64,000 nucleotides of DNA from Prosthecochloris vibrioformis. Its GTDB lineage: Bacteria; Pseudomonadota; Alphaproteobacteria; Sphingomonadales; Sphingomonadaceae. The stretch covers positions 2,369-66,368 of the forward strand of contig CALRJR020000009.1 in assembly GCA_943367575.1 (NCBI GenBank), written 5' to 3'. The notes under the pieces were generated by a model, which worked only from the letters and a program-made list of their open reading frames with translations, was not told the origin of the DNA and did no database searches. Positions 1 to 64,000 of this stretch are shown in pieces (the first letter of the stretch is position 1; each line of letters starts with the position of its first letter). The position numbers and the translations under genes were made by a program.

Positions 1-915
1 GCACCTCACGACCCACCGCCTGCCAATCGTCGATCGGCAACTCGACCCCGATATGGCGCGCGATCGCGGCAAGGTGGATCGGCGCGTTGGTCGATCCGCC
101 GATTGCGGTGTTGACCCGGATCGCGTTGTGGAATGCTTCCCGCGTCAGCAAGTCGGATGGCTTCATGTCCTCCGCCACCATCTCGACGATGCGCAGGCCG
201 GTGCGATACGCCACCTCCTGCCGGTCGCGATAGGGCGCTGGGATCGCCGCCGATCCGGGCAGCGACATGCCCAGCGCCTCGGCGAGCGAGTTCATCGTCG
301 TCGCCGTGCCCATGGTGTTGCAATAGCCGGTCGAGGGCGCGGAAGAGGCGACGAGGCGGATGAATTCGTCCGCGTCGATCTCCCCCGCCGCCAGCATCTC
401 GCGCGCCTTCCACACGATCGTTCCCGATCCGGTGCGCTCGCCCTTGTGCCAGCCATTGAGCATCGGCCCGACCGACAGCGCGATCGCGGGGATGTTCACC
501 GTCGCCGCCGCCATCAGGCAGGCGGGTGTCGTCTTGTCGCAGCCGATGGTCAGCACCACCCCGTCGAGCGGATAGCCGTAGAGCACCTCGACCAGCGCGA
601 GATAGGCCAGGTTGCGGTCGAGCCCGGCGGTAGGCCGCTTTCCGGTTTCCTGGATCGGATGCACCGGAAATTCGATCGCGATCCCGCCCGCCTCGCGAAT
701 GCCCTCACGCACCCGCTCCGCCAGCACGAGATGATGACGATTGCACGGGCTGAGGTCCGATCCCGTCTGCGCGATGCCGATGATCGGCTTGCCCGAACGC
801 AGCTCGTCCAGGCTGAGGCCGAAGTTGAGATAGCGCTCGAGATAGAGCGCGGTCATGTCGATATTGTCGGGGTTATCGAACCAGGCGCGCGAGCGCAGCG
901 GCTTGTCTGTGGTCA
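1..915 (-). CDS. IlvD/Edd-family sugar-acid dehydratase (D-xylonate / L-arabinonate dehydratase-like), N-terminal 305 codons; the rest of the gene lies left of the window
   Basis: The frame is open to the window edge, so it is absent from the ORF track. My minus-strand translation from ATG 915-913 reads [79 protein letters not shown]. These are N-terminal blocks of IlvD/Edd dehydratases and are close to Caulobacter XylD as I recall it. Plus-strand ORF 53..952 is its antisense shadow. Confidence 0.85.
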
Positions 916-923
916 TTTGATAC

Positions 924-2051
924 TCAGTCTGTGGAAAGGCGGTAGATCATGACGTGGCGATAGGGCTTGCCCGGATCGACGCGTGCCGAGGCGAAGGTGG
1001 GCTTGTTCGGCGCGTCGGGGAATTTCTGCGGCTCCAGCGCGATGCCGTCACCCATGCGGTAGATCCGCCCGCTGCGCCCCGCGACGGTGCCGTCGAGGAA
1101 ATTGCCGCTGTAGAATTGCAGGCCAGGCTCGGTGCTCAGCACCTCCAGCACCCGGCCCGACACCGGATCCTCCAGCCGCGCGGCGAGTTGCGGCGTCGCG
1201 GTTTGCCCCTTGTCGAGCGCCCAGTTGTGGTCATAGCCGCGCCCCGCAACGATCTGCGGATCGCGCCCGTCGCGTAGTCCTTCGGCGACCAGCCGGGGCT
1301 TGCGGAAATCGAACACCCCGCCTTCGACGGGTTTCAGTTCGCCGGTCGGGATCAGCGCCGCATCGACCGGGGTGTAGGCGCGCGCCGGGATGGTCAGCAG
1401 CAGGCGCGACGTCCCCTCGGGCGCGCCGTCGCCTGCCATGTTGAACAGCGCGTGGTTGGTCATGTTGACAATGGTCGGCTTGTCGGTCGACGCGTCGAAT
1501 TCGATCGTCAGGTCCCCCTTGTCGTCCAGCGCGTAGGTGACCTTGACCGCCAGCGTGCCGGGATAGCCCTGATCGCCGTCGGGGCTGGTCAGCGCCATGA
1601 CCACGCGCGCGACCGAACCGCTGGAGACCGACACGATCCGCCAGTTGCGCTTGTCGAATCCCTGCGTGCCGCCATGCAGCGAATTGGCCTTGTCGTTCTG
1701 GGTCAGCTGATAGGCGCGCCCGTCGAGCGTGAAGCGCCCGCCCGCGATACGATTTGCATAGCGGCCGACGGTGACGCCGAAATAGTTGGGCTTCTTCTCG
1801 TAGTCGGCGGCATCGTCGAAACCGAGCGTGATTTCCGCCGGCTTGCCGGACCGGTCGGGCGCGACCAGCGACTGCAGCGTCGCGCCATAGGTCAGGATCC
1901 GGGCGGCCACACCGCGCGCGTTTTTCAGCGTCACCGCCTCGATCGGCGTGCCGTCGGCCAGCTTGCCCGCATCGCTGCGCACCGCGTCCGCAGCATGAGC
2001 AGGAGTTGCAGTTACGCAGAGCAGTGCCGCGACCATCATCGCCCTCATCAT
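924..2051 (-). CDS. galM: aldose 1-epimerase (mutarotase), probably exported
   Basis: ORF 924..2123, with the start moved to ATG 2051 (GGGGAG lies 4 nt upstream). The N-terminus [20 protein letters not shown] is signal-like. The blocks [20 protein letters not shown] and NSLHGG..GFDKRNW are typical of aldose 1-epimerases. Confidence 0.85.
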
Positions 2052-2150
2052 CCGACTCCCCTTTTGACTTGCCCGGATTGACCGGTGTCGCGCTTGCTTA
2101 TACTCCGACAAAATAACGGGCAAGCAAATTGCCGGACATGGAGGGGTTGC

Positions 2151-3470
2151 ATGGCAGTGTCACCGATCGGCGCGACGAATCCGCACAGCGATAGGGCGGC
2201 GCCGCGCAGCTACCGCCCCGCGCTGACGCTGCTCGCCAGCCTGTTTTTCATGTGGGGGTTCATCACCGTCATCAACGGCACGCTGCTGCCGCATCTGCGG
2301 AGCGTGTTCGACCTCAACTACACCGAAACCACACTGATCGAGAGCGTGTGGTTCATCGCCTATTTCGTCGCGTCGATTCCGTCGGCCAAGCTCATCGAAC
2401 GCATCGGCTATCAGAAGGCGCTGGTTACCGGGCTGCTGATCATGGCCGCAGGGTCGCTCGGCATGATGCTGGCGGCGAGCATCCCGTCCTATGGCGTGAC
2501 GCTGACCATGTTGTTCGTGATCGCCAGCGGGATCACGCTGCTGCAGGTCGCGGCAAACCCCTATGTCGCGGTGATCGGTCCGGCCGAGACGTCGTCAGCG
2601 CGGCTCAATCTGGTGCAGGCGTTCAACTCGCTCGGCACCGTGCTCGCACCGTTATTCGGTGCCTATCTCATCCTCGGGCGCTCGGTCGGCGGCACCGCCG
2701 AACATGGCCGGGTGCTGACGCAGGCTGAGCGACTGGCGGACGCGCAGTCGGTTATCCTGCCCTATGGCTTGGTCGCGCTGGTGCTGGTGATCCTGGCGCT
2801 GATCATCGGCCGCTTCCCGCTGCCCGCGATGGGCAAGGCGACCGCGCGGATCAGCGATGGCGTGGCGAAGACGGGCTCTGCCTGGACCCGCTTCGTGACG
2901 CACCCGATGTGGCGGCACCGCAACCTCGTGTGGGGCGTGCCTGCGATCTTCATCTACCTGATCGCGGAGATCGGCGTCGCGAACCTTTTCGTCAACTTCG
3001 TCGCTCAGCCCAGCATCGCCAATCTGACGACCGAGCAGGCCGGCCGTTACCTCACGCTGATGTGGCTGGGGATGATGGTCGGGCGGTTTGCGGGCGCCAT
3101 CGCAATGCGCTGGATCAAGGCGGAGACCCTGCTGGCGTGTTTCAGCGTCGGCGCGTTCATCGTGATGCTGGTGACCGTGTTCGTCGACGGGCCGATCGCG
3201 ATGTGGTCGTTGATCCTGGTCGGACTGTTCCACTCGATCATGTTCCCGACGATCTTCACGCTCGGGATCAAGGGGCTGGGGCGCTACACCGAAGAAGCCT
3301 CCGGCCTGCTAATCATGGCGATTGCCGGGGGCGCGCTGGTCGCGGTGCAGGGCTGGCTGGCCGACAGCTTTGGCCTGCAGATGTCGTTCCTGCTGACCGC
3401 AGCATGTGAGCTCTATGTGCTGTGGTACGCGCTGTGGGGGTCCAAGCCGGTGGAGGAAGCCGCCGCATGA
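2151..3470 (+). CDS. MFS sugar:H+ symporter of the FucP/GluP (fucose / glucose-galactose) type
   Basis: ORF 2085..3470, with the start set at ATG 2151 preceded by GGAGGGG. The sequence is hydrophobic and multi-TM throughout. The N-terminal block LFFMWGFITVINGTLLPHLR is characteristic of FucP/GluP transporters. Confidence 0.85.
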   Translation: MAVSPIGATNPHSDRAAPRSYRPALTLLASLFFMWGFITVINGTLLPHLRSVFDLNYTETTLIESVWFIAYFVASIPSAKLIERIGYQKALVTGLLIMAAGSLGMMLAASIPSYGVTLTMLFVIASGITLLQVAANPYVAVIGPAETSSARLNLVQAFNSLGTVLAPLFGAYLILGRSVGGTAEHGRVLTQAERLADAQSVILPYGLVALVLVILALIIGRFPLPAMGKATARISDGVAKTGSAWTRFVTHPMWRHRNLVWGVPAIFIYLIAEIGVANLFVNFVAQPSIANLTTEQAGRYLTLMWLGMMVGRFAGAIAMRWIKAETLLACFSVGAFIVMLVTVFVDGPIAMWSLILVGLFHSIMFPTIFTLGIKGLGRYTEEASGLLIMAIAGGALVAVQGWLADSFGLQMSFLLTAACELYVLWYALWGSKPVEEAAA

Positions 3471-4441
3471 TCCGCGCCACCATCCTGGCCGCCGCGCTGG
3501 CGCTGACCCAGACGACGCCGGTACCGGGGTCGAACCCGATCATCCGCGACAAGTTCACCGCCGACCCCGCTCCGCTCGTCGTTGGCGACCGCCTCTACCT
3601 CTATGTCGGGCACGACCAGGCGCGCGGAGACGAGATGTTCAACATGCGCGAATGGCTGGTCTATTCGACCACCGACATGCGCACCTGGACCGATCATGGT
3701 CCGATCATGAATGTCGCCGATTTCAAATGGGCCAAGAAGGACGCCTGGGCATCGCAGGTGATCCAGAAGAACGGCAAGTTCTGGTTCTATACTGCGGTCG
3801 AGCATGACGACACCCATCCGGGCAAGGCGATCGGCGTCGCGGTGTCGGACAAGCCGACCGGGCCGTTCGTCGATGCCAAGGGCAGCGCGCTGATCACCAA
3901 CCAGATGACGCCCAAGGGCACGCACAGCTGGGAGGATATCGACCCCACGGTGTTCACCGACGATGATGGCACGACCTGGATCGCGTGGGGCAATCGTCAG
4001 GCCTATATCGCCAAGCTCAAGCCCAACATGATCGAGATCGACGGCGCGATCACCGAGATTACGCCGCCGCATTTCGAGGAAGGGCCGTGGCTGCACAAGC
4101 GCGGGAACCTCTATTACCTCACCTACGCCTCACTCGACCGCGCGACGCACAAGGATGAGCGCGTGTCCTACTCAACCGCGCCGTCGATTACAGGGCCGTG
4201 GACCTATCGCGGCGAGTTGACCGGATCGGGCAAGAACAGCTTCACCATCCATCCCGGCATCGCGCAGTTCAAGGGCAGCTGGTACCTGTTCCTGCACAAT
4301 GCCGCGCTCAGCATCGGCGATCAGCAGGGCGCGCTCGGCCGCCGCGCGGTGACCGTGGAGCATCTGCGCTATGACGCCAACGGCATGATGCTGCCCGTCG
4401 TCCAGACCGATGCCGGCGTGACCGCGCCCCCACCCCGCTGA
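3467..4441 (+). CDS. glycoside hydrolase family 43 (beta-xylosidase / alpha-L-arabinofuranosidase-like), exported
   Basis: ORF 3422..4441. ATG 3467 overlaps the upstream stop (ATGA) and GGAGGAAG lies upstream. MIRATILAAALALTQ is signal-like. NPIIRDKFTADPAP, DPTVFTDDDGTTWIAWGN and EGPWLHKRGNLYYLTYA resemble the three acidic catalytic blocks of GH43. Confidence 0.85.
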   Translation: MIRATILAAALALTQTTPVPGSNPIIRDKFTADPAPLVVGDRLYLYVGHDQARGDEMFNMREWLVYSTTDMRTWTDHGPIMNVADFKWAKKDAWASQVIQKNGKFWFYTAVEHDDTHPGKAIGVAVSDKPTGPFVDAKGSALITNQMTPKGTHSWEDIDPTVFTDDDGTTWIAWGNRQAYIAKLKPNMIEIDGAITEITPPHFEEGPWLHKRGNLYYLTYASLDRATHKDERVSYSTAPSITGPWTYRGELTGSGKNSFTIHPGIAQFKGSWYLFLHNAALSIGDQQGALGRRAVTVEHLRYDANGMMLPVVQTDAGVTAPPPR

Positions 4442-4458
4442 CCTTCAGGAGAACCGCC

Positions 4459-5376
4459 ATGTTCTTTCGCGCATCCGCCCTTGCCGCTGCCCTGCTCCTC
4501 AACACCGCAACGCCGGCATTGGCGCAGAACGACCGGATGACCCCGATCGCGATTCCTGCGCAGCCGAACGCGATCCCGCTCGGCACCGGCGCACTGCCCG
4601 GCGGCAACAACCCCGAGAGCTGGCACAGCCAATATGGCAGCGTGTTCGCGCGCAATGTGACCGAAGCGACGCTGACCCCCTTCCTGCCCGATCCGGCCAA
4701 GGCCACCGGCACAGCAGTGATCGTCGCGCCGGGCGGCGGCTTCCGCACGCTGTCGATGGAGAATGAGGGCTGGGCCGTGGCGCGCGCGCTCGCCGATCGC
4801 GGGGTTGCCGCCTTCGTCCTCAAATATCGCCTCAACCAGACGCCGGCAGACATGGCCGGGTTCGAGGCGTCGATGCGGCAGATGTTCTCCGGCGCCGCGG
4901 GTCCCGCCCGCCCCTCTCCCGATGCGCAGCTCGCCGGGCTGACGCCGCAGATCGCCGACGCGCGCGCCGCCTTCGCGCTGGTGCGCAAGCGTGCCGGGGA
5001 GTGGAAGGTCGATCCGAACCGCATCGGCATGGTCGGCTTCTCGGCCGGCGCGATGCTGACGATGGCGACGACGGTGGCAGGCGTGGATGCCAAGCCCGCG
5101 TTCATCGGCAACATCTATGGCCCGCTGTCGGCAATGACGATCCCCGCCGACGCGCCGCCGCTATTCGTCGCGCTGGCGGCCGACGATCCGCTGTTCGGTA
5201 ATATCGACTACGGCCTGGTCAATGCATGGCGCACCGCCAAGCGCCCGGTCGAGTTCCACCTCTACGAACAGGGCGGTCATGGTTTCGGCATGTATCCGAA
5301 GGAGACGACCAGCACCGGCTGGTTCGATGCCTTTGTCAGCTGGATGACGATGCACGGCTATCTGAAACGGGGGTGA
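4459..5376 (+). CDS. exported alpha/beta-hydrolase esterase (acetyl/feruloyl-esterase-like, BD-FAE type)
   Basis: There is an AGGAGA RBS before ATG 4459. The N-terminus MFFRASALAAALLLNTATPALA is signal-like. It carries the APGGGF block, the nucleophile elbow GFSAGA, and the late acidic/His blocks DDPLF and GGHGF. Confidence 0.8.
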   Translation: MFFRASALAAALLLNTATPALAQNDRMTPIAIPAQPNAIPLGTGALPGGNNPESWHSQYGSVFARNVTEATLTPFLPDPAKATGTAVIVAPGGGFRTLSMENEGWAVARALADRGVAAFVLKYRLNQTPADMAGFEASMRQMFSGAAGPARPSPDAQLAGLTPQIADARAAFALVRKRAGEWKVDPNRIGMVGFSAGAMLTMATTVAGVDAKPAFIGNIYGPLSAMTIPADAPPLFVALAADDPLFGNIDYGLVNAWRTAKRPVEFHLYEQGGHGFGMYPKETTSTGWFDAFVSWMTMHGYLKRG

Positions 5377-5392
5377 GCGGGCAGCGACCCGC

Positions 5393-7912
5393 TCAGAGCC
5401 TCCGCAGCGCCTGAGCGGGGCGCACCGACAGCACCGGCAGCGATCCGAGCAACCCGATCCCGAGCGTGAGCAACGCGCCCAGCCCCAGCGTCGCGCCGAC
5501 GATGCTCCAGTCGGGTGCCCAGCCGAACTCGAACACCCCAGTGATGACATACCACGCCGCCAGTCCGCCCAGCCCCAGCGCGAGTGCCGCGAGGGTCAGC
5601 GCGAGGAGCGCATATTCGAGCGCCTGCGCCGCGAGAATCTGCCGCCGGGTCGCGCCCAAGGTCTTGAGGATGACGCTGTCGTAACTGCGCGCCTGACGCG
5701 ACGCTGCGATCGCGCCGACCAGCACGGCGATGCCAGCCAGGATCGTGACCGAGGCCGAGAGCAGGATCGCGGTCGCCATCTGGTCAAGGATCGTGCGCAC
5801 CTGTCCCACCACCTCGCTCACCGCGATGATCGAGGCCGAGGGGAACGCGCCGAGCAGCGCGCGCGATACCTTGCCCTCGTTCTTCGGCTCCATGTCGATC
5901 GTCGCGGTCAGGCTGTGCGGCGCGGCGGCGAGCGTGTTGGGCGAGAAGACGAGGACATAGTTGAAGCCCATCGTGTCCCAATTGACCTGACGCAACGACG
6001 CGATCCGCGCCTCGATCTCGCGGCCGAGGATGCTGACGGTCATGGTGTCGCCGACGCCGACGTTGAGCAATGTCGCGGCCTCACGGTCGAGTGACACCAA
6101 AGGCGGCCCGGCATAGTCCTTGGGCCACCACTGCCCGGCGACCAGCTCGCTGCCCTGCGGCAGCACGTCGGAATAGGTGACGCCACGCTCGCCGCGCAGG
6201 AACCACGCACCTTCGGGCAGGGTCTTGAGGTCGGCGACACGCTGCTTTCCATAGGCGGTGATCGTGCCGCGCAGCGACGGGACGATGTTGAGCTGCGCCT
6301 CAGGGGCTTCGCGCTTCACCAATGCAGAGAAGGCGTCGCGGGATTCGGACGGGATGTCGAGCACGAACTGGCTCGGCGCGCGTTGCGGCACCGCGCGCTC
6401 GATCTCGGCATCGAGGCTGGTCTGGATCGCGGCGAGCGTGACGAACAGCGTCAGCGCAAGGCCGAGCGCGATCACCAGCGCCACGGTTTGCGCGCCGGGG
6501 CGATGTAGGTTGGACAAAGCGAGGCGCAGCAGCGGGCGGCGCGGACGCGGCAGCTTGGCCGATACGCGCCGGATCAGCGCGCCGATGCCGAGCAGCACCA
6601 ACAGCACCAGCGCCACCGCGCCGAGCACCGCGGCGGCGAAGATCGGCTCCCGCGCGGTGACCAGCGCCAGCGTCACCACCAGCGCTCCTGCGAGCGCGAC
6701 CAGCGCGACGCTGCGGCGGTCGATCCGGCGCGTCTCCTCTACCCCGCTGCGCAGCTGTGCCGCAGCCGGATGGGTGCGCGCGCGCGCCAGTGGCGGCATG
6801 GCGAAGGCAAAGGCGATCAGCAGGCCATAGGCGGCGCTGGTCACTAGCGGCAGTGGATAGACCGCAAAACCCGGCGCGACCGGCAACAGGTCACCCGCCA
6901 GCGCCACGAACGCGATCGGCAGCACCGCACCGACCACCAGCCCCGCGCCCACCGCCAGCGCCGACGCCGCGGCAATCTGGAGCAGATAGATGCGGCTGAT
7001 ATCGGCCGATGTCGCGCCGAGGATCTTGAACGTCGCGATCCCGCCGCGCTTTTGCCCGAGATAAGAGGCGACGCCGTTGCTCACCCCGATCCCGGCGATG
7101 ACCAAGGCGGCGAGGCCGATCAGCGCGAGGAATTGCCCCATCCGCTCGAAGAAGCGCACCGCACCCGGCGCGGCGCGGTCGCGGGTCTTGTATTCGAAGC
7201 CGGCGGTCGGGTAGCGGCTCTTGAGCCCGTCCACCGCCTCTTCGGGCGTCACGCCGGGGTTGAGGCGGATGCGGTATTTGGTTTCGTAGAGTGCGCCCGG
7301 TTGCAGCAATCCGGTGCGCTTCATCCCGTCGAGCGAGACGATGGCGACAGGACCGAGCGTGAACCCCTCCCCCACCCGGTCGGGTTCGTCGGCGATCATG
7401 CCGACAATGCGGAACTCAGCGTCGCCATAGCGCACCCGGTCGCCGGTCTTGAGTAGCAGCCGTTCGGAGAGCGACTTGCCGATCAGCACCGCATCGGGCG
7501 CGAGCGGCGCGTAGGAGCCCTGCTCCAGCGTCAGGCTGCCATAGAGCGGATAGCGGGCATCGACGCCTTTGAGTTCGGTCAGCACCGCATCGGGCGCGCC
7601 TGCAACGGGCGTTGCGCGCCGTGCCATTGCGCGGGTGCGGATCGTGTCGCTCACCGTGCCAAACGCGGTGAACGCGGCCCGCTCCTGTGCCGAAGCCTGG
7701 CGCTGAGTCATCGCGACCTCGACATCGCCGCCGAGCAACACCTGTCCGCGCGCCGAAATCTCGCCGGTGATCGAAGCGGTCAGGCTGCCGATCGTCGCCA
7801 GCGTCGCGACGCCGAGGAACAGGCAGACGAGCAGCAGCCGCAACCCGCGAAAGCCGGCATGCAGATCGCGCCGCGCGATGCTCCACGCCGCGCGCCAGCC
7901 CAAGGCGCTCAC
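5393..7912 (-). CDS. ybbP: ABC transporter permease, duplicated FtsX-like domains (YbbP type)
   Basis: It is 839 aa, with a GTG start overlapping the ybbA stop (GTGA). It has two TM bundles, each preceded by a large soluble loop. It sits in the conserved tesA / ybbA-ybbP neighbourhood. Confidence 0.85.
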   Translation of the reverse strand: MSALGWRAAWSIARRDLHAGFRGLRLLLVCLFLGVATLATIGSLTASITGEISARGQVLLGGDVEVAMTQRQASAQERAAFTAFGTVSDTIRTRAMARRATPVAGAPDAVLTELKGVDARYPLYGSLTLEQGSYAPLAPDAVLIGKSLSERLLLKTGDRVRYGDAEFRIVGMIADEPDRVGEGFTLGPVAIVSLDGMKRTGLLQPGALYETKYRIRLNPGVTPEEAVDGLKSRYPTAGFEYKTRDRAAPGAVRFFERMGQFLALIGLAALVIAGIGVSNGVASYLGQKRGGIATFKILGATSADISRIYLLQIAAASALAVGAGLVVGAVLPIAFVALAGDLLPVAPGFAVYPLPLVTSAAYGLLIAFAFAMPPLARARTHPAAAQLRSGVEETRRIDRRSVALVALAGALVVTLALVTAREPIFAAAVLGAVALVLLVLLGIGALIRRVSAKLPRPRRPLLRLALSNLHRPGAQTVALVIALGLALTLFVTLAAIQTSLDAEIERAVPQRAPSQFVLDIPSESRDAFSALVKREAPEAQLNIVPSLRGTITAYGKQRVADLKTLPEGAWFLRGERGVTYSDVLPQGSELVAGQWWPKDYAGPPLVSLDREAATLLNVGVGDTMTVSILGREIEARIASLRQVNWDTMGFNYVLVFSPNTLAAAPHSLTATIDMEPKNEGKVSRALLGAFPSASIIAVSEVVGQVRTILDQMATAILLSASVTILAGIAVLVGAIAASRQARSYDSVILKTLGATRRQILAAQALEYALLALTLAALALGLGGLAAWYVITGVFEFGWAPDWSIVGATLGLGALLTLGIGLLGSLPVLSVRPAQALRRL

Positions 7913-8607
7913 GCGGCGCTGTCCGAAACGATGTGCCCGTCGCGCATCGTCAGCACGCGGTCACACCGGCTGGCGAGAGCCGGGTCATGGGTGATGATCA
8001 GCAAGGTCGCCCCCGCCGCGCGCTGGCGGTCGAACAACAGGTCGACGATCACGCCGCTGGTCGTGCCATCGAGATTGCCGGTCGGTTCGTCGGCGAAGAT
8101 GATTTCGGGCCGCCCCGCCACCGCGCGCGCGATGGCGACGCGCTGTTGCTCGCCGCCCGACAGCTGCACCGGATAATGGGTCAGACGATGGCCCAGGCCA
8201 ACCGCCTCCAGCTCCGCCGCAGCGCGCGCAAAGGCATCGTCCGCGCCCGCCAGCTCCAGCGGCACCGCGACATTTTCCAGCGCGGTCATCGTGGGCAACA
8301 GGTGGAACGCCTGCAGCACGATGCCGACCCGTCCGCGCCGTGCGCGCGCCAGACCGTCCTCGTCCAGCGTGTCATAGGCGATTCCGGCGACGCTCACGCT
8401 GCCGCCGCTCGCCTGTTCGAGGCCCGACAGGATGGCCATCAGCGACGACTTGCCCGATCCCGACGGACCGAGGATCGCAACGCTGCTCCCGCGCGCGATT
8501 TCGACATCGATTCCCTTCAGAATTTCGGTCGGCGCTTCGCGCGTTCCAAGCGTCAGGGTGACATTGCGCGCGCGGATTGCGATATCCGCCACCGGTTCGA
8601 TCGACAT
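7909..8607 (-). CDS. ybbA: ABC transporter ATP-binding protein (YbbA type)
   Basis: It has Walker A GPSGSGKSS, ABC signature LSGGEQQRVAIARA and Walker B IIFADEPTGNLD. The ATG at 8607 was verified. Confidence 0.92.
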   Translation of the reverse strand: MSIEPVADIAIRARNVTLTLGTREAPTEILKGIDVEIARGSSVAILGPSGSGKSSLMAILSGLEQASGGSVSVAGIAYDTLDEDGLARARRGRVGIVLQAFHLLPTMTALENVAVPLELAGADDAFARAAAELEAVGLGHRLTHYPVQLSGGEQQRVAIARAVAGRPEIIFADEPTGNLDGTTSGVIVDLLFDRQRAAGATLLIITHDPALASRCDRVLTMRDGHIVSDSAA

Positions 8608-8615
8608 AGGTGGAG

Positions 8616-9344
8616 ATGACGTCCTTGATCAGAAAGCTTGCCCCATATGCGGGCGCGGTGCTCCTCCTCCAAGGGCTGAGCGCCTGTTCGGGTGAAAATG
8701 ATGCCGCGAACCAGTCGCTCGCGACCCCGGCGACCCCCGCGGCAGTAGCTAGTGCGGGGGCGGAGAAGGCCGACGCGCGGCTGGTCGTCGCCTTCGGGGA
8801 CAGCCTCTACGCCGGCTATGGCGTGTTGCCGCAGGAGAGTTTCCCTGCGCAGCTGGAAAAGGCTCTGGCAGCGCGCGGGATCCCCGCGAGCGTGCGCAAT
8901 GCCGGAGTCTCGGGCGACACCAGCTCGGCGGGCCTGCGCCGCCTGGCCTTCACGCTCGACGGGCTGGATCGCAAGCCGGACCTCGTCATGGTCAATCTGG
9001 GCGGGAACGACATGCTGCGCGGGATCGATCCGGCGGAGACGCGCGCGAACCTGACCGCGATCTGCGAGGAGCTGAAGAAGCGCGGCATCCCGATCATGCT
9101 GACCGGCATGATCGCCGCGCCGAACATGGGGCGCGACTATGCCGATGCGTTCAACGCGATCTATGGCGATCTGGCCAAGCGCTATGACGCGGTGCTCTAC
9201 CCGTTCTTCCTCGATCAGGTGGTGACCGATCAGACGCTGATGCTGCCCGATCGTATTCATCCCAATCCGCAGGGTCTGACGAAGATCGTCGGACGGGTGA
9301 CGCCGTTGGTGGCAGAGGCGCTGAAGCCGGGCAAGGCGGGCTAG
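8616..9344 (+). CDS. tesA: SGNH arylesterase / acyl-CoA thioesterase I-like lipoprotein
   Basis: ORF 8610..9344 opens with GTG, and the first ATG is at 8616. LLQGLSAC is lipobox-like. The SGNH blocks FGDSLYAGYG, GGNDMLRG and DRIHPN are present. Confidence 0.88.
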   Translation: MTSLIRKLAPYAGAVLLLQGLSACSGENDAANQSLATPATPAAVASAGAEKADARLVVAFGDSLYAGYGVLPQESFPAQLEKALAARGIPASVRNAGVSGDTSSAGLRRLAFTLDGLDRKPDLVMVNLGGNDMLRGIDPAETRANLTAICEELKKRGIPIMLTGMIAAPNMGRDYADAFNAIYGDLAKRYDAVLYPFFLDQVVTDQTLMLPDRIHPNPQGLTKIVGRVTPLVAEALKPGKAG

Positions 9345-9392
9345 GCACCGCCTTTTGGGTTGCCATGCGCGCAGCCCCCGCTTATCACAACA

Positions 9393-9404
9393 GCAATCGA
9401 TTGC
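9393..9404. promoter_or_regulatory. LacI-type operator palindrome, copy 1 (GCAATCGATTGC)
   Basis: This is a perfect 12-bp palindrome with a central CG. It is intergenic, about 95 nt upstream of ATG 9500. It is one of five related copies in the window. Confidence 0.6.
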
Positions 9405-9499
9405 ATAAAGCGGTCGCCGGGCGGGGAGAGGAATGCTGAACATGCGTGTGCATGCCGATCTGCCGCCGTCTGTCCTCGGTTCCAACGGGATGTCTTGCC

Positions 9500-10843
9500 A
9501 TGAAGATTGAGCTTCGCGCGGCCTGTGCCGCCACCCTGTTCTGCGTCGCCCTGCCCGCTTCGGCCCAGGCGCTCAAAGTGGGCGCGGCCAAGGTGGACAT
9601 CACCCCCAAGGCGGCGGAAATGCCCAAGAACATGCTCGGCGTGCTCGATCCGCTCAACGTGCGCGCGATCGTGGTCGATGACGGCAAGACACGCGCGGCG
9701 ATGGTGACGGTCGATGCCGGCGCGATCATGACCGAGACTTGGGCCAATGTCGCCGCGCGGGTCGAGCGCGAGCTCAAGATCCCGACCAGCCAGCTGCTGC
9801 TGACCGCCAGCCATACGCACAGCGCGCCATGGATGCGTGGCCCGGCGTACGAGGCGCAGATTTTTGACGCGATCCGCAAGGCGGCGGCGGCGGCCAAGCC
9901 CGCGCGCATGGCCTATGGCACCGGTGTTTCCTACATCAACGTCAACCGCAACATCATCGACCCCGACAACCGCCGCTGGTGGGAAGGTCCGAATTATGAG
10001 GGCGTGTCGGACAAGACCGTCGCGGTGGTGCGCTTCGAGACGCTGGAGGGCGCGCCGATCGCGGTCTATTTCAACTATGGCGTGCATGCCGTGCTGACCG
10101 GCAATCTCGATCTGGTCAGCGCCGACCTGCCGGGTGCCGCGTCCAACTATATCGAGCAATCGCTGGGCGGTGACGCGGTCGCGGTCTATGGAAACGGCGC
10201 GGCGGGCGACCAGAACCCGATCTATTTCAACCAGACCTATGAACTGCGCGCGATCCGCACTGCGGACTATGCCAAGCGCGGTGAGGATATCAGCAACGCC
10301 ATGCCCCCCGGCGGGACCGGCATGGACCGCAGCAATCCGCGCGTCGCGATGCTGATGGAACAGCAGAAGCAGATGGTGAAATCGATGGGCCAGATGCTGG
10401 GCGAGGAGGTGCTGCACGTCAGCCGCGCCAGCCTGGAGCGTCCGGTCGCCGCCGCAACCATTCAGGGCGCGCAGACCAGCGTCACCTGCCCCGGCCGCAA
10501 GCGGCTGGACAAGGGCCGCGCAGGCTATCCCGGCACCTACGAGGACGCGGACCCGATCAGCATCCGACTGAGCCTGCTCAAGATCGGCGACACGGTGATC
10601 GGCGGCGTGGATGCAGAGGTGTTCACGACCATCGCCCAGCGCTTCAAGCGCGAATCGCCGTTCAAGCACACGATGATGACGACCATCACCAACGGCATGG
10701 CGCCGTCGGGCTATATCCCGAACGACGCGGCGTTCGCCTACAACACGTTCGAGGTCGTGTCGTCGCGACTGAAGCCGGGCTGCGCCGAAAGCGCGATCGT
10801 CAACGGGCTGCTCGACCTGATCGACAAGGTCGACGCGAAGTGA
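9500..10843 (+). CDS. exported hydrolase related to the neutral/alkaline (non-lysosomal) ceramidase N-terminal domain
   Basis: ORF 9446..10843. ATG 9500 gives a signal-like MKIELRAACAATLFCVALPASAQA. The blocks LKVGAAKVDITP and LLLTASHTHSAPW are typical of this family as I recall it. Confidence 0.72.
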   Translation: MKIELRAACAATLFCVALPASAQALKVGAAKVDITPKAAEMPKNMLGVLDPLNVRAIVVDDGKTRAAMVTVDAGAIMTETWANVAARVERELKIPTSQLLLTASHTHSAPWMRGPAYEAQIFDAIRKAAAAAKPARMAYGTGVSYINVNRNIIDPDNRRWWEGPNYEGVSDKTVAVVRFETLEGAPIAVYFNYGVHAVLTGNLDLVSADLPGAASNYIEQSLGGDAVAVYGNGAAGDQNPIYFNQTYELRAIRTADYAKRGEDISNAMPPGGTGMDRSNPRVAMLMEQQKQMVKSMGQMLGEEVLHVSRASLERPVAAATIQGAQTSVTCPGRKRLDKGRAGYPGTYEDADPISIRLSLLKIGDTVIGGVDAEVFTTIAQRFKRESPFKHTMMTTITNGMAPSGYIPNDAAFAYNTFEVVSSRLKPGCAESAIVNGLLDLIDKVDAK

Positions 10844-10864
10844 GGCGACGGGCCGCGTCGCCTC
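10842..10864. terminator. shared hairpin between convergent genes (GAGGCGACG / CGTCGCCTC)
   Basis: It has an 8-9 bp perfect GC-rich stem and a 5-nt loop, and it overlaps both stop codons (TGA 10841-10843 and TCA 10863-10865). There is no T tract. Confidence 0.4.
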
Positions 10865-11747
10865 AGCGCGACGCGGCCTGTGCCAGTGCGATGGCGCCGA
10901 GCGGGCCGGCGTCGCTGCCAAGACCTGCGGGCTGGATGATCTCGCACACCGCCACAGGGGTGAGGAAGGGTAGATAGCTCGCGAGTTGCGCGACGACGAT
11001 CTCGCGCACCCAGGGCAGGATGAAGGCGCGTGATAGTGCCACGCTTCCACCGAACAGGATGCGTCGCGCCGACGTCGTCAGCAGGATCGCGCAGCACAAT
11101 TCGGCGATATCGGCCGCGACATGGTGCCAGATAGGGTGGTCATCGGGTGCCGTGGCCGGGTCCATGCCGAAGCGTGCAGCGAGCGCTGGCCCCGACACCA
11201 GCCCCTCGATGCAATCGCCATGAAAGGGGCAGTTGCCGGCAAAGGCGTCACCCGGCACGCGCCGCAGCCGGAGATGGCCGATCTCCGGGTGCATCGCTCC
11301 GTGGACGGGCTGTCCGCCGATCAGCACTCCGCCGCCCAGCCCCGTGCCGATCGTCAGATAGCACAGGCTGTCGCAGCCGATCGCCGCGCCCCAGCGATAT
11401 TCGGCGAGCGCCGCGCCATTGACGTCGGTGTCGATCGCCATTGGGCAGGCCAGCCCCTCGCTCAGCAGCGCCGCGACCGGCGCGCCGGTCCAGCCGGGCT
11501 TGGGCGTCGCTAGGATTTGCCCGAACTTCGGATCACGCGGGTCGAGCTGGACCGGGCCGAAGCTGGCGATGCCGAGGCCCGCGAGCGGCGCGCTGGCCGC
11601 CCATCCGTCGAGGATCGCGCGCAATGCGGTCAGCGTCGCAACCGGCTCACCGGTCGCGATGCTGTGCCGTTCGACGATCGCATCGCCCTGCGCCAGCACC
11701 GCAATCGCCTTGGTCCCGCCCAGTTCGATCCCGGCATAGCGGTTCAT
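10863..11747 (-). CDS. ROK-family fructokinase
   Basis: It starts MNRYAGIELGGTKAI (N-terminal ATP-binding block) and has a Cys/His-rich CPFHGDCIEG region as in the ROK zinc site. ATG 11747 overlaps the GH68 stop (ATGA). Confidence 0.82.
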   Translation of the reverse strand: MNRYAGIELGGTKAIAVLAQGDAIVERHSIATGEPVATLTALRAILDGWAASAPLAGLGIASFGPVQLDPRDPKFGQILATPKPGWTGAPVAALLSEGLACPMAIDTDVNGAALAEYRWGAAIGCDSLCYLTIGTGLGGGVLIGGQPVHGAMHPEIGHLRLRRVPGDAFAGNCPFHGDCIEGLVSGPALAARFGMDPATAPDDHPIWHHVAADIAELCCAILLTTSARRILFGGSVALSRAFILPWVREIVVAQLASYLPFLTPVAVCEIIQPAGLGSDAGPLGAIALAQAASR

Positions 11748-12910
11748 CCATTCATCTCCAGCCCAGCCGCATCCCCCTGCAACCGCAAGCGCAACATCGG
11801 CGCGAAGGTGGCGCCGAAGCGGCGGGCATTCGCGTCGTTGCCATCACTCCCCCACGCGTCGATGAAACTCGTCACCTGAAGATCGGGCAGGACCAGCCAG
11901 CTATAGGCCTGTTTCGGCGCGGCGTCAGGGTTGGCGAACACCAGGCCGGTGCCGTTAAGCGGACGCCAGCCGCCATCGATCCGGTCGGAGACCATGCCGT
12001 ACAGCCCGGTCGGGCCGGTCGGACCGTCGGGATTGAAGACATGCCGTTGGGTCGACCAGAACAGATAATAGAGCCCGCCGTGCATCACGACGTGCGGCCG
12101 CTCCAGCTCATTGTTGAGCATATCCGCGCTGACCAGCGGCGGGCGGATGTCCCATTCCGCCAGCGTGTCATCGCGCGCGCTTGCCCAGCCGACGCAGCCG
12201 TTGAAGGCGGAGGCAGAGCCCGCGAGCGAGGCAGCGAAGAAGACATGATGCCGCCCGTCGTGCGGGTCGCGGAAATAGGCCGGGTCGCGGAAGGCCTTGA
12301 TCGTGCCGACCGCACCGCTGCCAGCATCGCTTGCCATGTAATGCGCGGGATCGCGGATCACGAATTCGCGCAGGTCACGCCAGTCGGTGAGGCGATAGCC
12401 GCCCTCGTCAGCCAGGGTCGCATCCGCGCGGAACAGGCGCTGCTCGAAGGTCAGCGCTGCCTCGCCGCGCCGTCCCGTGGCGGTAAAGAACAAGGTCAGC
12501 GTGCGGCGGTCGTCTGCAAGCAGCGCAGAGCCGGACCATTCGCGGCTGCCCGGCGCAAAGCCGTCGGGCATGGCCGGGCCGAGCGGGTGCCAGCCCGCAG
12601 CGTCGCGCAGGATCAGGTGGATGCGGGCATGGCCATGCCGCGTATCGGGGTCGGGAAAGCGCGGCGCGCCCAGCGCCATCCACAAAGTCTGCCCGTCGCG
12701 CAACGCGGAGGGCGTGCCATCCGCATCCTGCACCGGCCACGCGTCCCAGATGTCGAGATCCGGCGCGATGCGGAGCACATCATCGTCCAGGATCAGCGGC
12801 GCGCTGTCATGGCGAGATCCGGCGAGTGCACGGATCTGCGCGGGGGTCCAGGACGCCGTCGCCGCCTGCTCCGCCGCGACGATCGCCGGCGACTGTTCGA
12901 TCGCGCTCAT
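11744..12910 (-). CDS. glycoside hydrolase family 68 (levansucrase / sucrose hydrolase-like), no signal peptide
   Basis: ORF 11744..12973 opens with TTG, and I use ATG 12910 (MSAIEQ). The blocks IWDAWPVQDADG, REWSGSALL, FRDPAYFRDP, ELERPHVVMHGGLYYLF, TGPTGLYGMVS and QAYSWLVLPDLQVTSFID align block for block with Pseudomonas syringae Lsc as I recall it. Confidence 0.85.
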   Translation of the reverse strand: MSAIEQSPAIVAAEQAATASWTPAQIRALAGSRHDSAPLILDDDVLRIAPDLDIWDAWPVQDADGTPSALRDGQTLWMALGAPRFPDPDTRHGHARIHLILRDAAGWHPLGPAMPDGFAPGSREWSGSALLADDRRTLTLFFTATGRRGEAALTFEQRLFRADATLADEGGYRLTDWRDLREFVIRDPAHYMASDAGSGAVGTIKAFRDPAYFRDPHDGRHHVFFAASLAGSASAFNGCVGWASARDDTLAEWDIRPPLVSADMLNNELERPHVVMHGGLYYLFWSTQRHVFNPDGPTGPTGLYGMVSDRIDGGWRPLNGTGLVFANPDAAPKQAYSWLVLPDLQVTSFIDAWGSDGNDANARRFGATFAPMLRLRLQGDAAGLEMNG

Positions 12911-13052
12911 CGGGCGACCACTCCGACAGGCGCCAGCAGATCCGCGGCACATCCGGTCAGCCCATTTCGGCAATACGCATCAACTCGCCGGATCAATTCG
13001 CTCTTCCTTCCTCGGGCCTAGGCGACTTCCTTGCCGACTTCGCAAGGGTTTC

Positions 13053-13064
13053 GCAATCGATTGT
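13053..13064. promoter_or_regulatory. LacI-type operator palindrome, copy 2 (GCAATCGATTGT, 11/12)
   Basis: It lies in the divergent intergenic region between the GH68 gene (start 12910, minus) and the esterase gene (start 13137/13164, plus). Confidence 0.5.
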
Positions 13065-13163
13065 GAATACAGCTTGAAATCTGTCGCGCGACGCGCTTCT
13101 ATCAAAGTAGCCGGGAGCGCCGACGCGCCGCCCGGGATGGGAAGATGCACGGTGACGATTGAG

Positions 13164-14126
13164 ATGATGGGACGGCGCGGATTTCTGGTCGGGGCGACAG
13201 GCCTCGCGGTGCTTGGCGCAGCAGCGAGCAGTGCAGCGCAATTCCCCAAGCTCCCGCCGATGCCGCGCGCATGGATCGATGCCGAACAAATCCCGCTCTG
13301 GCCCAACGGCACCCCCGGCGGCGGCTACACCGCCCGCGCGGTCCCCGCCGACTGGCCCGACATCATGGTCCGCAACATCGAGAAGCCGATGCTGCGCGTG
13401 TTCCGTCCGGAGAAGTCGAACGGCCGCGCGTTGCTGTCGATCCCGGGCGGCGCCTACACCTTCGTGTCGATCCTCAACGAAGGCGTCGATGTCGCCCGCG
13501 CGATGACCGCGCGCGGCTACACGGTGTTCGTGCTCACCTATCGCCTGCCTGACGAAGGCTGGGCGAACCGCGAAGATGTGCCGCTGCAGGATGCGCAGCG
13601 CGCAATCCGCGTGATCCGCGCCAATGCCGGACGCTACGGGTTCGACCCGGCCAAGGTCGCGGCGGTCGGATTTTCCGCAGGCGGCCATCTCGGCGCGACG
13701 CTGGCGACCGGCTTTGCCGAGCCGGTCTATGCGCCCCGTGACGCGACCGACGCGCTCGATGCCCGGCCCGCGGCAATGGCGCTGATCTATCCCGTGATCA
13801 GCGTCACCGCGCCGGTGACGCATGGTGAGTCCGCAATGCGGCTGCTGGGCAATGCGCCCTCCGCCACCTTGATCGCGAAGCGCTCCCCGGCGCAGCATGT
13901 CAGCGCGCAAACGCCGCCCATTTTCCTCGTCCACGCGCTCGACGACAAAGCGGTTCCGGCCGAGAACAGCATGATCATGCTGCGCGCGCTGCAGGCCGCG
14001 AGCCGCCCGGTCGAGCTGCATCTGTTCGAAGCGGGCAATCACGGCTTTGGCGTCGGGCGGCCCGATACGCCGGCGGGGCAGTGGCCCGCTCTGTTCGCCG
14101 CCTGGCTCGACCGGCATCTGAGCTAG
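13164..14126 (+). CDS. exported (Tat-like signal) alpha/beta-hydrolase esterase, BD-FAE type
   Basis: It is the 3' part of ORF 12477..14126, with in-frame ATGs at 13137, 13164 and 13167. MMGRRGFLVGATGLAVLGAAASSAAQ is twin-arginine-like. It has the blocks IPGGAYTF, GFSAGGH, and DDKAVP...GNHGF. It is a paralogue of 4459..5376. Confidence 0.8.
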   Translation: MMGRRGFLVGATGLAVLGAAASSAAQFPKLPPMPRAWIDAEQIPLWPNGTPGGGYTARAVPADWPDIMVRNIEKPMLRVFRPEKSNGRALLSIPGGAYTFVSILNEGVDVARAMTARGYTVFVLTYRLPDEGWANREDVPLQDAQRAIRVIRANAGRYGFDPAKVAAVGFSAGGHLGATLATGFAEPVYAPRDATDALDARPAAMALIYPVISVTAPVTHGESAMRLLGNAPSATLIAKRSPAQHVSAQTPPIFLVHALDDKAVPAENSMIMLRALQAASRPVELHLFEAGNHGFGVGRPDTPAGQWPALFAAWLDRHLS

Positions 14127-15352
14127 GCGCGGTAATCGTCGGCGTCGCGCTGCGCGAGCAGCGCGGCGAACGGCGCGCGCGACTTGTTCCAGCCGCACAG
14201 CAGCGCCAGCAGCGTCGCGAATACGCCGCCGAGCAGGATCGCATAGCTGCTGTCCGCCAGCCATTCGCCCAGCGCGCCCATCGCCAGCGGCGCCAGCACG
14301 GCGCTAAGACAGGTGAAGAACAGGAGCAGTCCGGCGATCGACCCGTGCCGCCCCTTGTCGTAGCAGCTGATCCCAGTCGAATTGATCGTCGGATACAGCA
14401 CCGACATGAACAGCCCGGTGGCGGGCAGCGCGAAGATCGCGACCTCCCGCCCGCCCAGCACTGCGATCCAGAACAGCGCCGCCATCGCCGCGCTGCACAC
14501 GAAAATCACGCTCGCCCAGTCGAACCGCGAGAGCAGCCACACGCCCAGGAACCGCCCCACCGCGCGCAGCACGAATAAGATCGACACGACATAGGCCGCC
14601 AGCCACAGCCACGACCCCGAATACTCGGCCAGATAGGTCGGCGCCCAGACATAGATCGCCGCCTCTGCCCCGACATACAGCATCAGCGCGGTGCCAAAAA
14701 AGCGCGCGGGCGGATCGCCCGCCATGCGGATCGCCTCGCTCGCACGGACCGGTTCGGTGCGGGTGACGATCGGGCGCGGGAAGCGCGCCACCGCCGACCC
14801 CAGCACCAACAGCGCGCACAGCATCGCCGCGATGATATACACCCATTTCCAGCTCGCGCCCTGCGTCAGCATATAGGTGACGATCGCCGGCCCGATGATC
14901 GCGCCGACCCCGAAAAACCCCTCGATCAGGTTCATCGTCCGCGCATGCTCCCCGGTCGAGCGCGACAGGTCACCGATCAGCGCCAATGCGCCGGACTTGA
15001 AGATTCCGATGCCGATGCCGGAGACAAACAACAGGCTGGTGAAGAACAGGAAATCATGCCCGGCCGCGAACAGCGCCGAGCTGACGCCGAACAGGATCAG
15101 GCCGATCAGGATCGTCGCCTTGCGCCCGATCCGGTCGGCCAGGAAGCCGAGGGCGATCGCGGAGATGCCGATCCCGGCCATCGTCGCGTACTGGAACGAT
15201 CCACCGGCGGTCAGGCCCAGCTGAAACTCGCGGATCACTTCGGGAATGACCGTGCCGACCGAGTCCGTGGTCATCGCGAACATCGCGAACATCAGGAACA
15301 CCAGTGCCTTGAGCAGCGTCGCCGCGCCGTCCCGTCCCGCCTGATCGTTCAT
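14123..15352 (-). CDS. MFS sugar transporter (FucP/GluP-like subfamily)
   Basis: ORF 14123..15364 opens with TTG, while ATG 15352 has GGAGAG 4 nt upstream. It is multi-TM and carries the D-R-x-G-R-K loop motif LADRIGRK. Its stop shares the palindrome CTAG with the convergent esterase stop. Confidence 0.85.
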   Translation of the reverse strand: MNDQAGRDGAATLLKALVFLMFAMFAMTTDSVGTVIPEVIREFQLGLTAGGSFQYATMAGIGISAIALGFLADRIGRKATILIGLILFGVSSALFAAGHDFLFFTSLLFVSGIGIGIFKSGALALIGDLSRSTGEHARTMNLIEGFFGVGAIIGPAIVTYMLTQGASWKWVYIIAAMLCALLVLGSAVARFPRPIVTRTEPVRASEAIRMAGDPPARFFGTALMLYVGAEAAIYVWAPTYLAEYSGSWLWLAAYVVSILFVLRAVGRFLGVWLLSRFDWASVIFVCSAAMAALFWIAVLGGREVAIFALPATGLFMSVLYPTINSTGISCYDKGRHGSIAGLLLFFTCLSAVLAPLAMGALGEWLADSSYAILLGGVFATLLALLCGWNKSRAPFAALLAQRDADDYRA

Positions 15353-15393
15353 CCCGCTCTCCAATCAATCATCGTTCGCGCCGAGAGAACGGA

Positions 15394-15424
15394 AAGGGCG
15401 GGAGGCGCATAGCCCCCCGCCCTT
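15394..15424 (-). terminator. hairpin between the TBDR and the downstream MFS gene (AAGGGCGGG ... CCCGCCCTT)
   Basis: It has a perfect 9-bp stem and a 13-nt loop. On the sense (minus) strand it is followed by TTCCGTTCTCTC, a weak U tract. Confidence 0.4.
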
Positions 15425-15443
15425 CCCGCATGTCCGATTCCGG

Positions 15444-17540
15444 TCAGGGCGTGACCCGGAAACGAAGGCCGATCGTGCGCGGGGTCGGACCCGATCCCGA
15501 CAACGGGCCATTGGTGCCGACAAAGGTCGGCCCACGCTCGTCCGTCAGGTTGTTGCCGATCAGGGCCAGCTCGTAATCGCCGTATCGCACGCCCAGGGTC
15601 AGGGCCATCACGTTGTAGGACGGCGCGGTGATACCGTTGCCCTGCAAGCGATCACCGCTGTGGCTAAGCGACAGGTTGCCGAACAGGTTCACGCCGCTCG
15701 CGATCTCGCCATTATAACCCGCATCGACGCGGAAGTTGTTCGACAGCGTGTTGGTTAGGCGCGCGCCGGGCCGCAACAGCGGCTGCGCCGCCGCGACGAT
15801 CGGATTGACGCGGGTATATTTGCTGTCGTTGAAGTTGCCGACAAAGCCCAGGTTGAACCCCTTGAGCGGGGTATTCCAACGCAGTTCGAGATCGACGCCC
15901 TTGGTCTTCGCGTCACCGAAATTGGCAAAGCCATTGACGTTGGCAATCGACCCGGTGACCGATGTCTGCAGGTTGGTATATTCGAGCTGATAGAGGTTGA
16001 GGCCGATATTCACCGACCGGTCGGCGCTACGCCATTTGACGCCAAACTCGTAGTTGGTCGACGATTCCGGCTCGAGCGTCACGCCCGTCGGCACGCCCGC
16101 GCCAGTCACCGACTGAACCTGCACCCGCGACTGCACGATGCCGGGACGGAAGCCGGTCGCCGCCGAGATGAACATCGTCAGATCGTCGGTCGGCAGATAG
16201 GACAGGTTGACGCGCCAGGTGGTCACGTCCTTCGTGGTCGGGAGCGTCTCGGTCGCGTCGGCAAAGGCGCGATCGTCATGATATTGGCGCAATCCCACCA
16301 GCGGGACCAGCTTGCCGTCGAACAGTTCGTAGCTGACCTCGCCGAAGAACGCGTAATTCTCCGTCAGCGTGTCATTGTCGGCGTTGATGAGGACCCCCGG
16401 AAGGGTCAGCGTATTCTCCTGCGGGCCCGACCCGTTCTGGTAGGACGCACCGACCAGCCATTTGAACGGCCCGCTGCCGTTTGAATTCAAACGCAATTCC
16501 TGAGCGAACATGCTCGGCAGGAACTGGCTCGAGAAGGAGCCGGCGGGCGAAAGCGGGATGTTGATCCCGAATACGCCGTCGAGCTGGCTGGTCGCGCTGG
16601 TGATCGAGAAGGCGTCGAAATCCACCGTTGCGGTCAGGCTATACAGCGTGAAGTCGCCGTTCGAGAAGCCGTCCTGCCCGGCGGTGTTCTGGAAATAGGG
16701 CGGATTGACCGATGCGGTGAAGCCGGTGAAGCCCTGACGCGGGCGGAACTTCCAATATTGCGCGCGGATGTTGACGTTGTCGGCCGGGCGGAACAGCGCG
16801 ACGACGCGGATATCGTCATTCTTGGCTACGTTGACGCCGGTCTCGTCGGGGGTGCCGTCGAACGCACCATAATAGGCATCGGCCCAGCCCGCATCGCGGG
16901 AGAAGCCGCCGCTGACGCGCACCGCCAGCATGTCCTTGACGATCGGCACGGAGATCGCGCCGGCCACGCCATAGTTGAGGCCGTCCGCGCCGCGGGTCTG
17001 CGATGCCTCCGCCTCGAACGCATAGTCGAAATCCTTGAGGTTCGGATCGCGCGTGCGGAAGATGAATACGCCGCCCGACGAGCCCTGCCCATAGAGCGTG
17101 CCCTGCGGCCCGCGCAGCACTTCGACGCGGTCGATGTCGAGGAAGCGCACCGGCGGCGCGATGCCGAAATTGGTGACGATGAACGGCGCATCGTCGAGAT
17201 AATAGCCGATCGGCGAGTCGCCATTCTGCGTCACGCTGCCGCGCAGATTGTAGAAGCGTGAACCGTTGGACTGGCGGAACCCCTCAAACGCGCCCGGCAC
17301 GCTCGATACCAGGTCGCCGATCGTGCTGATATTGCGTTCCTTCAGCTCCTCGCCGTCGAACGCCTGGATGGCGAGAGGCACTTCCTGCAGCGCCTGCGCG
17401 CCGCCCTTTTGCGCGGTCACGACGACCTCATCGGTCGCGGATTCCTGCGCGGTGGTGGCTTCGCTCTGCGCAAATGCCGGGGCCGCCCCCAGACCACTAA
17501 CGACCGCAATGGCCGCGACTGACGTACAGAAACGCTTCAT
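15444..17540 (-). CDS. TonB-dependent receptor
   Basis: It is 698 aa. MKRFCTSVAAIAVVSGLGAAPAFA is signal-like and DEVVVTAQK is TonB-box-like. It has plug blocks (IEVLRGPQGTLYGQGSSGG) and a long beta-barrel-type sequence. Confidence 0.92.
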   Translation of the reverse strand: MKRFCTSVAAIAVVSGLGAAPAFAQSEATTAQESATDEVVVTAQKGGAQALQEVPLAIQAFDGEELKERNISTIGDLVSSVPGAFEGFRQSNGSRFYNLRGSVTQNGDSPIGYYLDDAPFIVTNFGIAPPVRFLDIDRVEVLRGPQGTLYGQGSSGGVFIFRTRDPNLKDFDYAFEAEASQTRGADGLNYGVAGAISVPIVKDMLAVRVSGGFSRDAGWADAYYGAFDGTPDETGVNVAKNDDIRVVALFRPADNVNIRAQYWKFRPRQGFTGFTASVNPPYFQNTAGQDGFSNGDFTLYSLTATVDFDAFSITSATSQLDGVFGINIPLSPAGSFSSQFLPSMFAQELRLNSNGSGPFKWLVGASYQNGSGPQENTLTLPGVLINADNDTLTENYAFFGEVSYELFDGKLVPLVGLRQYHDDRAFADATETLPTTKDVTTWRVNLSYLPTDDLTMFISAATGFRPGIVQSRVQVQSVTGAGVPTGVTLEPESSTNYEFGVKWRSADRSVNIGLNLYQLEYTNLQTSVTGSIANVNGFANFGDAKTKGVDLELRWNTPLKGFNLGFVGNFNDSKYTRVNPIVAAAQPLLRPGARLTNTLSNNFRVDAGYNGEIASGVNLFGNLSLSHSGDRLQGNGITAPSYNVMALTLGVRYGDYELALIGNNLTDERGPTFVGTNGPLSGSGPTPRTIGLRFRVTP

Positions 17541-17561
17541 TGTCCTCTCCCCGGATTTTTT

Positions 17562-17573
17562 TCAATCGATTGC
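17562..17573. promoter_or_regulatory. LacI-type operator palindrome, copy 3 (TCAATCGATTGC, 11/12)
   Basis: It is 22 nt upstream of the TBDR ATG (17540) and immediately downstream of the predicted -10 element. Confidence 0.55.
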
Positions 17574-17580
17574 ATAAATT

Positions 17581-17609
17581 GGCATAAATGGGCCGAAATC
17601 CATCGTCAA
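17581..17609 (-). promoter_or_regulatory. sigma70-like promoter for the TBDR (-35 TTGACG, 17-nt spacer, -10 TATGCC)
   Basis: The reverse complement reads ttcTTGACGatggatttcggcccattTATGCCaatttatgCAATCGATTGa. A second TATGCA lies 10 nt further downstream. Confidence 0.45.
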
Positions 17610-17643
17610 GAATCGCCCCGACCCCAGGCGATACCGACGCCCC

Positions 17644-18729
17644 TTATTGCGATGGACGCGCAAAGGCGCGGCGCAGCGCCTCGATCCTCGCGCGCGTGAA
17701 CTGCTTGGCTTGCGGCGAGTCCGCCGACAACTGATCGAACCCATGATAGGCGCCGGGAATGACCTGCAACTCGGTCGGCACCCCTGCTTCGTTCAACCGC
17801 CGGGCATAGTCGATATCCTCGCTGACGAAGAGATCGACCCCGCCAACCTGAATGAAGGCAGGCGGCAACCCGGCCAGGTTCGGCGTCCGGGCCGGCACGG
17901 CGCGCGCGGGCACCTTATCGGTGCCGGGTGCCTGCCCCAGAAACGCCTTCCAGCCATATTGGTTTTCGGACGCGCTCCACCCGACCGTGGCGATATGGCC
18001 GGGCAGCTTCACCGCGCCGCCGGTGCGATCGTCGAGCATCGGATAGACCAGGGCCTGAAACGCGATCGGGATTTCGCCGCGGTCGCGCGCGGTGATCGCC
18101 AGCAGTGCGGCATGCCCGCCGCCCGCGCTCTCGCCCGTCACCGCGATGCGGCTGCGGTCGAGACCCAGCTCCGCCGCGCTCTGATACATCCAGCGCAGCC
18201 CGGCATAATTGTCCTCGATCGATCCCTCGAACGTCGTCTCCGGCGCCAGGCGGTATTCGACGCTGACGATCACCGCATCGAGCTCGCGCGCCATCTCCTG
18301 CAGGCGGCGCACATCGGTTGCCGCGGTGCCGAGGATATAGCCACCGCCATGGGTGTGGAGGATGCCGGGACGACTGGTTCCCGCCTTGGCGTTGATGACG
18401 AACAGCTTGACCTGCGGCGCGCCGGCCGGGCCGGGGATCATCTTCTCCACCACCGGGATATCGGCGTGGCGCGGAGGCACCGGCGGCCCGCCGCCGCGCT
18501 TGCGCGACGCGAGCACCATCGCTTCGTCGATGGTCCCCATCATCTTCGAAAAGCCGATCGCCATGCGTGCGCCCGCACGCAGTTCCGGCGCGATCGGGGT
18601 CAGCTTCGCCTCGTCCTCGGCGGTCAGTTGTGGTGGCGGAGGCGGACCCTGCTGCGCCAAGGCAGCAACGGGAACGGTCGCGACGCTGAGCAAAGCGGCT
18701 CCACAGACGATGGAAATCCTCGCGCGCAT
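17644..18729 (-). CDS. exported alpha/beta-hydrolase carboxylesterase, family IV (HSL-like)
   Basis: ORF 17644..18732 opens with GTG, while ATG 18729 has GGGAGAG 4 nt upstream. MRARISIVCGAALLSVATVPVAALA is signal-like. It has the HGGG-type oxyanion block HTHGGGYILG and the nucleophile elbow GESAGG. Confidence 0.88.
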   Translation of the reverse strand: MRARISIVCGAALLSVATVPVAALAQQGPPPPPQLTAEDEAKLTPIAPELRAGARMAIGFSKMMGTIDEAMVLASRKRGGGPPVPPRHADIPVVEKMIPGPAGAPQVKLFVINAKAGTSRPGILHTHGGGYILGTAATDVRRLQEMARELDAVIVSVEYRLAPETTFEGSIEDNYAGLRWMYQSAAELGLDRSRIAVTGESAGGGHAALLAITARDRGEIPIAFQALVYPMLDDRTGGAVKLPGHIATVGWSASENQYGWKAFLGQAPGTDKVPARAVPARTPNLAGLPPAFIQVGGVDLFVSEDIDYARRLNEAGVPTELQVIPGAYHGFDQLSADSPQAKQFTRARIEALRRAFARPSQ

Positions 18730-18778
18730 CACACTCTCCCAACCACTTATCGTTCGGACTCGGGTCCGTTATGGCGAC

Positions 18779-18806
18779 ATCCTATTAGCAATCGATTGCA
18801 AGTCAA
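18779..18806 (-). promoter_or_regulatory. sigma70-like promoter for the esterase, with the operator in the spacer (-35 TTGACT, 16-nt spacer, -10 TAGGAT)
   Basis: The reverse complement reads gtggagTTGACTtGCAATCGATTGCtaaTAGGATgtcgcc. Confidence 0.45.
18788..18799. promoter_or_regulatory. LacI-type operator palindrome, copy 4 (GCAATCGATTGC)
   Basis: This is a perfect 12-mer that lies exactly between the predicted -35 and -10 of the esterase promoter, 44 nt downstream of the LacI gene stop. Confidence 0.6.
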
Positions 18807-18842
18807 CTCCACCAAAGTCGTAGATCGCGTGACGCTTGGGGC

Positions 18843-19865
18843 TCAGCTGGACTCGCGGACGATCAGTTCGGGGGTGAGGATCGTCGATCCGGTCGCCTCG
18901 CCCGCGATCCGCTTCATCAGACTATCGACCAGATGCGCGGCGCCGGCGGCAAGGTTCTGACGCACCGTCGACAGTGGCGGCGCACTGGTGCGCGCGAGGT
19001 AGAGGTCGTCATAGCCGATCACCCTGACGTCCCCCGGCACCGACAGGCCGCGCGTCGCCAGCACCTGAATCGCGGTCAGCGCGATCAGGTCGGACGCGGC
19101 GAAGATGCCGTCGGGCAGGATGTCGGACTGGTCGAGAAACGCGTCGATATCCGATCCGCTGACTTCCGAATCGAAATGGGTCGTCGCATCGACCAGCCGG
19201 ATCCCGTCCTGCGCGGCGATCGCCGCCTTGGCCCCTTCAAGGCGCAAGGACGGCTCGATCGCCTGGGTGTTGCCGAGGAACGCGATCTTGCGGCATCCGC
19301 GGTCGATCAGATGTTGGGTCGCGAGCCGCCCGCCAAGGAAATTGTCGGTGCCGACCGAACAATGGATCTGTCCCTGCACGAACCCGCCCCAGGCGACGAG
19401 CGGCAGATAGTCGGCGGCGGTGCGATCGAGCACCTGCGACTGATCTGACTGGCCGACGATGATGAAGCCATCGACGCGGTCGGCATCAATCAGCCGCGCC
19501 AGCCAATTGTCCTGATTGGGAATGACGCGCGACAGCATCAGGTCGAACCCGCGCTCGCTCAGTTCGTCGGCGAGATAACCGATCAACGTCATAAAGAACG
19601 GGTCGGACAGATGCTGCCCGCGATCATGGCCGAGCGGCACCACCACGCCGATCGCCCCGCGCTGCTTGGTGCGCAAATTTCGCGCGAGCGCGCTGGGACG
19701 AAAATCGTGCGTCTCGGCCAGTTTGCGGATGCGTTCGGAGGTCTTGGAATTGACCATCGTCTTGCCCGCCAGCGCGCGCGACACGGTCGCGGCCGACACA
19801 CCGGCCAGTTCGGCAAGGTCGTAGATGGTCTTGATCTTGCGCGCCAAATTCCGCCTCCGCCTCAC
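18843..19865 (-). CDS. LacI/GalR-family transcriptional regulator
   Basis: It has the HTH block IYDLAELAGVSAATVSRAL followed by a periplasmic-binding-protein-like sugar-binding core. The ORF opens with GTG 19865. A TTG at 19847 preceded by GGAGGCGG would give MARKIKTIYDLA, a more typical N-terminus. Confidence 0.9.
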   Translation of the reverse strand: MRRRRNLARKIKTIYDLAELAGVSAATVSRALAGKTMVNSKTSERIRKLAETHDFRPSALARNLRTKQRGAIGVVVPLGHDRGQHLSDPFFMTLIGYLADELSERGFDLMLSRVIPNQDNWLARLIDADRVDGFIIVGQSDQSQVLDRTAADYLPLVAWGGFVQGQIHCSVGTDNFLGGRLATQHLIDRGCRKIAFLGNTQAIEPSLRLEGAKAAIAAQDGIRLVDATTHFDSEVSGSDIDAFLDQSDILPDGIFAASDLIALTAIQVLATRGLSVPGDVRVIGYDDLYLARTSAPPLSTVRQNLAAGAAHLVDSLMKRIAGEATGSTILTPELIVRESS

Positions 19866-19925
19866 GCAGCCAAGGGGATAGGGTCGCGCCGCGTCCTTTG
19901 CAACAAGCCCGTCCCCGGTTGCAGG

Positions 19926-21227
19926 CTAGTTGCGCCGGAACCGGGCGAGGTCGATCGCGCGCGCCATTGCGGCATTGCCCGCGTCATTGGGGTGGACGTT
20001 GTCGCCGGGATCATAGGCCGGGTTGAGCCGCGTCGGACGCGCCGGATCGCGCAGCACCGCGTCGAAATCGACCAGCGCATCGAACTTGCCGCTTGTCCGG
20101 ATCCACTGGTTCACGGCTTGACGCAGCGCCTCGGTCTTCGCGCTATACAGCCATGTCCCCTCGGTCGGGGCGATGGTGGCGCCCATCACCTTGATCCCGT
20201 GCAGATGCGCGCGATCGATGAATTGAGAATAGGCCGCGATCAGGTCCTCGGCGGTGACCGCCTCGCTCGCCGGAATCCCGGGGATCGCCGCGAAATTGAT
20301 GTCGTTGATCCCTTCCAGCAGGATCACCCAGCGCACGCCGGGCCGCGCCAGCACATCGCGATCGAACCGGGCGAGCGCCGACAGCCCCGCCCCGTCGCGC
20401 CGCACGCGGTTGCCCGAAATTCCCATGTTGATGACCGACAGGTGCTGCGTGCGCGCATCTCCCTGCAACCGCTCGGCCAGCAGATCCGGCCACGCCCGCC
20501 CCGTGTCCGGGCTCGTGCCATAGCCGTCAGTGATCGAATCGCCGAAGGCGACGATCGTGCCAGCCTTCGTATCCGCCTGAACCGCCAGCCCGCTCAGCCA
20601 GAAATAGGACCGGTTGGTCTCGGCGTCGGGCAGCGCGGCATCGCCGGTGCGCTGTCCCTTTGCGACATAGGTGGTGCGTAGCCCCAGCGGGTGCAGCGTG
20701 TTCACCGCGACGTCTTCAGGAAGATGAATCGACACCGCGAGCAGCTCCAGTGCAGCGACATCGAGCGTCACCGGATCGCTGAACACCACCGCGCCCGGCT
20801 GGATCGTGACACCCGCCTGACCGGCAAAGCTGAGCGCCCGCGACGTATCCGCGCGGATCGCCCCAGCTTCGGCGCTCTTGGCAATCGCCGCGCGGCCGAT
20901 GCGGAGCGGCTCCCCGCCGCTCGCATTGGAGAATTGCACCCGCCACACGCTGCCTTTGACGGTCGGGCGGACGACCATGCGCACGGTCTGATCCTTCAGC
21001 CGTTCCGGCGTCGGCAGGATCGGCGAGGGCGTTGCGGGCGGCAGCGGCGCGGGCCGCGTCTCCCCCGCCGGGCGCGGCGGCAGGCGCGGCGGCGGCATCG
21101 GCGCGAGCTGTTGCGCGGTGCCCCATGCGCTGATCCAGCGATCCTCCGCTTGCGCCACCGGCGACAGGATCAATGCGACCGCGCCGCACAGCACGATCCA
21201 TCCGCGCATGATTGCCCCGTTTTTCAC
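19926..21227 (-). CDS. exported SGNH/GDSL hydrolase with an N-terminal beta-rich domain
   Basis: The GTG start at 21227 has GGGAGGGG 4 nt upstream (alternative ATG at 21209). The signal-like N-terminus ends at AQA. It has the SGNH blocks FGDSITDGYG, GISGNR, GINDI and DNVHPN, plus a Pro-rich linker near the N-terminus. Confidence 0.85.
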   Translation of the reverse strand: MKNGAIMRGWIVLCGAVALILSPVAQAEDRWISAWGTAQQLAPMPPPRLPPRPAGETRPAPLPPATPSPILPTPERLKDQTVRMVVRPTVKGSVWRVQFSNASGGEPLRIGRAAIAKSAEAGAIRADTSRALSFAGQAGVTIQPGAVVFSDPVTLDVAALELLAVSIHLPEDVAVNTLHPLGLRTTYVAKGQRTGDAALPDAETNRSYFWLSGLAVQADTKAGTIVAFGDSITDGYGTSPDTGRAWPDLLAERLQGDARTQHLSVINMGISGNRVRRDGAGLSALARFDRDVLARPGVRWVILLEGINDINFAAIPGIPASEAVTAEDLIAAYSQFIDRAHLHGIKVMGATIAPTEGTWLYSAKTEALRQAVNQWIRTSGKFDALVDFDAVLRDPARPTRLNPAYDPGDNVHPNDAGNAAMARAIDLARFRRN

Positions 21228-21265
21228 CGAACCCCTCCCGCGTCATGCCAGGCGACCGAACGCCT

Positions 21266-21277
21266 GCAATCGATTGC
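21266..21277. promoter_or_regulatory. LacI-type operator palindrome, copy 5 (GCAATCGATTGC)
   Basis: This is a perfect 12-mer in the divergent region between the SGNH hydrolase (start 21227, minus) and the protease (start 21355, plus). Confidence 0.55.
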
Positions 21278-21354
21278 CGACCGCTACCACCGTGCTGATC
21301 ACGCCGCAAGCCGACGCGCTTGGCGTGGCGCACCGGCCTGGTTAGATCAGTGCC

Positions 21355-22584
21355 ATGCGCCTGATCCCGACCTTCCTGCTCCTGCTCGCATGGTGCGCGC
21401 TACCGCCGTCCGCGGCAGCGCAACCCGCGCAGACCCGCGCCGAAGCACTGGCACAGGACGCGGCCGAATATGCCCGAGCCTATGGCGTGCCGGAGCCAGA
21501 GGCGAAGCGCCGCCTGATCGCGCAGCAGGACAGCGTGCCCGCAATCGACGCCATCGCCGATCGCTATCGCGACCGCCTCGCCGGCATCTCGGTCCAGCAT
21601 CGTCCCGACTATCGCTTCGTCGTCTATCTCACCGGCGATCGCCCGGTCCCGCCCACTGAGGTGCTGACCGGGTCGACGCGCGTCCCCGTCCAGTTCCGCA
21701 CCGGCGCCAAGGCCAGTCGCGAGCGGGTGCTGTGGGCGCTTACCAACCACCAGCCGGCGATCCGCGCGGCGCTCGCCGACACGCCATCGATGGGCATCGA
21801 TCCGCGCACCGGCGAGCTGGTCGTGATCGCCGCCAAGTCCGTGGTCGACCGCGCCGGGGGCAAGGCCACGCTCGACGCCCGGCTGACGCAGCTGACCGGC
21901 GTGCCGGTGCAGGTGCGCATGATCGATCAGGTCGATCGCAATCTGGGTCCTCAGGGCGGCGGGCGGCTCGACGGCACCGATCCGGCGAGCGGACGGCGCT
22001 ATCGCTGCACCAGCGGCTTTCTGGTCGGCGACGGCACGCGCACCGGCGTGACCACCGCCGCACATTGTCTGGATGACCTGGCCTATATCGATCCGGCGCG
22101 CCAGGCGACGCCGCTCGGCTTTGTCGGGCAATGGGGCTGGGGCTATCACGATGTCCAGATCCACACCGTCCCAACCGCCGCGCGCCCGCGGTTCTTCGCC
22201 GACACGGCGCGGACGCTAGCCCGCCCGGTCGAGGCGCAGCGCGCCAAGACCAGCACCCGCGCCGGGGATTTCGTGTGTCATCGCGGCGAAAGCACCGGCT
22301 ATAGCTGCGCCGAAGTGGCGTTGCTCGACTTCGCACCGTCCGGCCAGCTGTGCGGCGGTTACTGCCTGCCGACCTGGGTCGCTGTGTCCGGCCCGACCTG
22401 TAAACAGGGCGACAGTGGCGGCCCGGTGTTCAGCGGCACCACCGCATTCGGCATCGTCAAGGGCGCCGCATTCCGGCCCGACGGCTCCTGCGCGCTCTAT
22501 TTCTATATGTCGCTCGATTACCTGCCGACGCCCTGGCGCCTGCTGACCGAAGCCGCGCCAGCGCCGCCGGTCGCACAGGAATAG
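21355..22584 (+). CDS. secreted S1-family serine protease with a long pro-region (alpha-lytic protease / streptogrisin-like)
   Basis: The N-terminus MRLIPTFLLLLAWCALPPSAAA is signal-like and is followed by a pro-region of about 190 aa. The catalytic blocks are TAAHC (His), HDVQI (Asp candidate) and GDSGGPV (Ser). Confidence 0.85.
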   Translation: MRLIPTFLLLLAWCALPPSAAAQPAQTRAEALAQDAAEYARAYGVPEPEAKRRLIAQQDSVPAIDAIADRYRDRLAGISVQHRPDYRFVVYLTGDRPVPPTEVLTGSTRVPVQFRTGAKASRERVLWALTNHQPAIRAALADTPSMGIDPRTGELVVIAAKSVVDRAGGKATLDARLTQLTGVPVQVRMIDQVDRNLGPQGGGRLDGTDPASGRRYRCTSGFLVGDGTRTGVTTAAHCLDDLAYIDPARQATPLGFVGQWGWGYHDVQIHTVPTAARPRFFADTARTLARPVEAQRAKTSTRAGDFVCHRGESTGYSCAEVALLDFAPSGQLCGGYCLPTWVAVSGPTCKQGDSGGPVFSGTTAFGIVKGAAFRPDGSCALYFYMSLDYLPTPWRLLTEAAPAPPVAQE

Positions 22585-22720
22585 CGCGGCAGGATTTGGC
22601 GCTGGTTACCCGAAAATCTGTGCTGAGACGCACCGACACGCCGTGCGATTGACCATCGCGCCCGGTTGGCCAATCCCGTCCACGCCCGGCGACCAGCGTC
22701 GAGCGAAGCGGAGTTTCGGG

Positions 22721-23299
22721 ATGCGACTGCTCGACATCGTAGGCATTGGCGGCACTGCGAAGCCTTACTCCTCAACCGAATCCGCACTTCGACTGGCACT
22801 GGAGGCAGCGGCTGCAGCGGGAGCACGGACCCGGCTGTTCGGAGGGGCCGAGCTGGCGATGCTGCCGCATTATCTGACGCCGACGGCCACCGATCATCCA
22901 ACCGGCCGCGCATTGGTGGATGCGGTGCGCGGCGCCGATGCGGTACTGATCGCTAGCCCCGGCTATCACGGATCGGTGTCGGGAATCGTCAAGAACGCAC
23001 TGGATTATCTGGAGGAAACCGCGCGGGATGCGCGTCCTTATCTCGACGGATTGCCGGTCGGCCTGATCGTCACCGCTTATGGGTGGCAGGCTACCGGCAG
23101 CACGCTGGCGACGCTGCGCGCGATCGTCCATGCCTTGCGCGGCTGGCCGACGCCGCTGGGCGTCACGGTCAATTCGATGCAGTGCCAGTTTGCGGACGGC
23201 GGCTGCAGCGATGCCGCAGTCTCCGCGCAATTGGCGCTGGTGGGGCAGCAACTGGTCGAGTTCGCAAATTTGCGCCGCAATGCAGCGGCCGCAGCCTGA
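22721..23299 (+). CDS. NADPH-dependent FMN reductase family protein
   Basis: ORF 22643..23299, with the start at ATG 22721 (GCGGAG upstream). It has the N-terminal flavodoxin-like block MRLLDIVGIGGTAKPYSST and the block LIASPGYHGSVSGIVKNALDYL. Confidence 0.8.
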   Translation: MRLLDIVGIGGTAKPYSSTESALRLALEAAAAAGARTRLFGGAELAMLPHYLTPTATDHPTGRALVDAVRGADAVLIASPGYHGSVSGIVKNALDYLEETARDARPYLDGLPVGLIVTAYGWQATGSTLATLRAIVHALRGWPTPLGVTVNSMQCQFADGGCSDAAVSAQLALVGQQLVEFANLRRNAAAAA

Positions 23300-23328
23300 T
23301 TCATCGCCGCGCCCTGCCCTCCCAATTC

Positions 23329-23349
23329 TTTCAATTACATTTCAATACT
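23329..23349 (+). promoter_or_regulatory. AT-rich direct repeat TTTCAATTAC-A-TTTCAATACT in the long TBDR upstream region
   Basis: Two 10-mers (9/10 identical) are spaced 11 nt apart. Further CAATTA motifs lie at about 23390 and 23410. The local GC is clearly below the surrounding sequence. Confidence 0.35.
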
Positions 23350-23529
23350 CTACGCGTCGCAACCGGCTGATTACGCGCGCCGTTGCGGCCAATTATGTCG
23401 GTTTCGGGTCAATTAGTTATTCGCTCGCGCACAAGACCCTACGCCCGCGCCATGGCTCAATCCCCTCACTGTCGGGAGCATCCTGAACCAACGGGAGCCC
23501 CATCTCGGGAGGATCAACACGATTGGGGG

Positions 23530-25986
23530 ATGGCGATGAAAACCGCATCTAGCAACTTCGGTGTGACGGCATGGCGGCTCGCATTGGTGGCGACCGCATC
23601 GACATTGGCAATGACGCCCGGCCTTGCTGAGGCACGCGATACGGCGCCCGGGGGGGCAGAGACGCGGACGGCGGCAGACCCGGTCGAGAATGACCAGACG
23701 GGCGAGATCGTCATTTCTGCGTCCAAACGCGACACCAGCCTTCAGGACGCGACGCTGTCCGTGACCGCAGTCACGGCCGAAACGCTGAAGGAATCGAACA
23801 TCACCGAAATCACCGGCCTGAACGGAACCGTTCCCGGGCTGGTCGTGGCGCGCAGCGGCGGTGGCGAGCGGCTGATCTCAATTCGCGGCGTGGGTTCGGA
23901 AACGCCCGAAAATGCCAATACCCAGCCGGGCGTGTCATTCCATGTCGATGGCGTCTACATCTTCAACTCGATCGCAGCCAATGCCGCCTTTATCGACATC
24001 GCCCAGGTCGAGGTGCTGCGCGGGCCGCAGGGCACGACCTTTGGTCAGGGATCGACCGGCGGCACGATCAACGTCGTCACCAACCAGCCGTCGACCAGCG
24101 GTTTTGCCGGTGACCTGAGCGTCGGGGTCGGGAATTACGGGCTGACTCAGGGCAGCGCCGCGATCAATCTGCCGATCGGCGAGTTCGCGATCCGCGGCGC
24201 AGTGCAGTATCAGAAGCGCGACGGCTATGCGGTCGCGACCGGGGTGCCGGGTAACAGTGAATATGATCTGGACGACCAGAATGAGATCGGCTGGAAGCTG
24301 GCCGGAATCTGGCAGCCGACCGACAATCTGTCGATCCTGCTGACGACGATCCAGTATGAAGCCGACACCCATGGCCCGGCGCAGAAGAACATCCTCGACC
24401 CCAACCCCGACCCGCGCGTCCTGACCCAGGATTATCCGGGGCGGTCGATCATCGACACCGAACTTTATTACGGTGTCGTCCGCTTCGACGCGGGCTTCGC
24501 CGTCGCCAAGTCGATCACCAGCTATCAGAAGCTGAGCAGCCGCCAGAGCTGGGACGGCGATGGCCTGACCGGCGACCTGTTCGAGCGCAATGTGCTGGGC
24601 GGCTACAAGCCCGCACTGAACGGCAACCCGGAGCGCCTGGGCGCGCGCTACGACCATGTGCCCTTGTGGCAGCAGGATACCAAGAGCTGGACGCAGGAGG
24701 TCAACCTCGCCTCTTCCGGCGACGGGCCGTTCACCTGGATCGTCGGCGGCGTGTATCTCTGGTCGAAGAACGCCCAGTATATCGCGGAGTATCGATCGAA
24801 CACTGGCGACCCCTATGCGGTCGCCCTGCCCCCGACGACGCCCTATAACAGCCCGCTCGTTCCGCTCGTCACCTATGCCGAGCTGTCCGAAATCACGCGT
24901 GAGGCCTATGCCGGCTATTTCGAGGCGTCCTACGCGCTGACCGACGCGCTGAAGCTGACCGCGGGGCTGCGCTACAATCACGACGTCTATTCGGGCGTTT
25001 CCGACACCAACAGCAGCGGTCCGACAATCACCTCGGGTGCCTATCTTCAGCTGAGGCCGACGCCGGGACTGACCACCGACGAATGGACCGGAAAGGCGGC
25101 GATCGATTACAAGCTGACCCCCGACAACATGGTCTATTTCAGCTATACGCGCGGCTTCAAGCCGGGCGGGCTCAACGGATCGGCCGCGGGTGCCGCGCCG
25201 CAGGTGCTGGGCTTTGCCAATGGCATCCGCCCGACCTATCAGCCCGAAACGGTCAATTCGTTCGAGCTGGGGTCGAAGAACAGCTTTGCCGGGGGCAAGG
25301 GCAGGCTCAACCTGTCGGCCTTCTACTATGATTATTCGAACCTTCAGTTCCTCGACGAGGACGCGATCCTGTTCGGCGAGGGTGTGGCCAATGCGCCGAG
25401 TGCCGAAATCTACGGCCTGGAGATCGAAGGCGGGTTCAAGTTCGATGACCACTGGTCGCTCGACGGAACCGTCTCGCTGACCCGCGGCAAGTTCAACGCC
25501 GATTTCCTGGCGCTGGACCCGGCGGCGGCGGTGCTCGCGCAGAATGCCGCCGGCTATTACGGCACCGGGGAGTTCTTCGCCAATTTCTATGCCGCCGCGC
25601 TCGCCCGCGACGCCGCACGCGCCAACATCAATGGCAATAATGTGCCCAAAATCCCCAAGATTCAGGGCAGCGCCACGCTCGGCTATTACAACACCATCGC
25701 TGGCGGTGAGCTGACGGCCAAGGCGACGCTGATCTATCGCGGCGAGTATCAGTATCGGCTGTTCAACAACTCGATCTACGACACCACGCCGGATTATGCC
25801 CAGGTCAATCTCTTCGCCCAATATGAGCCGGAGGGGACCAAACTGGCCTTCAGCCTGACCGTAACCAATCTGTTCGATACGGCCGGCGTCAATTCGCGCT
25901 TCTCCGACCCCTATGGCAGCGCGCAGACCTATGACACCTACATCGCCCCGCGCCAGGTGCTGGGGACGATCAGCTACAAGTTCTGA
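23530..25986 (+). CDS. TonB-dependent receptor
   Basis: ORF 23383..25986, with ATG 23530 giving a signal-like MAMKTASSNFGVTAWRLALVATASTLAMTPGLAEA. GEIVISASKR is TonB-box-like and VEVLRGPQGTTFGQGSTGG is a plug block. The C-terminus ends in an aromatic residue (..ISYKF). Confidence 0.92.
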   Translation: MAMKTASSNFGVTAWRLALVATASTLAMTPGLAEARDTAPGGAETRTAADPVENDQTGEIVISASKRDTSLQDATLSVTAVTAETLKESNITEITGLNGTVPGLVVARSGGGERLISIRGVGSETPENANTQPGVSFHVDGVYIFNSIAANAAFIDIAQVEVLRGPQGTTFGQGSTGGTINVVTNQPSTSGFAGDLSVGVGNYGLTQGSAAINLPIGEFAIRGAVQYQKRDGYAVATGVPGNSEYDLDDQNEIGWKLAGIWQPTDNLSILLTTIQYEADTHGPAQKNILDPNPDPRVLTQDYPGRSIIDTELYYGVVRFDAGFAVAKSITSYQKLSSRQSWDGDGLTGDLFERNVLGGYKPALNGNPERLGARYDHVPLWQQDTKSWTQEVNLASSGDGPFTWIVGGVYLWSKNAQYIAEYRSNTGDPYAVALPPTTPYNSPLVPLVTYAELSEITREAYAGYFEASYALTDALKLTAGLRYNHDVYSGVSDTNSSGPTITSGAYLQLRPTPGLTTDEWTGKAAIDYKLTPDNMVYFSYTRGFKPGGLNGSAAGAAPQVLGFANGIRPTYQPETVNSFELGSKNSFAGGKGRLNLSAFYYDYSNLQFLDEDAILFGEGVANAPSAEIYGLEIEGGFKFDDHWSLDGTVSLTRGKFNADFLALDPAAAVLAQNAAGYYGTGEFFANFYAAALARDAARANINGNNVPKIPKIQGSATLGYYNTIAGGELTAKATLIYRGEYQYRLFNNSIYDTTPDYAQVNLFAQYEPEGTKLAFSLTVTNLFDTAGVNSRFSDPYGSAQTYDTYIAPRQVLGTISYKF

Positions 25987-26010
25987 TCCTCGATACGCAT
26001 GGGGATTTCT

Positions 26011-26046
26011 GCCGGGCGGCGTGGCGACACGTCGCCCGGCTTTTTT
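26011..26046 (+). terminator. intrinsic terminator after the TBDR gene
   Basis: GCCGGGCG...CGCCCGGC forms an 8-bp stem that can be extended through GCGT/ACGT, and it is followed by TTTTTT. Confidence 0.7.
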
Positions 26047-26204
26047 GGTGCAAACAGCGTAAACCGGCCCGGATTGGACGCGCCGGGGCGGGATCAATTG
26101 TTCGGGCGCGGGCGATCAAGTCTTGATCCGCCATTTGCTTAGTCTCCTCCTCAATCGACCCCCGGCTCATTCCGACCGCGCGGATCGAGCGAAGGAGTGC
26201 GCCG

Positions 26205-27476
26205 ATGCCACGCAGTCTATGGGTCATGATCGCCGCGTCGCTGGGTTTCGGCTTTGTGACGGCGACCACCTTCACCTCGCTCGGCTATGTCCTCTACACG
26301 ATGGTCGCGGACCTCGGCTGGTCGCAGGCGGCGGCGGGGAGCAGCTTTGCGCTGCTGGGGCTCGCCTGTGGCCTCGCCAGCCCGCTGCCGCCCTTTCTGA
26401 TCAAGCTGGTCGGATCGCGGCTGACCTTGTTCATCGGCGCAATGGTGCTCGCCGCCGGGTTCCTGCTCGCTTCGGTGGTTCAGGGGATCGGGCTGTTCTT
26501 CCTCGCAACCGCGCTGATGGGTGCCGGCTTTTCGCTGATCGCGCCATCGCCCGGCGTGTTCCTGATCGCCACCTGGCTGCCCGAGCGATCGGCGCGGCTG
26601 CTCGGCGTCTATTTCATGGCGGGGTCGCTGGGTGGCGTGGTCGGGCCGCTGATCGTCGGCGCGATCGTCGGCCTAGCGGGCAGCTGGCGGCTGCACTGGG
26701 CGATGATGGGCGTCGCCGCGATCGCGCTCGGCCTGCTGTTTCTGGTTGCAGTGCGCGACGCGGTGACGGTGGAGAGCGCGGATCAGGTCAAGCACGCCGC
26801 GAACGGCCAGGCCGCCGCGGCCAAGGCACCCGCCTGGACGGTGCGTCAGGCGATGCGCAGCCCGGCCTTTTTGCTGATCGCAGCGGCGATGCTGGTGGTT
26901 CAGACGGTGGTGACCACCCTCCATTCGGTGCTCGTCTCCCATGTCGCCGGGATTGGCGGCGGCGCGGGTGCGGCCGCAGCGGGGGCGCTGGCGATGAGCC
27001 TGCTCGCGCTGACGGGCACGCTCGCCAAGGGCGCAACCGGCGCGTTGGCGGAGAAATATGACGCGCGCTGGCTGCTCATCCTGGGGCTGGGGCTGCAGTT
27101 CGGCGCGGTAACCCTGCTGGCGACGGCACAGACGCCGGGGCTGGCGATCCTGGCCGCGCTATTGTTCGGGATCGGCTGGGGCCTGGCCTGGCTCAGCGCG
27201 CATGTCCTGATCCTGCGCTATTTCGGTGCGGCGCTGGCGGCCGACCTGACCGCGATGGCGACCATGGCGACGACGCTGGCCGTGCTCGGCCCGCTCAGCG
27301 CCGGCTGGGTAGCCGACCGCACCGGCGGCTTTGCGCCCATCTTCCTGGTGTTTGCCGGGCTGCTCGCGCTCGTCATCGCATCGACCACATTGTTCCTGCG
27401 CGCGCCGCGCGCGCTTCCGCAGCCCGATGTCGCGCCGTCGCGCGACGACGACCCTCTTCTCGTCCCTGCTGAATGA
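26205..27476 (+). CDS. MFS transporter
   Basis: GAAGGAG RBS precedes ATG 26205. It is 423 aa and hydrophobic with a 12-TM-like profile. It is the first gene of a tightly packed plus-strand operon. Confidence 0.85.
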   Translation: MPRSLWVMIAASLGFGFVTATTFTSLGYVLYTMVADLGWSQAAAGSSFALLGLACGLASPLPPFLIKLVGSRLTLFIGAMVLAAGFLLASVVQGIGLFFLATALMGAGFSLIAPSPGVFLIATWLPERSARLLGVYFMAGSLGGVVGPLIVGAIVGLAGSWRLHWAMMGVAAIALGLLFLVAVRDAVTVESADQVKHAANGQAAAAKAPAWTVRQAMRSPAFLLIAAAMLVVQTVVTTLHSVLVSHVAGIGGGAGAAAAGALAMSLLALTGTLAKGATGALAEKYDARWLLILGLGLQFGAVTLLATAQTPGLAILAALLFGIGWGLAWLSAHVLILRYFGAALAADLTAMATMATTLAVLGPLSAGWVADRTGGFAPIFLVFAGLLALVIASTTLFLRAPRALPQPDVAPSRDDDPLLVPAE

Positions 27477-28711
27477 AGCATGCGGGACACAGTCACCGGA
27501 CGCACATCATGACAATTCTGACCGATCCCTTTTTCGACAGCCTCGGCACCTCGATCCTCGAAACGGTTGAGGCAGAGACGCTGCCCCCCGCCTGCTACAC
27601 CGATGAGGAATTCTACCGGTTCGAGAAAGAGGCGCTGTTCTACCGCGAATGGCTGTGCGTCGGGCGCGTCGAGTGGCTGGCGCAGCCGGGCGACTATTTC
27701 ACCACCACCCATGCCAATGAACCCTTGGTCATCGCAATGGATCGGGCGGGGGCGATCCAGGCCATGTCCTCGGTCTGCCAGCACCGCGCGATGCTGGTCG
27801 CGGAGGGCAAGGGCAATGCGCGCGGTTTTACCTGCCCCTATCATCACTGGTCCTATGACCTGGACGGCACGCTGATCGGCGCCCCGGCAATGGGTCGCAC
27901 GTGCAATTTCGACAAGCGCCAGCACAGCTTGCCGCGGCTCAAGGTCGAAACCTGGCACGGGTTCATCTTCGTCAATTTCGATCTTGAGGCCGCCCCGCTC
28001 GCGCCGCGCCTTGCGGGAATCGAGCCGGTGGTAGCCAATTACGACTTCGCATCACTGCGCGGACCCGAGCCGGCGTCGCATGAATTCGCCTGGAACTGGA
28101 AGGTCCAGTTCGAGAACAACAATGACGGCTATCATGCCAACCGCCTGCACAAGGGGCTGCATGATTATATCCCAAGCTCACTGGCAAGCTTTCCGCCGGT
28201 GCCGGAGGGGACGGCCGGCTATTACCGGCTGAACGGATCGACCCACGCCAATGCCAGCTTCAACCCGACCGGCAAGGCGCTGTTCCCGGTATTCCCAGCG
28301 CTGAGCGAGGAGGAGCAGAACCGGCTGTTGTTCGTCAATCTGCCCCCGTCGCTGTCGCTGGTGGTGCTCAACGATGTCGTCATCTACCTCATCATGGACG
28401 CCCGCTCGGCGAACACCCACGGCCTGACCTTTGGCAGCCTGTATCTGCCCGAAGCGATGGAGGCCCCCGACTTCGAGGAAAAGCGGCAGCTGAACGACGA
28501 ATACACCAGCCATATCGTCGCGCAGGATCTGCACGTCGATCTGCTGGTGCAGCAGGGCCTGAACTCCCGCTTCGCGCCGCGCGGCCGCTATAGCTGGCAG
28601 GAGGATGCGCAGCGCCAGTTCAACCTGTGGCTGGTCGAACGCTATCGCTCCGAATGGGACCGGCGGCGCGGACCCGCCGCGCCCATCAGTCGGATCCAGC
28701 GCGCATCCTGA
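27473..28711 (+). CDS. Rieske [2Fe-2S] non-haem-iron oxygenase, alpha subunit only
   Basis: The Rieske motif is CQHRAMLV..(17)..CPYHHWSY and the mononuclear iron motif is NNNDGYHANRLH. ATG 27473 overlaps the MFS stop (ATGA). The alternative ATG 27509 gives MTILTDPFF. Confidence 0.85.
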   Translation: MKHAGHSHRTHIMTILTDPFFDSLGTSILETVEAETLPPACYTDEEFYRFEKEALFYREWLCVGRVEWLAQPGDYFTTTHANEPLVIAMDRAGAIQAMSSVCQHRAMLVAEGKGNARGFTCPYHHWSYDLDGTLIGAPAMGRTCNFDKRQHSLPRLKVETWHGFIFVNFDLEAAPLAPRLAGIEPVVANYDFASLRGPEPASHEFAWNWKVQFENNNDGYHANRLHKGLHDYIPSSLASFPPVPEGTAGYYRLNGSTHANASFNPTGKALFPVFPALSEEEQNRLLFVNLPPSLSLVVLNDVVIYLIMDARSANTHGLTFGSLYLPEAMEAPDFEEKRQLNDEYTSHIVAQDLHVDLLVQQGLNSRFAPRGRYSWQEDAQRQFNLWLVERYRSEWDRRRGPAAPISRIQRAS

Positions 28712-28801
28712 TCCGCCCGCCTGAGCGGACCGACATCTTCTGCGGGTGACGCATGGTGCGTCGCCATCGCCATCCCCTGCCCGTTTCGAGGAGCACTTCG
28801 C

Positions 28802-29287
28802 ATGACCAACACGCTGATCTTCGTCGATCTCGCCAGCGACGACCCCGCCGCCGCAGCGACATTCTATGCCGATGTGTTTGGATGGGAGAACGACCCGCGC
28901 CCGCAGGGCATCTATCACCGCATGGTCCCGGGCGGCTTCTTCAAGCACAAGGACGGTAGCGACAGCCAGATCGGCAACCTTCACCTCGGCATCTTCGACG
29001 CGGCCAATGCGCGCCCGCACCCCGATCCGGCGGGAGTTGCTCCACGCGAACTGGCCGCGGCGGGACGCAAGGCGCGGATCTGGATCCTGATCGGCGACGA
29101 TGACAGCGCCGAACGGATTTTGGGCGCGGCCGAAAGCCGGGGTGCAACGATCCTGTGGCGCAATCACTATTGGGCCGAGTTCAACGGCTACAACCACGCC
29201 TTTGCCGACCCCTGGGGCAACGAGATCGTGCTGTGGGGTAAGGCCGGCGAGAATCCGCAGATTCCCGGGGATTTTACGCGCGAATAG
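28802..29287 (+). CDS. VOC (glyoxalase/bleomycin-resistance/dioxygenase) family protein
   Basis: It is 161 aa. The N-terminal strand LIFVDLASDDPAAAATFYADVFGWE is typical of VOC modules. GAGGAG lies upstream. Confidence 0.7.
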   Translation: MTNTLIFVDLASDDPAAAATFYADVFGWENDPRPQGIYHRMVPGGFFKHKDGSDSQIGNLHLGIFDAANARPHPDPAGVAPRELAAAGRKARIWILIGDDDSAERILGAAESRGATILWRNHYWAEFNGYNHAFADPWGNEIVLWGKAGENPQIPGDFTRE

Positions 29288-29343
29288 CGCATCGCACCAC
29301 CGCGCAAAAACAAGGACTTGTGCGCGGCGATACAAGACCTTCC

Positions 29344-29353
29344 GGCAATTGCC
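29344..29353. promoter_or_regulatory. perfect 10-bp palindrome GGCAATTGCC inside the operon gap
   Basis: It lies in the 145-nt gap between the VOC and LigB-type genes, 79 nt upstream of ATG 29432. A hairpin CCGCGCA..TGCGCGG lies just upstream, at about 29296-29322. Confidence 0.3.
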
Positions 29354-29431
29354 CGCCAAGTTTTGTCGGGTCGCAGACATCGGGGCGAAGAGGAAGGGCA
29401 TGATCGATCAGAACAGAAACGCGGTGGCACG

Positions 29432-30217
29432 ATGAGCCGGTTACCCGTCGTCTTCTTCGGCCATGGCAGCCCGATGATCGCGCTGGAGCAGAACCATGTC
29501 ACCCGCGCATGGCGGGCGATTGCGGACCGGATCGAGCGGCCACGCGCGATCCTGTGCATCTCGGCCCATTGGCTGACTCAGGGCACCGCCGTCACCGGTA
29601 TGGTCGCGCCGCGCACGATTCACGATTTCGGCGCCTCCTTTCCTCAGGCGCTGTTCGATGTCCAATATCCGGCGCGCGGGGATCCGGCGCTGGCGCAGCG
29701 CGTCGCAGAGCTGCTCGCGCCGATGCCGGTCGGGATTGATCGCGAATGGGGGCTGGACCACGGCACCTGGTCGGTGCTGCGCCATTGTTTCCCCGATGCC
29801 GATGTCCCGGTGATCCAGCTCGGCATGGACATCGCCAAGTCGCCGCTCGACCATTGGCAAGTGGGCGAACGGTTACGCCCGCTGCGCGACGAAGGGGTGC
29901 TGGTGATCGGCACGGGCAATATCGTCCATAATCTGCGCGAGATGGACTGGGGCAATCCCGATGCGCCGCCCTATCCATGGGCGGCCCGGTTCAACGCGGC
30001 GATGCTGAACGCAGTGGTCGAGGATCGGCCCGAGGCGGTGATCGACTATCGGTCTCTGGGCACCGATGCCACGCTGTCGGTGCCGCACCCGGACCATTTC
30101 TGGCCGCTGCTCTATGTGCTCGGCGCACGCCATCCGGGGGAGGCCGCCGTGCTCGACCCCGATTTCATCCATCATAAATCGCTCGGCATGACGAGCATCG
30201 TGATCGGCAGCGCCTGA
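29432..30217 (+). CDS. class III (LigB-type) extradiol ring-cleavage dioxygenase, YgiD / 4,5-DOPA dioxygenase-like
   Basis: ORF 29318..30217, with the start at ATG 29432. MSRLPVVFFGHGSPM and ILCISAHW are the N-terminal His-containing blocks of YgiD-type enzymes. Confidence 0.8.
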   Translation: MSRLPVVFFGHGSPMIALEQNHVTRAWRAIADRIERPRAILCISAHWLTQGTAVTGMVAPRTIHDFGASFPQALFDVQYPARGDPALAQRVAELLAPMPVGIDREWGLDHGTWSVLRHCFPDADVPVIQLGMDIAKSPLDHWQVGERLRPLRDEGVLVIGTGNIVHNLREMDWGNPDAPPYPWAARFNAAMLNAVVEDRPEAVIDYRSLGTDATLSVPHPDHFWPLLYVLGARHPGEAAVLDPDFIHHKSLGMTSIVIGSA

Positions 30218-30252
30218 CCGCGACCAGACTTCCAGTCCACAGGGGGAAAGAT

Positions 30253-31344
30253 ATGGGCCTCATCATCCCGCACGGCGCGATCCGCGATGCGATCCAGCCG
30301 ACCGCGCTCCACCGGCTGCGCGCGACGCCGGAAACGGTTCACTGGGGCTATTTCTCGCCCGAAATCGCGCCGGCACTGACCGTGCGCAGCGGCGACCTGA
30401 TCCAGGCGCAGGCGGTGACGCATCATGCCGGGGACGACCCCGAACTGATGTTCGACGACGACATCCGACGCATCTTTGCCGAGATCGACCCGGAGACACG
30501 CGCGCCCGGATGCCACATCATGACCGGCCCGATCTACGTCGAAGGTGCAGAGCCCGGCGACATGCTGGAGGTGCGCTATTTCGAGATGGTGCCCCGGTTC
30601 AACTATGGCTCGAACCTGCAGGCCAATTGGGGGCACCTCTATCAGGAATTCGGCGAGACCGAGCGGGTCACCATTTACCGCATCGATCCGGGCTCCAACA
30701 CCGCCAGCGCGCTCTATGCCTATGATGTCGAGGAGAAATATGTCGTGCCGGGGCGGATCACCAACTGCCCGGTCTGCGACCGTCAGCCCGCCCTGCCCGG
30801 AATCACCATTCCGGCGCGGCCGCACCTTGGCACAGCGGGCGTGGCACCGGCAGTGAACGAACCGGTCAGCACCATCCCGCCCGGCCTGCACGGCGGCAAT
30901 ATCGACAATTGGCGGATCGGCGCGGGCGCGCGCATGTATTATCCGGTCCAGGTCGCCGGTGGGCTGTTCTCGATCGGCGACCCGCATATCAGCCAGGGCG
31001 ATGGCGAGATCAGCGGCACCGCGATCGAAGCCTCGCTCGACGTGCTGTTCCAGATCGTGCTGCGCAAGGATTTCAGCTTCCCCTCGCCCCTGCTCGAAAC
31101 CGGCGATTGCTGGATCGTCCATGGCTTTGGCGCTGATCTCGACCAGGCGATGAAGAGTGCGTCGATCGACATGCTGCATTTGCTGACCGAGCATCAGGGG
31201 CTGTCGCGCACCGACGCCTATTCGCTGATGAGCGTGGCGAGCGATTTCGGCGTGACCCAGGTGGTCGACGGGACGCAGGGTATTCATTGCCGCATCGACC
31301 GGCGCATCTTCGGCGGCAAGGGGACCGTGCGTGACCCCGAATAA
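30253..31344 (+). CDS. acetamidase/formamidase family amidohydrolase (free-standing copy)
   Basis: AGGGGGA RBS upstream. It has the blocks TVHWGYF, AVTHHAGDDPE, GPIYVEGAEPGD, GGNIDNWR and GDPHISQGDGEISGTAIE. It is paralogous to the C-terminal half of 33190..35562. Confidence 0.85.
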   Translation: MGLIIPHGAIRDAIQPTALHRLRATPETVHWGYFSPEIAPALTVRSGDLIQAQAVTHHAGDDPELMFDDDIRRIFAEIDPETRAPGCHIMTGPIYVEGAEPGDMLEVRYFEMVPRFNYGSNLQANWGHLYQEFGETERVTIYRIDPGSNTASALYAYDVEEKYVVPGRITNCPVCDRQPALPGITIPARPHLGTAGVAPAVNEPVSTIPPGLHGGNIDNWRIGAGARMYYPVQVAGGLFSIGDPHISQGDGEISGTAIEASLDVLFQIVLRKDFSFPSPLLETGDCWIVHGFGADLDQAMKSASIDMLHLLTEHQGLSRTDAYSLMSVASDFGVTQVVDGTQGIHCRIDRRIFGGKGTVRDPE

Positions 31345-31374
31345 GCCCATAGCGGCAAGCGATTGCGACTGACG

Positions 31375-32376
31375 ATGCTGGCCCGGTTGCGCCTCGATCC
31401 GTTCCTGATGATCCTGCTGGCGGTGCTGGCGGTGGCAACGCTGCTGCCAGTGCGCGGCGGCGCGGCCATTGCCGCCGATCATTTGACCGACGTGGCGATC
31501 GCGCTGCTGTTCTTTCTGCACGGGGCGAAGCTGTCGCGGGCTGCGATCCTGGCAGGGATCGGCGCGTGGAAACTGCATCTGCTGGTGCTGAGCGCAACCT
31601 ACGCGCTGTTTCCGCTGCTCGGCCTCGCCATCGTAGCGGCGCTGGGCGGGGCGGTCGATCCGCTGGTGGCGATGGGGGTGCTGTACCTCGCCATCCTGCC
31701 CTCGACCGTCCAGTCGTCGATCGCCTTTACCGCCATCGCCGGGGGCAATGTCCCCGCCGCGATCTGCAGCGCGTCGCTGTCGAACATCCTGGGTATTCTG
31801 CTGACCCCGTTGCTAGCAGCCTGGCTGATCGGCGGACATGCGGCGGGCGGCGATTTCTTCGTCCAGGCGGTGACGTCGATCGCCACCCAATTGCTGCTGC
31901 CCTTCATCCTCGGCCATCTCGCCCGGCCGTGGATCGGCGGGTGGATCGACCGCCATCGCCAGCTGGTGACGCGGGTCGATCGCGGCGTGATCCTGCTGGT
32001 CGTCTACACCGCGTTCAGCGCCGCCGTGGTGGCGGGGTTGTGGACGCGGCTGTCGATCAGCGACCTAGCTACGATCGCGGCCATCTGCGCGGTCCTGCTG
32101 GCAGCAGTGCTGCTACTCACCCGGCTTGCCGCGCGGCTGGCCGGTCTGCCGCGCCCGGACGCCATCGTGCTGCTGTTCTGCGGATCGAAGAAAAGCCTGG
32201 CGAGCGGCGTGCCGGTGGCCGGGGCGCTGTTTCCCGCCGCACAGGTCGGCGTCGTGATCCTGCCGCTGATGCTGTTCCACCAACTGCAACTGATCGTCTG
32301 TTCGATCATCGCGGCGCGCCTGGCCCGCCAGAACGAACCCATCGAGGAGCCCGACCATGTCCGACGCACTGCTTGA
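31375..32376 (+). CDS. bile acid:sodium symporter (BASS) family transporter, YfeH-like
   Basis: ORF 31363..32376 opens with TTG, and the first ATG is at 31375 (MLARLRLDPFLMILL). It is a multi-TM protein. Confidence 0.8.
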   Translation: MLARLRLDPFLMILLAVLAVATLLPVRGGAAIAADHLTDVAIALLFFLHGAKLSRAAILAGIGAWKLHLLVLSATYALFPLLGLAIVAALGGAVDPLVAMGVLYLAILPSTVQSSIAFTAIAGGNVPAAICSASLSNILGILLTPLLAAWLIGGHAAGGDFFVQAVTSIATQLLLPFILGHLARPWIGGWIDRHRQLVTRVDRGVILLVVYTAFSAAVVAGLWTRLSISDLATIAAICAVLLAAVLLLTRLAARLAGLPRPDAIVLLFCGSKKSLASGVPVAGALFPAAQVGVVILPLMLFHQLQLIVCSIIAARLARQNEPIEEPDHVRRTA

Positions 32377-33169
32377 GATCCGGCCGATGACCCGCCAGAT
32401 CGGCGCGGAGATCTTCGGCGTCGACCTCAACCAGCCGCTCGACGAAGCGATGGTCGCCGCCATCCACGATGCGCTGATGGTGCATCAGGTGATCTTCTTC
32501 CGCGACCAGCACTTCACGCATGAGGAGCACAAGCGCCTCGGTCGCTATTTCGGCGATCTGGCCCTGCACAGCGGGGTCGCGGGCCTGCCTGACCATCCCG
32601 AAATCGTGGCGATCCATGCCGACGCCAACAGCACCTATATCGCCGGCGACAACTGGCATTCGGACCTCAGCGAATATGAAGAGCCGCCGATGGGTAGCAT
32701 CCTGTATATGCACACATTGCCTGACAGCGGCGGCGATACGCTGTTTTCGAGCATGTATGCCGCCTATGACGCGCTGTCCCCGGCGATGCGGGCGTTTCTC
32801 GACCCGCTGACCGCCGTGCATGATTCCAACCACATCTATCGCGAGCTGTTTCCCGACGTTCAGAAAACCTATCCCTGCAACACCCACCCGGTGGTGCGGA
32901 CGCATCCGGTGACCAAGCGCAAATGCCTGTTCGTGTCGGAATCCAAGACGACGCGGATCAACGGCCTGTCCAAGGCGGAAAGCAGCGCCGTGCTGCGCTT
33001 CCTGGCGGATCATGTGAAGGACCCGAATTTCCAGGTCCGCTTCCGCTGGCAACCGCATTCGGTCGCCTTCTGGGACAATCGCTGCACCCAGCATTTTGCG
33101 GTGTGGGACTATTTCCCCGATACGCGGTCGGGCACGCGGGTGACGATCAAGGGCGACCGGCCCTATTGA
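32357..33169 (+). CDS. TauD/TfdA-family Fe(II)/2-oxoglutarate dioxygenase (copy 1)
   Basis: GAGGAG RBS upstream, with a 20-nt overlap with the BASS gene. It aligns along its whole length with E. coli TauD as I recall it (DNWHSD iron motif, HPVVRTHPVT, FRWQPHSVAFWDNRCTQH). Confidence 0.88.
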   Translation: MSDALLEIRPMTRQIGAEIFGVDLNQPLDEAMVAAIHDALMVHQVIFFRDQHFTHEEHKRLGRYFGDLALHSGVAGLPDHPEIVAIHADANSTYIAGDNWHSDLSEYEEPPMGSILYMHTLPDSGGDTLFSSMYAAYDALSPAMRAFLDPLTAVHDSNHIYRELFPDVQKTYPCNTHPVVRTHPVTKRKCLFVSESKTTRINGLSKAESSAVLRFLADHVKDPNFQVRFRWQPHSVAFWDNRCTQHFAVWDYFPDTRSGTRVTIKGDRPY

Positions 33170-33189
33170 GGGCGATCAGGCGGCCAGCA

Positions 33190-35562
33190 TCAGGCGGTGA
33201 ACAGGGCCTTGCGGATGATCGCATGCACGCCCCAATTGCCGTTCACCACCTGAGACACCCCGAAATCGACCCCGACCGACAGCAGCGAGATCGCCTCGTC
33301 CTCGCTCAGCCCCTTGGTCGTGATCAGAAAGCGGCGCGCCTTGCGGAACGCATCGCGCATCGCCCCGTCGATGCTGCTTTTCTTGTAGACCTCGCTCTGC
33401 GCGTCCTCGCCGAGTTCCTTGAGGTAATCGGGGTGGCTGAAGCCCATGATGACCCATTCGCTCTCGGTCTCGATTAGCGGATAGTCGAGGTCGCGCAGGT
33501 GATCGCGCAACTCGCTCGCCGGGTGCAGCACCACCTGGATCAGCGCATTCATCGAACACTCGATCGCCGTGCCGCACAGTTCGGAATCGCCCTGTGAGGC
33601 GTGCGGATCGCCCAGCGACAACAGCCCGCCCGCGACCTGAACCGGAAGGAACACGCTCGATCCCGGCCCGGTGCGCCAATTGTCGAGATTGCCGCCAAAG
33701 CTGTTCGGCGGCACCGAATCGACCAGCCCGGAATGCGCCGGTGCCAGCGCGATCACGCCGAAATGCGGGCGGATCGGGATTTCAACATTGCGCAGGATTT
33801 CGTAATTCCGCTCGATCGTCGCGGGGTTCACCGGCACGCCGGGATAGTCGTAGCGGACATGGACCCGGCCCGACGGATCGGTCTGAGGCGTCCAGCGGAA
33901 ACTATACACCGCATGGGCGCTGGGCGGACGCGCGCCGCCATGTTCGACCTCGTAAATGGTGATGACCTCGCGCTGCTTCGGCTCGGTCAGCAGGTCGCTA
34001 TAGTGAAAGCCCCAGAAGGTCGCGGCATTGCTGCCGAACGCCTTGCCGGCAAAGCGCGGATTGCCGCTCTGCCGCGCCCTCAGGTCGAGGATGCGGACCT
34101 CGACGACATCGCCGGGCATTGCGCTCTGAATGGCGATCGGCCCGGTGCAGATATGGACGCCGAACCCCTCGCCCGGCCCGCGCCCGACCGCGCTCGCATC
34201 CATCGGCCCGGCACCGCGCCGGTCGATCGCCTTGTGATGATGGTCCCAATGGAACACGCTTTCGGCAGCGGGATCGCCCTGCACCATCCGTTCGGGATCG
34301 TCATTGGCGTGATGGGTCAGGGTCTCGACCGAGACGAAATCGCCCGACCGGATCGTCAGCACGGGTTTCAGCGCGCGACTGAAATAGCCCCAATGCACCG
34401 TCTGTGGATTGGCCGGGAGGTGATGGTGCCGCACGGGTTCGGTGACCGGTGGCGCATCGTCCCCGCCCGGTGCCACCGCATCAGCATCAGCCTCAGCATC
34501 CGCATCAGCTTCGGGCACAACCGCCAGGGTCCGGTCACGCCGCGCGGGGCGACCCCGGCGCGGCATCTCCTCGGGCGGTGCATCCCCCACGCCCTTGCGA
34601 TACTCGCGCGGCGACACGCCATATTGCTCACGAAACGCGCGGCTGAACGACGCGCTATCGTTGAACCCCCATTGGAACAGAATATCGGAGATCGACTTCT
34701 GGACATGCAGCGGGCTGCGCAGGTCGAGCCGACAGCGTTCGAGCCGCCGCACCTTCACATAATGGCCAAAACTGTCGTCGATCGATTCGAACAGCTTTTG
34801 CAGATAGCGCGGCGAAATGCCGTGTTCGGTGGCGATCTGCTGATAATTCAGGTTGGGATCGCTCAGCCGCATCTCGATCGTCTGGAAAATCCGCTCCAGC
34901 AGTCCCGCGCGCATGCCGGCGGCACCGCCCATCGCCTTTGGCGGCGCATTGTCCAGCAGTGCGGACAGCAGAAACTCCGGGAGCGCCAGTTCCACCGGCC
35001 GGGCATGATCGGTCGTCATGTCCATGATCGTGTCGGCAAGCGATCGGAGCATCCCGGCGAACACCCGCCCCGCCCCCGCCTCGGCCGCAATCCGGCGGGG
35101 ATGATCGGGCAACGGCGCCTTGAGCCGCGCGGTGATGATCGCCGGCGGCAAGCGGACGATCAGCACGCGATTGTCGCCGGAGGAGACGAACCGTGCGACG
35201 GATTCGCTCCGCGCGGCCATCAGGTCGCCGTCGACCAGCTCGCTCTCACCCGTCGCCGTCGTCACCCGTGCGCTGCCGTCCATCATCAGCGTCAGCCACA
35301 GGCCGCCCGGCTCTTCGCTGAAATCCAGCGCCCAGCCCTGGGCCGTGCCGGTCAGACGGATGAAATCGATCCCCTGCCCGCTGCGAAAATGGACAAGCTC
35401 GCCATAGGGATCGTCGAGCACCTGCTCGAGCGTGATCGAAAGCCGTTGCAATGCGAAGCGCCATGCGTCGCGGCGCTGTTCGCGGGGATAGGCGTTGGTA
35501 GTAAAACGCAACGAACAATGGTCCCTGGTTGCAGGCCCTGCTCCTTGCCCGGCCGATCTCAT
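33190..35562 (-). CDS. AraC-family transcriptional regulator fused to a complete acetamidase/formamidase domain (790 aa)
   Basis: This is a single uninterrupted ORF, with ATG 35562 verified. Residues about 1-220 form an AraC-type effector region. Residues about 225-323 form the dual HTH (ISPRYLQKLF..., FNDSASFSRAFREQYGVSPREYRK). Residues about 324-377 form an acidic/Pro-rich linker with EADADAEADADA. Residues about 378-790 form the formamidase family domain (TVHWGYF, TLTHHANDDPE, GGNLDNWR, GDPHASQGDSELCGTAIE). Confidence 0.8.
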   Translation of the reverse strand: MRSAGQGAGPATRDHCSLRFTTNAYPREQRRDAWRFALQRLSITLEQVLDDPYGELVHFRSGQGIDFIRLTGTAQGWALDFSEEPGGLWLTLMMDGSARVTTATGESELVDGDLMAARSESVARFVSSGDNRVLIVRLPPAIITARLKAPLPDHPRRIAAEAGAGRVFAGMLRSLADTIMDMTTDHARPVELALPEFLLSALLDNAPPKAMGGAAGMRAGLLERIFQTIEMRLSDPNLNYQQIATEHGISPRYLQKLFESIDDSFGHYVKVRRLERCRLDLRSPLHVQKSISDILFQWGFNDSASFSRAFREQYGVSPREYRKGVGDAPPEEMPRRGRPARRDRTLAVVPEADADAEADADAVAPGGDDAPPVTEPVRHHHLPANPQTVHWGYFSRALKPVLTIRSGDFVSVETLTHHANDDPERMVQGDPAAESVFHWDHHHKAIDRRGAGPMDASAVGRGPGEGFGVHICTGPIAIQSAMPGDVVEVRILDLRARQSGNPRFAGKAFGSNAATFWGFHYSDLLTEPKQREVITIYEVEHGGARPPSAHAVYSFRWTPQTDPSGRVHVRYDYPGVPVNPATIERNYEILRNVEIPIRPHFGVIALAPAHSGLVDSVPPNSFGGNLDNWRTGPGSSVFLPVQVAGGLLSLGDPHASQGDSELCGTAIECSMNALIQVVLHPASELRDHLRDLDYPLIETESEWVIMGFSHPDYLKELGEDAQSEVYKKSSIDGAMRDAFRKARRFLITTKGLSEDEAISLLSVGVDFGVSQVVNGNWGVHAIIRKALFTA
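34478..34512 (-). repeat. short imperfect tandem repeat encoding EADADAEADADA in the interdomain linker
   Basis: The plus strand reads gcatcagcatcagcctcagcatccgcatcagcttc (6-nt and 18-nt periodicity). Confidence 0.7.
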
Positions 35563-35620
35563 GTCGGCCTCAAGGCAAAGCTAGTCAGGATCGCCGATCG
35601 CGGTCAATCGCATTCTCGGA

Positions 35621-37015
35621 TCACGCGTCGAACGGTGCCGCGCCCTCTCCATAAACAGACATAGCGGATGCCGCGGCGGGACGGTCGGACGTGCGGCCAC
35701 AAATTGCCAACATGGTCAGCGCATAGATCAGCGCGCTCGACGCCATGTCGCCCGGATTCGGTCGCCAGCGCGGCATCCCGGTGGTGATCGCCGGGATGCG
35801 GTGCATGTTGAACACATTATGGTCACGCCACATGCTGGAATAGACCGGATGCGCCCGCTCGACCGGGGCACCCCGCGCCAGTCGCGTGGCAGCATCGACG
35901 GCACCGGCAAGCGGGGCAACCGCGGCGTCCTCCGCCTCGAACCCGTGGCGGACGACCACCGGTTCGACATCGAAGTCCTCGACATCCACCGCACGCATTG
36001 CCGCAACGATGCCGTGCATCGCGTCCGCCGCCTTCTGCCGGGGCGCGAGCGCGACATCGAGATAGAGGGCGCACACTTCGGTCCCCGCACCGAAATCCAT
36101 CGGCGCACCGCCGCGCACCGACGCGATCTGGACGCGCGGGACCGACCGACCGCCGCGAACGTCATGCACCGATACCGCTTCCCAGGCCTGGCTCCAGCGG
36201 TGCAGCGCCTCGATCACCGGGCCGAGGCGATAGATCGGGTTGGGATGGTCCACCGCCCGCTCGGGTGTTTCGAGGATCGGGGTGAACACCCCGCGCCCAA
36301 AGATCCGCACCCGGAACAGCGCATAGCCGCACCCGGTCCAGGTCATGCCGAAATCGGTCCCCTCCGCCGCGATGGCATAGTCGGGCGCGACCCCGCCATG
36401 ATGGAACAGATAATGCGCGCCGATATCCTTGCCGAGATAGGCGACGCCTTCATATTCCTCGATCGGTTCGGGGCCGATCTCGCCCGGACAGGCGGTGAGC
36501 CACGCCTTGCCCGCCAGCGTGATCCCCGCCTTGTTCAGCGCCTTGGCCGCGATCAGGAAACAGGACATCGGGCCACGATCGTTGGAGATCGGATAGCCGC
36601 GCAGCCGCCCGTCTTCGTCCAGCCAGCATTGCGTCCATTCGGGATCGGCCAGCGTTGCCTCACGATAGCGGAAGCGATCCTGATGGGTGATGCCGCTCGG
36701 GCTTTCGGTGTCGAGATGCGCGGTCAGCAACAGATTGGGGCCGACGCCATGGCCGCCGATCTCACCGATGATGTTCGGCCGCTCCGGCGTCGCGCCGACC
36801 TTGCGCGGGCGAAAGCCTTCGCGCTGCATCCAGTCGAACACGAATTGCGCCGCGGCGGCTTCGCTGCGCGAGGGCGCAGGAATATTGCCGAGCGCGAGCG
36901 CGAGCTGAACCAGCTCGTCGGTGTCGATCGCAGCGGCGATAGCGTCGCGTTCCGCTGCGCTGACGGCATAGGGTGCGTGGGCCGGGTCGGCGAATGGCGC
37001 GGGCGTGCCGGTCAT
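35621..37015 (-). CDS. M20-family metallopeptidase / amidohydrolase (ArgE/DapE/carbamoylase-like)
   Basis: It is the 3' part of the 907-aa ORF 35621..38344. The true start is ATG 37015, which overlaps the MFS stop (ATGA). It starts MTGTPAPFADP and has the H-x-D metal block LLLTAHLDTE. Confidence 0.82.
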   Translation of the reverse strand: MTGTPAPFADPAHAPYAVSAAERDAIAAAIDTDELVQLALALGNIPAPSRSEAAAAQFVFDWMQREGFRPRKVGATPERPNIIGEIGGHGVGPNLLLTAHLDTESPSGITHQDRFRYREATLADPEWTQCWLDEDGRLRGYPISNDRGPMSCFLIAAKALNKAGITLAGKAWLTACPGEIGPEPIEEYEGVAYLGKDIGAHYLFHHGGVAPDYAIAAEGTDFGMTWTGCGYALFRVRIFGRGVFTPILETPERAVDHPNPIYRLGPVIEALHRWSQAWEAVSVHDVRGGRSVPRVQIASVRGGAPMDFGAGTEVCALYLDVALAPRQKAADAMHGIVAAMRAVDVEDFDVEPVVVRHGFEAEDAAVAPLAGAVDAATRLARGAPVERAHPVYSSMWRDHNVFNMHRIPAITTGMPRWRPNPGDMASSALIYALTMLAICGRTSDRPAAASAMSVYGEGAAPFDA

Positions 37016-38265
37016 GCGACGTGCGCTGCCAGCGCTGCGACCGGGCTGTGCGCGCCAGCGCCATAGCGGGGCAGGAGCAGCAACAGCGCCATGCCCGACG
37101 ACAGCGCGATGATCGAAACGATCACCGCAAACTGGTAGCTGCCCGTCACATCGAACCCATGGTCGAGCAGCACCGGCGTAATCCCCTGCGCCGCGATGAT
37201 CGCCGAATACATGACGCCGATGATCGCGCCAAAAGCCCGCGTCCCGAAATAGCGCGCGACATAATAGGGCAGCGCACCATATTGCGCGCCCATGCCGATC
37301 CCCAGCAACAGCCCGGCGGCGATCAGCACCGGCACACCTTCGCCGAACTGCAGCAGCGCCAGCCCGATGATCGCCATCGCCACCATCGGGATGACGATGC
37401 GCGGCGTCGGAAACCGGTCGAGCAGCCGCCCACAGGCAATCTGCCACGCCGAGGTCATCAGCGCGAAACAGCTCAGCACCGCCGTCCCGACATCGACCCC
37501 ATAGCCGCGATCGGCGAGGATCGGGATGACATGGCTGAAGATTGCGGTGGTGCAGCCCGCGCCGGATGCGATCGCGACGAGGATGATCCAGAAGCGCGGC
37601 AAGCGCGCCGCTTCGCCCAGCGTCATGCCGACCACCGCGACCGGACCCTCCCCCGCCGAAGCCTCCCGCGCCGGGGCGTCGCGCAGCAGGGTCAGCACCG
37701 CAGGCAGGCCGATCAGCAGGATGATCGCGCCCAGCGCGAGATACCCCGATCGCCAGCCCTGCTGCGCGACAACCGCTGCGGCAACGATCGGCAACAGGAC
37801 CGATCCCACGCCATTGCCCGCTCCCGCGCTGATCCCCAGCGCGGTGCCGCGCCCGGCGTGATACCATTCGGCGATGACCTTGGAGTAGATCGGGGTCGAC
37901 GCCATCGCGCCGAACAGGCTGACCGCCAGAAACACGGCGTAAAACTGAACCAGCGAGGCAGTGGTCAGCGACAGCGCCGCCACCGCCAGCCCGTAGAGCG
38001 CAAGGCCCGGCAGGATCACGCGCCGCGCGCCATGACGGTCGGCGATCCGTCCGATCAAGGGATAGGCGATTGCCCCGGTCACAGCCATGATACCCAGCGC
38101 GACCGAGATCGCCGCGCGGGGCCAGCCAAACTCGGCGGACAGCGGCAGCAGGAACAGCCCGAACACCGCATGGACCGCAGGAGTAGTGCTGACCGCGTTG
38201 CCGAGGGTGCAGGCGATCAGCACGCCGGTCCGCTCGCGCGCGCCCCCGCTCACAGCACCGGCCAC
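37012..38265 (-). CDS. MFS transporter
   Basis: It is 417 aa with a GTG start at 38265 and a 12-TM-like profile. It carries the loop motif GRIADRHGARR. Confidence 0.85.
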   Translation of the reverse strand: MAGAVSGGARERTGVLIACTLGNAVSTTPAVHAVFGLFLLPLSAEFGWPRAAISVALGIMAVTGAIAYPLIGRIADRHGARRVILPGLALYGLAVAALSLTTASLVQFYAVFLAVSLFGAMASTPIYSKVIAEWYHAGRGTALGISAGAGNGVGSVLLPIVAAAVVAQQGWRSGYLALGAIILLIGLPAVLTLLRDAPAREASAGEGPVAVVGMTLGEAARLPRFWIILVAIASGAGCTTAIFSHVIPILADRGYGVDVGTAVLSCFALMTSAWQIACGRLLDRFPTPRIVIPMVAMAIIGLALLQFGEGVPVLIAAGLLLGIGMGAQYGALPYYVARYFGTRAFGAIIGVMYSAIIAAQGITPVLLDHGFDVTGSYQFAVIVSIIALSSGMALLLLLPRYGAGAHSPVAALAAHVA

Positions 38266-39641
38266 AGGCTTGGCGTCGGCTTGCCCGCGCGGGCAAGGAC
38301 ATCGACGGCAGCGGTTTCGACCTCCGCAAACAGCCGCTCTTCATCGATCAGAGTCGACCGGTAGTTGTCGATCACTCGCCGCCCATCCACCCACACGCTG
38401 TGCACTCCGCGCCCGTCGGCGGAATAGACGAGCTGGTTGACGACATTGAGCAAAGGTCGCCATTCTGGGCGGTCGCGATCGTGCAATACGAAATCGGCTT
38501 TCTTGCCCACCTCAAGCGATCCGATCCGGTCGGCCATCCCCGCCCCCTTCGCGCCGTTGATCGTCCCCATTTCCAGCACCTGATAGGCGGAAAACAGGCT
38601 CGCATCGCGGCGCGAATCCTTGAACAGTCCGGCGGTCACGAACATCGCGCGCATCAGGTCGGCGGCATTGCCGTTATTGTTGCCGTCGGTGCCGAGCTGG
38701 AGATTGACGCCAGCGGCGGCCATTTCGGGGAATTTTCCGACCGCGGTCGCGCCATAGGCACCCTTCATCGCGGTCATCGGGCAATGGGTGATGTTGGTCC
38801 CGCTCGCCGCGATCATCGCCACCTCTTCATCGTCGAGATGGATCGCGTGGGTCAGCGACAGATGCGGGCCGAGCACGCCCAGATCGGACAGATGGGCGAT
38901 GGCACGGCGGCCGGTGGTCGCCAGATAGAAATCGGGATCGGCCGGATCGGCGCTCATATGCGCGCTGATCCCCGCGCCATGCGCAGCGGCGAGCGCCGTC
39001 GCCTCGCGCCACAGATCGTCGGTAGCGGTGTTGTGCCCGACCAGGCACGGCCATGCCGCGATCAGCGGGTCGTCGGTGCCGGGGTATCGCGCCAGCTCGG
39101 ACTCGATCGTCGCCACCGCCTGTCGGGTCAGCGCAGCCTGATCGTCGCCCGGCGCAAAGGCGCGGTCCTGCACCCATTGCCCGACCCGCCCGCGAATGCC
39201 GGTCGCGCCCAGCGCATCGACCACCGTGTCGAGATCGAGGATCGTCCCGGCCTCGATGAAGCACGTCGTGCCCGAACGCAGCATCTCCAGCGCAGCGAGT
39301 TGCGCCGCGATCCGCTCTTCTTCCGGGGTCTGCGCAAGATAGGTGGGGATCAGCCATTCAAAGACATTGGTCGCCCAGTCGGCATCGTCCGGGACATTGC
39401 CACGCGTGATCGGCTCACCCGTGATGTGAACATGGCAGTTGACCATGCCCGGCGTCACCACGAACCGGTCGCGGCCATCGATGACCTCACGCGCGACGAC
39501 GGTCTGCTCCACCAGATCGGACGGTCCGACCGCGACGATGCGGTCGCCCGCGATCGCCAGCGCGCCGTCGCGAAAGATGCGCCGTTCGGCATCCATCGTC
39601 ACCACCCAGCAATGGGTGACCAGCAGATCAGCGGCGATCAT
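38250..39641 (-). CDS. amidohydrolase-superfamily deaminase/chlorohydrolase-type enzyme (ATZ/TRZ, MtaD, SsnA-like)
   Basis: The HxH metal motif is GMVNCHVHITGEP and the late block is LQLGTDGNN. ATG 39641 overlaps the upstream stop (ATGA). An alternative ATG lies at 39647. Confidence 0.82.
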   Translation of the reverse strand: MIAADLLVTHCWVVTMDAERRIFRDGALAIAGDRIVAVGPSDLVEQTVVAREVIDGRDRFVVTPGMVNCHVHITGEPITRGNVPDDADWATNVFEWLIPTYLAQTPEEERIAAQLAALEMLRSGTTCFIEAGTILDLDTVVDALGATGIRGRVGQWVQDRAFAPGDDQAALTRQAVATIESELARYPGTDDPLIAAWPCLVGHNTATDDLWREATALAAAHGAGISAHMSADPADPDFYLATTGRRAIAHLSDLGVLGPHLSLTHAIHLDDEEVAMIAASGTNITHCPMTAMKGAYGATAVGKFPEMAAAGVNLQLGTDGNNNGNAADLMRAMFVTAGLFKDSRRDASLFSAYQVLEMGTINGAKGAGMADRIGSLEVGKKADFVLHDRDRPEWRPLLNVVNQLVYSADGRGVHSVWVDGRRVIDNYRSTLIDEERLFAEVETAAVDVLARAGKPTPSLWPVL

Positions 39642-40288
39642 GCCCATGCCGCCGCGACAGCGTCGGCGCGGACCAGCAACGCGCAATTCTTGTATAGAAT
39701 GTCGAGCGCGCTGGAGTGCAGCCCATCCTCATAGGCCCCCGTCGCGTCGGACACGACGAACACATGGTAACCGCGATGAAAGGCGGCACGCGCCGTCTGA
39801 TCGACACAGCAATCGGTGCTGAACCCGGTCATCACCAATGTTTCGATGCCGCGTGCGCGCAGCTGGTCGTCGAAATCGGTGCCGTGGAAACTGTCGAACA
39901 ACAGCTTTTCGATCTCGATATCGCCCGGCTCTGGCTTCACGCCATAATAGTCCGCGCCGCCATCATCGGCGCGACAGATTGCCTCGCCCCCCGGCATCCC
40001 CTTGCGCGCCATCAGCGTCTTGAGCGCCACCGAGTCCGTTTCGGGCCGTGTGACGACACGCATGAAGGCGATGGTCACGCCACGCGCCCGCGCCGCCGCG
40101 ATCAAATCTGCGATCCGGTCCATCGCGGGCGGAACGCTCGACAGGTCGGCACCCACGCGGCCGAGCAGACCATGCGGGGCAGCGAAATCGACCTGGACAT
40201 CGACGACGACCAGCGCGGTGCGCTCCGGCGCCAGCATCAGCGCGAGATCGGCAGCAGCAACATGCGGCAGCGTGTCAGCCTCAACCAT
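39638..40288 (-). CDS. isochorismatase-family cysteine hydrolase (RutB-like)
   Basis: The blocks contain the Asp-Lys-Cys triad candidates: LVVVDVQVDF, IEKLLFDSF and MTGFSTDCCVDQTA. Confidence 0.85.
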   Translation of the reverse strand: MVEADTLPHVAAADLALMLAPERTALVVVDVQVDFAAPHGLLGRVGADLSSVPPAMDRIADLIAAARARGVTIAFMRVVTRPETDSVALKTLMARKGMPGGEAICRADDGGADYYGVKPEPGDIEIEKLLFDSFHGTDFDDQLRARGIETLVMTGFSTDCCVDQTARAAFHRGYHVFVVSDATGAYEDGLHSSALDILYKNCALLVRADAVAAAWA

Positions 40289-41411
40289 GCGCCGCTTCCA
40301 TCACCCGCGTCGGGAACCGCTCACGCAGGACCGGCAGCACCTCCTGTGCAAAACGCGGGATACCGGTCAGGTAATCGGGAAAGATCAGCATCAGCCCGTC
40401 GGTGCCCGACACCTCGAACAGTTCGGTCAGCTTGTCGGTCACCGTCTCGGGCGAACCGAGGACATAGGGCGCCATGAATGTCGAACGCGCCTTTTCGACA
40501 AAGGCATTTTCCTTGCCGCCCTGTTCGGTGTCGAAAAAGCCATAGGCGCGCAGCATGCCCTGCAGCGCCGCTTCGTCGAGGCCCGCGCGGAAATGATCGG
40601 CGGTTGCCTGCGCCGCCGCATCGCTGTCGTCCAGCACCACGGTCATCATCGAATAGGTCCGCATATAGCGGCCCTGCTTCGCGGCGGTTTCCTTGGCCGC
40701 GCGGCTGCTCTTGCCCAGTCCGACGGGGTCGCCGCCCGACAGGAAGATCGCGTCCATCTCGTCCGCGGTGAACTGCATCCCCTTGCCCGAGGTGCCGGCA
40801 CAGACGGTGAAGGGCCGACGCAGCGGCTTGGGCCAGGAGGTCGCCGCTTCCAGCTGGAAATAGCGGCCGTCCATCGACACCGACTCTTCGGTCCACAACC
40901 GCTTGATCGCCGCGATCCATTCATAGGCAAGGTCGTAGCGGCCGTCGTGATCGACCCCCTCCGGCCATGCCCCGAACTGCGCAAATTCGCCGCGATAGGA
41001 TCCGGTGACGAGGTTCAGCCCCGCGCGACCGCCGCTGATATGGTCGAGCGTCGCGATCATCTTCGCCGCCACGCCGGGGTTCTGCAGGATGGTGTGGATC
41101 GTCGCCCACACCTTCACCTTGTTGGTGACTTCGGCCAGCGCCGCCATCAACAGCACGGAATCCAGCGTGGACTCCCAATGCCTGATCTCGCCGCCATAGC
41201 CCTTGAACTTCGCCATCGCCATGATGAAGTCGAGCCCGGCCGCCTCCGCCGCCACCGCGACCTGGCGGTTATAGCCATAGGAACCATCGAGCGGCGGGGC
41301 GTTTTTCGACAGGATCCAACCGCCATTGGCCATCGGCATGAACACGCCCAGATCCTTGCCCCCGGTGTCGGACGGAAGGTCAAAGGCAACAGGCTGTGGC
41401 AGGTCGGACAT
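40281..41411 (-). CDS. luciferase-like (LLM) flavin-dependent monooxygenase, RutA-like
   Basis: It aligns along most of its length with E. coli RutA as I recall it (GVFMPMANGGWILS, FIMAMAKFKGYGG, TLDHISGGRAGLNLVTG, VCAGTSGKGMQF). It overlaps the next gene by 8 nt. Confidence 0.85.
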   Translation of the reverse strand: MSDLPQPVAFDLPSDTGGKDLGVFMPMANGGWILSKNAPPLDGSYGYNRQVAVAAEAAGLDFIMAMAKFKGYGGEIRHWESTLDSVLLMAALAEVTNKVKVWATIHTILQNPGVAAKMIATLDHISGGRAGLNLVTGSYRGEFAQFGAWPEGVDHDGRYDLAYEWIAAIKRLWTEESVSMDGRYFQLEAATSWPKPLRRPFTVCAGTSGKGMQFTADEMDAIFLSGGDPVGLGKSSRAAKETAAKQGRYMRTYSMMTVVLDDSDAAAQATADHFRAGLDEAALQGMLRAYGFFDTEQGGKENAFVEKARSTFMAPYVLGSPETVTDKLTELFEVSGTDGLMLIFPDYLTGIPRFAQEVLPVLRERFPTRVMEAAHG

Positions 41412-41502
41412 TCGGCTGGTTCCCCCGATTGGAGAGGCCAGTCTAGCCGCGAGCGGGCGGCATTCTTGATCGGCGGCGCATATTCTGTTGGCCGCGCCGG
41501 TT

Positions 41503-42390
41503 TCAGCCCGCCACCGCCGCGATCACTGCCGCCCGCGCGGGCATCGCGGGGATCGCGCCGACCGTCTGGGTGCATAGCGCGGCGGCGGCATTGGCGATCG
41601 GCAGCGCGTCGGCCAGCCCCATCCCCTCCGCCATCAGCGCCGCGAGCGCGCCACAGAAACAGTCGCCCGCACCCACCGTGTCGCACGGGGCGACCGACAG
41701 CGCGGGTGCATGGATCGCTTCGTCATCGAACACCGCCACCGCCCCCTGCCCGCCCAGCGTCACCACGATCTGCTGCTGCGGATGCGCACGCAGCGCGCGC
41801 GCAGCCGCGACTGCCTCCGCCGGGCCGGAGATTGCCGGCACTTCCGCATAGCCAGCCAGCTCATGCTGGTTGACGATCAGGATATCGGCGTGCGCGAACA
41901 ACGCGCGCGCGGCGGGGATGAAGGGTGCGGCGTTGAGCAGGCGCGGGCCGGACGATGCGGCAAAGGCCGACGCGATCGTGTCGAGCGGGATTTCGAGCTG
42001 CGCAAGCATCAGACCCGCTCCTTCCGACCCTCCATCAGGCGCGAGCTGGCCATTGGCACCCGGCGCGACGATGATCTGGTTTTCTCCCGCCGCATCGACC
42101 GCGATCATCGCCGCACCGGTCGGCGCATCGGCCAGTGTGGCAATGCTGCCAACATCGACTCCCTCACCCTCCAGCACCGCACGCATCCAGTCGCCATCGG
42201 CGTCCGCACCGACCGCACCAGTCATCGTGACCCGCGCGCCCATCCGCGCGGCGGCGACCGCCTGGTTCGCACCCTTGCCGCCGGGCAGCCGCGTCACCTG
42301 TTCCGCCAGCACCGTTTCTCCTGCAGCGGGCAGTGCGTCGACCGACAGGATCGTATCGACATTGATCGAACCCAGAATATGCACGTCCAT
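41503..42390 (-). CDS. rbsK: ribokinase (PfkB family)
   Basis: ORF 41503..42477, with the start at ATG 42390 (GGGAGAG upstream). It has MDVHILGSINVDT, GGKGANQAVAAARMG and the C-terminal DTVGAGDCFCGAL anion-hole block. Confidence 0.88.
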   Translation of the reverse strand: MDVHILGSINVDTILSVDALPAAGETVLAEQVTRLPGGKGANQAVAAARMGARVTMTGAVGADADGDWMRAVLEGEGVDVGSIATLADAPTGAAMIAVDAAGENQIIVAPGANGQLAPDGGSEGAGLMLAQLEIPLDTIASAFAASSGPRLLNAAPFIPAARALFAHADILIVNQHELAGYAEVPAISGPAEAVAAARALRAHPQQQIVVTLGGQGAVAVFDDEAIHAPALSVAPCDTVGAGDCFCGALAALMAEGMGLADALPIANAAAALCTQTVGAIPAMPARAAVIAAVAG

Positions 42391-42549
42391 CGCCTTGCTC
42401 TCCCACCGGTGCCTGCGCTTGAAGACGATGGCCAGCGCCGCTGCAAGCATGCGCGCGCGCCATGCGCGTGCCGCCAACTATTCCGGTTGCTGACGCCAAG
42501 CCGGACTGCCGCACCCCGCCTATCCTTCACTTAAGGACAGGGGAACGGC

Positions 42550-43392
42550 ATGACGAACTGGCTCATCACCGGGGTTAGCGGCGGACTGGGGCACGCACTG
42601 GCGCAAGCGGCGCTCGCGCGCGGCGATGCGGTCGTCGGGACGGTACGGCGGGTCGCCGACAAACAGGCGTTCGAGGCGCTGGCCCCCGGCCGCGCGCTGG
42701 GCGTGCTGCTCGACCTGGCCGACCATGCCGCGATCCCCGAAGCCGTCGCGACTGCGCAAGCGTGGCTGGGACAGATCGACCGGCTGGTCAACAATGCCGG
42801 GTTCGGCATGGTCGGCGCGATCGAGGAAACAACGATTGCCGAGGCAAAGGCGCTGTTCGACGTCAACCTGTTCGGGGCAATGGCGATGATTCAGGCGGTG
42901 CTGCCCGGGATGCGCGCGCGCCGCGCTGGCCACATCGTCACCATCACCTCGCTCAGCGGCTTTGCGCCATGGTGGGGAACCGGCATTTACGGCGCGAGCA
43001 AATATGCGCTGGAGTGCATCGGCCAGACGCTGGCGCAAGAGGTTGAGTCGCTGGGCATCCGGGTCACCAACATCGCGCCGGGCGGGTTTCGCACGGGGTT
43101 TGCCGGACGAGGACTGATTGAGGCTGCGACGGTGATCGACGATTATGACGCCACCGCCCGGCAATCGAAACACAGCCTGATGGCGGGCCGGGGCCAGGAG
43201 GCCGGCGATCCGGCGCGGGCGGCGGCGGCGATGCTGGTCGCGCTCGATGCGCCGGAACCGCCGCGGCATTTGTTCCTCGGCGAAGACGCGCTGCGCCATG
43301 CGCGCGAGCATTTCGACATGCTCGAAGAAGAGATGCGCCGCTGGGAGCCGCTGTCGCTCACCACTGGCTTTGTCGCGGAGCCGGTGGCGTGA
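42550..43392 (+). CDS. SDR-family oxidoreductase
   Basis: It has the TGxxxGxG block ITGVSGGLGHAL, the NNAG block, and the YGASK catalytic Tyr/Lys. Confidence 0.88.
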   Translation: MTNWLITGVSGGLGHALAQAALARGDAVVGTVRRVADKQAFEALAPGRALGVLLDLADHAAIPEAVATAQAWLGQIDRLVNNAGFGMVGAIEETTIAEAKALFDVNLFGAMAMIQAVLPGMRARRAGHIVTITSLSGFAPWWGTGIYGASKYALECIGQTLAQEVESLGIRVTNIAPGGFRTGFAGRGLIEAATVIDDYDATARQSKHSLMAGRGQEAGDPARAAAAMLVALDAPEPPRHLFLGEDALRHAREHFDMLEEEMRRWEPLSLTTGFVAEPVA

Positions 43393-44201
43393 GCGCGCCG
43401 TTCACCATCGACCGGCTCACCCCGCATATGGGCGCGGAGCTGCACGGCATCGACCTGACCCGCCCCATCGAACCGGAAACCGCGACGGCGCTGCGTCAGG
43501 CGCTGACCGACCATCTCGTGCTGTTCTTTCGCGACCAGCCCATCGACTTTGCCGCGCACAAGGCGCTGGCACGCGTGTTCGGCGAGATCCATGTCGCACC
43601 CGCCTCCGCCGCATGGGCGGTGGAGGGGCATCCCGAGGTCACGCGCATTCATGCCGACGCCGACTCGAAATATGTCGCGGGGGAGGATTGGCATTCGGAC
43701 ATGACCTGCGATCCCGAGCCGCCTTTCGGGTCGATCCTGCACCTGGTGACCGTCCCCGCAACCGGGGGCGACACGGCGTTTTCAAACATGTTCCTGGCCT
43801 ATGATGCACTGTCGGAGCGGATGAAGGCCTATCTCGACGGGCTGACCGCGACGCATGATGCCGCGCGGGTGTTTGCCGCCATCGCGCCACCGGGAACCGT
43901 GTTCAACCAGTCCTCGCACCCGGTCATCCGCACCCATCCGGTCAGCGGGCGCAAGGCGATCTTCGTCAACAAGCAGTTCACCGCGCGGATCGACGGCATT
44001 CCCAAGGACGAAAGCACGGCATTGCTGTCCTTCCTTACCGCGCATGTCCAGCGCCCCGAATTCCAGTGCCGCTTCCGCTGGCGTCCGCATTCGATCGCCT
44101 TCTGGGACAATCGCGCGGTGCAGCATTCGGCGATCTGGGACTATTTCCCGCAAACCCGATCGGGCTACCGCGTCACGGTGCGCGGCGACCGCCCGTTCTG
44201 A
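43389..44201 (+). CDS. TauD/TfdA-family Fe(II)/2-oxoglutarate dioxygenase (copy 2)
   Basis: The GTG start overlaps the SDR stop (GTGA). It has EDWHSD, HPVIRTHPVSG and FRWRPHSIAFWDNRAVQH. It shares the C-terminal WDYFP.TRSG.RVT..GDRP with copy 1. Confidence 0.85.
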   Translation: MSAPFTIDRLTPHMGAELHGIDLTRPIEPETATALRQALTDHLVLFFRDQPIDFAAHKALARVFGEIHVAPASAAWAVEGHPEVTRIHADADSKYVAGEDWHSDMTCDPEPPFGSILHLVTVPATGGDTAFSNMFLAYDALSERMKAYLDGLTATHDAARVFAAIAPPGTVFNQSSHPVIRTHPVSGRKAIFVNKQFTARIDGIPKDESTALLSFLTAHVQRPEFQCRFRWRPHSIAFWDNRAVQHSAIWDYFPQTRSGYRVTVRGDRPF

Positions 44202-44221
44202 ACCTGTTACGGAGATTTCGC

Positions 44222-44818
44222 ATGAGCGCAGCCGATCCGCGCACGCCCGCCTACCCCATCGACCCGCTGTTCACCGACCGCTGGTCGCCGCGCGCCTTTG
44301 ACGGCGGGGTGATCGACCAAGACACGCTAATGACGCTGCTGGAAGCCGCGCGCTGGGCACCATCGGCCTATAATGTTCAGCCCTGGCGGTTCGTCTATGC
44401 GCTGCGCGATACGCCGCAGTGGGACGCGCTGCTCGCCACGCTGATCCCCTTCAATCGGGGCTGGGCGGCGGGTGCGTCGGCGCTGGTCTATGTGCTGTCC
44501 GACCGGTTCGTGCGCGATGCCGACGGCGCAGTGAAGGGGGAATCCTACAGCCACTCCTTCGACGCGGGTGCCGCCTGGGCGATGCTGGCGTTGCAGGCAG
44601 TGCGCAGCGGCCTGTTCGCCCATGGCATGACCGGGTTCGACGTCGATGCGGCGCGCGCGGCGATGGCGGTGCCCGAAGACTATCGGATCGAGGCAGCGAT
44701 TGCGATCGGCCGGATCGGCGACCCGACGACCCTCGCCGAAGGGCTGCGCGCGCGCGAAGTGCCGAGCGGGCGGACCCCGCTCGACCAGCTGGTGTCAGAA
44801 GGTGTTTTCTCCGCCTGA
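44222..44818 (+). CDS. nitroreductase-family flavoprotein
   Basis: ORF 44066..44818, with the start at ATG 44222 (GGAG upstream). RWSPRAF and LLEAARWAPSAYNVQPWRF are canonical nitroreductase blocks. Confidence 0.85.
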   Translation: MSAADPRTPAYPIDPLFTDRWSPRAFDGGVIDQDTLMTLLEAARWAPSAYNVQPWRFVYALRDTPQWDALLATLIPFNRGWAAGASALVYVLSDRFVRDADGAVKGESYSHSFDAGAAWAMLALQAVRSGLFAHGMTGFDVDAARAAMAVPEDYRIEAAIAIGRIGDPTTLAEGLRAREVPSGRTPLDQLVSEGVFSA

Positions 44819-44819
44819 C

Positions 44820-45899
44820 CTATGAGAGCAGCCGCGGGACGGCGGCGGTTGCGATGTCGAACCGCGCATCGGGATGCTCGGCCGCGCCGTCGCGAGGGGC
44901 TGCGCGGTGCTGGACCACGCCGTTCTTGCCGAAATCGGGCACCACTGGCCGGTCGGTCTTGCTGCTCAGCCACAGCCGCAGCAGATGCCGCCGCCGCTGC
45001 GGCTCCGGCCAGTCGGTAAAGCCCGTCCGGGCATGCAGCGCGGCATAGTTGGACAGCCACTGGATGTCGCCCGGACGGAAATCCATCTCGATCGCCATCC
45101 CGGGCTCATAGGTAATCTCGTCGAACAGGCGCAGGACCTCGACCTGATCGGCGGTGAGCTGCGGGACGCCGGGATATTCCTGCGCGGTCAGGATGTAGAG
45201 CGAACCGGCATACATGCTGAACACGCCATCGACCATCGAGATGATCGGCGAAGTATAGGTGAGCGCCGGGGACTCGGCATCCTGCCGCCGCCAGTCCCAA
45301 TGGAACGGCTCCAGCAACAGCGGCGCCAGGTCGGGGCGGCGGCGCAGGATCTCGTTATAGATTTCCGCGCCGGAGACGAGGCAGGACAGCCCCCCTTCGC
45401 GCGCCGGACGCAGGCACATCAGCGCGACAATGTCCGAACTGTCGGAATGATAGACCAGCTGGTCGCGCACCTTGGACGATTTTGCGGTGGGATCGTCCAT
45501 CGTCTTGTCGGACGTGGCATAGACATGGTCGACCAGATCGCCGAGCTCGTTCTGGCGGATCGGGTCGCCCATGTGCAGGCCGAGGATGTAGTAGATCGCC
45601 GCCGACAGCGCGTCCGAATAGAGATGGGTTCGCAAGCCGCGCACCAGCACGAAGCCGCGCCCAAAATCGACCGTCTCCCGCCACTCCGCCGCCGCGTCTG
45701 CGGTCGCGACCAGCGGATAGTCTTCCGCCTGCACGCTGCGCAGGTCGGGGCTGTGCTCGACAAAGCGCCGCCCCAGTTCTTCCAGCTCGGCCACCTGTTC
45801 CTCCGACAGGCGATAGATCCATTCGTCGCTGCCAATCAGGCGATCGCCGCGCCAGGCAGCGCGGGTGGCAATCGGACGCAACAGATCTTGGACGGGCAT
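44820..45899 (-). CDS. TauD/TfdA-like (clavaminate-synthase fold) dioxygenase, longer divergent member
   Basis: It is 359 aa. It has the His-x-Asp candidate YHSDSSD and the late ALHARTGF block. The overall pattern matches the taurine catabolism dioxygenase family. Confidence 0.7.
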   Translation of the reverse strand: MPVQDLLRPIATRAAWRGDRLIGSDEWIYRLSEEQVAELEELGRRFVEHSPDLRSVQAEDYPLVATADAAAEWRETVDFGRGFVLVRGLRTHLYSDALSAAIYYILGLHMGDPIRQNELGDLVDHVYATSDKTMDDPTAKSSKVRDQLVYHSDSSDIVALMCLRPAREGGLSCLVSGAEIYNEILRRRPDLAPLLLEPFHWDWRRQDAESPALTYTSPIISMVDGVFSMYAGSLYILTAQEYPGVPQLTADQVEVLRLFDEITYEPGMAIEMDFRPGDIQWLSNYAALHARTGFTDWPEPQRRRHLLRLWLSSKTDRPVVPDFGKNGVVQHRAAPRDGAAEHPDARFDIATAAVPRLLS

Positions 45900-46125
45900 G
45901 CTCGGCTCCCTGGAATGACCGACACCGACCCTATCGCACCATTGGGTGCCCGACTTGACCGACTATGCCCAATCATTGCGCAGCGGGCGCATGCAGCTTC
46001 ACGCGGGATGATGCTTCTTGAGCGGCACGCCGGCATTGGCGACGCGCCGCAGCCCCCCCGCAAACCCGTCCAACGACACCCAAAGTCGTGAACATACGTC
46101 GCTGATTTAAAATAGATTTTATGGT

Positions 46126-46200
46126 TGGCTGGGGCGGCTGGATTCGAACCAGCGCATGGCGGTACCAAAAACCGCTGCCTTACCGCTTGGCTACGCCCCA
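46126..46200 (-). tRNA. tRNA-Gln: tRNA-Gln (anticodon UUG), CCA encoded
   Basis: The reverse complement is TGGGGCGTAGCCAAGCGGTAAGGCAGCGGTTTTTGGTACCGCCATGCGCTGGTTCGAATCCAGCCGCCCCAGCCA. The acceptor stem is TGGGGCG/CGCCCCA, the anticodon stem is GCGGT/ACCGC, the loop is TTTTGGT, and the T-arm is GGTTCGAATCC. It is nearly colinear with E. coli tRNA-Gln. Confidence 0.95.
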
Positions 46201-46252
46201 ACATCGCGGAAGCGACGCCCTTAGAGCCCCGCGCCGCGTGTGAAAAGGGGGT

Positions 46253-47341
46253 TTAGCCGAACCGATGCACCCAGCCATGCGGGTCAAGTGCTTCGCCGCG
46301 CTGGATCGCGGTCAGCCGCGCCTTGAGCGCTTCGGTCACCTGTCCCGGACCGCCGCCGCCGATGGTGAAGCCGCCCTTGCTGCTCTTCACCTGTCCGACC
46401 GGGGTCACAACCGCCGCGGTCCCACAGGCGAAGGTTTCGACCAGGCGGCCGCTCTTCGCATCCGCTTCCCACTGGTCGATCGCATAGGGCTCTTCGCGCA
46501 CCGTGATCCCCTGCTCGCGCGCCAGCGTCAGAATCGACCCGCGCGTGATGCCGGGCAGGATCGTGCCGGTCAGCGGCGGGGTGACGATGCTGCCATCGTC
46601 GAACACGAAGAACAGGTTCATGCCGCCCAGTTCCTCGACCCAGCGGCGCTCGGCAGCGTCGAGGAACACGACCTGATCGCAGCCTTGCTTGATCGCCTCG
46701 GCCTGCGCGACCAGGCTCGCGGCATAATTGCCGCCGCACTTGGCCGCACCGGTGCCGCCGGGCGCGGCGCGGGTATAGTCGTCGGAGACCCAGATCGTGA
46801 CCGCCTTGGCCCCGCTCTTGAAATAGCCGCCAGCAGGCGACGCGATGACGAGGTAGAGATATTCGCTCGCCGGCTTCACGCCCAGAAACACCTCGCTCGC
46901 GAACATGAACGGGCGCAGGTAGAGCGACCCGCCTTCAAGGCTAGGGATCCAGTCGCGGTCCGCGGCAACCAAGGCTTCGAGCGAGCCGATGAACAGCTCC
47001 TCCGGAAGCTCCGGCATCGCCAGCCGCTGCGCAGACTCGCGGAAGCGGCGGGCATTCTCCTCCGGCCGGAACAGCGCGGTTCCGCCATCGGCGAGGCGAT
47101 AGGCCTTCAGCCCCTCGAAAATTTCCTGCGCATAATGCAGCACGGCGGTCGCCGGATCGAGCATCAGCGGGCCGCGCGCGGTGATCTTGGCATCGTGCCA
47201 GCCCTGCGTATCCGACCAGCGGATCATCGCCATATGATCGGTGAACAGCTTGCCGAAACCGGGGTCGGCGAGCAGCCGGGTCCGCTCGTTCGCCTCGACA
47301 GGAGCCGGATTGGCTTCGATCTGGAACGTCGTGCTGCTCAC
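46253..47341 (-). CDS. ilvE: branched-chain amino acid aminotransferase
   Basis: It is 362 aa with a GTG start at 47341 (GGGAGAG upstream). It has the class IV aminotransferase blocks EIFEGLKAYR and GTGAAKCGGNYA. Confidence 0.9.
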   Translation of the reverse strand: MSSTTFQIEANPAPVEANERTRLLADPGFGKLFTDHMAMIRWSDTQGWHDAKITARGPLMLDPATAVLHYAQEIFEGLKAYRLADGGTALFRPEENARRFRESAQRLAMPELPEELFIGSLEALVAADRDWIPSLEGGSLYLRPFMFASEVFLGVKPASEYLYLVIASPAGGYFKSGAKAVTIWVSDDYTRAAPGGTGAAKCGGNYAASLVAQAEAIKQGCDQVVFLDAAERRWVEELGGMNLFFVFDDGSIVTPPLTGTILPGITRGSILTLAREQGITVREEPYAIDQWEADAKSGRLVETFACGTAAVVTPVGQVKSSKGGFTIGGGGPGQVTEALKARLTAIQRGEALDPHGWVHRFG

Positions 47342-47410
47342 TTCACTCTCCCGAATGGCCCCGGAATTGGGCGTTGCGCAGGCCTAAGCCCGATGGCAAA
47401 ACAGGTCAAC

Positions 47411-47893
47411 ATGGCTGTCCCAACTGCGTCCCCACTATTTCTTCGCGAGGCCGAAATCCGGCGCGGCGTCGAATTGCTGTATTTCGGTTACAGCCACCTC
47501 ACCCGCTCGATCGATGAGAGGCTGGCGGCGCAGGGCCTTGGCCGCGCGCACCACCGCTCGCTCTACTTCATCGCCCGCCAGCCGGACATCACCGTGGGCG
47601 AGTTGATCTCCCTGCTCGCGATCACCAAGCAATCGCTGGGCCGGGTATTGACCGACCTGACCCAGCGCGGGCTGATCGAAACCCGACCGGGGCGCGAGGA
47701 TCGCCGCCAGCGGCTGTTGCGGTTGACGCCCGAGGGCACCCAACTGGAAGCCGAGCTGTTCGACGCGCTGCGCGAAAAAATGACCGCCGCCTATTCCTCG
47801 GCGGGACAGGCGGCGGTCGGGGGGTTCTGGGCCGTGCTCGAAGGGCTGATCCCCGCCGACGAACGCAAGCGGGTGTCAGACCTGGGGCGTTAG
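47411..47893 (+). CDS. MarR-family transcriptional regulator
   Basis: It is the 3' part of ORF 46265..47893, with ATG at 47411 (alternative 47393). The winged-HTH region is ITVGELISLLAITKQSLGRVLTDLTQRGLIE..DRRQRLLRLTPEG. Confidence 0.85.
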   Translation: MAVPTASPLFLREAEIRRGVELLYFGYSHLTRSIDERLAAQGLGRAHHRSLYFIARQPDITVGELISLLAITKQSLGRVLTDLTQRGLIETRPGREDRRQRLLRLTPEGTQLEAELFDALREKMTAAYSSAGQAAVGGFWAVLEGLIPADERKRVSDLGR

Positions 47894-47895
47894 AA

Positions 47896-48528
47896 TTACG
47901 CGACCTTGAACCCTTCGCGGTTCATTGCCTTGGTCAGCACCGCGTTCTTCTCTTCCGACAGGCTCGCGCGCAACTGCGGGAACAGCCGCTCTTCCTCGTC
48001 CTTCATATGCTCTTCCAGTTCGCTGCGTAGCTTGCGGATCGTGGCGAGGAATTGCGGGCTGGCGGCCGGCATATTGTCCAGCTCGTAGAGGTGCTGCTTC
48101 ACATAGCCATGCTCGCTGTTGAGTTCATCGGCCTCCGCGACCTTCCCCGCCTCGCGCAGCGCGGGGTAAATCACATTCTCTTCCTCGATCGCATGCTTGG
48201 CCAGCGCGTGCTTGAGCTGGGTCAGCATCAGCGTGCGGCGCGCGGTGGCGGTATCGTCGGTCGCTTCGATCGCGTCGAGCAGCTTGAGCACCGCCTGATG
48301 CTCGGCGATCAGCCCGTCCATCCAGTCACCCGCCAGCAACGTCGCCGACTGAACCGCCGCCTTGCGGCCGAGCATCGCGAGCACGCCGAGCGCCGCACCG
48401 GCCGCGGTTGCTCCCGCGATCTTGCCGAAGCCGCCGCCCCAGCCGCCTTCTTCCTTGAATCGGCCCTTGCTGTCGCGCGTCTGGCTATCAGCCTGGGTCG
48501 CTCTGCTCTGCGTCTTGGTCGCCATCAT
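47896..48528 (-). CDS. hemerythrin (HHE cation-binding) domain protein with an N-terminal basic/Gly-rich segment
   Basis: GGAGG RBS upstream. It has H/E-rich helices (IAEHQAVLKLLD, HAIEEENVIYP, SEHGYVKQHL, ELEEHMKDEE). Confidence 0.75.
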   Translation of the reverse strand: MMATKTQSRATQADSQTRDSKGRFKEEGGWGGGFGKIAGATAAGAALGVLAMLGRKAAVQSATLLAGDWMDGLIAEHQAVLKLLDAIEATDDTATARRTLMLTQLKHALAKHAIEEENVIYPALREAGKVAEADELNSEHGYVKQHLYELDNMPAASPQFLATIRKLRSELEEHMKDEEERLFPQLRASLSEEKNAVLTKAMNREGFKVA

Positions 48529-48586
48529 CGCCTCCGTGAATAGGATACTGGCGCGACAACGTTTTCAACAGGTTGGACGTTCCGCC

Positions 48587-49396
48587 TCACCCACGCGCAG
48601 CGGCGGCCATTTCTGCGTTGCGCCGCTCCGAGGCTTCGAGTGTGGCGGTGAGCAACTTGACGAGCGCGGCATCGGAGTCGAGCACGTCCAGCCCCTTGCG
48701 GGTCGATCCGCCCGGACTGGCAACCTTGTCGGCGAGCGCGGCGGGCGTGTCGCTCGACTGCGCGGCGAGCAACGCACCGCCCTCGACCGTCGCCAGCGCC
48801 AGCCGCAGCGCCTGATCGGCGGGAATGCCGATCGCCGTGCCAGCCCCGGCCAGCGCGTCGACGAAGCGATAGACAAAGGCCGGCCCGCTCCCCGCCAGCG
48901 CGGTGACCGCGTCGAACTGCGCGATATCGACCCATTCGACGAGGCCCAGCGGGGCCATTAGTGCCTCCACCCCGCCCCGCGCCGCGGCGTCGGCGCTGTC
49001 GCTGTGCAGCGCGACCACGCCCTTGCCGATCTCGACCGGCAGGTTCGGCATCGCGCGGATGATCGCGCGCGCATCGAAGCGCGCCGCCAGCGCCGCTTCC
49101 TCGACCCCGGCCAGGATCGACACCAGCAGCGGCACGCCCGCGATCCGGCGTGCAATCTGCTCCGCGATGACGCCAAGTTGCTGCGGCTTTACCCCCAGCA
49201 TCACCGCGTCGGGCAACGCGCCATCGGGCAGCACCCGCCCCTGCCGCACGCCCTGCGGCAGCGCACGGTCACTACGGTTCAGGACAAACACATCCTGCCC
49301 CCGCACCGCACCCGTCGCGATCCAGCGGCGCAGCATCGCCCCGGCCATATTGCCGCATCCGATCAGCCACAGGGTCTTGGGGGTCGTCATTGCCAT
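48587..49396 (-). CDS. proC: pyrroline-5-carboxylate reductase
   Basis: It has the N-terminal Rossmann block LWLIGCGNMAGAML and the C-terminal SPGGSTRKGLDVL block. Confidence 0.9.
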   Translation of the reverse strand: MAMTTPKTLWLIGCGNMAGAMLRRWIATGAVRGQDVFVLNRSDRALPQGVRQGRVLPDGALPDAVMLGVKPQQLGVIAEQIARRIAGVPLLVSILAGVEEAALAARFDARAIIRAMPNLPVEIGKGVVALHSDSADAAARGGVEALMAPLGLVEWVDIAQFDAVTALAGSGPAFVYRFVDALAGAGTAIGIPADQALRLALATVEGGALLAAQSSDTPAALADKVASPGGSTRKGLDVLDSDAALVKLLTATLEASERRNAEMAAAARG

Positions 49397-49524
49397 AGCT
49401 CCATTGCTCGCGCCGGCCCCTCAAAGAAGCCGAACGACGGGTCAAGCCTTATCGGACGACTTCGCGGTTGACCCGCACTGACCGAACGGTAAGTTTCACC
49501 CGCGTAATCATTTTGGGGAACATA

Positions 49525-50175
49525 ATGGCGTATTGGCAGGGTTTGGTGACGGGTGCAGCGGTGACCATCGCGGCAGTGACGTTGATTGCGGCCGCTAAAC
49601 CGCAGAAATTCGGCACGATCGACGTCGAGCGGATCAATGTCCGCGAGCCCGACGGCACGCTGCGGCTGGTGATCGCCAGCAAGGGCCGCTTCCCCGGTGC
49701 CTTTTACAAGGGCGAGGAGATCGCCCGCCCCGACCGCGCCTTTGCCGCCGGCATGTTGTTCATGAACGACGAAGGGACCGAGAATGGCGGCCTGATCTGG
49801 GCCGGCAAGAAGGACGGGGACAAGATCAATGCCGGGGCGAGCCTGACCTTCGACCGCTATGAAAATGACCAGACCGTGCAGATTGTCCAGACCGACAATG
49901 GCAGCCGCGACAGCGCCGCGCTGATCATCTCCGACCGCAGTGCCGAGAGCATGTTCACCAAGGCCGATGGCAAGGCCGCGATCCGCCCCGACGCGTCGAA
50001 AGGTGCGGGCCGCCTGTTCGTCGGCAAGTCGCGCGACAAGGCATCGGTGGTGATGCTGCAGGACGCGAGCGGCAAACCCCGCCTGATGCTCAAGGTCGCG
50101 CCGGATGGCGGCGCCGCGATCGACTTCCTCGACGACACGGGCAAGGTGGTGAAGACGATCGGGCCGGAGAGGTAA
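49525..50175 (+). CDS. hypothetical membrane-anchored protein
   Basis: ORF 49468..50175, with ATG 49525 preceded by GGGGAA. It has one N-terminal TM helix (LVTGAAVTIAAVTLIAAA) and then a soluble domain with no motif I recognise. Confidence 0.6.
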   Translation: MAYWQGLVTGAAVTIAAVTLIAAAKPQKFGTIDVERINVREPDGTLRLVIASKGRFPGAFYKGEEIARPDRAFAAGMLFMNDEGTENGGLIWAGKKDGDKINAGASLTFDRYENDQTVQIVQTDNGSRDSAALIISDRSAESMFTKADGKAAIRPDASKGAGRLFVGKSRDKASVVMLQDASGKPRLMLKVAPDGGAAIDFLDDTGKVVKTIGPER

Positions 50176-50231
50176 GGACGGAGCAGACGCATCGGCTGTG
50201 GCGCGCTCGCCCATCAGTTCAGTCTTATCGG

Positions 50232-50636
50232 CTAGTTGAAAACACCGGAATATTCCCAATCGCCCTTAAACCAGAGGCGGGCGGATCGACTAAACAACAG
50301 TCCCAATGCAATAAAACCTGCAATCGTTTGAACCAGAAAAATCAAGCCGATTGGCAACATACCGGTCTGGAAGTGAGCGAGAATTGAAAACGGAACCCCC
50401 AGCACGAACATAGAGATCGCAATCCACTTGCCGACAACGCTGCGACCGCGCGAGATCCAAAGATAGAGTGCCGAAAGGAGGACTAATGTGAAAATCTGCG
50501 TCGCAAGAACGAGGCCGACCCGTCCTTGCGAAACTGCAAGCAACTCAGGCCATCGCAGCCAGCTGTTGAAAATACCGAGCGCCAGCGATCCGAACATCAA
50601 TCGCTCAAACCAGATGATCTCGCTAGGCCGCGCCAT
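50232..50636 (-). CDS. hypothetical small integral membrane protein (about 4 TM), in a low-GC segment
   Basis: It is a 134-aa ORF with four hydrophobic stretches. A hand count of 50281-50380 gives 46 G+C per 100 nt, against about 69 in typical coding sequence here. Confidence 0.55.
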   Translation of the reverse strand: MARPSEIIWFERLMFGSLALGIFNSWLRWPELLAVSQGRVGLVLATQIFTLVLLSALYLWISRGRSVVGKWIAISMFVLGVPFSILAHFQTGMLPIGLIFLVQTIAGFIALGLLFSRSARLWFKGDWEYSGVFN

Positions 50637-50647
50637 TCAGTTAAAGC

Positions 50648-51154
50648 CTACGCCTCCCCCTGCGTTTCGATCAGCGCCGCCGCAATCGCTTCCTTGGGCG
50701 TCTTCCCGCCCCACAGGACGAACTGGAAGACGGGATAGAAACGCTCGCACTCGTCGATCGCGCTTTCGACCAGCAATTCGGTGTGCTGCAGCGTGATCGA
50801 TGCGCCGTCGTCGCCGGGGATCATCGCGGCGTGGCGGTAGAGCAGGATGCCGCTGGACGACCACAGCTCGAAATGACCGACCCACAGCTGTTCGTTGACG
50901 AGGCCGATGGTTTCGTAGATCGCGCCGCGGCGCTCGTCCGGGATGCGGACATCCGGGAACGCCAGGAACTGCAGCACGCCGTCGTCTTCGCGCCAGATCG
51001 CGCGCAGCTCATATTCGGTCCAGCTGCCCTTTACCTTGGCAACGACCTCATCCTCTTCGCGCGTATGGCTCCAGCCATGCGCCGCGAAGTAGCTTTCCAG
51101 CATGTCGATCGGCGCGGCATCGTCGTCGCGCTCATATTCGCTCTCATCGAGCAT
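50648..51154 (-). CDS. YbjN-domain protein
   Basis: ORF 50648..51367, with the start at ATG 51154 (MLDESEYERDDD). The acidic N-terminus and the blocks WTEYELRAIW and LQFLAFPDV are typical of alphaproteobacterial YbjN-like proteins, which are often found near proC. Confidence 0.75.
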   Translation of the reverse strand: MLDESEYERDDDAAPIDMLESYFAAHGWSHTREEDEVVAKVKGSWTEYELRAIWREDDGVLQFLAFPDVRIPDERRGAIYETIGLVNEQLWVGHFELWSSSGILLYRHAAMIPGDDGASITLQHTELLVESAIDECERFYPVFQFVLWGGKTPKEAIAAALIETQGEA

Positions 51155-51263
51155 TCCGGTCGTCCTCCGCCCGGCCCTTGCCTGGCGCAGTTGGTGCCAA
51201 TCCTCGCCGCGCTGCACAAGCAGCATAGCGTAAATCTGGCGGAAATAGATGTGGAAAAGCGCG

Positions 51264-51563
51264 TTACGCGCCAGGCGCGGCCTTTTTCGGCTTTGCGGGC
51301 TTCGCAGCTGCGGGCGCAGCGCCCAGCTTCGCTTCGAGCGCCTCGATCCGCGCACGCAGCGCGTCATTCTCGTCGCGCGCCGCGACCGCCATGGCCTTCA
51401 CCGCCTCGAACTCGTCGCGCGCGACGAAATCCATGCCGCCGACGAAGCTCTTGAACCGCTCACGCGCGGCGCTCTCGCCCTCACGCGCCATGCCGGCCAT
51501 AGTGCCGGCCGCGCCGTTCACGAACTTCACGAAATCGTCGAAAATGCGGTTGTCGCTCTGCAT
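51264..51563 (-). CDS. ubiK: UbiK/YqiC (BMFP) family accessory protein
   Basis: It is the 3' part of ORF 51264..51944, with the start at ATG 51563. It starts MQSDNRIFDDFVKFVNGAAGT and has a C-terminal coiled coil with an Ala/Lys/Pro tail. Confidence 0.75.
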   Translation of the reverse strand: MQSDNRIFDDFVKFVNGAAGTMAGMAREGESAARERFKSFVGGMDFVARDEFEAVKAMAVAARDENDALRARIEALEAKLGAAPAAAKPAKPKKAAPGA

Positions 51564-51577
51564 GACAAGTCGGCTCC

Positions 51578-52129
51578 TTAGATCGTCATTTGGGGCGCCG
51601 ACTGCGCCGGGACAAGGGTTGCGGCATTGGGATTGAGCTGATCGATCTGGAAACACAGCCACCCGGCGAAGCACAGCCAGCCAAGATAGGGCAGCATCAG
51701 GATCGCCGCCCCAGTGCGGATCCGCCCGAACATCACCGTCGTCGCCAGCGCCAGCACCAGAATGACGCCGATCAGCACGAACGCCCAAAAGGGCTGATGC
51801 ATGCCGAAGAACAAGGGCGACCAGGCGAGGTTCGCGCCCATCTGCACCGCGAACAGCACCAGTGCCGGGCCGCGCAACGTCGATCCGCGCGCGTTGATGA
51901 TCATCGCCAGCGCCAGCCCCATCAGCACATAGATGACCGACCATGCCACCGGAAACGCCCAGTCGGGCGGGGTCTGGGCCGGCTTTTCCAGCATCTGATA
52001 CCAGAGATTTTCGGCGCCGGTCGGCGCGATCCGCGCGGAGGTGAAGCCAAGCAACAGAATGAACGGGACGGTCACCACCGCCCAGCGCAGAAACGCCAGT
52101 CGCAGCTGTCCCTTGGACGCAATCTCCAT
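51578..52129 (-). CDS. tspO: TspO/MBR tryptophan-rich sensory protein
   Basis: ORF 51578..52195, with the start at ATG 52129. It has five TM segments and the blocks PPDWAFPVAWSVIY and NLAWSPLFF. Confidence 0.85.
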   Translation of the reverse strand: MEIASKGQLRLAFLRWAVVTVPFILLLGFTSARIAPTGAENLWYQMLEKPAQTPPDWAFPVAWSVIYVLMGLALAMIINARGSTLRGPALVLFAVQMGANLAWSPLFFGMHQPFWAFVLIGVILVLALATTVMFGRIRTGAAILMLPYLGWLCFAGWLCFQIDQLNPNAATLVPAQSAPQMTI

Positions 52130-52157
52130 TCCCCGCTCCCCAGTCCTGTGACCCGGC

Positions 52158-55100
52158 TTATTCGGCCGGTTGCGGCGAAGCCATCGCCGCGTCAAGCTCC
52201 CGGCTCACCGCTTGGGGCGAACCCGTCCACTTGGCAAGCCTGCTATAGAGGATCGGGATCAGGAACAAGGTGATGAGCGTCGCCAGCATGACGCCAAACA
52301 CGATCACCACGCCGATTGCCGAGCGCGCACCCGCCCCCGCCCCGCTCGCGATCATCAGCGGCACCGCGCCCGCCGCCGTCGCGATCGACGTCATCAAGAT
52401 CGCGCGCAGACGGCGGGCAGAGGCAATGCGGATCGCTTCGGCAATGCTCTTGCCCTCGTCGCGCAGCTGGTTGGCGAATTCGACGATCAGGATGCCGTTC
52501 TTTGCCGCTAGGCCGACGAGCATGACGATGCCGATCTGACTGTAGAGGTTGAGCGTCTTGCCGAAGAAGAACAGCCCAAGCATGCCGCCCGCGACCGCCA
52601 GCGGCACGGTCATGATGATCACGCCGGGGTGGACGAAGCTTTCGAACTGTGCGGCGAGCAGCAGGTAGATGATCAGGATGGTGAGGCCGAACACCAGCAG
52701 GATCGACCCGCCGGTCTCGACAAACGCCTGGCTTTCACCGCGATAGCCGACCGCCAGCACTTCGGGCGACTGCGCCGCCTGTTCCTGCAGGAAGGTCAGC
52801 GCCTCGCCCAGCGAATAGCCCGGAGCGACGCCACCCGACAAAGTGATCGCGCGCAGCTTGTTGTAGCGGCCAAGGTCGCGCGGGCCTGAAACTTCGCGGG
52901 TGGTGACAAGGTTGGACAGCGGCACCAGCGACCCGTCACGTGCACGCACCTGAATCTGCGCCAGGTTGGCGAGGGTCGAGCGCCCTGCCGCATCCGCCTG
53001 AACGATCACGCGATATTCCTCGCCCCGGTCGAGATAGGTCGACACGCGGCGCGAACCGAGCAGGGTCTGGAGCGCCTGGCTAACCGCATTCACGGACACG
53101 CCCAGATCACCGGCACGCGTGGTGTCGACCTCGATCCGCATCTGCGGCTTGGTTTCCTTGTAATCGGAGTCGAGGTTGATGATGCCGGGATTCTGCGCCG
53201 CCGCCGCGAGGATCCGGTCGCGCGCGGCGGCCAGCCCTTCATAGGTGTTGCCGGCCAGCACGAAGTTGATCGGCTGCCCGCGCCCGCGCCCCAATGCCGA
53301 TCGCACCTGCGCGTTGCCGCGCACCGCGGGCTCGTCGGCGAGGATGCGATTGATCTGCTGCGCGACCTGCGCGGTCGAGGTTTCACGCTCTTCCCAGGTT
53401 TTCAGGAAGATGATGAACGCACCGCTGTTGAAGTCGTCGCTCGCGCCGAACCCGCCCGGCGTGCGCGTGATGATGGTCCGCACCGCGCCCTGATCGAGCA
53501 GCGGCAGCAACTTGCCCTGCGTGTCGAGCATATAGCGGTCCATCTGGTCGAAGCCGGTGCCCTCGGGTGCGCTGATCTGGACCTGAGCGACGCCCTGATC
53601 CTCGGCCGGGACCAGTTCCGACTGAAGGGTCGTGAAGGCAGCGCCCGCCGCAAACAGAAAGGCCAGGACGGCGATCAGCGGGATCAGCGGCTTGTCGATC
53701 GCGCGCGACAGGTGGCGCGAATAGAAATCCTCCAGCTTCTGGAACTGCTTGTCGACCCAGCCGGTAAATCGCCCGCGCTGTTCCTGCTTGAGCATTTTCG
53801 AGCAGAGCATCGGCGTCAGGCTGAGCGCCAGAAAGCCGGAAAAGGCGACCGCGCCGATCATCGCCACGGCCAGCTCGCGGAACAACAGGCCGGTCTGCCC
53901 CGCGAGGAAGCAGATCGGCACGAACACCGCGCACACGACCAACGTGGTCGAGATCACCGCGAAGCCAACCTGCCGTGTCCCCTTGAACGCCGCAACCAGC
54001 GGGGTCTCCCCCTCCTCGATCCGGTGATAGACATTTTCGAGCACGACGATCGCGTCGTCGACCACCAGACCGATGGCGAGGACCAGTGCCAGCAGCGTCA
54101 GCAAGTTGATCGAAAAGCCCGCCAGCCACAGCACCGCGAACGCACCGAGCAGACAGATCGGCACCGTCACCGCCGGGATCAGCGTCGCGCGCCATGAGCC
54201 CAGGAACAGGAAGATGACGAGCACGACCAGGATCGCCGCCTCGGCCAGCGTCTGCCACACCTTCTCGATCGCACGGCCGATGAACAGCGAATCGTCCGAT
54301 CCGACGGTGATCGTCATACCCTCAGGCAAATCAGCCTTCAGCGCTTCAGCGGTCGCCTTGGCGGTTTCGGCCACCTCCAGCGTGTTGGCACCCGACTGGC
54401 GCACGATGCCCAGCCCGACCGCCTGCTGACCGTTCATGCGGAACGCGTTATAGGGGTTTTCTGCCGATTGTTCGACCCGCGCGACATCGCCCAATCGAAC
54501 GAGATAGCCGTCCGCCCCACGCCCGACGATCAGGTTGGAGAAGTCGCCTGCAGTGGTGAACGGCCGATCGACGCGCAGCGTGCGGTTCTGCTGCTGCGAT
54601 TCCAGGCGCCCGGCAGGCAGCTCGACATTCTGGTTGCGCAGGGCGGTTTCGACGTCGGAAGGGGTCAGCGAATAGGCGGCCAGTCGCGTCGCATCGAGCC
54701 ACACGCGCATCGACGGGCGGGCGTCGCCCGCGACGAACACGCGCGCGACGCCGTCGATCGTGCTGAACCGGTCGACCAGCGTGCGGTCGACATAGTCGGA
54801 CAATTGCAGCCGCGACCAGCCCGGGCGCGAGATCACCAGGAACAGGATCGGGGAGCTGTCGGCATCGACCTTGCGCACTTCCGGGGCGATCACTTCCTCG
54901 GGCAGATCCTCGACGACGCTGCCGATGCGGTCGCGCACGTCGTTTGCGGCGGAATCGATGTCACGGCCGGGGCGGAACTCGATCGACACGTCCGACACGC
55001 CGTCGCGCGACCGCGACGTAATCGTCTCGATCCCCTCGATCCCCGACAGCGCCTCTTCGATCGGCTGGGTGATCCGCGCCTCGATCACACTGGCGGCGGC

Positions 55101-55259
55101 GCCGGTATAGGCGGTCTCGACCGACACGACCGGGGGGTCGGTATCGGGATATTCGCGCACCGACAGGTTCAGGAACCCGACCACGCCGATGATCGTCAGC
55201 AGGATCGCCAGCACCGCTGCGAAGACCGGCCGCCGGACGGAGAGATCGGAGAGTTGCAT
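52158..55259 (-). CDS. RND efflux transporter, inner-membrane permease (AcrB family)
   Basis: It is 1033 aa and starts MQLSDLSVRRPVFA. It has the typical duplicated 6-TM plus large-loop architecture, and the VVDDAIVVLEN block. Confidence 0.93.
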   Translation of the reverse strand: MQLSDLSVRRPVFAAVLAILLTIIGVVGFLNLSVREYPDTDPPVVSVETAYTGAAASVIEARITQPIEEALSGIEGIETITSRSRDGVSDVSIEFRPGRDIDSAANDVRDRIGSVVEDLPEEVIAPEVRKVDADSSPILFLVISRPGWSRLQLSDYVDRTLVDRFSTIDGVARVFVAGDARPSMRVWLDATRLAAYSLTPSDVETALRNQNVELPAGRLESQQQNRTLRVDRPFTTAGDFSNLIVGRGADGYLVRLGDVARVEQSAENPYNAFRMNGQQAVGLGIVRQSGANTLEVAETAKATAEALKADLPEGMTITVGSDDSLFIGRAIEKVWQTLAEAAILVVLVIFLFLGSWRATLIPAVTVPICLLGAFAVLWLAGFSINLLTLLALVLAIGLVVDDAIVVLENVYHRIEEGETPLVAAFKGTRQVGFAVISTTLVVCAVFVPICFLAGQTGLLFRELAVAMIGAVAFSGFLALSLTPMLCSKMLKQEQRGRFTGWVDKQFQKLEDFYSRHLSRAIDKPLIPLIAVLAFLFAAGAAFTTLQSELVPAEDQGVAQVQISAPEGTGFDQMDRYMLDTQGKLLPLLDQGAVRTIITRTPGGFGASDDFNSGAFIIFLKTWEERETSTAQVAQQINRILADEPAVRGNAQVRSALGRGRGQPINFVLAGNTYEGLAAARDRILAAAAQNPGIINLDSDYKETKPQMRIEVDTTRAGDLGVSVNAVSQALQTLLGSRRVSTYLDRGEEYRVIVQADAAGRSTLANLAQIQVRARDGSLVPLSNLVTTREVSGPRDLGRYNKLRAITLSGGVAPGYSLGEALTFLQEQAAQSPEVLAVGYRGESQAFVETGGSILLVFGLTILIIYLLLAAQFESFVHPGVIIMTVPLAVAGGMLGLFFFGKTLNLYSQIGIVMLVGLAAKNGILIVEFANQLRDEGKSIAEAIRIASARRLRAILMTSIATAAGAVPLMIASGAGAGARSAIGVVIVFGVMLATLITLFLIPILYSRLAKWTGSPQAVSRELDAAMASPQPAE

Positions 55260-56323
55260 CAGTTACCCTTGGCCTGCCCGGTGCTCTTCGGCGCGGCATT
55301 GCCCGGGCCAGCCGTGCGGACCTGCTGCCCCTCGGCAATCTTGACCACGCCTTCGGTCACGACGCGCTGGCCCGGCTTCAAACCCTGCGTCACTTCGACC
55401 AGCCCGTTCTGACGCAGCCCGGTGCGGATCGGCACACGCTTCGCCTTGCCATTCTCGATCACGAACACGAAACTCTGATCGCCCTCGCCCACCACCGCGA
55501 GTTCGGGCACTGCAGCGGAGGTCCGTGCCTGCGCTTCGATCGTCACGGTCAGCAGCATGCCGGGTTTCAGCTTGCGGTCGCCATTGGCGAGCACCGCACG
55601 CACGGTGGCGGCGCGAGTCTGCGGGTTCAGCACCGGGTCGATCGTGGCGATGGTTCCGCGGAACGGCTGATCGGGATAGGCGGCGGCGACCGCGACGATC
55701 GCCTGTCCGGGCCGAACCTGCGCCAGCAGCGTCTCCGGCACGGTGAAGTCCAACTTGATCCGGCTGACGTCGCTGACGGTCGCGATCTCGGTCCCCGCGC
55801 TCACCACCGCACCGGCGGAGATATTGCGCAGCGACACCCAGCCGCCGAAGGGTGCACGGACCACGCGATCGCCGATCGATGCCAGGGCTTCGGCCGCCTG
55901 GGCGTTGGCCTGTCCGGCGAGCGCGGTCTGCGCATCGACTGCGCTGCGCGTCGCAAAGCCCCGATTCTTGAGTTCCTCAAGTCGGGCGAGCTGCTGCTGC
56001 GCCTCCCGCGCCCGCGCACTCGCCTGTGCCAGCTGGGCGTTTTCCTGGCCCTGCGCCAGAACCGCAATCACCTGCCCACGGCTGACATAGGCGCCGTCTT
56101 CGAAATTGAGGCGCAGGATGCGTTCGGTAACCGGCGCCGTCAGCGTCACCTGCTCATTGGCGCGCGCCGTGCCGACTGCGTCAATCCGTTCGACAAAGCG
56201 GGCCGACTGGACCGCGCCCAGCGTCACCAGCGGCGCCTCACGGCCCTTTTTCTGCGCCGCGTCGCCGCCGCCGCACGATACCAGAGCCACGGCCGAAGCC
56301 GCCAATACAAGAATCATTCGCAT
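55259..56323 (-). CDS. RND efflux periplasmic adaptor (membrane fusion protein) lipoprotein
   Basis: ORF 55259..56371 opens with TTG. ATG 56323 gives MRMILVLAASAVALVSCGG, which contains a lipobox. It has a coiled-coil hairpin region. Its stop overlaps the RND start (TGATG). Confidence 0.88.
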   Translation of the reverse strand: MRMILVLAASAVALVSCGGGDAAQKKGREAPLVTLGAVQSARFVERIDAVGTARANEQVTLTAPVTERILRLNFEDGAYVSRGQVIAVLAQGQENAQLAQASARAREAQQQLARLEELKNRGFATRSAVDAQTALAGQANAQAAEALASIGDRVVRAPFGGWVSLRNISAGAVVSAGTEIATVSDVSRIKLDFTVPETLLAQVRPGQAIVAVAAAYPDQPFRGTIATIDPVLNPQTRAATVRAVLANGDRKLKPGMLLTVTIEAQARTSAAVPELAVVGEGDQSFVFVIENGKAKRVPIRTGLRQNGLVEVTQGLKPGQRVVTEGVVKIAEGQQVRTAGPGNAAPKSTGQAKGN

Positions 56324-56444
56324 GGAGAGCGCGCTACACCAACCGGGGGGAACATCAACTATTCCAACCAACTTGTCGCAAAAGTGTGTCAGGCTTTATT
56401 GCGCGCGCGAAGAAACGCTGTGTTTCCAATCGGAACGCCCCCGC

Positions 56445-57827
56445 TTAGTCGCCGGCAAACCCGAACGGCGAAACCCCGGCCTCGCGTTCGTTGACCAGCA
56501 TCGCGCGCCCCGTGGGCGGCGCACTGCGCTGCGGGCATTCGCGGGTGCAGGCGCGGCAACCCAAGCCCACCGGCACCGCCTCCCCGCCAAAATCCAGCCC
56601 GCGCGCGGCTGCCAGGCCGGTCGCCGCCTCTGCCGCCAGCCCCAGCGTCACGACGAAGCGCGCACGCACCGCTCCCGCCCAGCCGCCCGGCGGGGCGACA
56701 CAGCGGGAGCTGGTGAACCACCGCGTTCCGTTCTCCAGCTGAACCAGCTGGACGATCCGCTCATCGGGTCGGGCAAAGGCGGCATAGGCGTCGAGCAGCG
56801 GGCATGGCACGGCGGATTCGACCAACGGCGATCCGCTCGCCCCGGCAAAGCGCTTCGACACCTGCCCCGCGCGGTCGATGCGCAGCATGAAGAAGGGCAG
56901 CCCGCGCGCGCCGACGCGCTGCAGCGTGGTCAGCCGGTGTGCGACCTGTTCCGCGCTGGCCCCGAAGCGGCGGCGCAGCAGTTCGAGGTCATAGCCGGTC
57001 GCCTCGCACGCGCGCAGGAAGCGGGCATAGGGCATCATCACGGCGGCGGCGAAATAACCGGCGAGGTGACGGCGATACAGCCGCTCGGCCACACGGTCGG
57101 CAAACCCCGCGCCGCGCACCAGCGCCTCGATCTCGGTCCGTGCCTCACTTGCCAGTTGCCGCGCGAGGGCGAAGACGCGGCTCGGCGGATCGAGCGCCTC
57201 GGACAGTTGCAGCTGGCGGGCGTGGAGGTCGAGGCGGACGCGCAATCCGGCGAGCACCTCGATCGGGAGCACACGGATCGACAGCTGGTGCTTGACGCGC
57301 AGCCGCTCCGCCATCGCCCCGAACGGGTCGCTCGATGCGATGCGCAGCTCATCGGCCAGTGTTTCGGCGGCGGCGTCGAGATCGGCAAAATGGTTGCGCC
57401 AGCGCTCGACCTCGCGCCGCACCGCTGCGCCCGGATCCTCGACGTCTCCGCTGGCGACCGTGCCACCCGCGCCGATCCGGTCATAGGCGCGCGCAAATGC
57501 CTCCGCCCCGCCGGGTGCTCCGGCCAGCCATTCGGTCAGTTCGCTCCGGTCGATCTCGATATCGGCGAACAAGGGATCGGCCAGCCGCCGCCGCATCGCT
57601 TCCTCGCCGCCGCCAGGCTCACCCGCAGCGAGTGTGCGCGGATCGAAGTCGAACACCTGCGCCAGCCCAAGCATCAGCGTCGCCGAGAGCGGCCGCTGGT
57701 TGCGCTCGACCAGGTTGAGATAGCTGGCCGAGACTCCCAGCATCTCCGCCATCGCCGCCTGAGTCAGCCCCTGCCCGCGCCGCAACCGCCGCACCGCATG
57801 CCCCGCGAACAATTTGCGCTCAGCCAT
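56445..57827 (-). CDS. ScfR/PrpR-type regulator (XRE HTH + ImmA/IrrE-like domain + C-terminal Cys-rich domain)
   Basis: The HTH region is LRRGQGLTQAAMAEMLGVSASYLNLVERNQR. The central region is YFAAAVMMPYARF. The C-terminus carries CRACTRECP (C-x2-C-x3-C) plus two further Cys. Confidence 0.8.
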   Translation of the reverse strand: MAERKLFAGHAVRRLRRGQGLTQAAMAEMLGVSASYLNLVERNQRPLSATLMLGLAQVFDFDPRTLAAGEPGGGEEAMRRRLADPLFADIEIDRSELTEWLAGAPGGAEAFARAYDRIGAGGTVASGDVEDPGAAVRREVERWRNHFADLDAAAETLADELRIASSDPFGAMAERLRVKHQLSIRVLPIEVLAGLRVRLDLHARQLQLSEALDPPSRVFALARQLASEARTEIEALVRGAGFADRVAERLYRRHLAGYFAAAVMMPYARFLRACEATGYDLELLRRRFGASAEQVAHRLTTLQRVGARGLPFFMLRIDRAGQVSKRFAGASGSPLVESAVPCPLLDAYAAFARPDERIVQLVQLENGTRWFTSSRCVAPPGGWAGAVRARFVVTLGLAAEAATGLAAARGLDFGGEAVPVGLGCRACTRECPQRSAPPTGRAMLVNEREAGVSPFGFAGD

Positions 57828-57871
57828 GTCCTACAGCCCTTGTTCTTGCTATGTTCGATTCAATCGGCATG

Positions 57872-57886
57872 TGTCAATTATTTACA
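57872..57886. promoter_or_regulatory. imperfect palindrome TGTCAATTATTTACA in the divergent control region
   Basis: 12 of 14 positions are symmetric (TGT.AAT.ATT.ACA). It lies in an AT-rich segment between the ScfR-type gene and the small ORF. Confidence 0.35.
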
Positions 57887-57930
57887 TAACATCCACTCGG
57901 TTGTCATGCACCGACTACACCGTGACCACC

Positions 57931-57954
57931 CTGACAGGCTATTAAAATTGTCAG
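57931..57954. promoter_or_regulatory. inverted repeat CTGACA-N12-TGTCAG
   Basis: It has perfect 6-bp arms around an AT-rich spacer (GGCTATTAAAAT). A further TTGTCA lies at 57901-57906. Confidence 0.35.
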
Positions 57955-58007
57955 CATCGCCATTCGCGAGTCATACAGAATGCACGACAGTTTACAGGAG
58001 CAAGCCC

Positions 58008-58166
58008 ATGAAGACCCCCGAACCCGCGACTGCCCGCCCGGTCTTCTCGACCGCCGACTTCGCCCTGCTCAAGGAAGCGGTGGCCGATTACACCCGCAAG
58101 ATCGCCGACGACCCCCGCTCGGTCCAGTTCGCCAACCTCTATCACCGCCTCGGCCGCCTCGGCTGA
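58008..58166 (+). CDS. small hypothetical protein (52 aa)
   Basis: It is the last 53 codons of the 686-aa ORF 56106..58166. ATG 58008 is preceded by ACAGGAG. It reads MKTPEPATARPVFSTADFALLKEAVADYTRKIADDPRSVQFANLYHRLGRLG, and a strong terminator follows. Confidence 0.5.
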   Translation: MKTPEPATARPVFSTADFALLKEAVADYTRKIADDPRSVQFANLYHRLGRLG

Positions 58167-58194
58167 CGCGGCACCGCCTTCCTGGGGAGGAACG

Positions 58195-58237
58195 ATGCCC
58201 GCCGGTTCGCTCCGGCGGGCATTTGCGTCTGTGTTTT
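58195..58237 (+). terminator. intrinsic terminator (11-bp perfect stem ATGCCCGCCGG/CCGGCGGGCAT, 6-nt loop, T-rich tail)
   Basis: The stem is at 58195-58205 and 58212-58222. The tail is TTGCGTCTGTGTTTT. Confidence 0.7.
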
Positions 58238-58290
58238 GGCCCTGCTAATCCCTCGATTCGAAAACAGGGTATGGAGCAGGATCGCCGGAT

Positions 58291-59436
58291 ATGAGCCTCG
58301 ACGCCGAGACGTTTGACGCATTGATCGACACGGTACGCCGGTTTGTCGCCGAGCGGTTGCGCCCGCTCGAGGCGGAGGTCGAGGAGGCGGACGCGATCCC
58401 GGCGCAGATCGTCGAGGAAATGAAGGCGCTCGGCCTGTTCGGCCTGTCGATTGCCGAGGAATATGGCGGGCTGGGCCTGACGATGGTCGAGGAGTGTCGC
58501 GTCGCGCTCGAACTCGGGCGGACGACGCCGGCGTTCCGCTCGACCTTCGGCACCAATGTCGGCATCGGCAGCCAGGGCCTGGTCATGGCTGGGACGCCCG
58601 AGCAGAAGGCCGAATGGCTGCCGCGCATCGCAACGGGTGAGATCGTCACCAGCTTTGCGCTGACCGAACCCGATGTCGGCAGCGACAGCGGCGCGGTGAA
58701 GGCCCGCGCGGTGCGCGATGGCGACGTCTATCGCCTCTCGGGCACCAAGCGCTACATCACCAATGCCGACAAGGCGTCGCTGTTCACAGTGATGGCCCGC
58801 ACCGGCGACGAGCCCGGCGCGCGCGGCGTTTCCGCCTTTCTCGTCCCCCGCGACCTGCCCGGCGTCAGCATCGGCGAGCCCGAGAAGAAGATGGGGCAGA
58901 AGGGCGCGAAGGTTGCCGACGTCATCTTTGACGATGTCCCCGTCCCCGCCGCCAACCGCCTCGGCGAAGAGGGTGAGGGCTTCAAGATCGCGATGCGCGT
59001 GCTCGACCGGGGGCGACTGCATATCAGCGCGGTCAGCGTCGGGGTGGCCGAGCGGCTGATCGCCGACTGCGTTGCCTATGCCACCGAGCGCAAGCAGTTC
59101 GGCAAGCCCATTGCCGATCACCAGCTGATCCAGGCGATGATCGCCGACAGCAAGACCGAGGCGCTGGCCGCCCGCGCGCTGGTGCTCGAAACCGCCGCCG
59201 CCAAGGATGCGGGCAAGGACGTGGTGATGGAGAGCGCGGCGGCGAAGCTGTTCGCCACCGAAATGGTCGGGCGCGTGGCCGACCGCGCGGTCCAGATCTT
59301 CGGCGGCGCGGGCTATATCGCCGATTACGGGATCGAGCGGCTGTATCGCGATGTGCGCTTGTTCCGCATCTATGAAGGCACCAGCCAGATCCAGCAGCTG
59401 ATCATCGCACGCGAGACGCTGAAGCGCGGCGGCTGA
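58291..59436 (+). CDS. acyl-CoA dehydrogenase
   Basis: It is 381 aa. It has the blocks TEPDVGSDSGAVKARA, KRYITNA and QIFGGAGY, and YEGTSQIQQLIIAR containing the catalytic Glu. Confidence 0.92.
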   Translation: MSLDAETFDALIDTVRRFVAERLRPLEAEVEEADAIPAQIVEEMKALGLFGLSIAEEYGGLGLTMVEECRVALELGRTTPAFRSTFGTNVGIGSQGLVMAGTPEQKAEWLPRIATGEIVTSFALTEPDVGSDSGAVKARAVRDGDVYRLSGTKRYITNADKASLFTVMARTGDEPGARGVSAFLVPRDLPGVSIGEPEKKMGQKGAKVADVIFDDVPVPAANRLGEEGEGFKIAMRVLDRGRLHISAVSVGVAERLIADCVAYATERKQFGKPIADHQLIQAMIADSKTEALAARALVLETAAAKDAGKDVVMESAAAKLFATEMVGRVADRAVQIFGGAGYIADYGIERLYRDVRLFRIYEGTSQIQQLIIARETLKRGG

Positions 59437-59450
59437 CGAAAGGGAGAGAC

Positions 59451-60239
59451 ATGGACACCAGCAAATTCTTCGACCTGACCGGCAAGGTCGCGCTCGTCAC
59501 CGGCGGCAGCCGCGGCATCGGCAAGATGATCGCAGAGGGTTTCATCGCCCAGGGGGCGAAGGTCTATATCTCGTCGCGCAAGGCCCCGGCGTGCGAGGAA
59601 ACCGCAGCCGAACTCGGGCCGAACTGCATTCCGATCCCGATGGACGTGTCGACGGTCGATGGCTGCAAGGCGCTCGCCGCCGCGCTGGCCGAGCGCGAAC
59701 CGCACCTCGACATCCTCGTCAACAATGCCGGCGCGGCATGGGGTGTCGAGTTTACCGAATTCCCGGAGAGCGGCTGGGACAAGGTCATGGACCTCAACGT
59801 CAAATCGCCCTTCTTCCTCACGCAGGCACTGCACGACCTGCTCAAGGCGAGCGCCAGCCATGATGCGCCGTCCAAGGTGATCAACATCACCTCGATCGAC
59901 GGACTGCGGCTCAATCCGTGGGAGACGTACAGCTATCATGCGTCCAAGGCGGCGCTGATCTACCTCACCAAGCGCATGGCCGCGCGGCTGATCCGCGACG
60001 GGATCATCGTCACCAGCCTCGCCCCCGGCGCCTTCGCCAGCGAGATGAACCGCGCCGCGCGCGACCATGGCGACGAGGTGGCGAAGCGCATCCCGATGCG
60101 GCGGATCGGGACGCCCGAGGACATGGCGGGCGCTGCGATCTTCCTCGCCAGCCGCGCATCGGACTATGTCGTCGGCGACACGCTGGTCGTGGATGGCGGG
60201 CTGGTCAACGCGTCGCTGGCCGTGAGCATCGACGCTTAA
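59451..60239 (+). CDS. SDR-family oxidoreductase (RhlG / 3-oxoacyl reductase-like)
   Basis: AGGGAGAG RBS upstream. It has the blocks TGGSRGIG and NNAG, and YHASK with the catalytic Tyr/Lys. Confidence 0.9.
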   Translation: MDTSKFFDLTGKVALVTGGSRGIGKMIAEGFIAQGAKVYISSRKAPACEETAAELGPNCIPIPMDVSTVDGCKALAAALAEREPHLDILVNNAGAAWGVEFTEFPESGWDKVMDLNVKSPFFLTQALHDLLKASASHDAPSKVINITSIDGLRLNPWETYSYHASKAALIYLTKRMAARLIRDGIIVTSLAPGAFASEMNRAARDHGDEVAKRIPMRRIGTPEDMAGAAIFLASRASDYVVGDTLVVDGGLVNASLAVSIDA

Positions 60240-61309
60240 CCCGCGTCCTCGGTCTGGCCAGCGATCTTGATGTCCTTGCCCAGCAGGGTGCGGACATAGA
60301 TGCGCTGGACCAGCACGAACACCACCACGGTCAGCGGGGCGGCGAGCAGGACGCCGAGGAAGCCGAACAGCAGCCCCGCCGCGACCACGGCGAAGAGCAG
60401 GATGGCGGGCGGCACGTCGACCGCCTGTTTCTGGATCATCGGCTGCAGGAAATTGCCCTGAATCTGCTGGATGATCAGGAACAGCACGATCGTCCACACG
60501 GCGGTGATCGGCGAGACGGTGAAGGCGAGCAGGACTGCGGGGACGCCCGCGATGATCGGACCGATCATCGGGATGACGTCGAGCAGCCCGGCAATCAGGC
60601 CCAGCCCGCCGGCGGCCGGAACGCCGAGCAGCGCAAGCCCGGCCCAGGTGAAGGCGGCGACGACAAGCGAGGACACCGCCTGCCCGACCATCCAGCCGCG
60701 CAGGCCGCGCGCGGCATCGTCGATGGCGTCGGCCACGGTCGGCTCGGCCCGGCGCGGCATCAGCAGCAACAGGCCGCGCCGATAGACCGCGGGATCACTG
60801 GCGAGGAAGATCGCGGCGACGAAGACGAGCACGAAATTGGCGATGCCGTTGGTGGCGGTGAGGACATAGCCGCCGGCCTGGCTGGCAAGGCGCGAGACGT
60901 CGCTGCTGCCCTGCTCGACCATGTTGCGGACCGACTCGCTGAGCCCGGCGCGCTCAAGGAAGGCGCGGACCTGTTCGATCGCGGGCGGGATGCTGTCCTG
61001 GATCGTGTCGAACTCACCGGCGAGCTGCGAGCCGAACAGCGTGAACGCGCCGCCGAACACCGCGAGGATCAGGATGACCGAAATTCCGAGCGCGGGGCCG
61101 CGCCCGATGCCGGTCCAGCGGCTCACCGCCTGGGTGATCACGCCGAAGATCGCGGCGAGCACCAACGACGCGAAGATCAGCATGAGGAAGCCCGACAGTT
61201 CGAGCAGCATCCACGCAAAGCCCACGATCGCCAGGATCGTGACGGTGACCGTGGCGACGCGGCCGACCGTCGGGAACGCGCTGGCGGTCGGGTCCGAAGG
61301 GGTGGTCAT
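60236..61309 (-). CDS. AI-2E (PerM/YhhT) family transporter
   Basis: It is 357 aa and multi-TM. The C-terminal block IPMIGPIIAG..LLAF.VSP is typical of this family. Confidence 0.85.
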   Translation of the reverse strand: MTTPSDPTASAFPTVGRVATVTVTILAIVGFAWMLLELSGFLMLIFASLVLAAIFGVITQAVSRWTGIGRGPALGISVILILAVFGGAFTLFGSQLAGEFDTIQDSIPPAIEQVRAFLERAGLSESVRNMVEQGSSDVSRLASQAGGYVLTATNGIANFVLVFVAAIFLASDPAVYRRGLLLLMPRRAEPTVADAIDDAARGLRGWMVGQAVSSLVVAAFTWAGLALLGVPAAGGLGLIAGLLDVIPMIGPIIAGVPAVLLAFTVSPITAVWTIVLFLIIQQIQGNFLQPMIQKQAVDVPPAILLFAVVAAGLLFGFLGVLLAAPLTVVVFVLVQRIYVRTLLGKDIKIAGQTEDAG

Positions 61310-61453
61310 GCGGTAAGGTGCTCCATTCTAGTGCGGGATTTTTGGCCGAGCTGCGGCGATGCTACCGCGCAACGCTTTGCATCGCCAGCGGCTCCCGAAG
61401 CTGCTTACCATCACGGCATTGACGCGGCGCACACAGGCGGCTTTCAAGTGACG

Positions 61454-62560
61454 ATGACTGCTTCCCCCTTCACCCCGTCGCGCCGTGGCTTCGTTGCCGG
61501 CACCCTCGCGCTTGCCGGCAGCCCGACGGCTGCGATGGCCGCTGCGCCCGATCGGCTGATCGCCGGCACCTATGCCAGCCGGGGCGGTGCGGGGGTGGTG
61601 CCGTTGAGCGGGACGGCCGATGGCTGGACGGCGGGGGCGCCGGTCGCGGCGATCCGCAATGCGTCGTTCGGGGTGGCGTCGCGCGACGGGCGCTTCCGCT
61701 ATCTGCTCGATGAGAGCGAGGCGGGAAGGCTGGGCATCTATGACCGGTCGCTGAAGCCGCTGGGCAGCGTGTCGACGCTGGGCGCGCATCCGTGCCATGC
61801 CGCGCTCAGCCCGGATGGGGGCATGCTTGCCGTGGCGAACTATTCCAGCGGCAATGTCGCTGTGTGGCGGCTGGACCGCAAGACGGGGCGGCCGGTCGGC
61901 GCGGCGCAGAGCGTGGCGCATCGCGGGAGGGGGCCGGACCAGCGGCGGCAGACCGGGCCGCATGCGCATTGGGTCGGGTTCAGCCGCGACGGGCGGACGC
62001 TCCACGCGGTCGATCTGGGCGCGGATGCGGTGTTCGCGCACCGCGTCGACCCGGCGTCTGGGCGCGTGACCGGGAGCGATGTCGCGTATCGTGCGGCGCC
62101 GGGATCGGGGCCGCGCCACCTGGCCTGGCACCCGCGCCTGCCGGTCGCCTATCTGCTGGCCGAACTGGCGAATACGGTGACGGTGCTGCGCGCGCGTCCC
62201 GATGGCGGGTTCACGGCGGGCGCGACGCTATCGACCCTGCCCGCCGGGTTTGGTGGCGCATCCTATGGTGCCCATATCGCGATCAACCGCGCCGGGACGC
62301 GGCTGTATCTGTCGAACCGCGGCCATGACAGCATCGCGATATTCGCCATCGCGCGCGACGGCGGGCTGAGCCTAGTGCAGCATGTCAGCTGCGGCGGGCA
62401 TTGGCCACGCCTGTTCCTGCTGCGCGAGGATCGCGGCGAGTTGCTCGTCGCCAACGAGCGGTCGGGCAACGTCGCGGTGCTGCGGATTCAGGCCGACGGA
62501 CGGCTTGCCGAGCCGGAGCGCGGCCCGGCGATTGCTGGCGTGGTGTTTCTGTCGGTTTAG
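61454..62560 (+). CDS. exported (Tat-like signal) beta-propeller lactonase family protein (6-phosphogluconolactonase / cycloisomerase-2-like)
   Basis: It is the 3' part of the 880-aa ORF 59918..62560, with ATG at 61454. The signal region is SRRGFVAGTLALAGSPTAAMA. It has repeated propeller blocks (HPCHAALSPDG, GPHAHWVGFSRDG, GPRHLAWHP, LYLSNRGHDSIAIF). Confidence 0.82.
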   Translation: MTASPFTPSRRGFVAGTLALAGSPTAAMAAAPDRLIAGTYASRGGAGVVPLSGTADGWTAGAPVAAIRNASFGVASRDGRFRYLLDESEAGRLGIYDRSLKPLGSVSTLGAHPCHAALSPDGGMLAVANYSSGNVAVWRLDRKTGRPVGAAQSVAHRGRGPDQRRQTGPHAHWVGFSRDGRTLHAVDLGADAVFAHRVDPASGRVTGSDVAYRAAPGSGPRHLAWHPRLPVAYLLAELANTVTVLRARPDGGFTAGATLSTLPAGFGGASYGAHIAINRAGTRLYLSNRGHDSIAIFAIARDGGLSLVQHVSCGGHWPRLFLLREDRGELLVANERSGNVAVLRIQADGRLAEPERGPAIAGVVFLSV

Positions 62561-62685
62561 GGATTGAGGACGCAAGCGACCGCTTTCAGTGTAGTCGCCG
62601 GGCGGTTCAATTGGGTAGTCTGATGAAGGTCCGCTTATGGTCTCGCGGGACTTGTGGTGGGGCGGCAAGGATTGGAGCGTGCGAC

Positions 62686-63228
62686 ATGACCGGACAAGTT
62701 ATTGCTGTTGCCAAGGATGGCAGTCATCGCTTTTCCAAGTGCATCGTGCCCGAAATCACGATCGTTTCAGGTCTCGGGGTTGAGGGAGACGCACACCAAG
62801 GTGTGACGGTGAAGCATCGTTCCCGGGTCAAGGCCGATCCAACACAGCCCAATCTTCGCCAAGTTCATCTGATCCACTCCGAACTGTTCGACGAAGTCGC
62901 AATGCGCGGCTTTCGGGTGGCGCCGGCTGATTTGGGCGAGAACATCACGACGAAGGGCATCGACCTGCTTGGGCTCCCCAGGGGCGCGCACCTAAAGATT
63001 GGCGAGGAAGTCGTTCTGGAAGTCACGGGCCTGCGCAACCCATGTGCTCAAATCGATAACTGGCAGAAAGGACTGCTCTCGGCGGTGCTCGACCGGGGGG
63101 CGAATGGCGAACTGATCCGCAAATCCGGCATAATGTCCGTGGTGTTGCGGGGCGGGCAAGTGCGTGCCGGTGATCGCATCATTGTCGAGTTGCCCCCGCC
63201 GCCCTTCGTGCCGCTGGAACGCGTATAA
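62686..63228 (+). CDS. MOSC domain protein, in a lower-GC segment
   Basis: ORF 62401..63228, with ATG 62686 (GGAG upstream). It has the blocks GLGVEGDAH, LGENITTKGIDL, and EVTGLRNPCAQID with the conserved Cys. A hand count of 62701-62800 gives 54 G+C per 100 nt. Confidence 0.8.
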   Translation: MTGQVIAVAKDGSHRFSKCIVPEITIVSGLGVEGDAHQGVTVKHRSRVKADPTQPNLRQVHLIHSELFDEVAMRGFRVAPADLGENITTKGIDLLGLPRGAHLKIGEEVVLEVTGLRNPCAQIDNWQKGLLSAVLDRGANGELIRKSGIMSVVLRGGQVRAGDRIIVELPPPPFVPLERV

Positions 63229-63364
63229 TCCGACGCGCGCTTCTGACGGTCGGCTTGCGGCCCTTCGACACGCTCAGGGCAAACCGCTGCAGCGCGATCC
63301 ATGTCCAGCGCGACTCCAACTCCGCTGAAACCTGACGCCGGTCCGCTGCTATTCGATGCAGCAC

Positions 63365-63387
63365 TCCCCTCCCGGCAAGGGAGGGGA
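63365..63387. terminator. hairpin TCCCCTCCC-GGCAA-GGGAGGGGA between convergent genes
   Basis: It has a perfect 9-bp stem and lies 18 nt beyond the maeB stop. There is no clear T tract on either strand. Confidence 0.35.
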
Positions 63388-63404
63388 TGGACTGTCCAGA
63401 TGAC

Positions 63405-64000
63405 CTACCGCGCGATGCCCCCCGCAGCCAGCACCGCCAGCGTCACCAGATCGCCTGCGCTGCTGGTCATCGGTGCGACCTGGACCGGCTTTTCCATGCC
63501 GACCAGCATCGGGCCGATCATGCTGTCGCCGCCCAGTTCGCGCAGCAGCTTGGCGGAGATATGCGCGGACTGCAGGCCCGGCATGATCAGGATGTTGGCC
63601 GGGCCGGACAGGCGCGCGAAGGGGTAGTTGGCGAGCTGACGCGGGTTGAGTGCCACGTCGGGGGCCATTTCGCCTTCATATTCGAAGCTGACGCCGCGCC
63701 CGTCGAGCACCTTCACCGCATCGCGGATATTTTCCAGGAACGCGCCCTTGGGATTGCCGAAGTTGGAGTAGCTCAGGAACGCGACGCGCGGCTCGTGGCC
63801 CATCTGGCGCGCGACCTGAGCGGTCTGTTCGGCGATGTCGGCCAGTTCCTCGGCGCTGGGGCGTTCGTTGACCGTGGTGTCGGCGATGAACACCGTGTGC
63901 GACTGGCCGACCATCAGGTGCATGCCGAAGGCGGTGCGGCCATCGGCGACGTCGATCACGCGGCGCACTTCGCGCAGCGTCTGCGAATAGGTGCGGGTGA
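63405..64000 (-). CDS. maeB: NADP-dependent malic enzyme, C-terminal phosphotransacetylase-like domain; the 5' part lies right of the window
   Basis: The track ORF 63405..63968 begins at an internal GTG. The frame stays open to the window edge (..TRTYSQTLREVRRVIDVADG). The blocks VAFLSYSNFG, ILIMPGLQSAHI and GPMLVGM match the PTA-like tail of MaeB. Confidence 0.85.
   Translation of the reverse strand, partial: TRTYSQTLREVRRVIDVADGRTAFGMHLMVGQSHTVFIADTTVNERPSAEELADIAEQTAQVARQMGHEPRVAFLSYSNFGNPKGAFLENIRDAVKVLDGRGVSFEYEGEMAPDVALNPRQLANYPFARLSGPANILIMPGLQSAHISAKLLRELGGDSMIGPMLVGMEKPVQVAPMTSSAGDLVTLAVLAAGGIAR

Follow-up and report, generated by a model that had tools for sequence, protein, structure and literature searches.

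Based on sequence homology, we propose with moderate confidence that a gene island in the 64-kb window (the whole stretch of DNA analysed) serves the catabolism of an N-heterocycle containing a cyclic-ureide (pyrimidine-2,4-dione-type) ring, by a core chemistry resembling that of the Rut pathway. The island spans about 23.4–46.1 kb and comprises ~20 genes. The six genes that the original prediction took as the whole unit form one transcription arm of this much larger conserved island. The prediction also held that the gene set matches no known pathway, and our literature searches likewise returned neither a matching published pathway nor a description of the system. The features, with abbreviations used below, are:

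23371–25986, plus: TonB-dependent receptor (Pfam Plug and TonB_dep_Rec)
26205–27476, plus: MFS transporter, second type (Pfam MFS_1)
27473–28711, plus: Rieske non-haem iron oxygenase, alpha subunit only (Pfam Rieske and Ring_hydroxyl_A)
28802–29287, plus: VOC/glyoxalase-fold protein (Pfam Glyoxalase_6)
29318–30217, plus: LigB-type extradiol dioxygenase (Pfam LigB)
30253–31344, plus: stand-alone acetamidase/formamidase-family hydrolase (Pfam FmdA_AmdA)
31363–32376, plus: SBF-like (DUF4137) transporter (Pfam SBF_like, 317 bits)
32357–33169, plus: TauD/TfdA-family 2-oxoglutarate dioxygenase, copy 2 (Pfam TauD, 236 bits)
33190–35562, minus: AraC-type regulator fused to a C-terminal FmdA-like domain, 790 aa (Pfam AraC_binding_2, HTH_18/HTH_AraC, FmdA_AmdA)
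35621–37015, minus: NaaA-like aminohydrolase, the sixth gene (PDB 5k8p/5k8m, 5-nitroanthranilate aminohydrolase)
37012–38265, minus: MFS transporter, monocarboxylate/oxalate-formate type (Pfam MFS_1; GTG start)
38250–39641, minus: TRZ/ATZ-type (cog0402) amidohydrolase, AMH (Amidohydro_1; ATG start)
39638–40288, minus: isochorismatase-family cysteine hydrolase, RutB/BiuH-like ureido hydrolase, ISO (Pfam Isochorismatase)
40281–41411, minus: RutA-like luciferase-like (group C) FMNH2-dependent monooxygenase, LLM (Pfam Bac_luciferase)
41440–41489, minus: conserved operator/promoter-like box in the RK–LLM gap, AACAGAAnATGCGC-N5-ATCAAGAA, with TAGACT 18 nt downstream
41503–42390, minus: ribokinase-like PfkB kinase, RK (Pfam PfkB; ATG start)
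42550–43392, plus: SDR oxidoreductase, divergent from RK (Pfam adh_short)
43389–44201, plus: TauD/TfdA-family dioxygenase, copy 1 (Pfam TauD, 237 bits)
44820–45899, minus: longer TauD-superfamily hydroxylase (Pfam TauD, 105 bits)
46126–46200, minus: tRNA-Gln, right border of the conserved island (ARAGORN, Rfam)

The six-gene operon

Six open reading frames were confirmed on the minus strand at 35621–42390, encoding RK, LLM, ISO, AMH, the MFS transporter and the NaaA-like protein. They are packed as originally described, with overlaps of 8 nt (LLM/ISO) and 16 nt (AMH/MFS) and ATGA junctions at ISO/AMH and MFS/sixth gene; the spacer between RK and LLM is present, at 91 nt rather than 92 nt. Pfam and NCBIfam upheld the family calls for five genes (PfkB/ribokinase-like, Bac_luciferase, Isochorismatase, Amidohydro_1 and MFS_1), and none of RutC, RutD, RutF and RutG was found in the island, again as predicted. 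A 907-aa frame (35621–38344) and long antisense frames in the ORF list were discarded as high-GC artefacts.

The predicted resemblance of the LLM to RutA was borne out by both PDB and NCBIfam scores, which make RutA its closest characterised relative; it does not group with an unrelated characterised enzyme. Among PDB entries it scored 215 bits against RutA (5wan), 118 against SfnG and 77, over a partial match, against RcaE, so that sequence lends no support to the RcaE-type enzyme suggested earlier as an alternative. The NCBIfam RutA model gave 261 bits (cutoff 498), followed by SfnG at 156 bits, and identity to E. coli RutA is 34%. Five residues reported to line the O2 pocket of RutA (L65, T105, N134, V136 and F224) align with M64, T104, N133, V135 and F223 of the LLM, so that four are unchanged and L65 is replaced by Met. 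In a phylogeny the LLM formed its own tight clade within an uncharacterised RutA-like radiation, and this separate position, together with a score of 261 vs 498 bits, marks it as a non-orthologue of RutA.

The gene after the LLM is of the isochorismatase family, as RutB is, and proved RutB/BiuH-like. NCBIfam scores were 104 bits for BiuH and 97 for RutB (cutoff 378), both sub-cutoff, and the closest structures, biuret hydrolase (89 bits) and RutB (77 bits), are ureido or carbamoyl hydrolases. ISO shares 34% identity with E. coli RutB, and its triad D30/K128/C161 aligns with D24/K133/C166 and is intact. The proposed Rut-like ring-opening pair holds as homology to RutA and RutB, but the two proteins are distant paralogues rather than orthologues. 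As both lie far below the RutA/RutB equivalog cutoffs, they may act on other substrates and even on other bonds.

The sixth gene had been read as an M20 enzyme of the carbamoyl-amino-acid or beta-alanine-synthase type. Instead, its product matches the aromatic aminohydrolase NaaA in the PDB along its full length with 281 bits (E 1e-82, residues 33–442, ~45% identity); it has no Pfam match, and its M20 matches are faint (~35 bits). This reassignment changes the pathway logic. The window protein retains an Asp at a position occupied by Cys in NaaA, which, from M20 motifs, we take to be that of the bridging metal ligand; the chemistry of the enzyme may differ from that of NaaA.

The AMH does belong to the TRZ/ATZ family (best NCBIfam scores 261 and 240 bits, all sub-cutoff; PDB 4dyk, 162 bits), which, as cog0402, includes guanine, pterin and isoxanthopterin deaminases. 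Its designation as a deaminase fared less well, as the catalytic glutamate of H-x-x-E is missing from every orthologue examined, the motif reading AHMS[A/P]. A second open start, TTG at 39686, lies further upstream of the AMH gene.

RK scored 240 bits against the NCBIfam ribokinase model (cutoff 300) and carries the motifs GSINVD, PGGKGANQA, NQHE and DTVGAGD, while the operon MFS matches SfMCT (126 bits) and the OFA family (79 bits), both sub-cutoff. The box between RK and LLM is near-invariant in 12 genomes whose LLMs are 59–97% identical, the remaining spacer being unconserved; in the 64-kb window the full box has a single occurrence, and shuffled sequence never yielded it. The LLM operon probably has a promoter of its own in this gap, and the AraC–FmdA fusion, the probable regulator of the island, would probably activate the operon at this operator-like box.

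The wider island and its conservation

The TonB receptor is the probable left end of the island; 23 of 83 related loci contain a member of its family, and copies occur in N. resinovorum pSA1 (60% identity) and Kozakia (34%). Beyond the tRNA-Gln, the genes for a class IV aminotransferase and a hemerythrin recur in 0/65 related loci. Neighbourhood counts rest on 65 loci with full 10-kb flanks, and adjacency on 80 from other species, of which 78 have LLM next to ISO. The gene order is conserved in relatives. ISO was present in all 65 full loci, SDR in 61, the AraC–FmdA fusion in 59, MFS in 55, RK in 53–56 depending on the identity cutoff, the NaaA-like gene in 40 and AMH, partly alternating with it, in 29. 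Together, the adjacency and the recurrent families argue that the arrangement is not due to chance.

The AraC–FmdA fusion gave a single tblastn HSP (residues ~17–790, 62–97% identity) in many genera, with one 769-aa gene call (locus L081). The stand-alone FmdA_AmdA protein (PDB 3b9t, 251 bits; 36/65 loci) shares 37% identity with the C-terminal half of this regulator. The Rieske protein, which among structures best matches carnitine monooxygenase CntA (120 bits), and the VOC protein are each found in 28/65 loci, and LigB in 12, with a YgiD-like variant in others. The longer TauD hydroxylase (PDB 7n7v and FrbJ, 126–135 bits) recurs in 41 loci, and the SBF-like transporter in only 9, which marks it as an accessory gene. 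The SDR scores above cutoff against NCBIfam PRK06180 (339 bits), whereas TauD copy 1 reaches 260 bits against taurine dioxygenase (cutoff 313). The Kozakia island carries copies of the Rieske (57% identity), VOC (69%) and LigB (54%, annotated ygiD) proteins and a VanB-type reductase; its copy of TauD 2 (67%) lies between the NaaA-like and Rieske genes.

A compact operon, MFS-LLM-ISO-NaaA-like-flavin reductase, occurs on plasmids of A. baumannii (Acinetobacter) and P. graminis (Paraburkholderia), alongside a divergent helix-turn-helix regulator gene and with neither aromatic-ring genes nor TauD. Its NaaA-like proteins are 55–62% identical to the window protein although the LLMs share only 45–47%, and a weak relative of the second-type MFS (30–36%) lies directly upstream of the LLM. 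Ribokinase is missing from both compact operons and from the Kozakia island, which is on a plasmid and flanked by IS5 copies. The island families are found again, in rearranged orders, in Sphingomonas, Novosphingobium, Sphingobium, Altericroceibacterium, Hyphomonas, Asticcacaulis, Parvibaculum and Pseudoxanthomonas. The island is conserved across many bacteria and horizontally mobile.

Proposed pathway and alternatives

From these homologies, the conserved catalytic residues and the linkage of genes across genera, we infer the following steps, our leading guess at the substrate being a fused pyrimidinedione that bears a ribityl or ribosyl group, for example riboflavin. The LLM, with O2 and with FMNH2 supplied by a flavin reductase (encoded in the plasmid versions), would cleave a ring amide bond oxidatively, as RutA does in uracil, and ISO would remove the exposed ureido or carbamoyl group, like RutB and BiuH. 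If the opened ring is fused or conjugated to another aromatic ring, the product would be a stable ortho-amino (hetero)aromatic carboxylate and not a labile aminoacrylate. The NaaA-like enzyme would then swap amino for hydroxyl hydrolytically, replacing the RutC/RutD step; in some genomes the atypical AMH may do so instead. Of the 65 loci, 25 have no NaaA-like gene within 10 kb and 11 of these also lack AMH; deamination may therefore be not universal or be encoded elsewhere. Substituent stripping and cleavage of the remaining ring would fall to the TauD-type and Rieske oxygenases, LigB/VOC, the formamidase-like amidases and the SDR, and RK would phosphorylate the ribose freed from the substituent. 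Among the recurrent families that were annotated (most by Pfam, the rest by sequence inspection), none was recognisable as a nucleoside hydrolase or phosphorylase, which, with the abundance of oxygenases, fits an oxidative release of ribose. The lumichrome (Lum) pathway of Nocardioides simplex offers a chemical precedent. Against the scheme count the lack of the deaminase glutamate in AMH, the lack of ribokinase in Kozakia and the compact operons, the lack of any flavin reductase in the island part of the window, and the TauD copies, which are closest to taurine dioxygenase and have no obvious role.

It is conceivable, though unlikely, that the island encodes a nucleoside-level variant of Rut acting on a native or modified pyrimidine nucleoside (uridine, cytidine, 5-methyluridine or an N-methylated form). 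AMH would deaminate cytosine-type rings; TauD, 2OG and Rieske oxygenases would demethylate; LLM and ISO would open the still-ribosylated uracil; the ribosylamine would collapse to ribose for RK; and the SDR would reduce malonic semialdehyde in the manner of YdfG and RutE. Such a scheme requires no nucleosidase and agrees with RutA being the closest characterised homologue of the LLM, with the frequency of the SDR (adjacent in 61/65 loci) and RK, and with the presence in some relatives of a 196-aa nitroreductase-family gene (the length of E. coli RutE) and a DIOX_N-type 2OG oxygenase. Nevertheless, it would leave without a role the NaaA-like enzyme, the partner most tightly linked to LLM-ISO across phyla, as well as the Rieske, LigB, VOC and FmdA-like genes; moreover, the LLM is not a RutA orthologue and AMH lacks the deaminase glutamate.

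That same missing glutamate weakens a slightly less probable reading, the opening of a purine or pteridine ring (xanthine, xanthosine, methylxanthine, lumazine or pterin), which draws support from AMH as a cog0402 member with matches to guanine deaminase models and to PDB 2paj (64 bits). LLM and ISO would yield 5-aminoimidazole-4-carboxylate or 3-aminopyrazine-2-carboxylate, to be deaminated by the NaaA-like enzyme, with FmdA-like enzymes hydrolysing formamide-type fragments; the purine version would be the aerobic counterpart of the clostridial 4-ureido-5-imidazolecarboxylate pathway. This core logic is identical to that of our preferred scheme, the nearest relatives of the Rieske protein are CntA-type enzymes that cleave C-N bonds, and the compact operons lack ribokinase and aromatic-ring genes. 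However, the presence of Rieske, LigB and VOC points to a carbocyclic ring, standard purine catabolism runs via urate, and there is no nucleosidase for xanthosine. Far less probable still is a sulfur-scavenging or unrelated oxygenase island, with an LLM like SfnG or SsuD, TauD acting on sulfonates and the hydrolases as unconnected neighbours. SfnG is indeed the second-best NCBIfam match of the LLM, and taurine dioxygenase the best TauD score, but there is no SsuE, sulfonate ABC transporter or other sulfur gene, the RutA-type pocket residues are conserved, and the LLM-ISO-NaaA-like linkage spans three proteobacterial classes and persists in two plasmid operons without TauD.

Comparison with known systems

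As in the E. coli Rut system (RutA-G, b1012 operon), an LLM-class FMNH2 monooxygenase is followed immediately by an isochorismatase-family hydrolase in overlapping genes, with the RutA O2-pocket residues and the RutB triad conserved. The flavin reductase of the plasmid versions is analogous to RutF, and the SDR or nitroreductase-family gene near many loci to YdfG and RutE. In contrast, identities to RutA and RutB are only 34% each, with both scores falling well short of the equivalog cutoffs; there is no RutC, RutD or RutG, and the island adds NaaA-like, atypical amidohydrolase, ribokinase, TauD, Rieske, LigB and FmdA-like genes. NaaA of Bradyrhizobium sp. JS329 (PDB 5k8m–5k8p) shares ~45% identity over ~410 residues, the HLDT and GEI motifs and overall length with the window protein, which differs in having Asp for Cys and in an island context without 5-nitrosalicylate dioxygenase or lactonase.

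In Nocardioides simplex, the pyrimidine ring of lumichrome is opened, a 24-kDa ureido hydrolase, LumI, yields 3-aminoquinoxaline-2-carboxylate, and the 52-kDa LumM converts this to the 3-oxo acid (PMC12746152). The sequence proposed here, ring opening, ureido hydrolysis by a ~24 kDa hydrolase and hydrolytic deamination to an oxo acid, with Rieske and extradiol dioxygenases then acting on the remaining ring, would parallel this pathway and the Microbacterium RcaA-E riboflavin cluster; in the Rca cluster a ribokinase accompanies ribose release (PMC12746152). Yet the opening would be oxidative (LLM) and not hydrolytic (LumH), the LLM is not RcaE-like (77 bits), and the window lacks a P450, a ThDP decarboxylase and a xanthine-oxidase-type gene. 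For riboflavin in Stadtman's Pseudomonas RF, the reported route begins with the degradation of ring C while the ribityl chain is in place; the release of ribose follows, and the quinoxalinedione is finally split into a pyrone and oxamide (PMC12746152). The gene content of the island could, we infer, account for this order of steps.

Gene layout, conservation and mobility of the island

All six minus-strand genes named in the original prediction were located in the window (GC content ~66%), with matching open reading frame (ORF) coordinates:

35621-37015, minus strand: sixth gene, resembling 5-nitroanthranilate aminohydrolase (NaaA-like)
37012-38265, minus strand: MFS transporter (MFS)
38250-39641, minus strand: TRZ/ATZ-type amidohydrolase (AMH)
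39638-40288, minus strand: isochorismatase-family cysteine hydrolase (ISO)
40281-41411, minus strand: RutA-like FMNH2 monooxygenase (LLM)
41503-42390, minus strand: ribokinase-like PfkB kinase (RK)

The overlaps of 8 nt, ATGA, 16 nt and ATGA are as had been described, but the gap between RK and LLM is 91 nt and not 92. The NaaA-like and MFS genes are spanned in another frame by a 907-aa ORF (35621-38344, minus strand). The NaaA-like gene is also covered by an antisense ORF of 421 aa (35801-37066, plus strand), which was the choice of a simple GC3-based gene caller. The 907-aa ORF and the long antisense ORFs are typical artefacts of high-GC DNA and could mislead automatic annotation.

When genomes were scanned, one for each species, 433 LLM relatives were confirmed, the best 80 of which were kept as loci. 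These 80 closest relatives come from Alpha- and Gammaproteobacteria, with remoter plasmid-borne homologues in a betaproteobacterium and Acinetobacter; the closest are Sphingomonas metagenome-assembled genomes with an LLM 97-98% identical to that of the window. The operon order that had been predicted is conserved, since all six genes stand in unchanged order in the closest genomes of Sphingomonas, Sphingobium and Novosphingobium, and LLM and ISO were adjacent in 78 of the 80 loci when these were searched by tblastn with the window proteins. In remoter genomes (Altericroceibacterium, Hyphomonas, Asticcacaulis and other Caulobacteraceae, Parvibaculum, Pseudoxanthomonas) the same families occur in shuffled orders.

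Conservation extends beyond 35621-42390 to a divergent SDR gene and a TonB receptor; to several oxygenases (two close TauD copies and a longer hydroxylase of TauD type, a Rieske alpha subunit and a dioxygenase of LigB type); to a VOC protein; and to two proteins with acetamidase/formamidase (FmdA) domains, one a stand-alone hydrolase of that family and the other a 790-aa regulator fusion, AraC-FmdA. Counted on the 65 loci with full flanks, ISO was present in all 65, SDR in 61, AraC-FmdA in 59, MFS in 55 and RK in 53-56, a number that varies with the identity cutoff; TauD was found in 42, the long TauD in 41, NaaA-like in 40, FmdA in 36, AMH in 29, and Rieske and VOC in 28 each. The loci lacking RK were too few to correlate its presence with a particular oxygenase. 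Since the aminotransferase and hemerythrin genes past the tRNA-Gln (46126-46200, minus strand) recur in 0 of 65 loci, the island extends from ~23.4 to 46.1 kb, with the tRNA-Gln as its end. Elsewhere in the window, a separate minus-strand cluster of ordinary appearance at 14123-21242 encodes an MFS transporter, a TonB-dependent receptor, an Abhydrolase_3 esterase, a GDSL lipase/acylhydrolase and a LacI-family regulator. At 52158-57830 (minus strand) lie an efflux pump of the AcrB-type RND class, which scored 991 bits, and an adjoining probable membrane-fusion gene, together with a ScfR-type regulator (HTH_3, Peptidase_M78 and ScfRs) at 56445-57830 (minus strand); pump and regulator appear unrelated to the island.

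The plasmid-borne versions proved the most informative. On one plasmid of A. baumannii and one of Paraburkholderia graminis we found a compact operon of MFS, LLM, cysteine hydrolase, a gene labelled 'peptidase M20' or hypothetical, and flavin reductase, adjoined by a divergent helix-turn-helix regulator gene. The products of the fourth gene are 55% and 62% identical to the window NaaA-like protein, whereas the LLMs are just 45-47% identical. In Kozakia baliensis, almost the entire island lies on a plasmid, flanked by IS5 copies; this version has a flavin reductase as well as a reductase of the VanB type to serve the Rieske oxygenase, and lacks the ribokinase. Taken together, the compact and Kozakia versions indicate that LLM, ISO and the NaaA-like gene belong together as a module, which is conserved in three classes of Proteobacteria, and that the island is mobile; the tRNA-Gln border, the IS5 elements and a phage-type integrase adjoining the island in one sphingomonad relative (locus L081, 3330-4538) are signs of its horizontal mobility. 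The IS5 transposases both bracket and interrupt the Kozakia copy (loci L086/L089). A further copy, with an LLM 67% identical, resides on the 1.76-Mb replicon pSA1 of N. resinovorum SA1 (locus L090, 372735-401844), whose record in the plasmid collection is without gene annotation. Carriers of the island or of the compact operon include Sphingobium xanthum NL9, Sphingomonas sp. 37zxx, N. resinovorum SA1, K. baliensis NBRC 16680, P. graminis PHS1 and A. baumannii DB053.

Relationships of the encoded enzymes

RutA was the best NCBIfam match of the LLM, with 261.3 bits against a TIGR03612 equivalog cutoff of 498.3, followed by SfnG with 156 bits. The same ranking was obtained against PDB sequences, where RutA matched over its full length (215 bits) and SfnG scored 118 bits. 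The riboflavin lyase RcaE (5w48), which had been put forward as an alternative model for the LLM, reached only 77 bits over residues 36-258, and we dropped the RcaE-type model on this comparison. Alignment of the LLM to E. coli RutA showed 34% identity across 363 residues and few gaps. The O2 pocket of RutA is reportedly formed by L65, T105, N134, V136 and F224, residues needed for activity and flavin-N5-peroxide chemistry (PMC7662398). These positions align to M64, T104, N133, V135 and F223 of the LLM, of which T104, N133 and V135 are invariant in a 12-sequence alignment of the LLM clade.

With 50% identity as the clustering level of the library, a single representative, P0121 (475 bits), stood for the whole window clade, and the next scored at most 295 bits. 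The ten closest cluster representatives tested gave 226-304 bits against RutA, all under the cutoff. In a neighbour-joining tree, built without bootstrap, the window clade is nested in an uncharacterised RutA-like group that is sister to the true-RutA group; the tree did not group the LLM with any characterised enzyme of unrelated function outside the RutA-like radiation. The predicted kinship with RutA stands as regards the best-scoring family and the retained O2 pocket, but not as regards the equivalog cutoff and the true-RutA group, outside which the LLM falls. An exact-sequence look-up for the window LLM returned no record, and the nearest representative outside the clade, P0126, lies on a 1.3-kb contig with uninformative context.

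ISO, predicted to be RutB-like, is an isochorismatase-family cysteine hydrolase which, judged by its sequence, is about equally far from BiuH and RutB and is not a RutB orthologue. It scored 104 bits with BiuH and 97 bits with RutB in NCBIfam (TIGR03614 cutoff 378), and 89 bits with biuret hydrolase and 77 bits with RutB in the PDB. Identity to RutB is 34%, and the Asp-Lys-Cys triad is intact (D30/K128/C161). RK is closest to ribokinase among PfkB kinases (240 bits, TIGR02152 cutoff 299.65) and carries GSINVD, GGKGANQA, NxxE and DTxGAGD, which we take to be ribokinase motifs. None of the families of RutC (RidA-type), RutD (alpha/beta hydrolase), RutE, RutF (flavin reductase) or RutG (NCS2 permease) was found at 23-46 kb, as had been noted earlier for RutC, RutD, RutF and RutG. 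Only in some relatives is the cluster accompanied by a flavin reductase or by a gene of the nitroreductase family. Extra genes are inserted in several related loci (L081, 5953-8054 and 11792-13131; L034; L076; L080), namely a second isochorismatase-family hydrolase, a small VOC protein, a 196-aa nitroreductase-family gene equal in length to E. coli RutE, and, placed between ISO and AMH, a DIOX_N/2OG-FeII oxygenase.

The sixth gene had been called an M20 amidohydrolase of the carbamoyl-amino-acid or beta-alanine synthase type. This label had to be dropped, as the protein has no Pfam match at all, only a faint NCBIfam M20 signal (~35 bits), and a strong match to NaaA, 5-nitroanthranilate aminohydrolase (281 bits, E 1.4e-82, residues 33-442 on 19-424). 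It is, by alignment, a full-length homologue of NaaA, to our knowledge the sole characterised member of its family, and differs in having NDRGP in place of NCKGP, with Asp replacing Cys.

AMH, for its part, belongs to the TRZ/ATZ (cog0402) group but falls under every NCBIfam equivalog cutoff. Its metal ligands (HVH, a later His and an Asp) align with 4dyk and 4f0r, but the catalytic glutamate of HxxE, which follows strand 5 in these deaminases, is replaced by Ala or Pro (AHMS[A/P]), both in the window protein and in all of the orthologues examined (loci L003-L078). The deaminase role foreseen for AMH is therefore doubtful, and the whole subgroup is probably not composed of standard deaminases. 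Among the 65 full-flank loci, 29 carry NaaA-like only, 14 AMH only, 11 both and 11 neither, and the two enzymes may cover the same or neighbouring steps. An s-triazine, cyanurate or biuret pathway, raised by the BiuH and AtzA matches, was rejected because neither an AtzD-type ring hydrolase nor an allophanate hydrolase is present and the context is unfit.

Candidate regulation of the LLM operon

At 41440-41489 (minus strand) the RK-LLM spacer contains a near-invariant, operator/promoter-like box, AACAGAAnATGCGC-N5-ATCAAGAA (whole: AACAGAATATGCGCCGCCGATCAAGAA; box at 41463-41489), with TAGACT 18 nt further on. The box is kept in 12 genomes while the remaining spacer drifts. Across the window the complete 27-nt box was found a single time, and shuffled sequence never contained it; matches to a short degenerate sub-pattern in the window were at chance level. 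This conservation suggests that the LLM operon has its own activator-dependent candidate promoter, separate from RK. The obvious candidate activator is the AraC-FmdA fusion (33190-35562, minus strand), a 790-aa single ORF with AraC_binding_2 and HTH domains, an Ala/Asp/Glu-rich linker and a C-terminal acetamidase/formamidase domain. Many genera maintain the fusion as a single frame, with 62-97% identity, and it is 37% identical to the stand-alone FmdA (30253-31344); its FmdA domain looks like an enzyme-derived sensor domain. No riboswitch was found at 22-50 kb, where the tRNA was the only hit, and a scan for sigma-70 promoters and terminators stayed at background level.

Proposed chemistry and substrate

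RutA cleaves uracil at N3-C4, RutB takes off carbamate, and RutC and RutD handle the labile aminoacrylate; amide cleavage via flavin-N5-peroxide has so far been linked mainly to uracil and thymine. We class the present system as Rut-like oxidative ring-opening with a new downstream logic. In the proposed mechanism, LLM and ISO would have as their substrate a pyrimidinedione with a second aromatic ring fused to it, so that the 'aminoacrylate' would be fixed as an ortho-amino (hetero)aryl carboxylate and could be deaminated by the NaaA-like enzyme. 5-Nitroanthranilate, the known NaaA substrate, is itself an ortho-amino aromatic carboxylate. A product of this kind would explain both why the NaaA-like gene travels with LLM and ISO and why RutC and RutD are absent.

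Other island genes bear on the remainder of the substrate. The persistent ribokinase, together with the fact that no nucleosidase was recognised among the annotated recurrent families, points to oxidative release of ribose from an N-ribityl or N-ribosyl group. Release of this sort is a reaction type of TauD/TfdA-type and CntA-like Rieske oxygenases, and the window Rieske protein resembles CntA. The Rieske, LigB and VOC proteins suggest that a carbocyclic ring needs cleaving, and the FmdA-family amidases suggest small amide fragments.

Our full-text literature searches, which covered the gene set, NaaA homologues, RutA-/RutB-like clusters and sphingomonad lumichrome degradation, found no description of the gene set. 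The data indicate a large uncharacterised radiation sister to RutA, in many members of which a ureido hydrolase and a NaaA homologue are encoded in linkage with the LLM. If the model is true, these enzymes would constitute a general three-enzyme module taking nitrogen from fused pyrimidinediones (flavins, lumazines, xanthines), NaaA-type aminohydrolases would have a natural, widespread role, and the island may provide the missing riboflavin-degradation genes of Gram-negative bacteria, which would bear on vitamin turnover and lumichrome signalling in rhizosphere and aquatic systems. Together with its candidate operator, the AraC-formamidase fusion is also attractive as a tractable enzyme-derived sensor.

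A direct precedent for the order of steps is the lumichrome (Lum) pathway of Nocardioides simplex, in which the opened pyrimidine ring of 7-carboxylumichrome is converted to 3-aminoquinoxaline-2-carboxylate by LumI (24 kDa) and the latter to the oxo acid by LumM (52 kDa) (PMC12746152). The progression from opened pyrimidine to amino carboxylate to oxo acid would be analogous. The signature genes of that pathway are LumU (P450), LumK/L (ThDP), LumJ (xanthine-oxidase type), LumA-D and LumE. No P450, ThDP or molybdenum hydroxylase family was found at 14-58 kb, and just the Rieske alpha subunit and the LigB-type dioxygenase are present.

In the riboflavin route of Pseudomonas RF, ring C is attacked first, then ribose is lost, and a quinoxalinedione is then converted to a pyrone and oxamide; the genes of this 1960s pathway were never found (PMC12746152). 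We tentatively raise the possibility, which we still regard as rather unlikely, that the island encodes a Gram-negative catabolic route for riboflavin, lumichrome or ribityl-lumazine and represents the genetic basis of the Pseudomonas RF pathway. With a flavin as substrate, the RutA-like LLM, itself working on reduced flavin, would open ring C, whose two nitrogens would be removed by ISO and the NaaA-like enzyme. The ribityl chain would be cut off by a TauD or Rieske oxygenase, giving ribose to the ribokinase; cleavage of the dimethylbenzene ring would fall to the Rieske and LigB proteins, and hydrolysis of oxamide or oxamate to the FmdA-like amidases. Modified pyrimidine nucleosides, purines and pteridines are live alternatives as the substrate. 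Taken together, the ribokinase, the oxygenases, the ring-cleavage proteins and the amidases would fit flavins best among the candidates, and these features mirror the step order reported for Pseudomonas RF.
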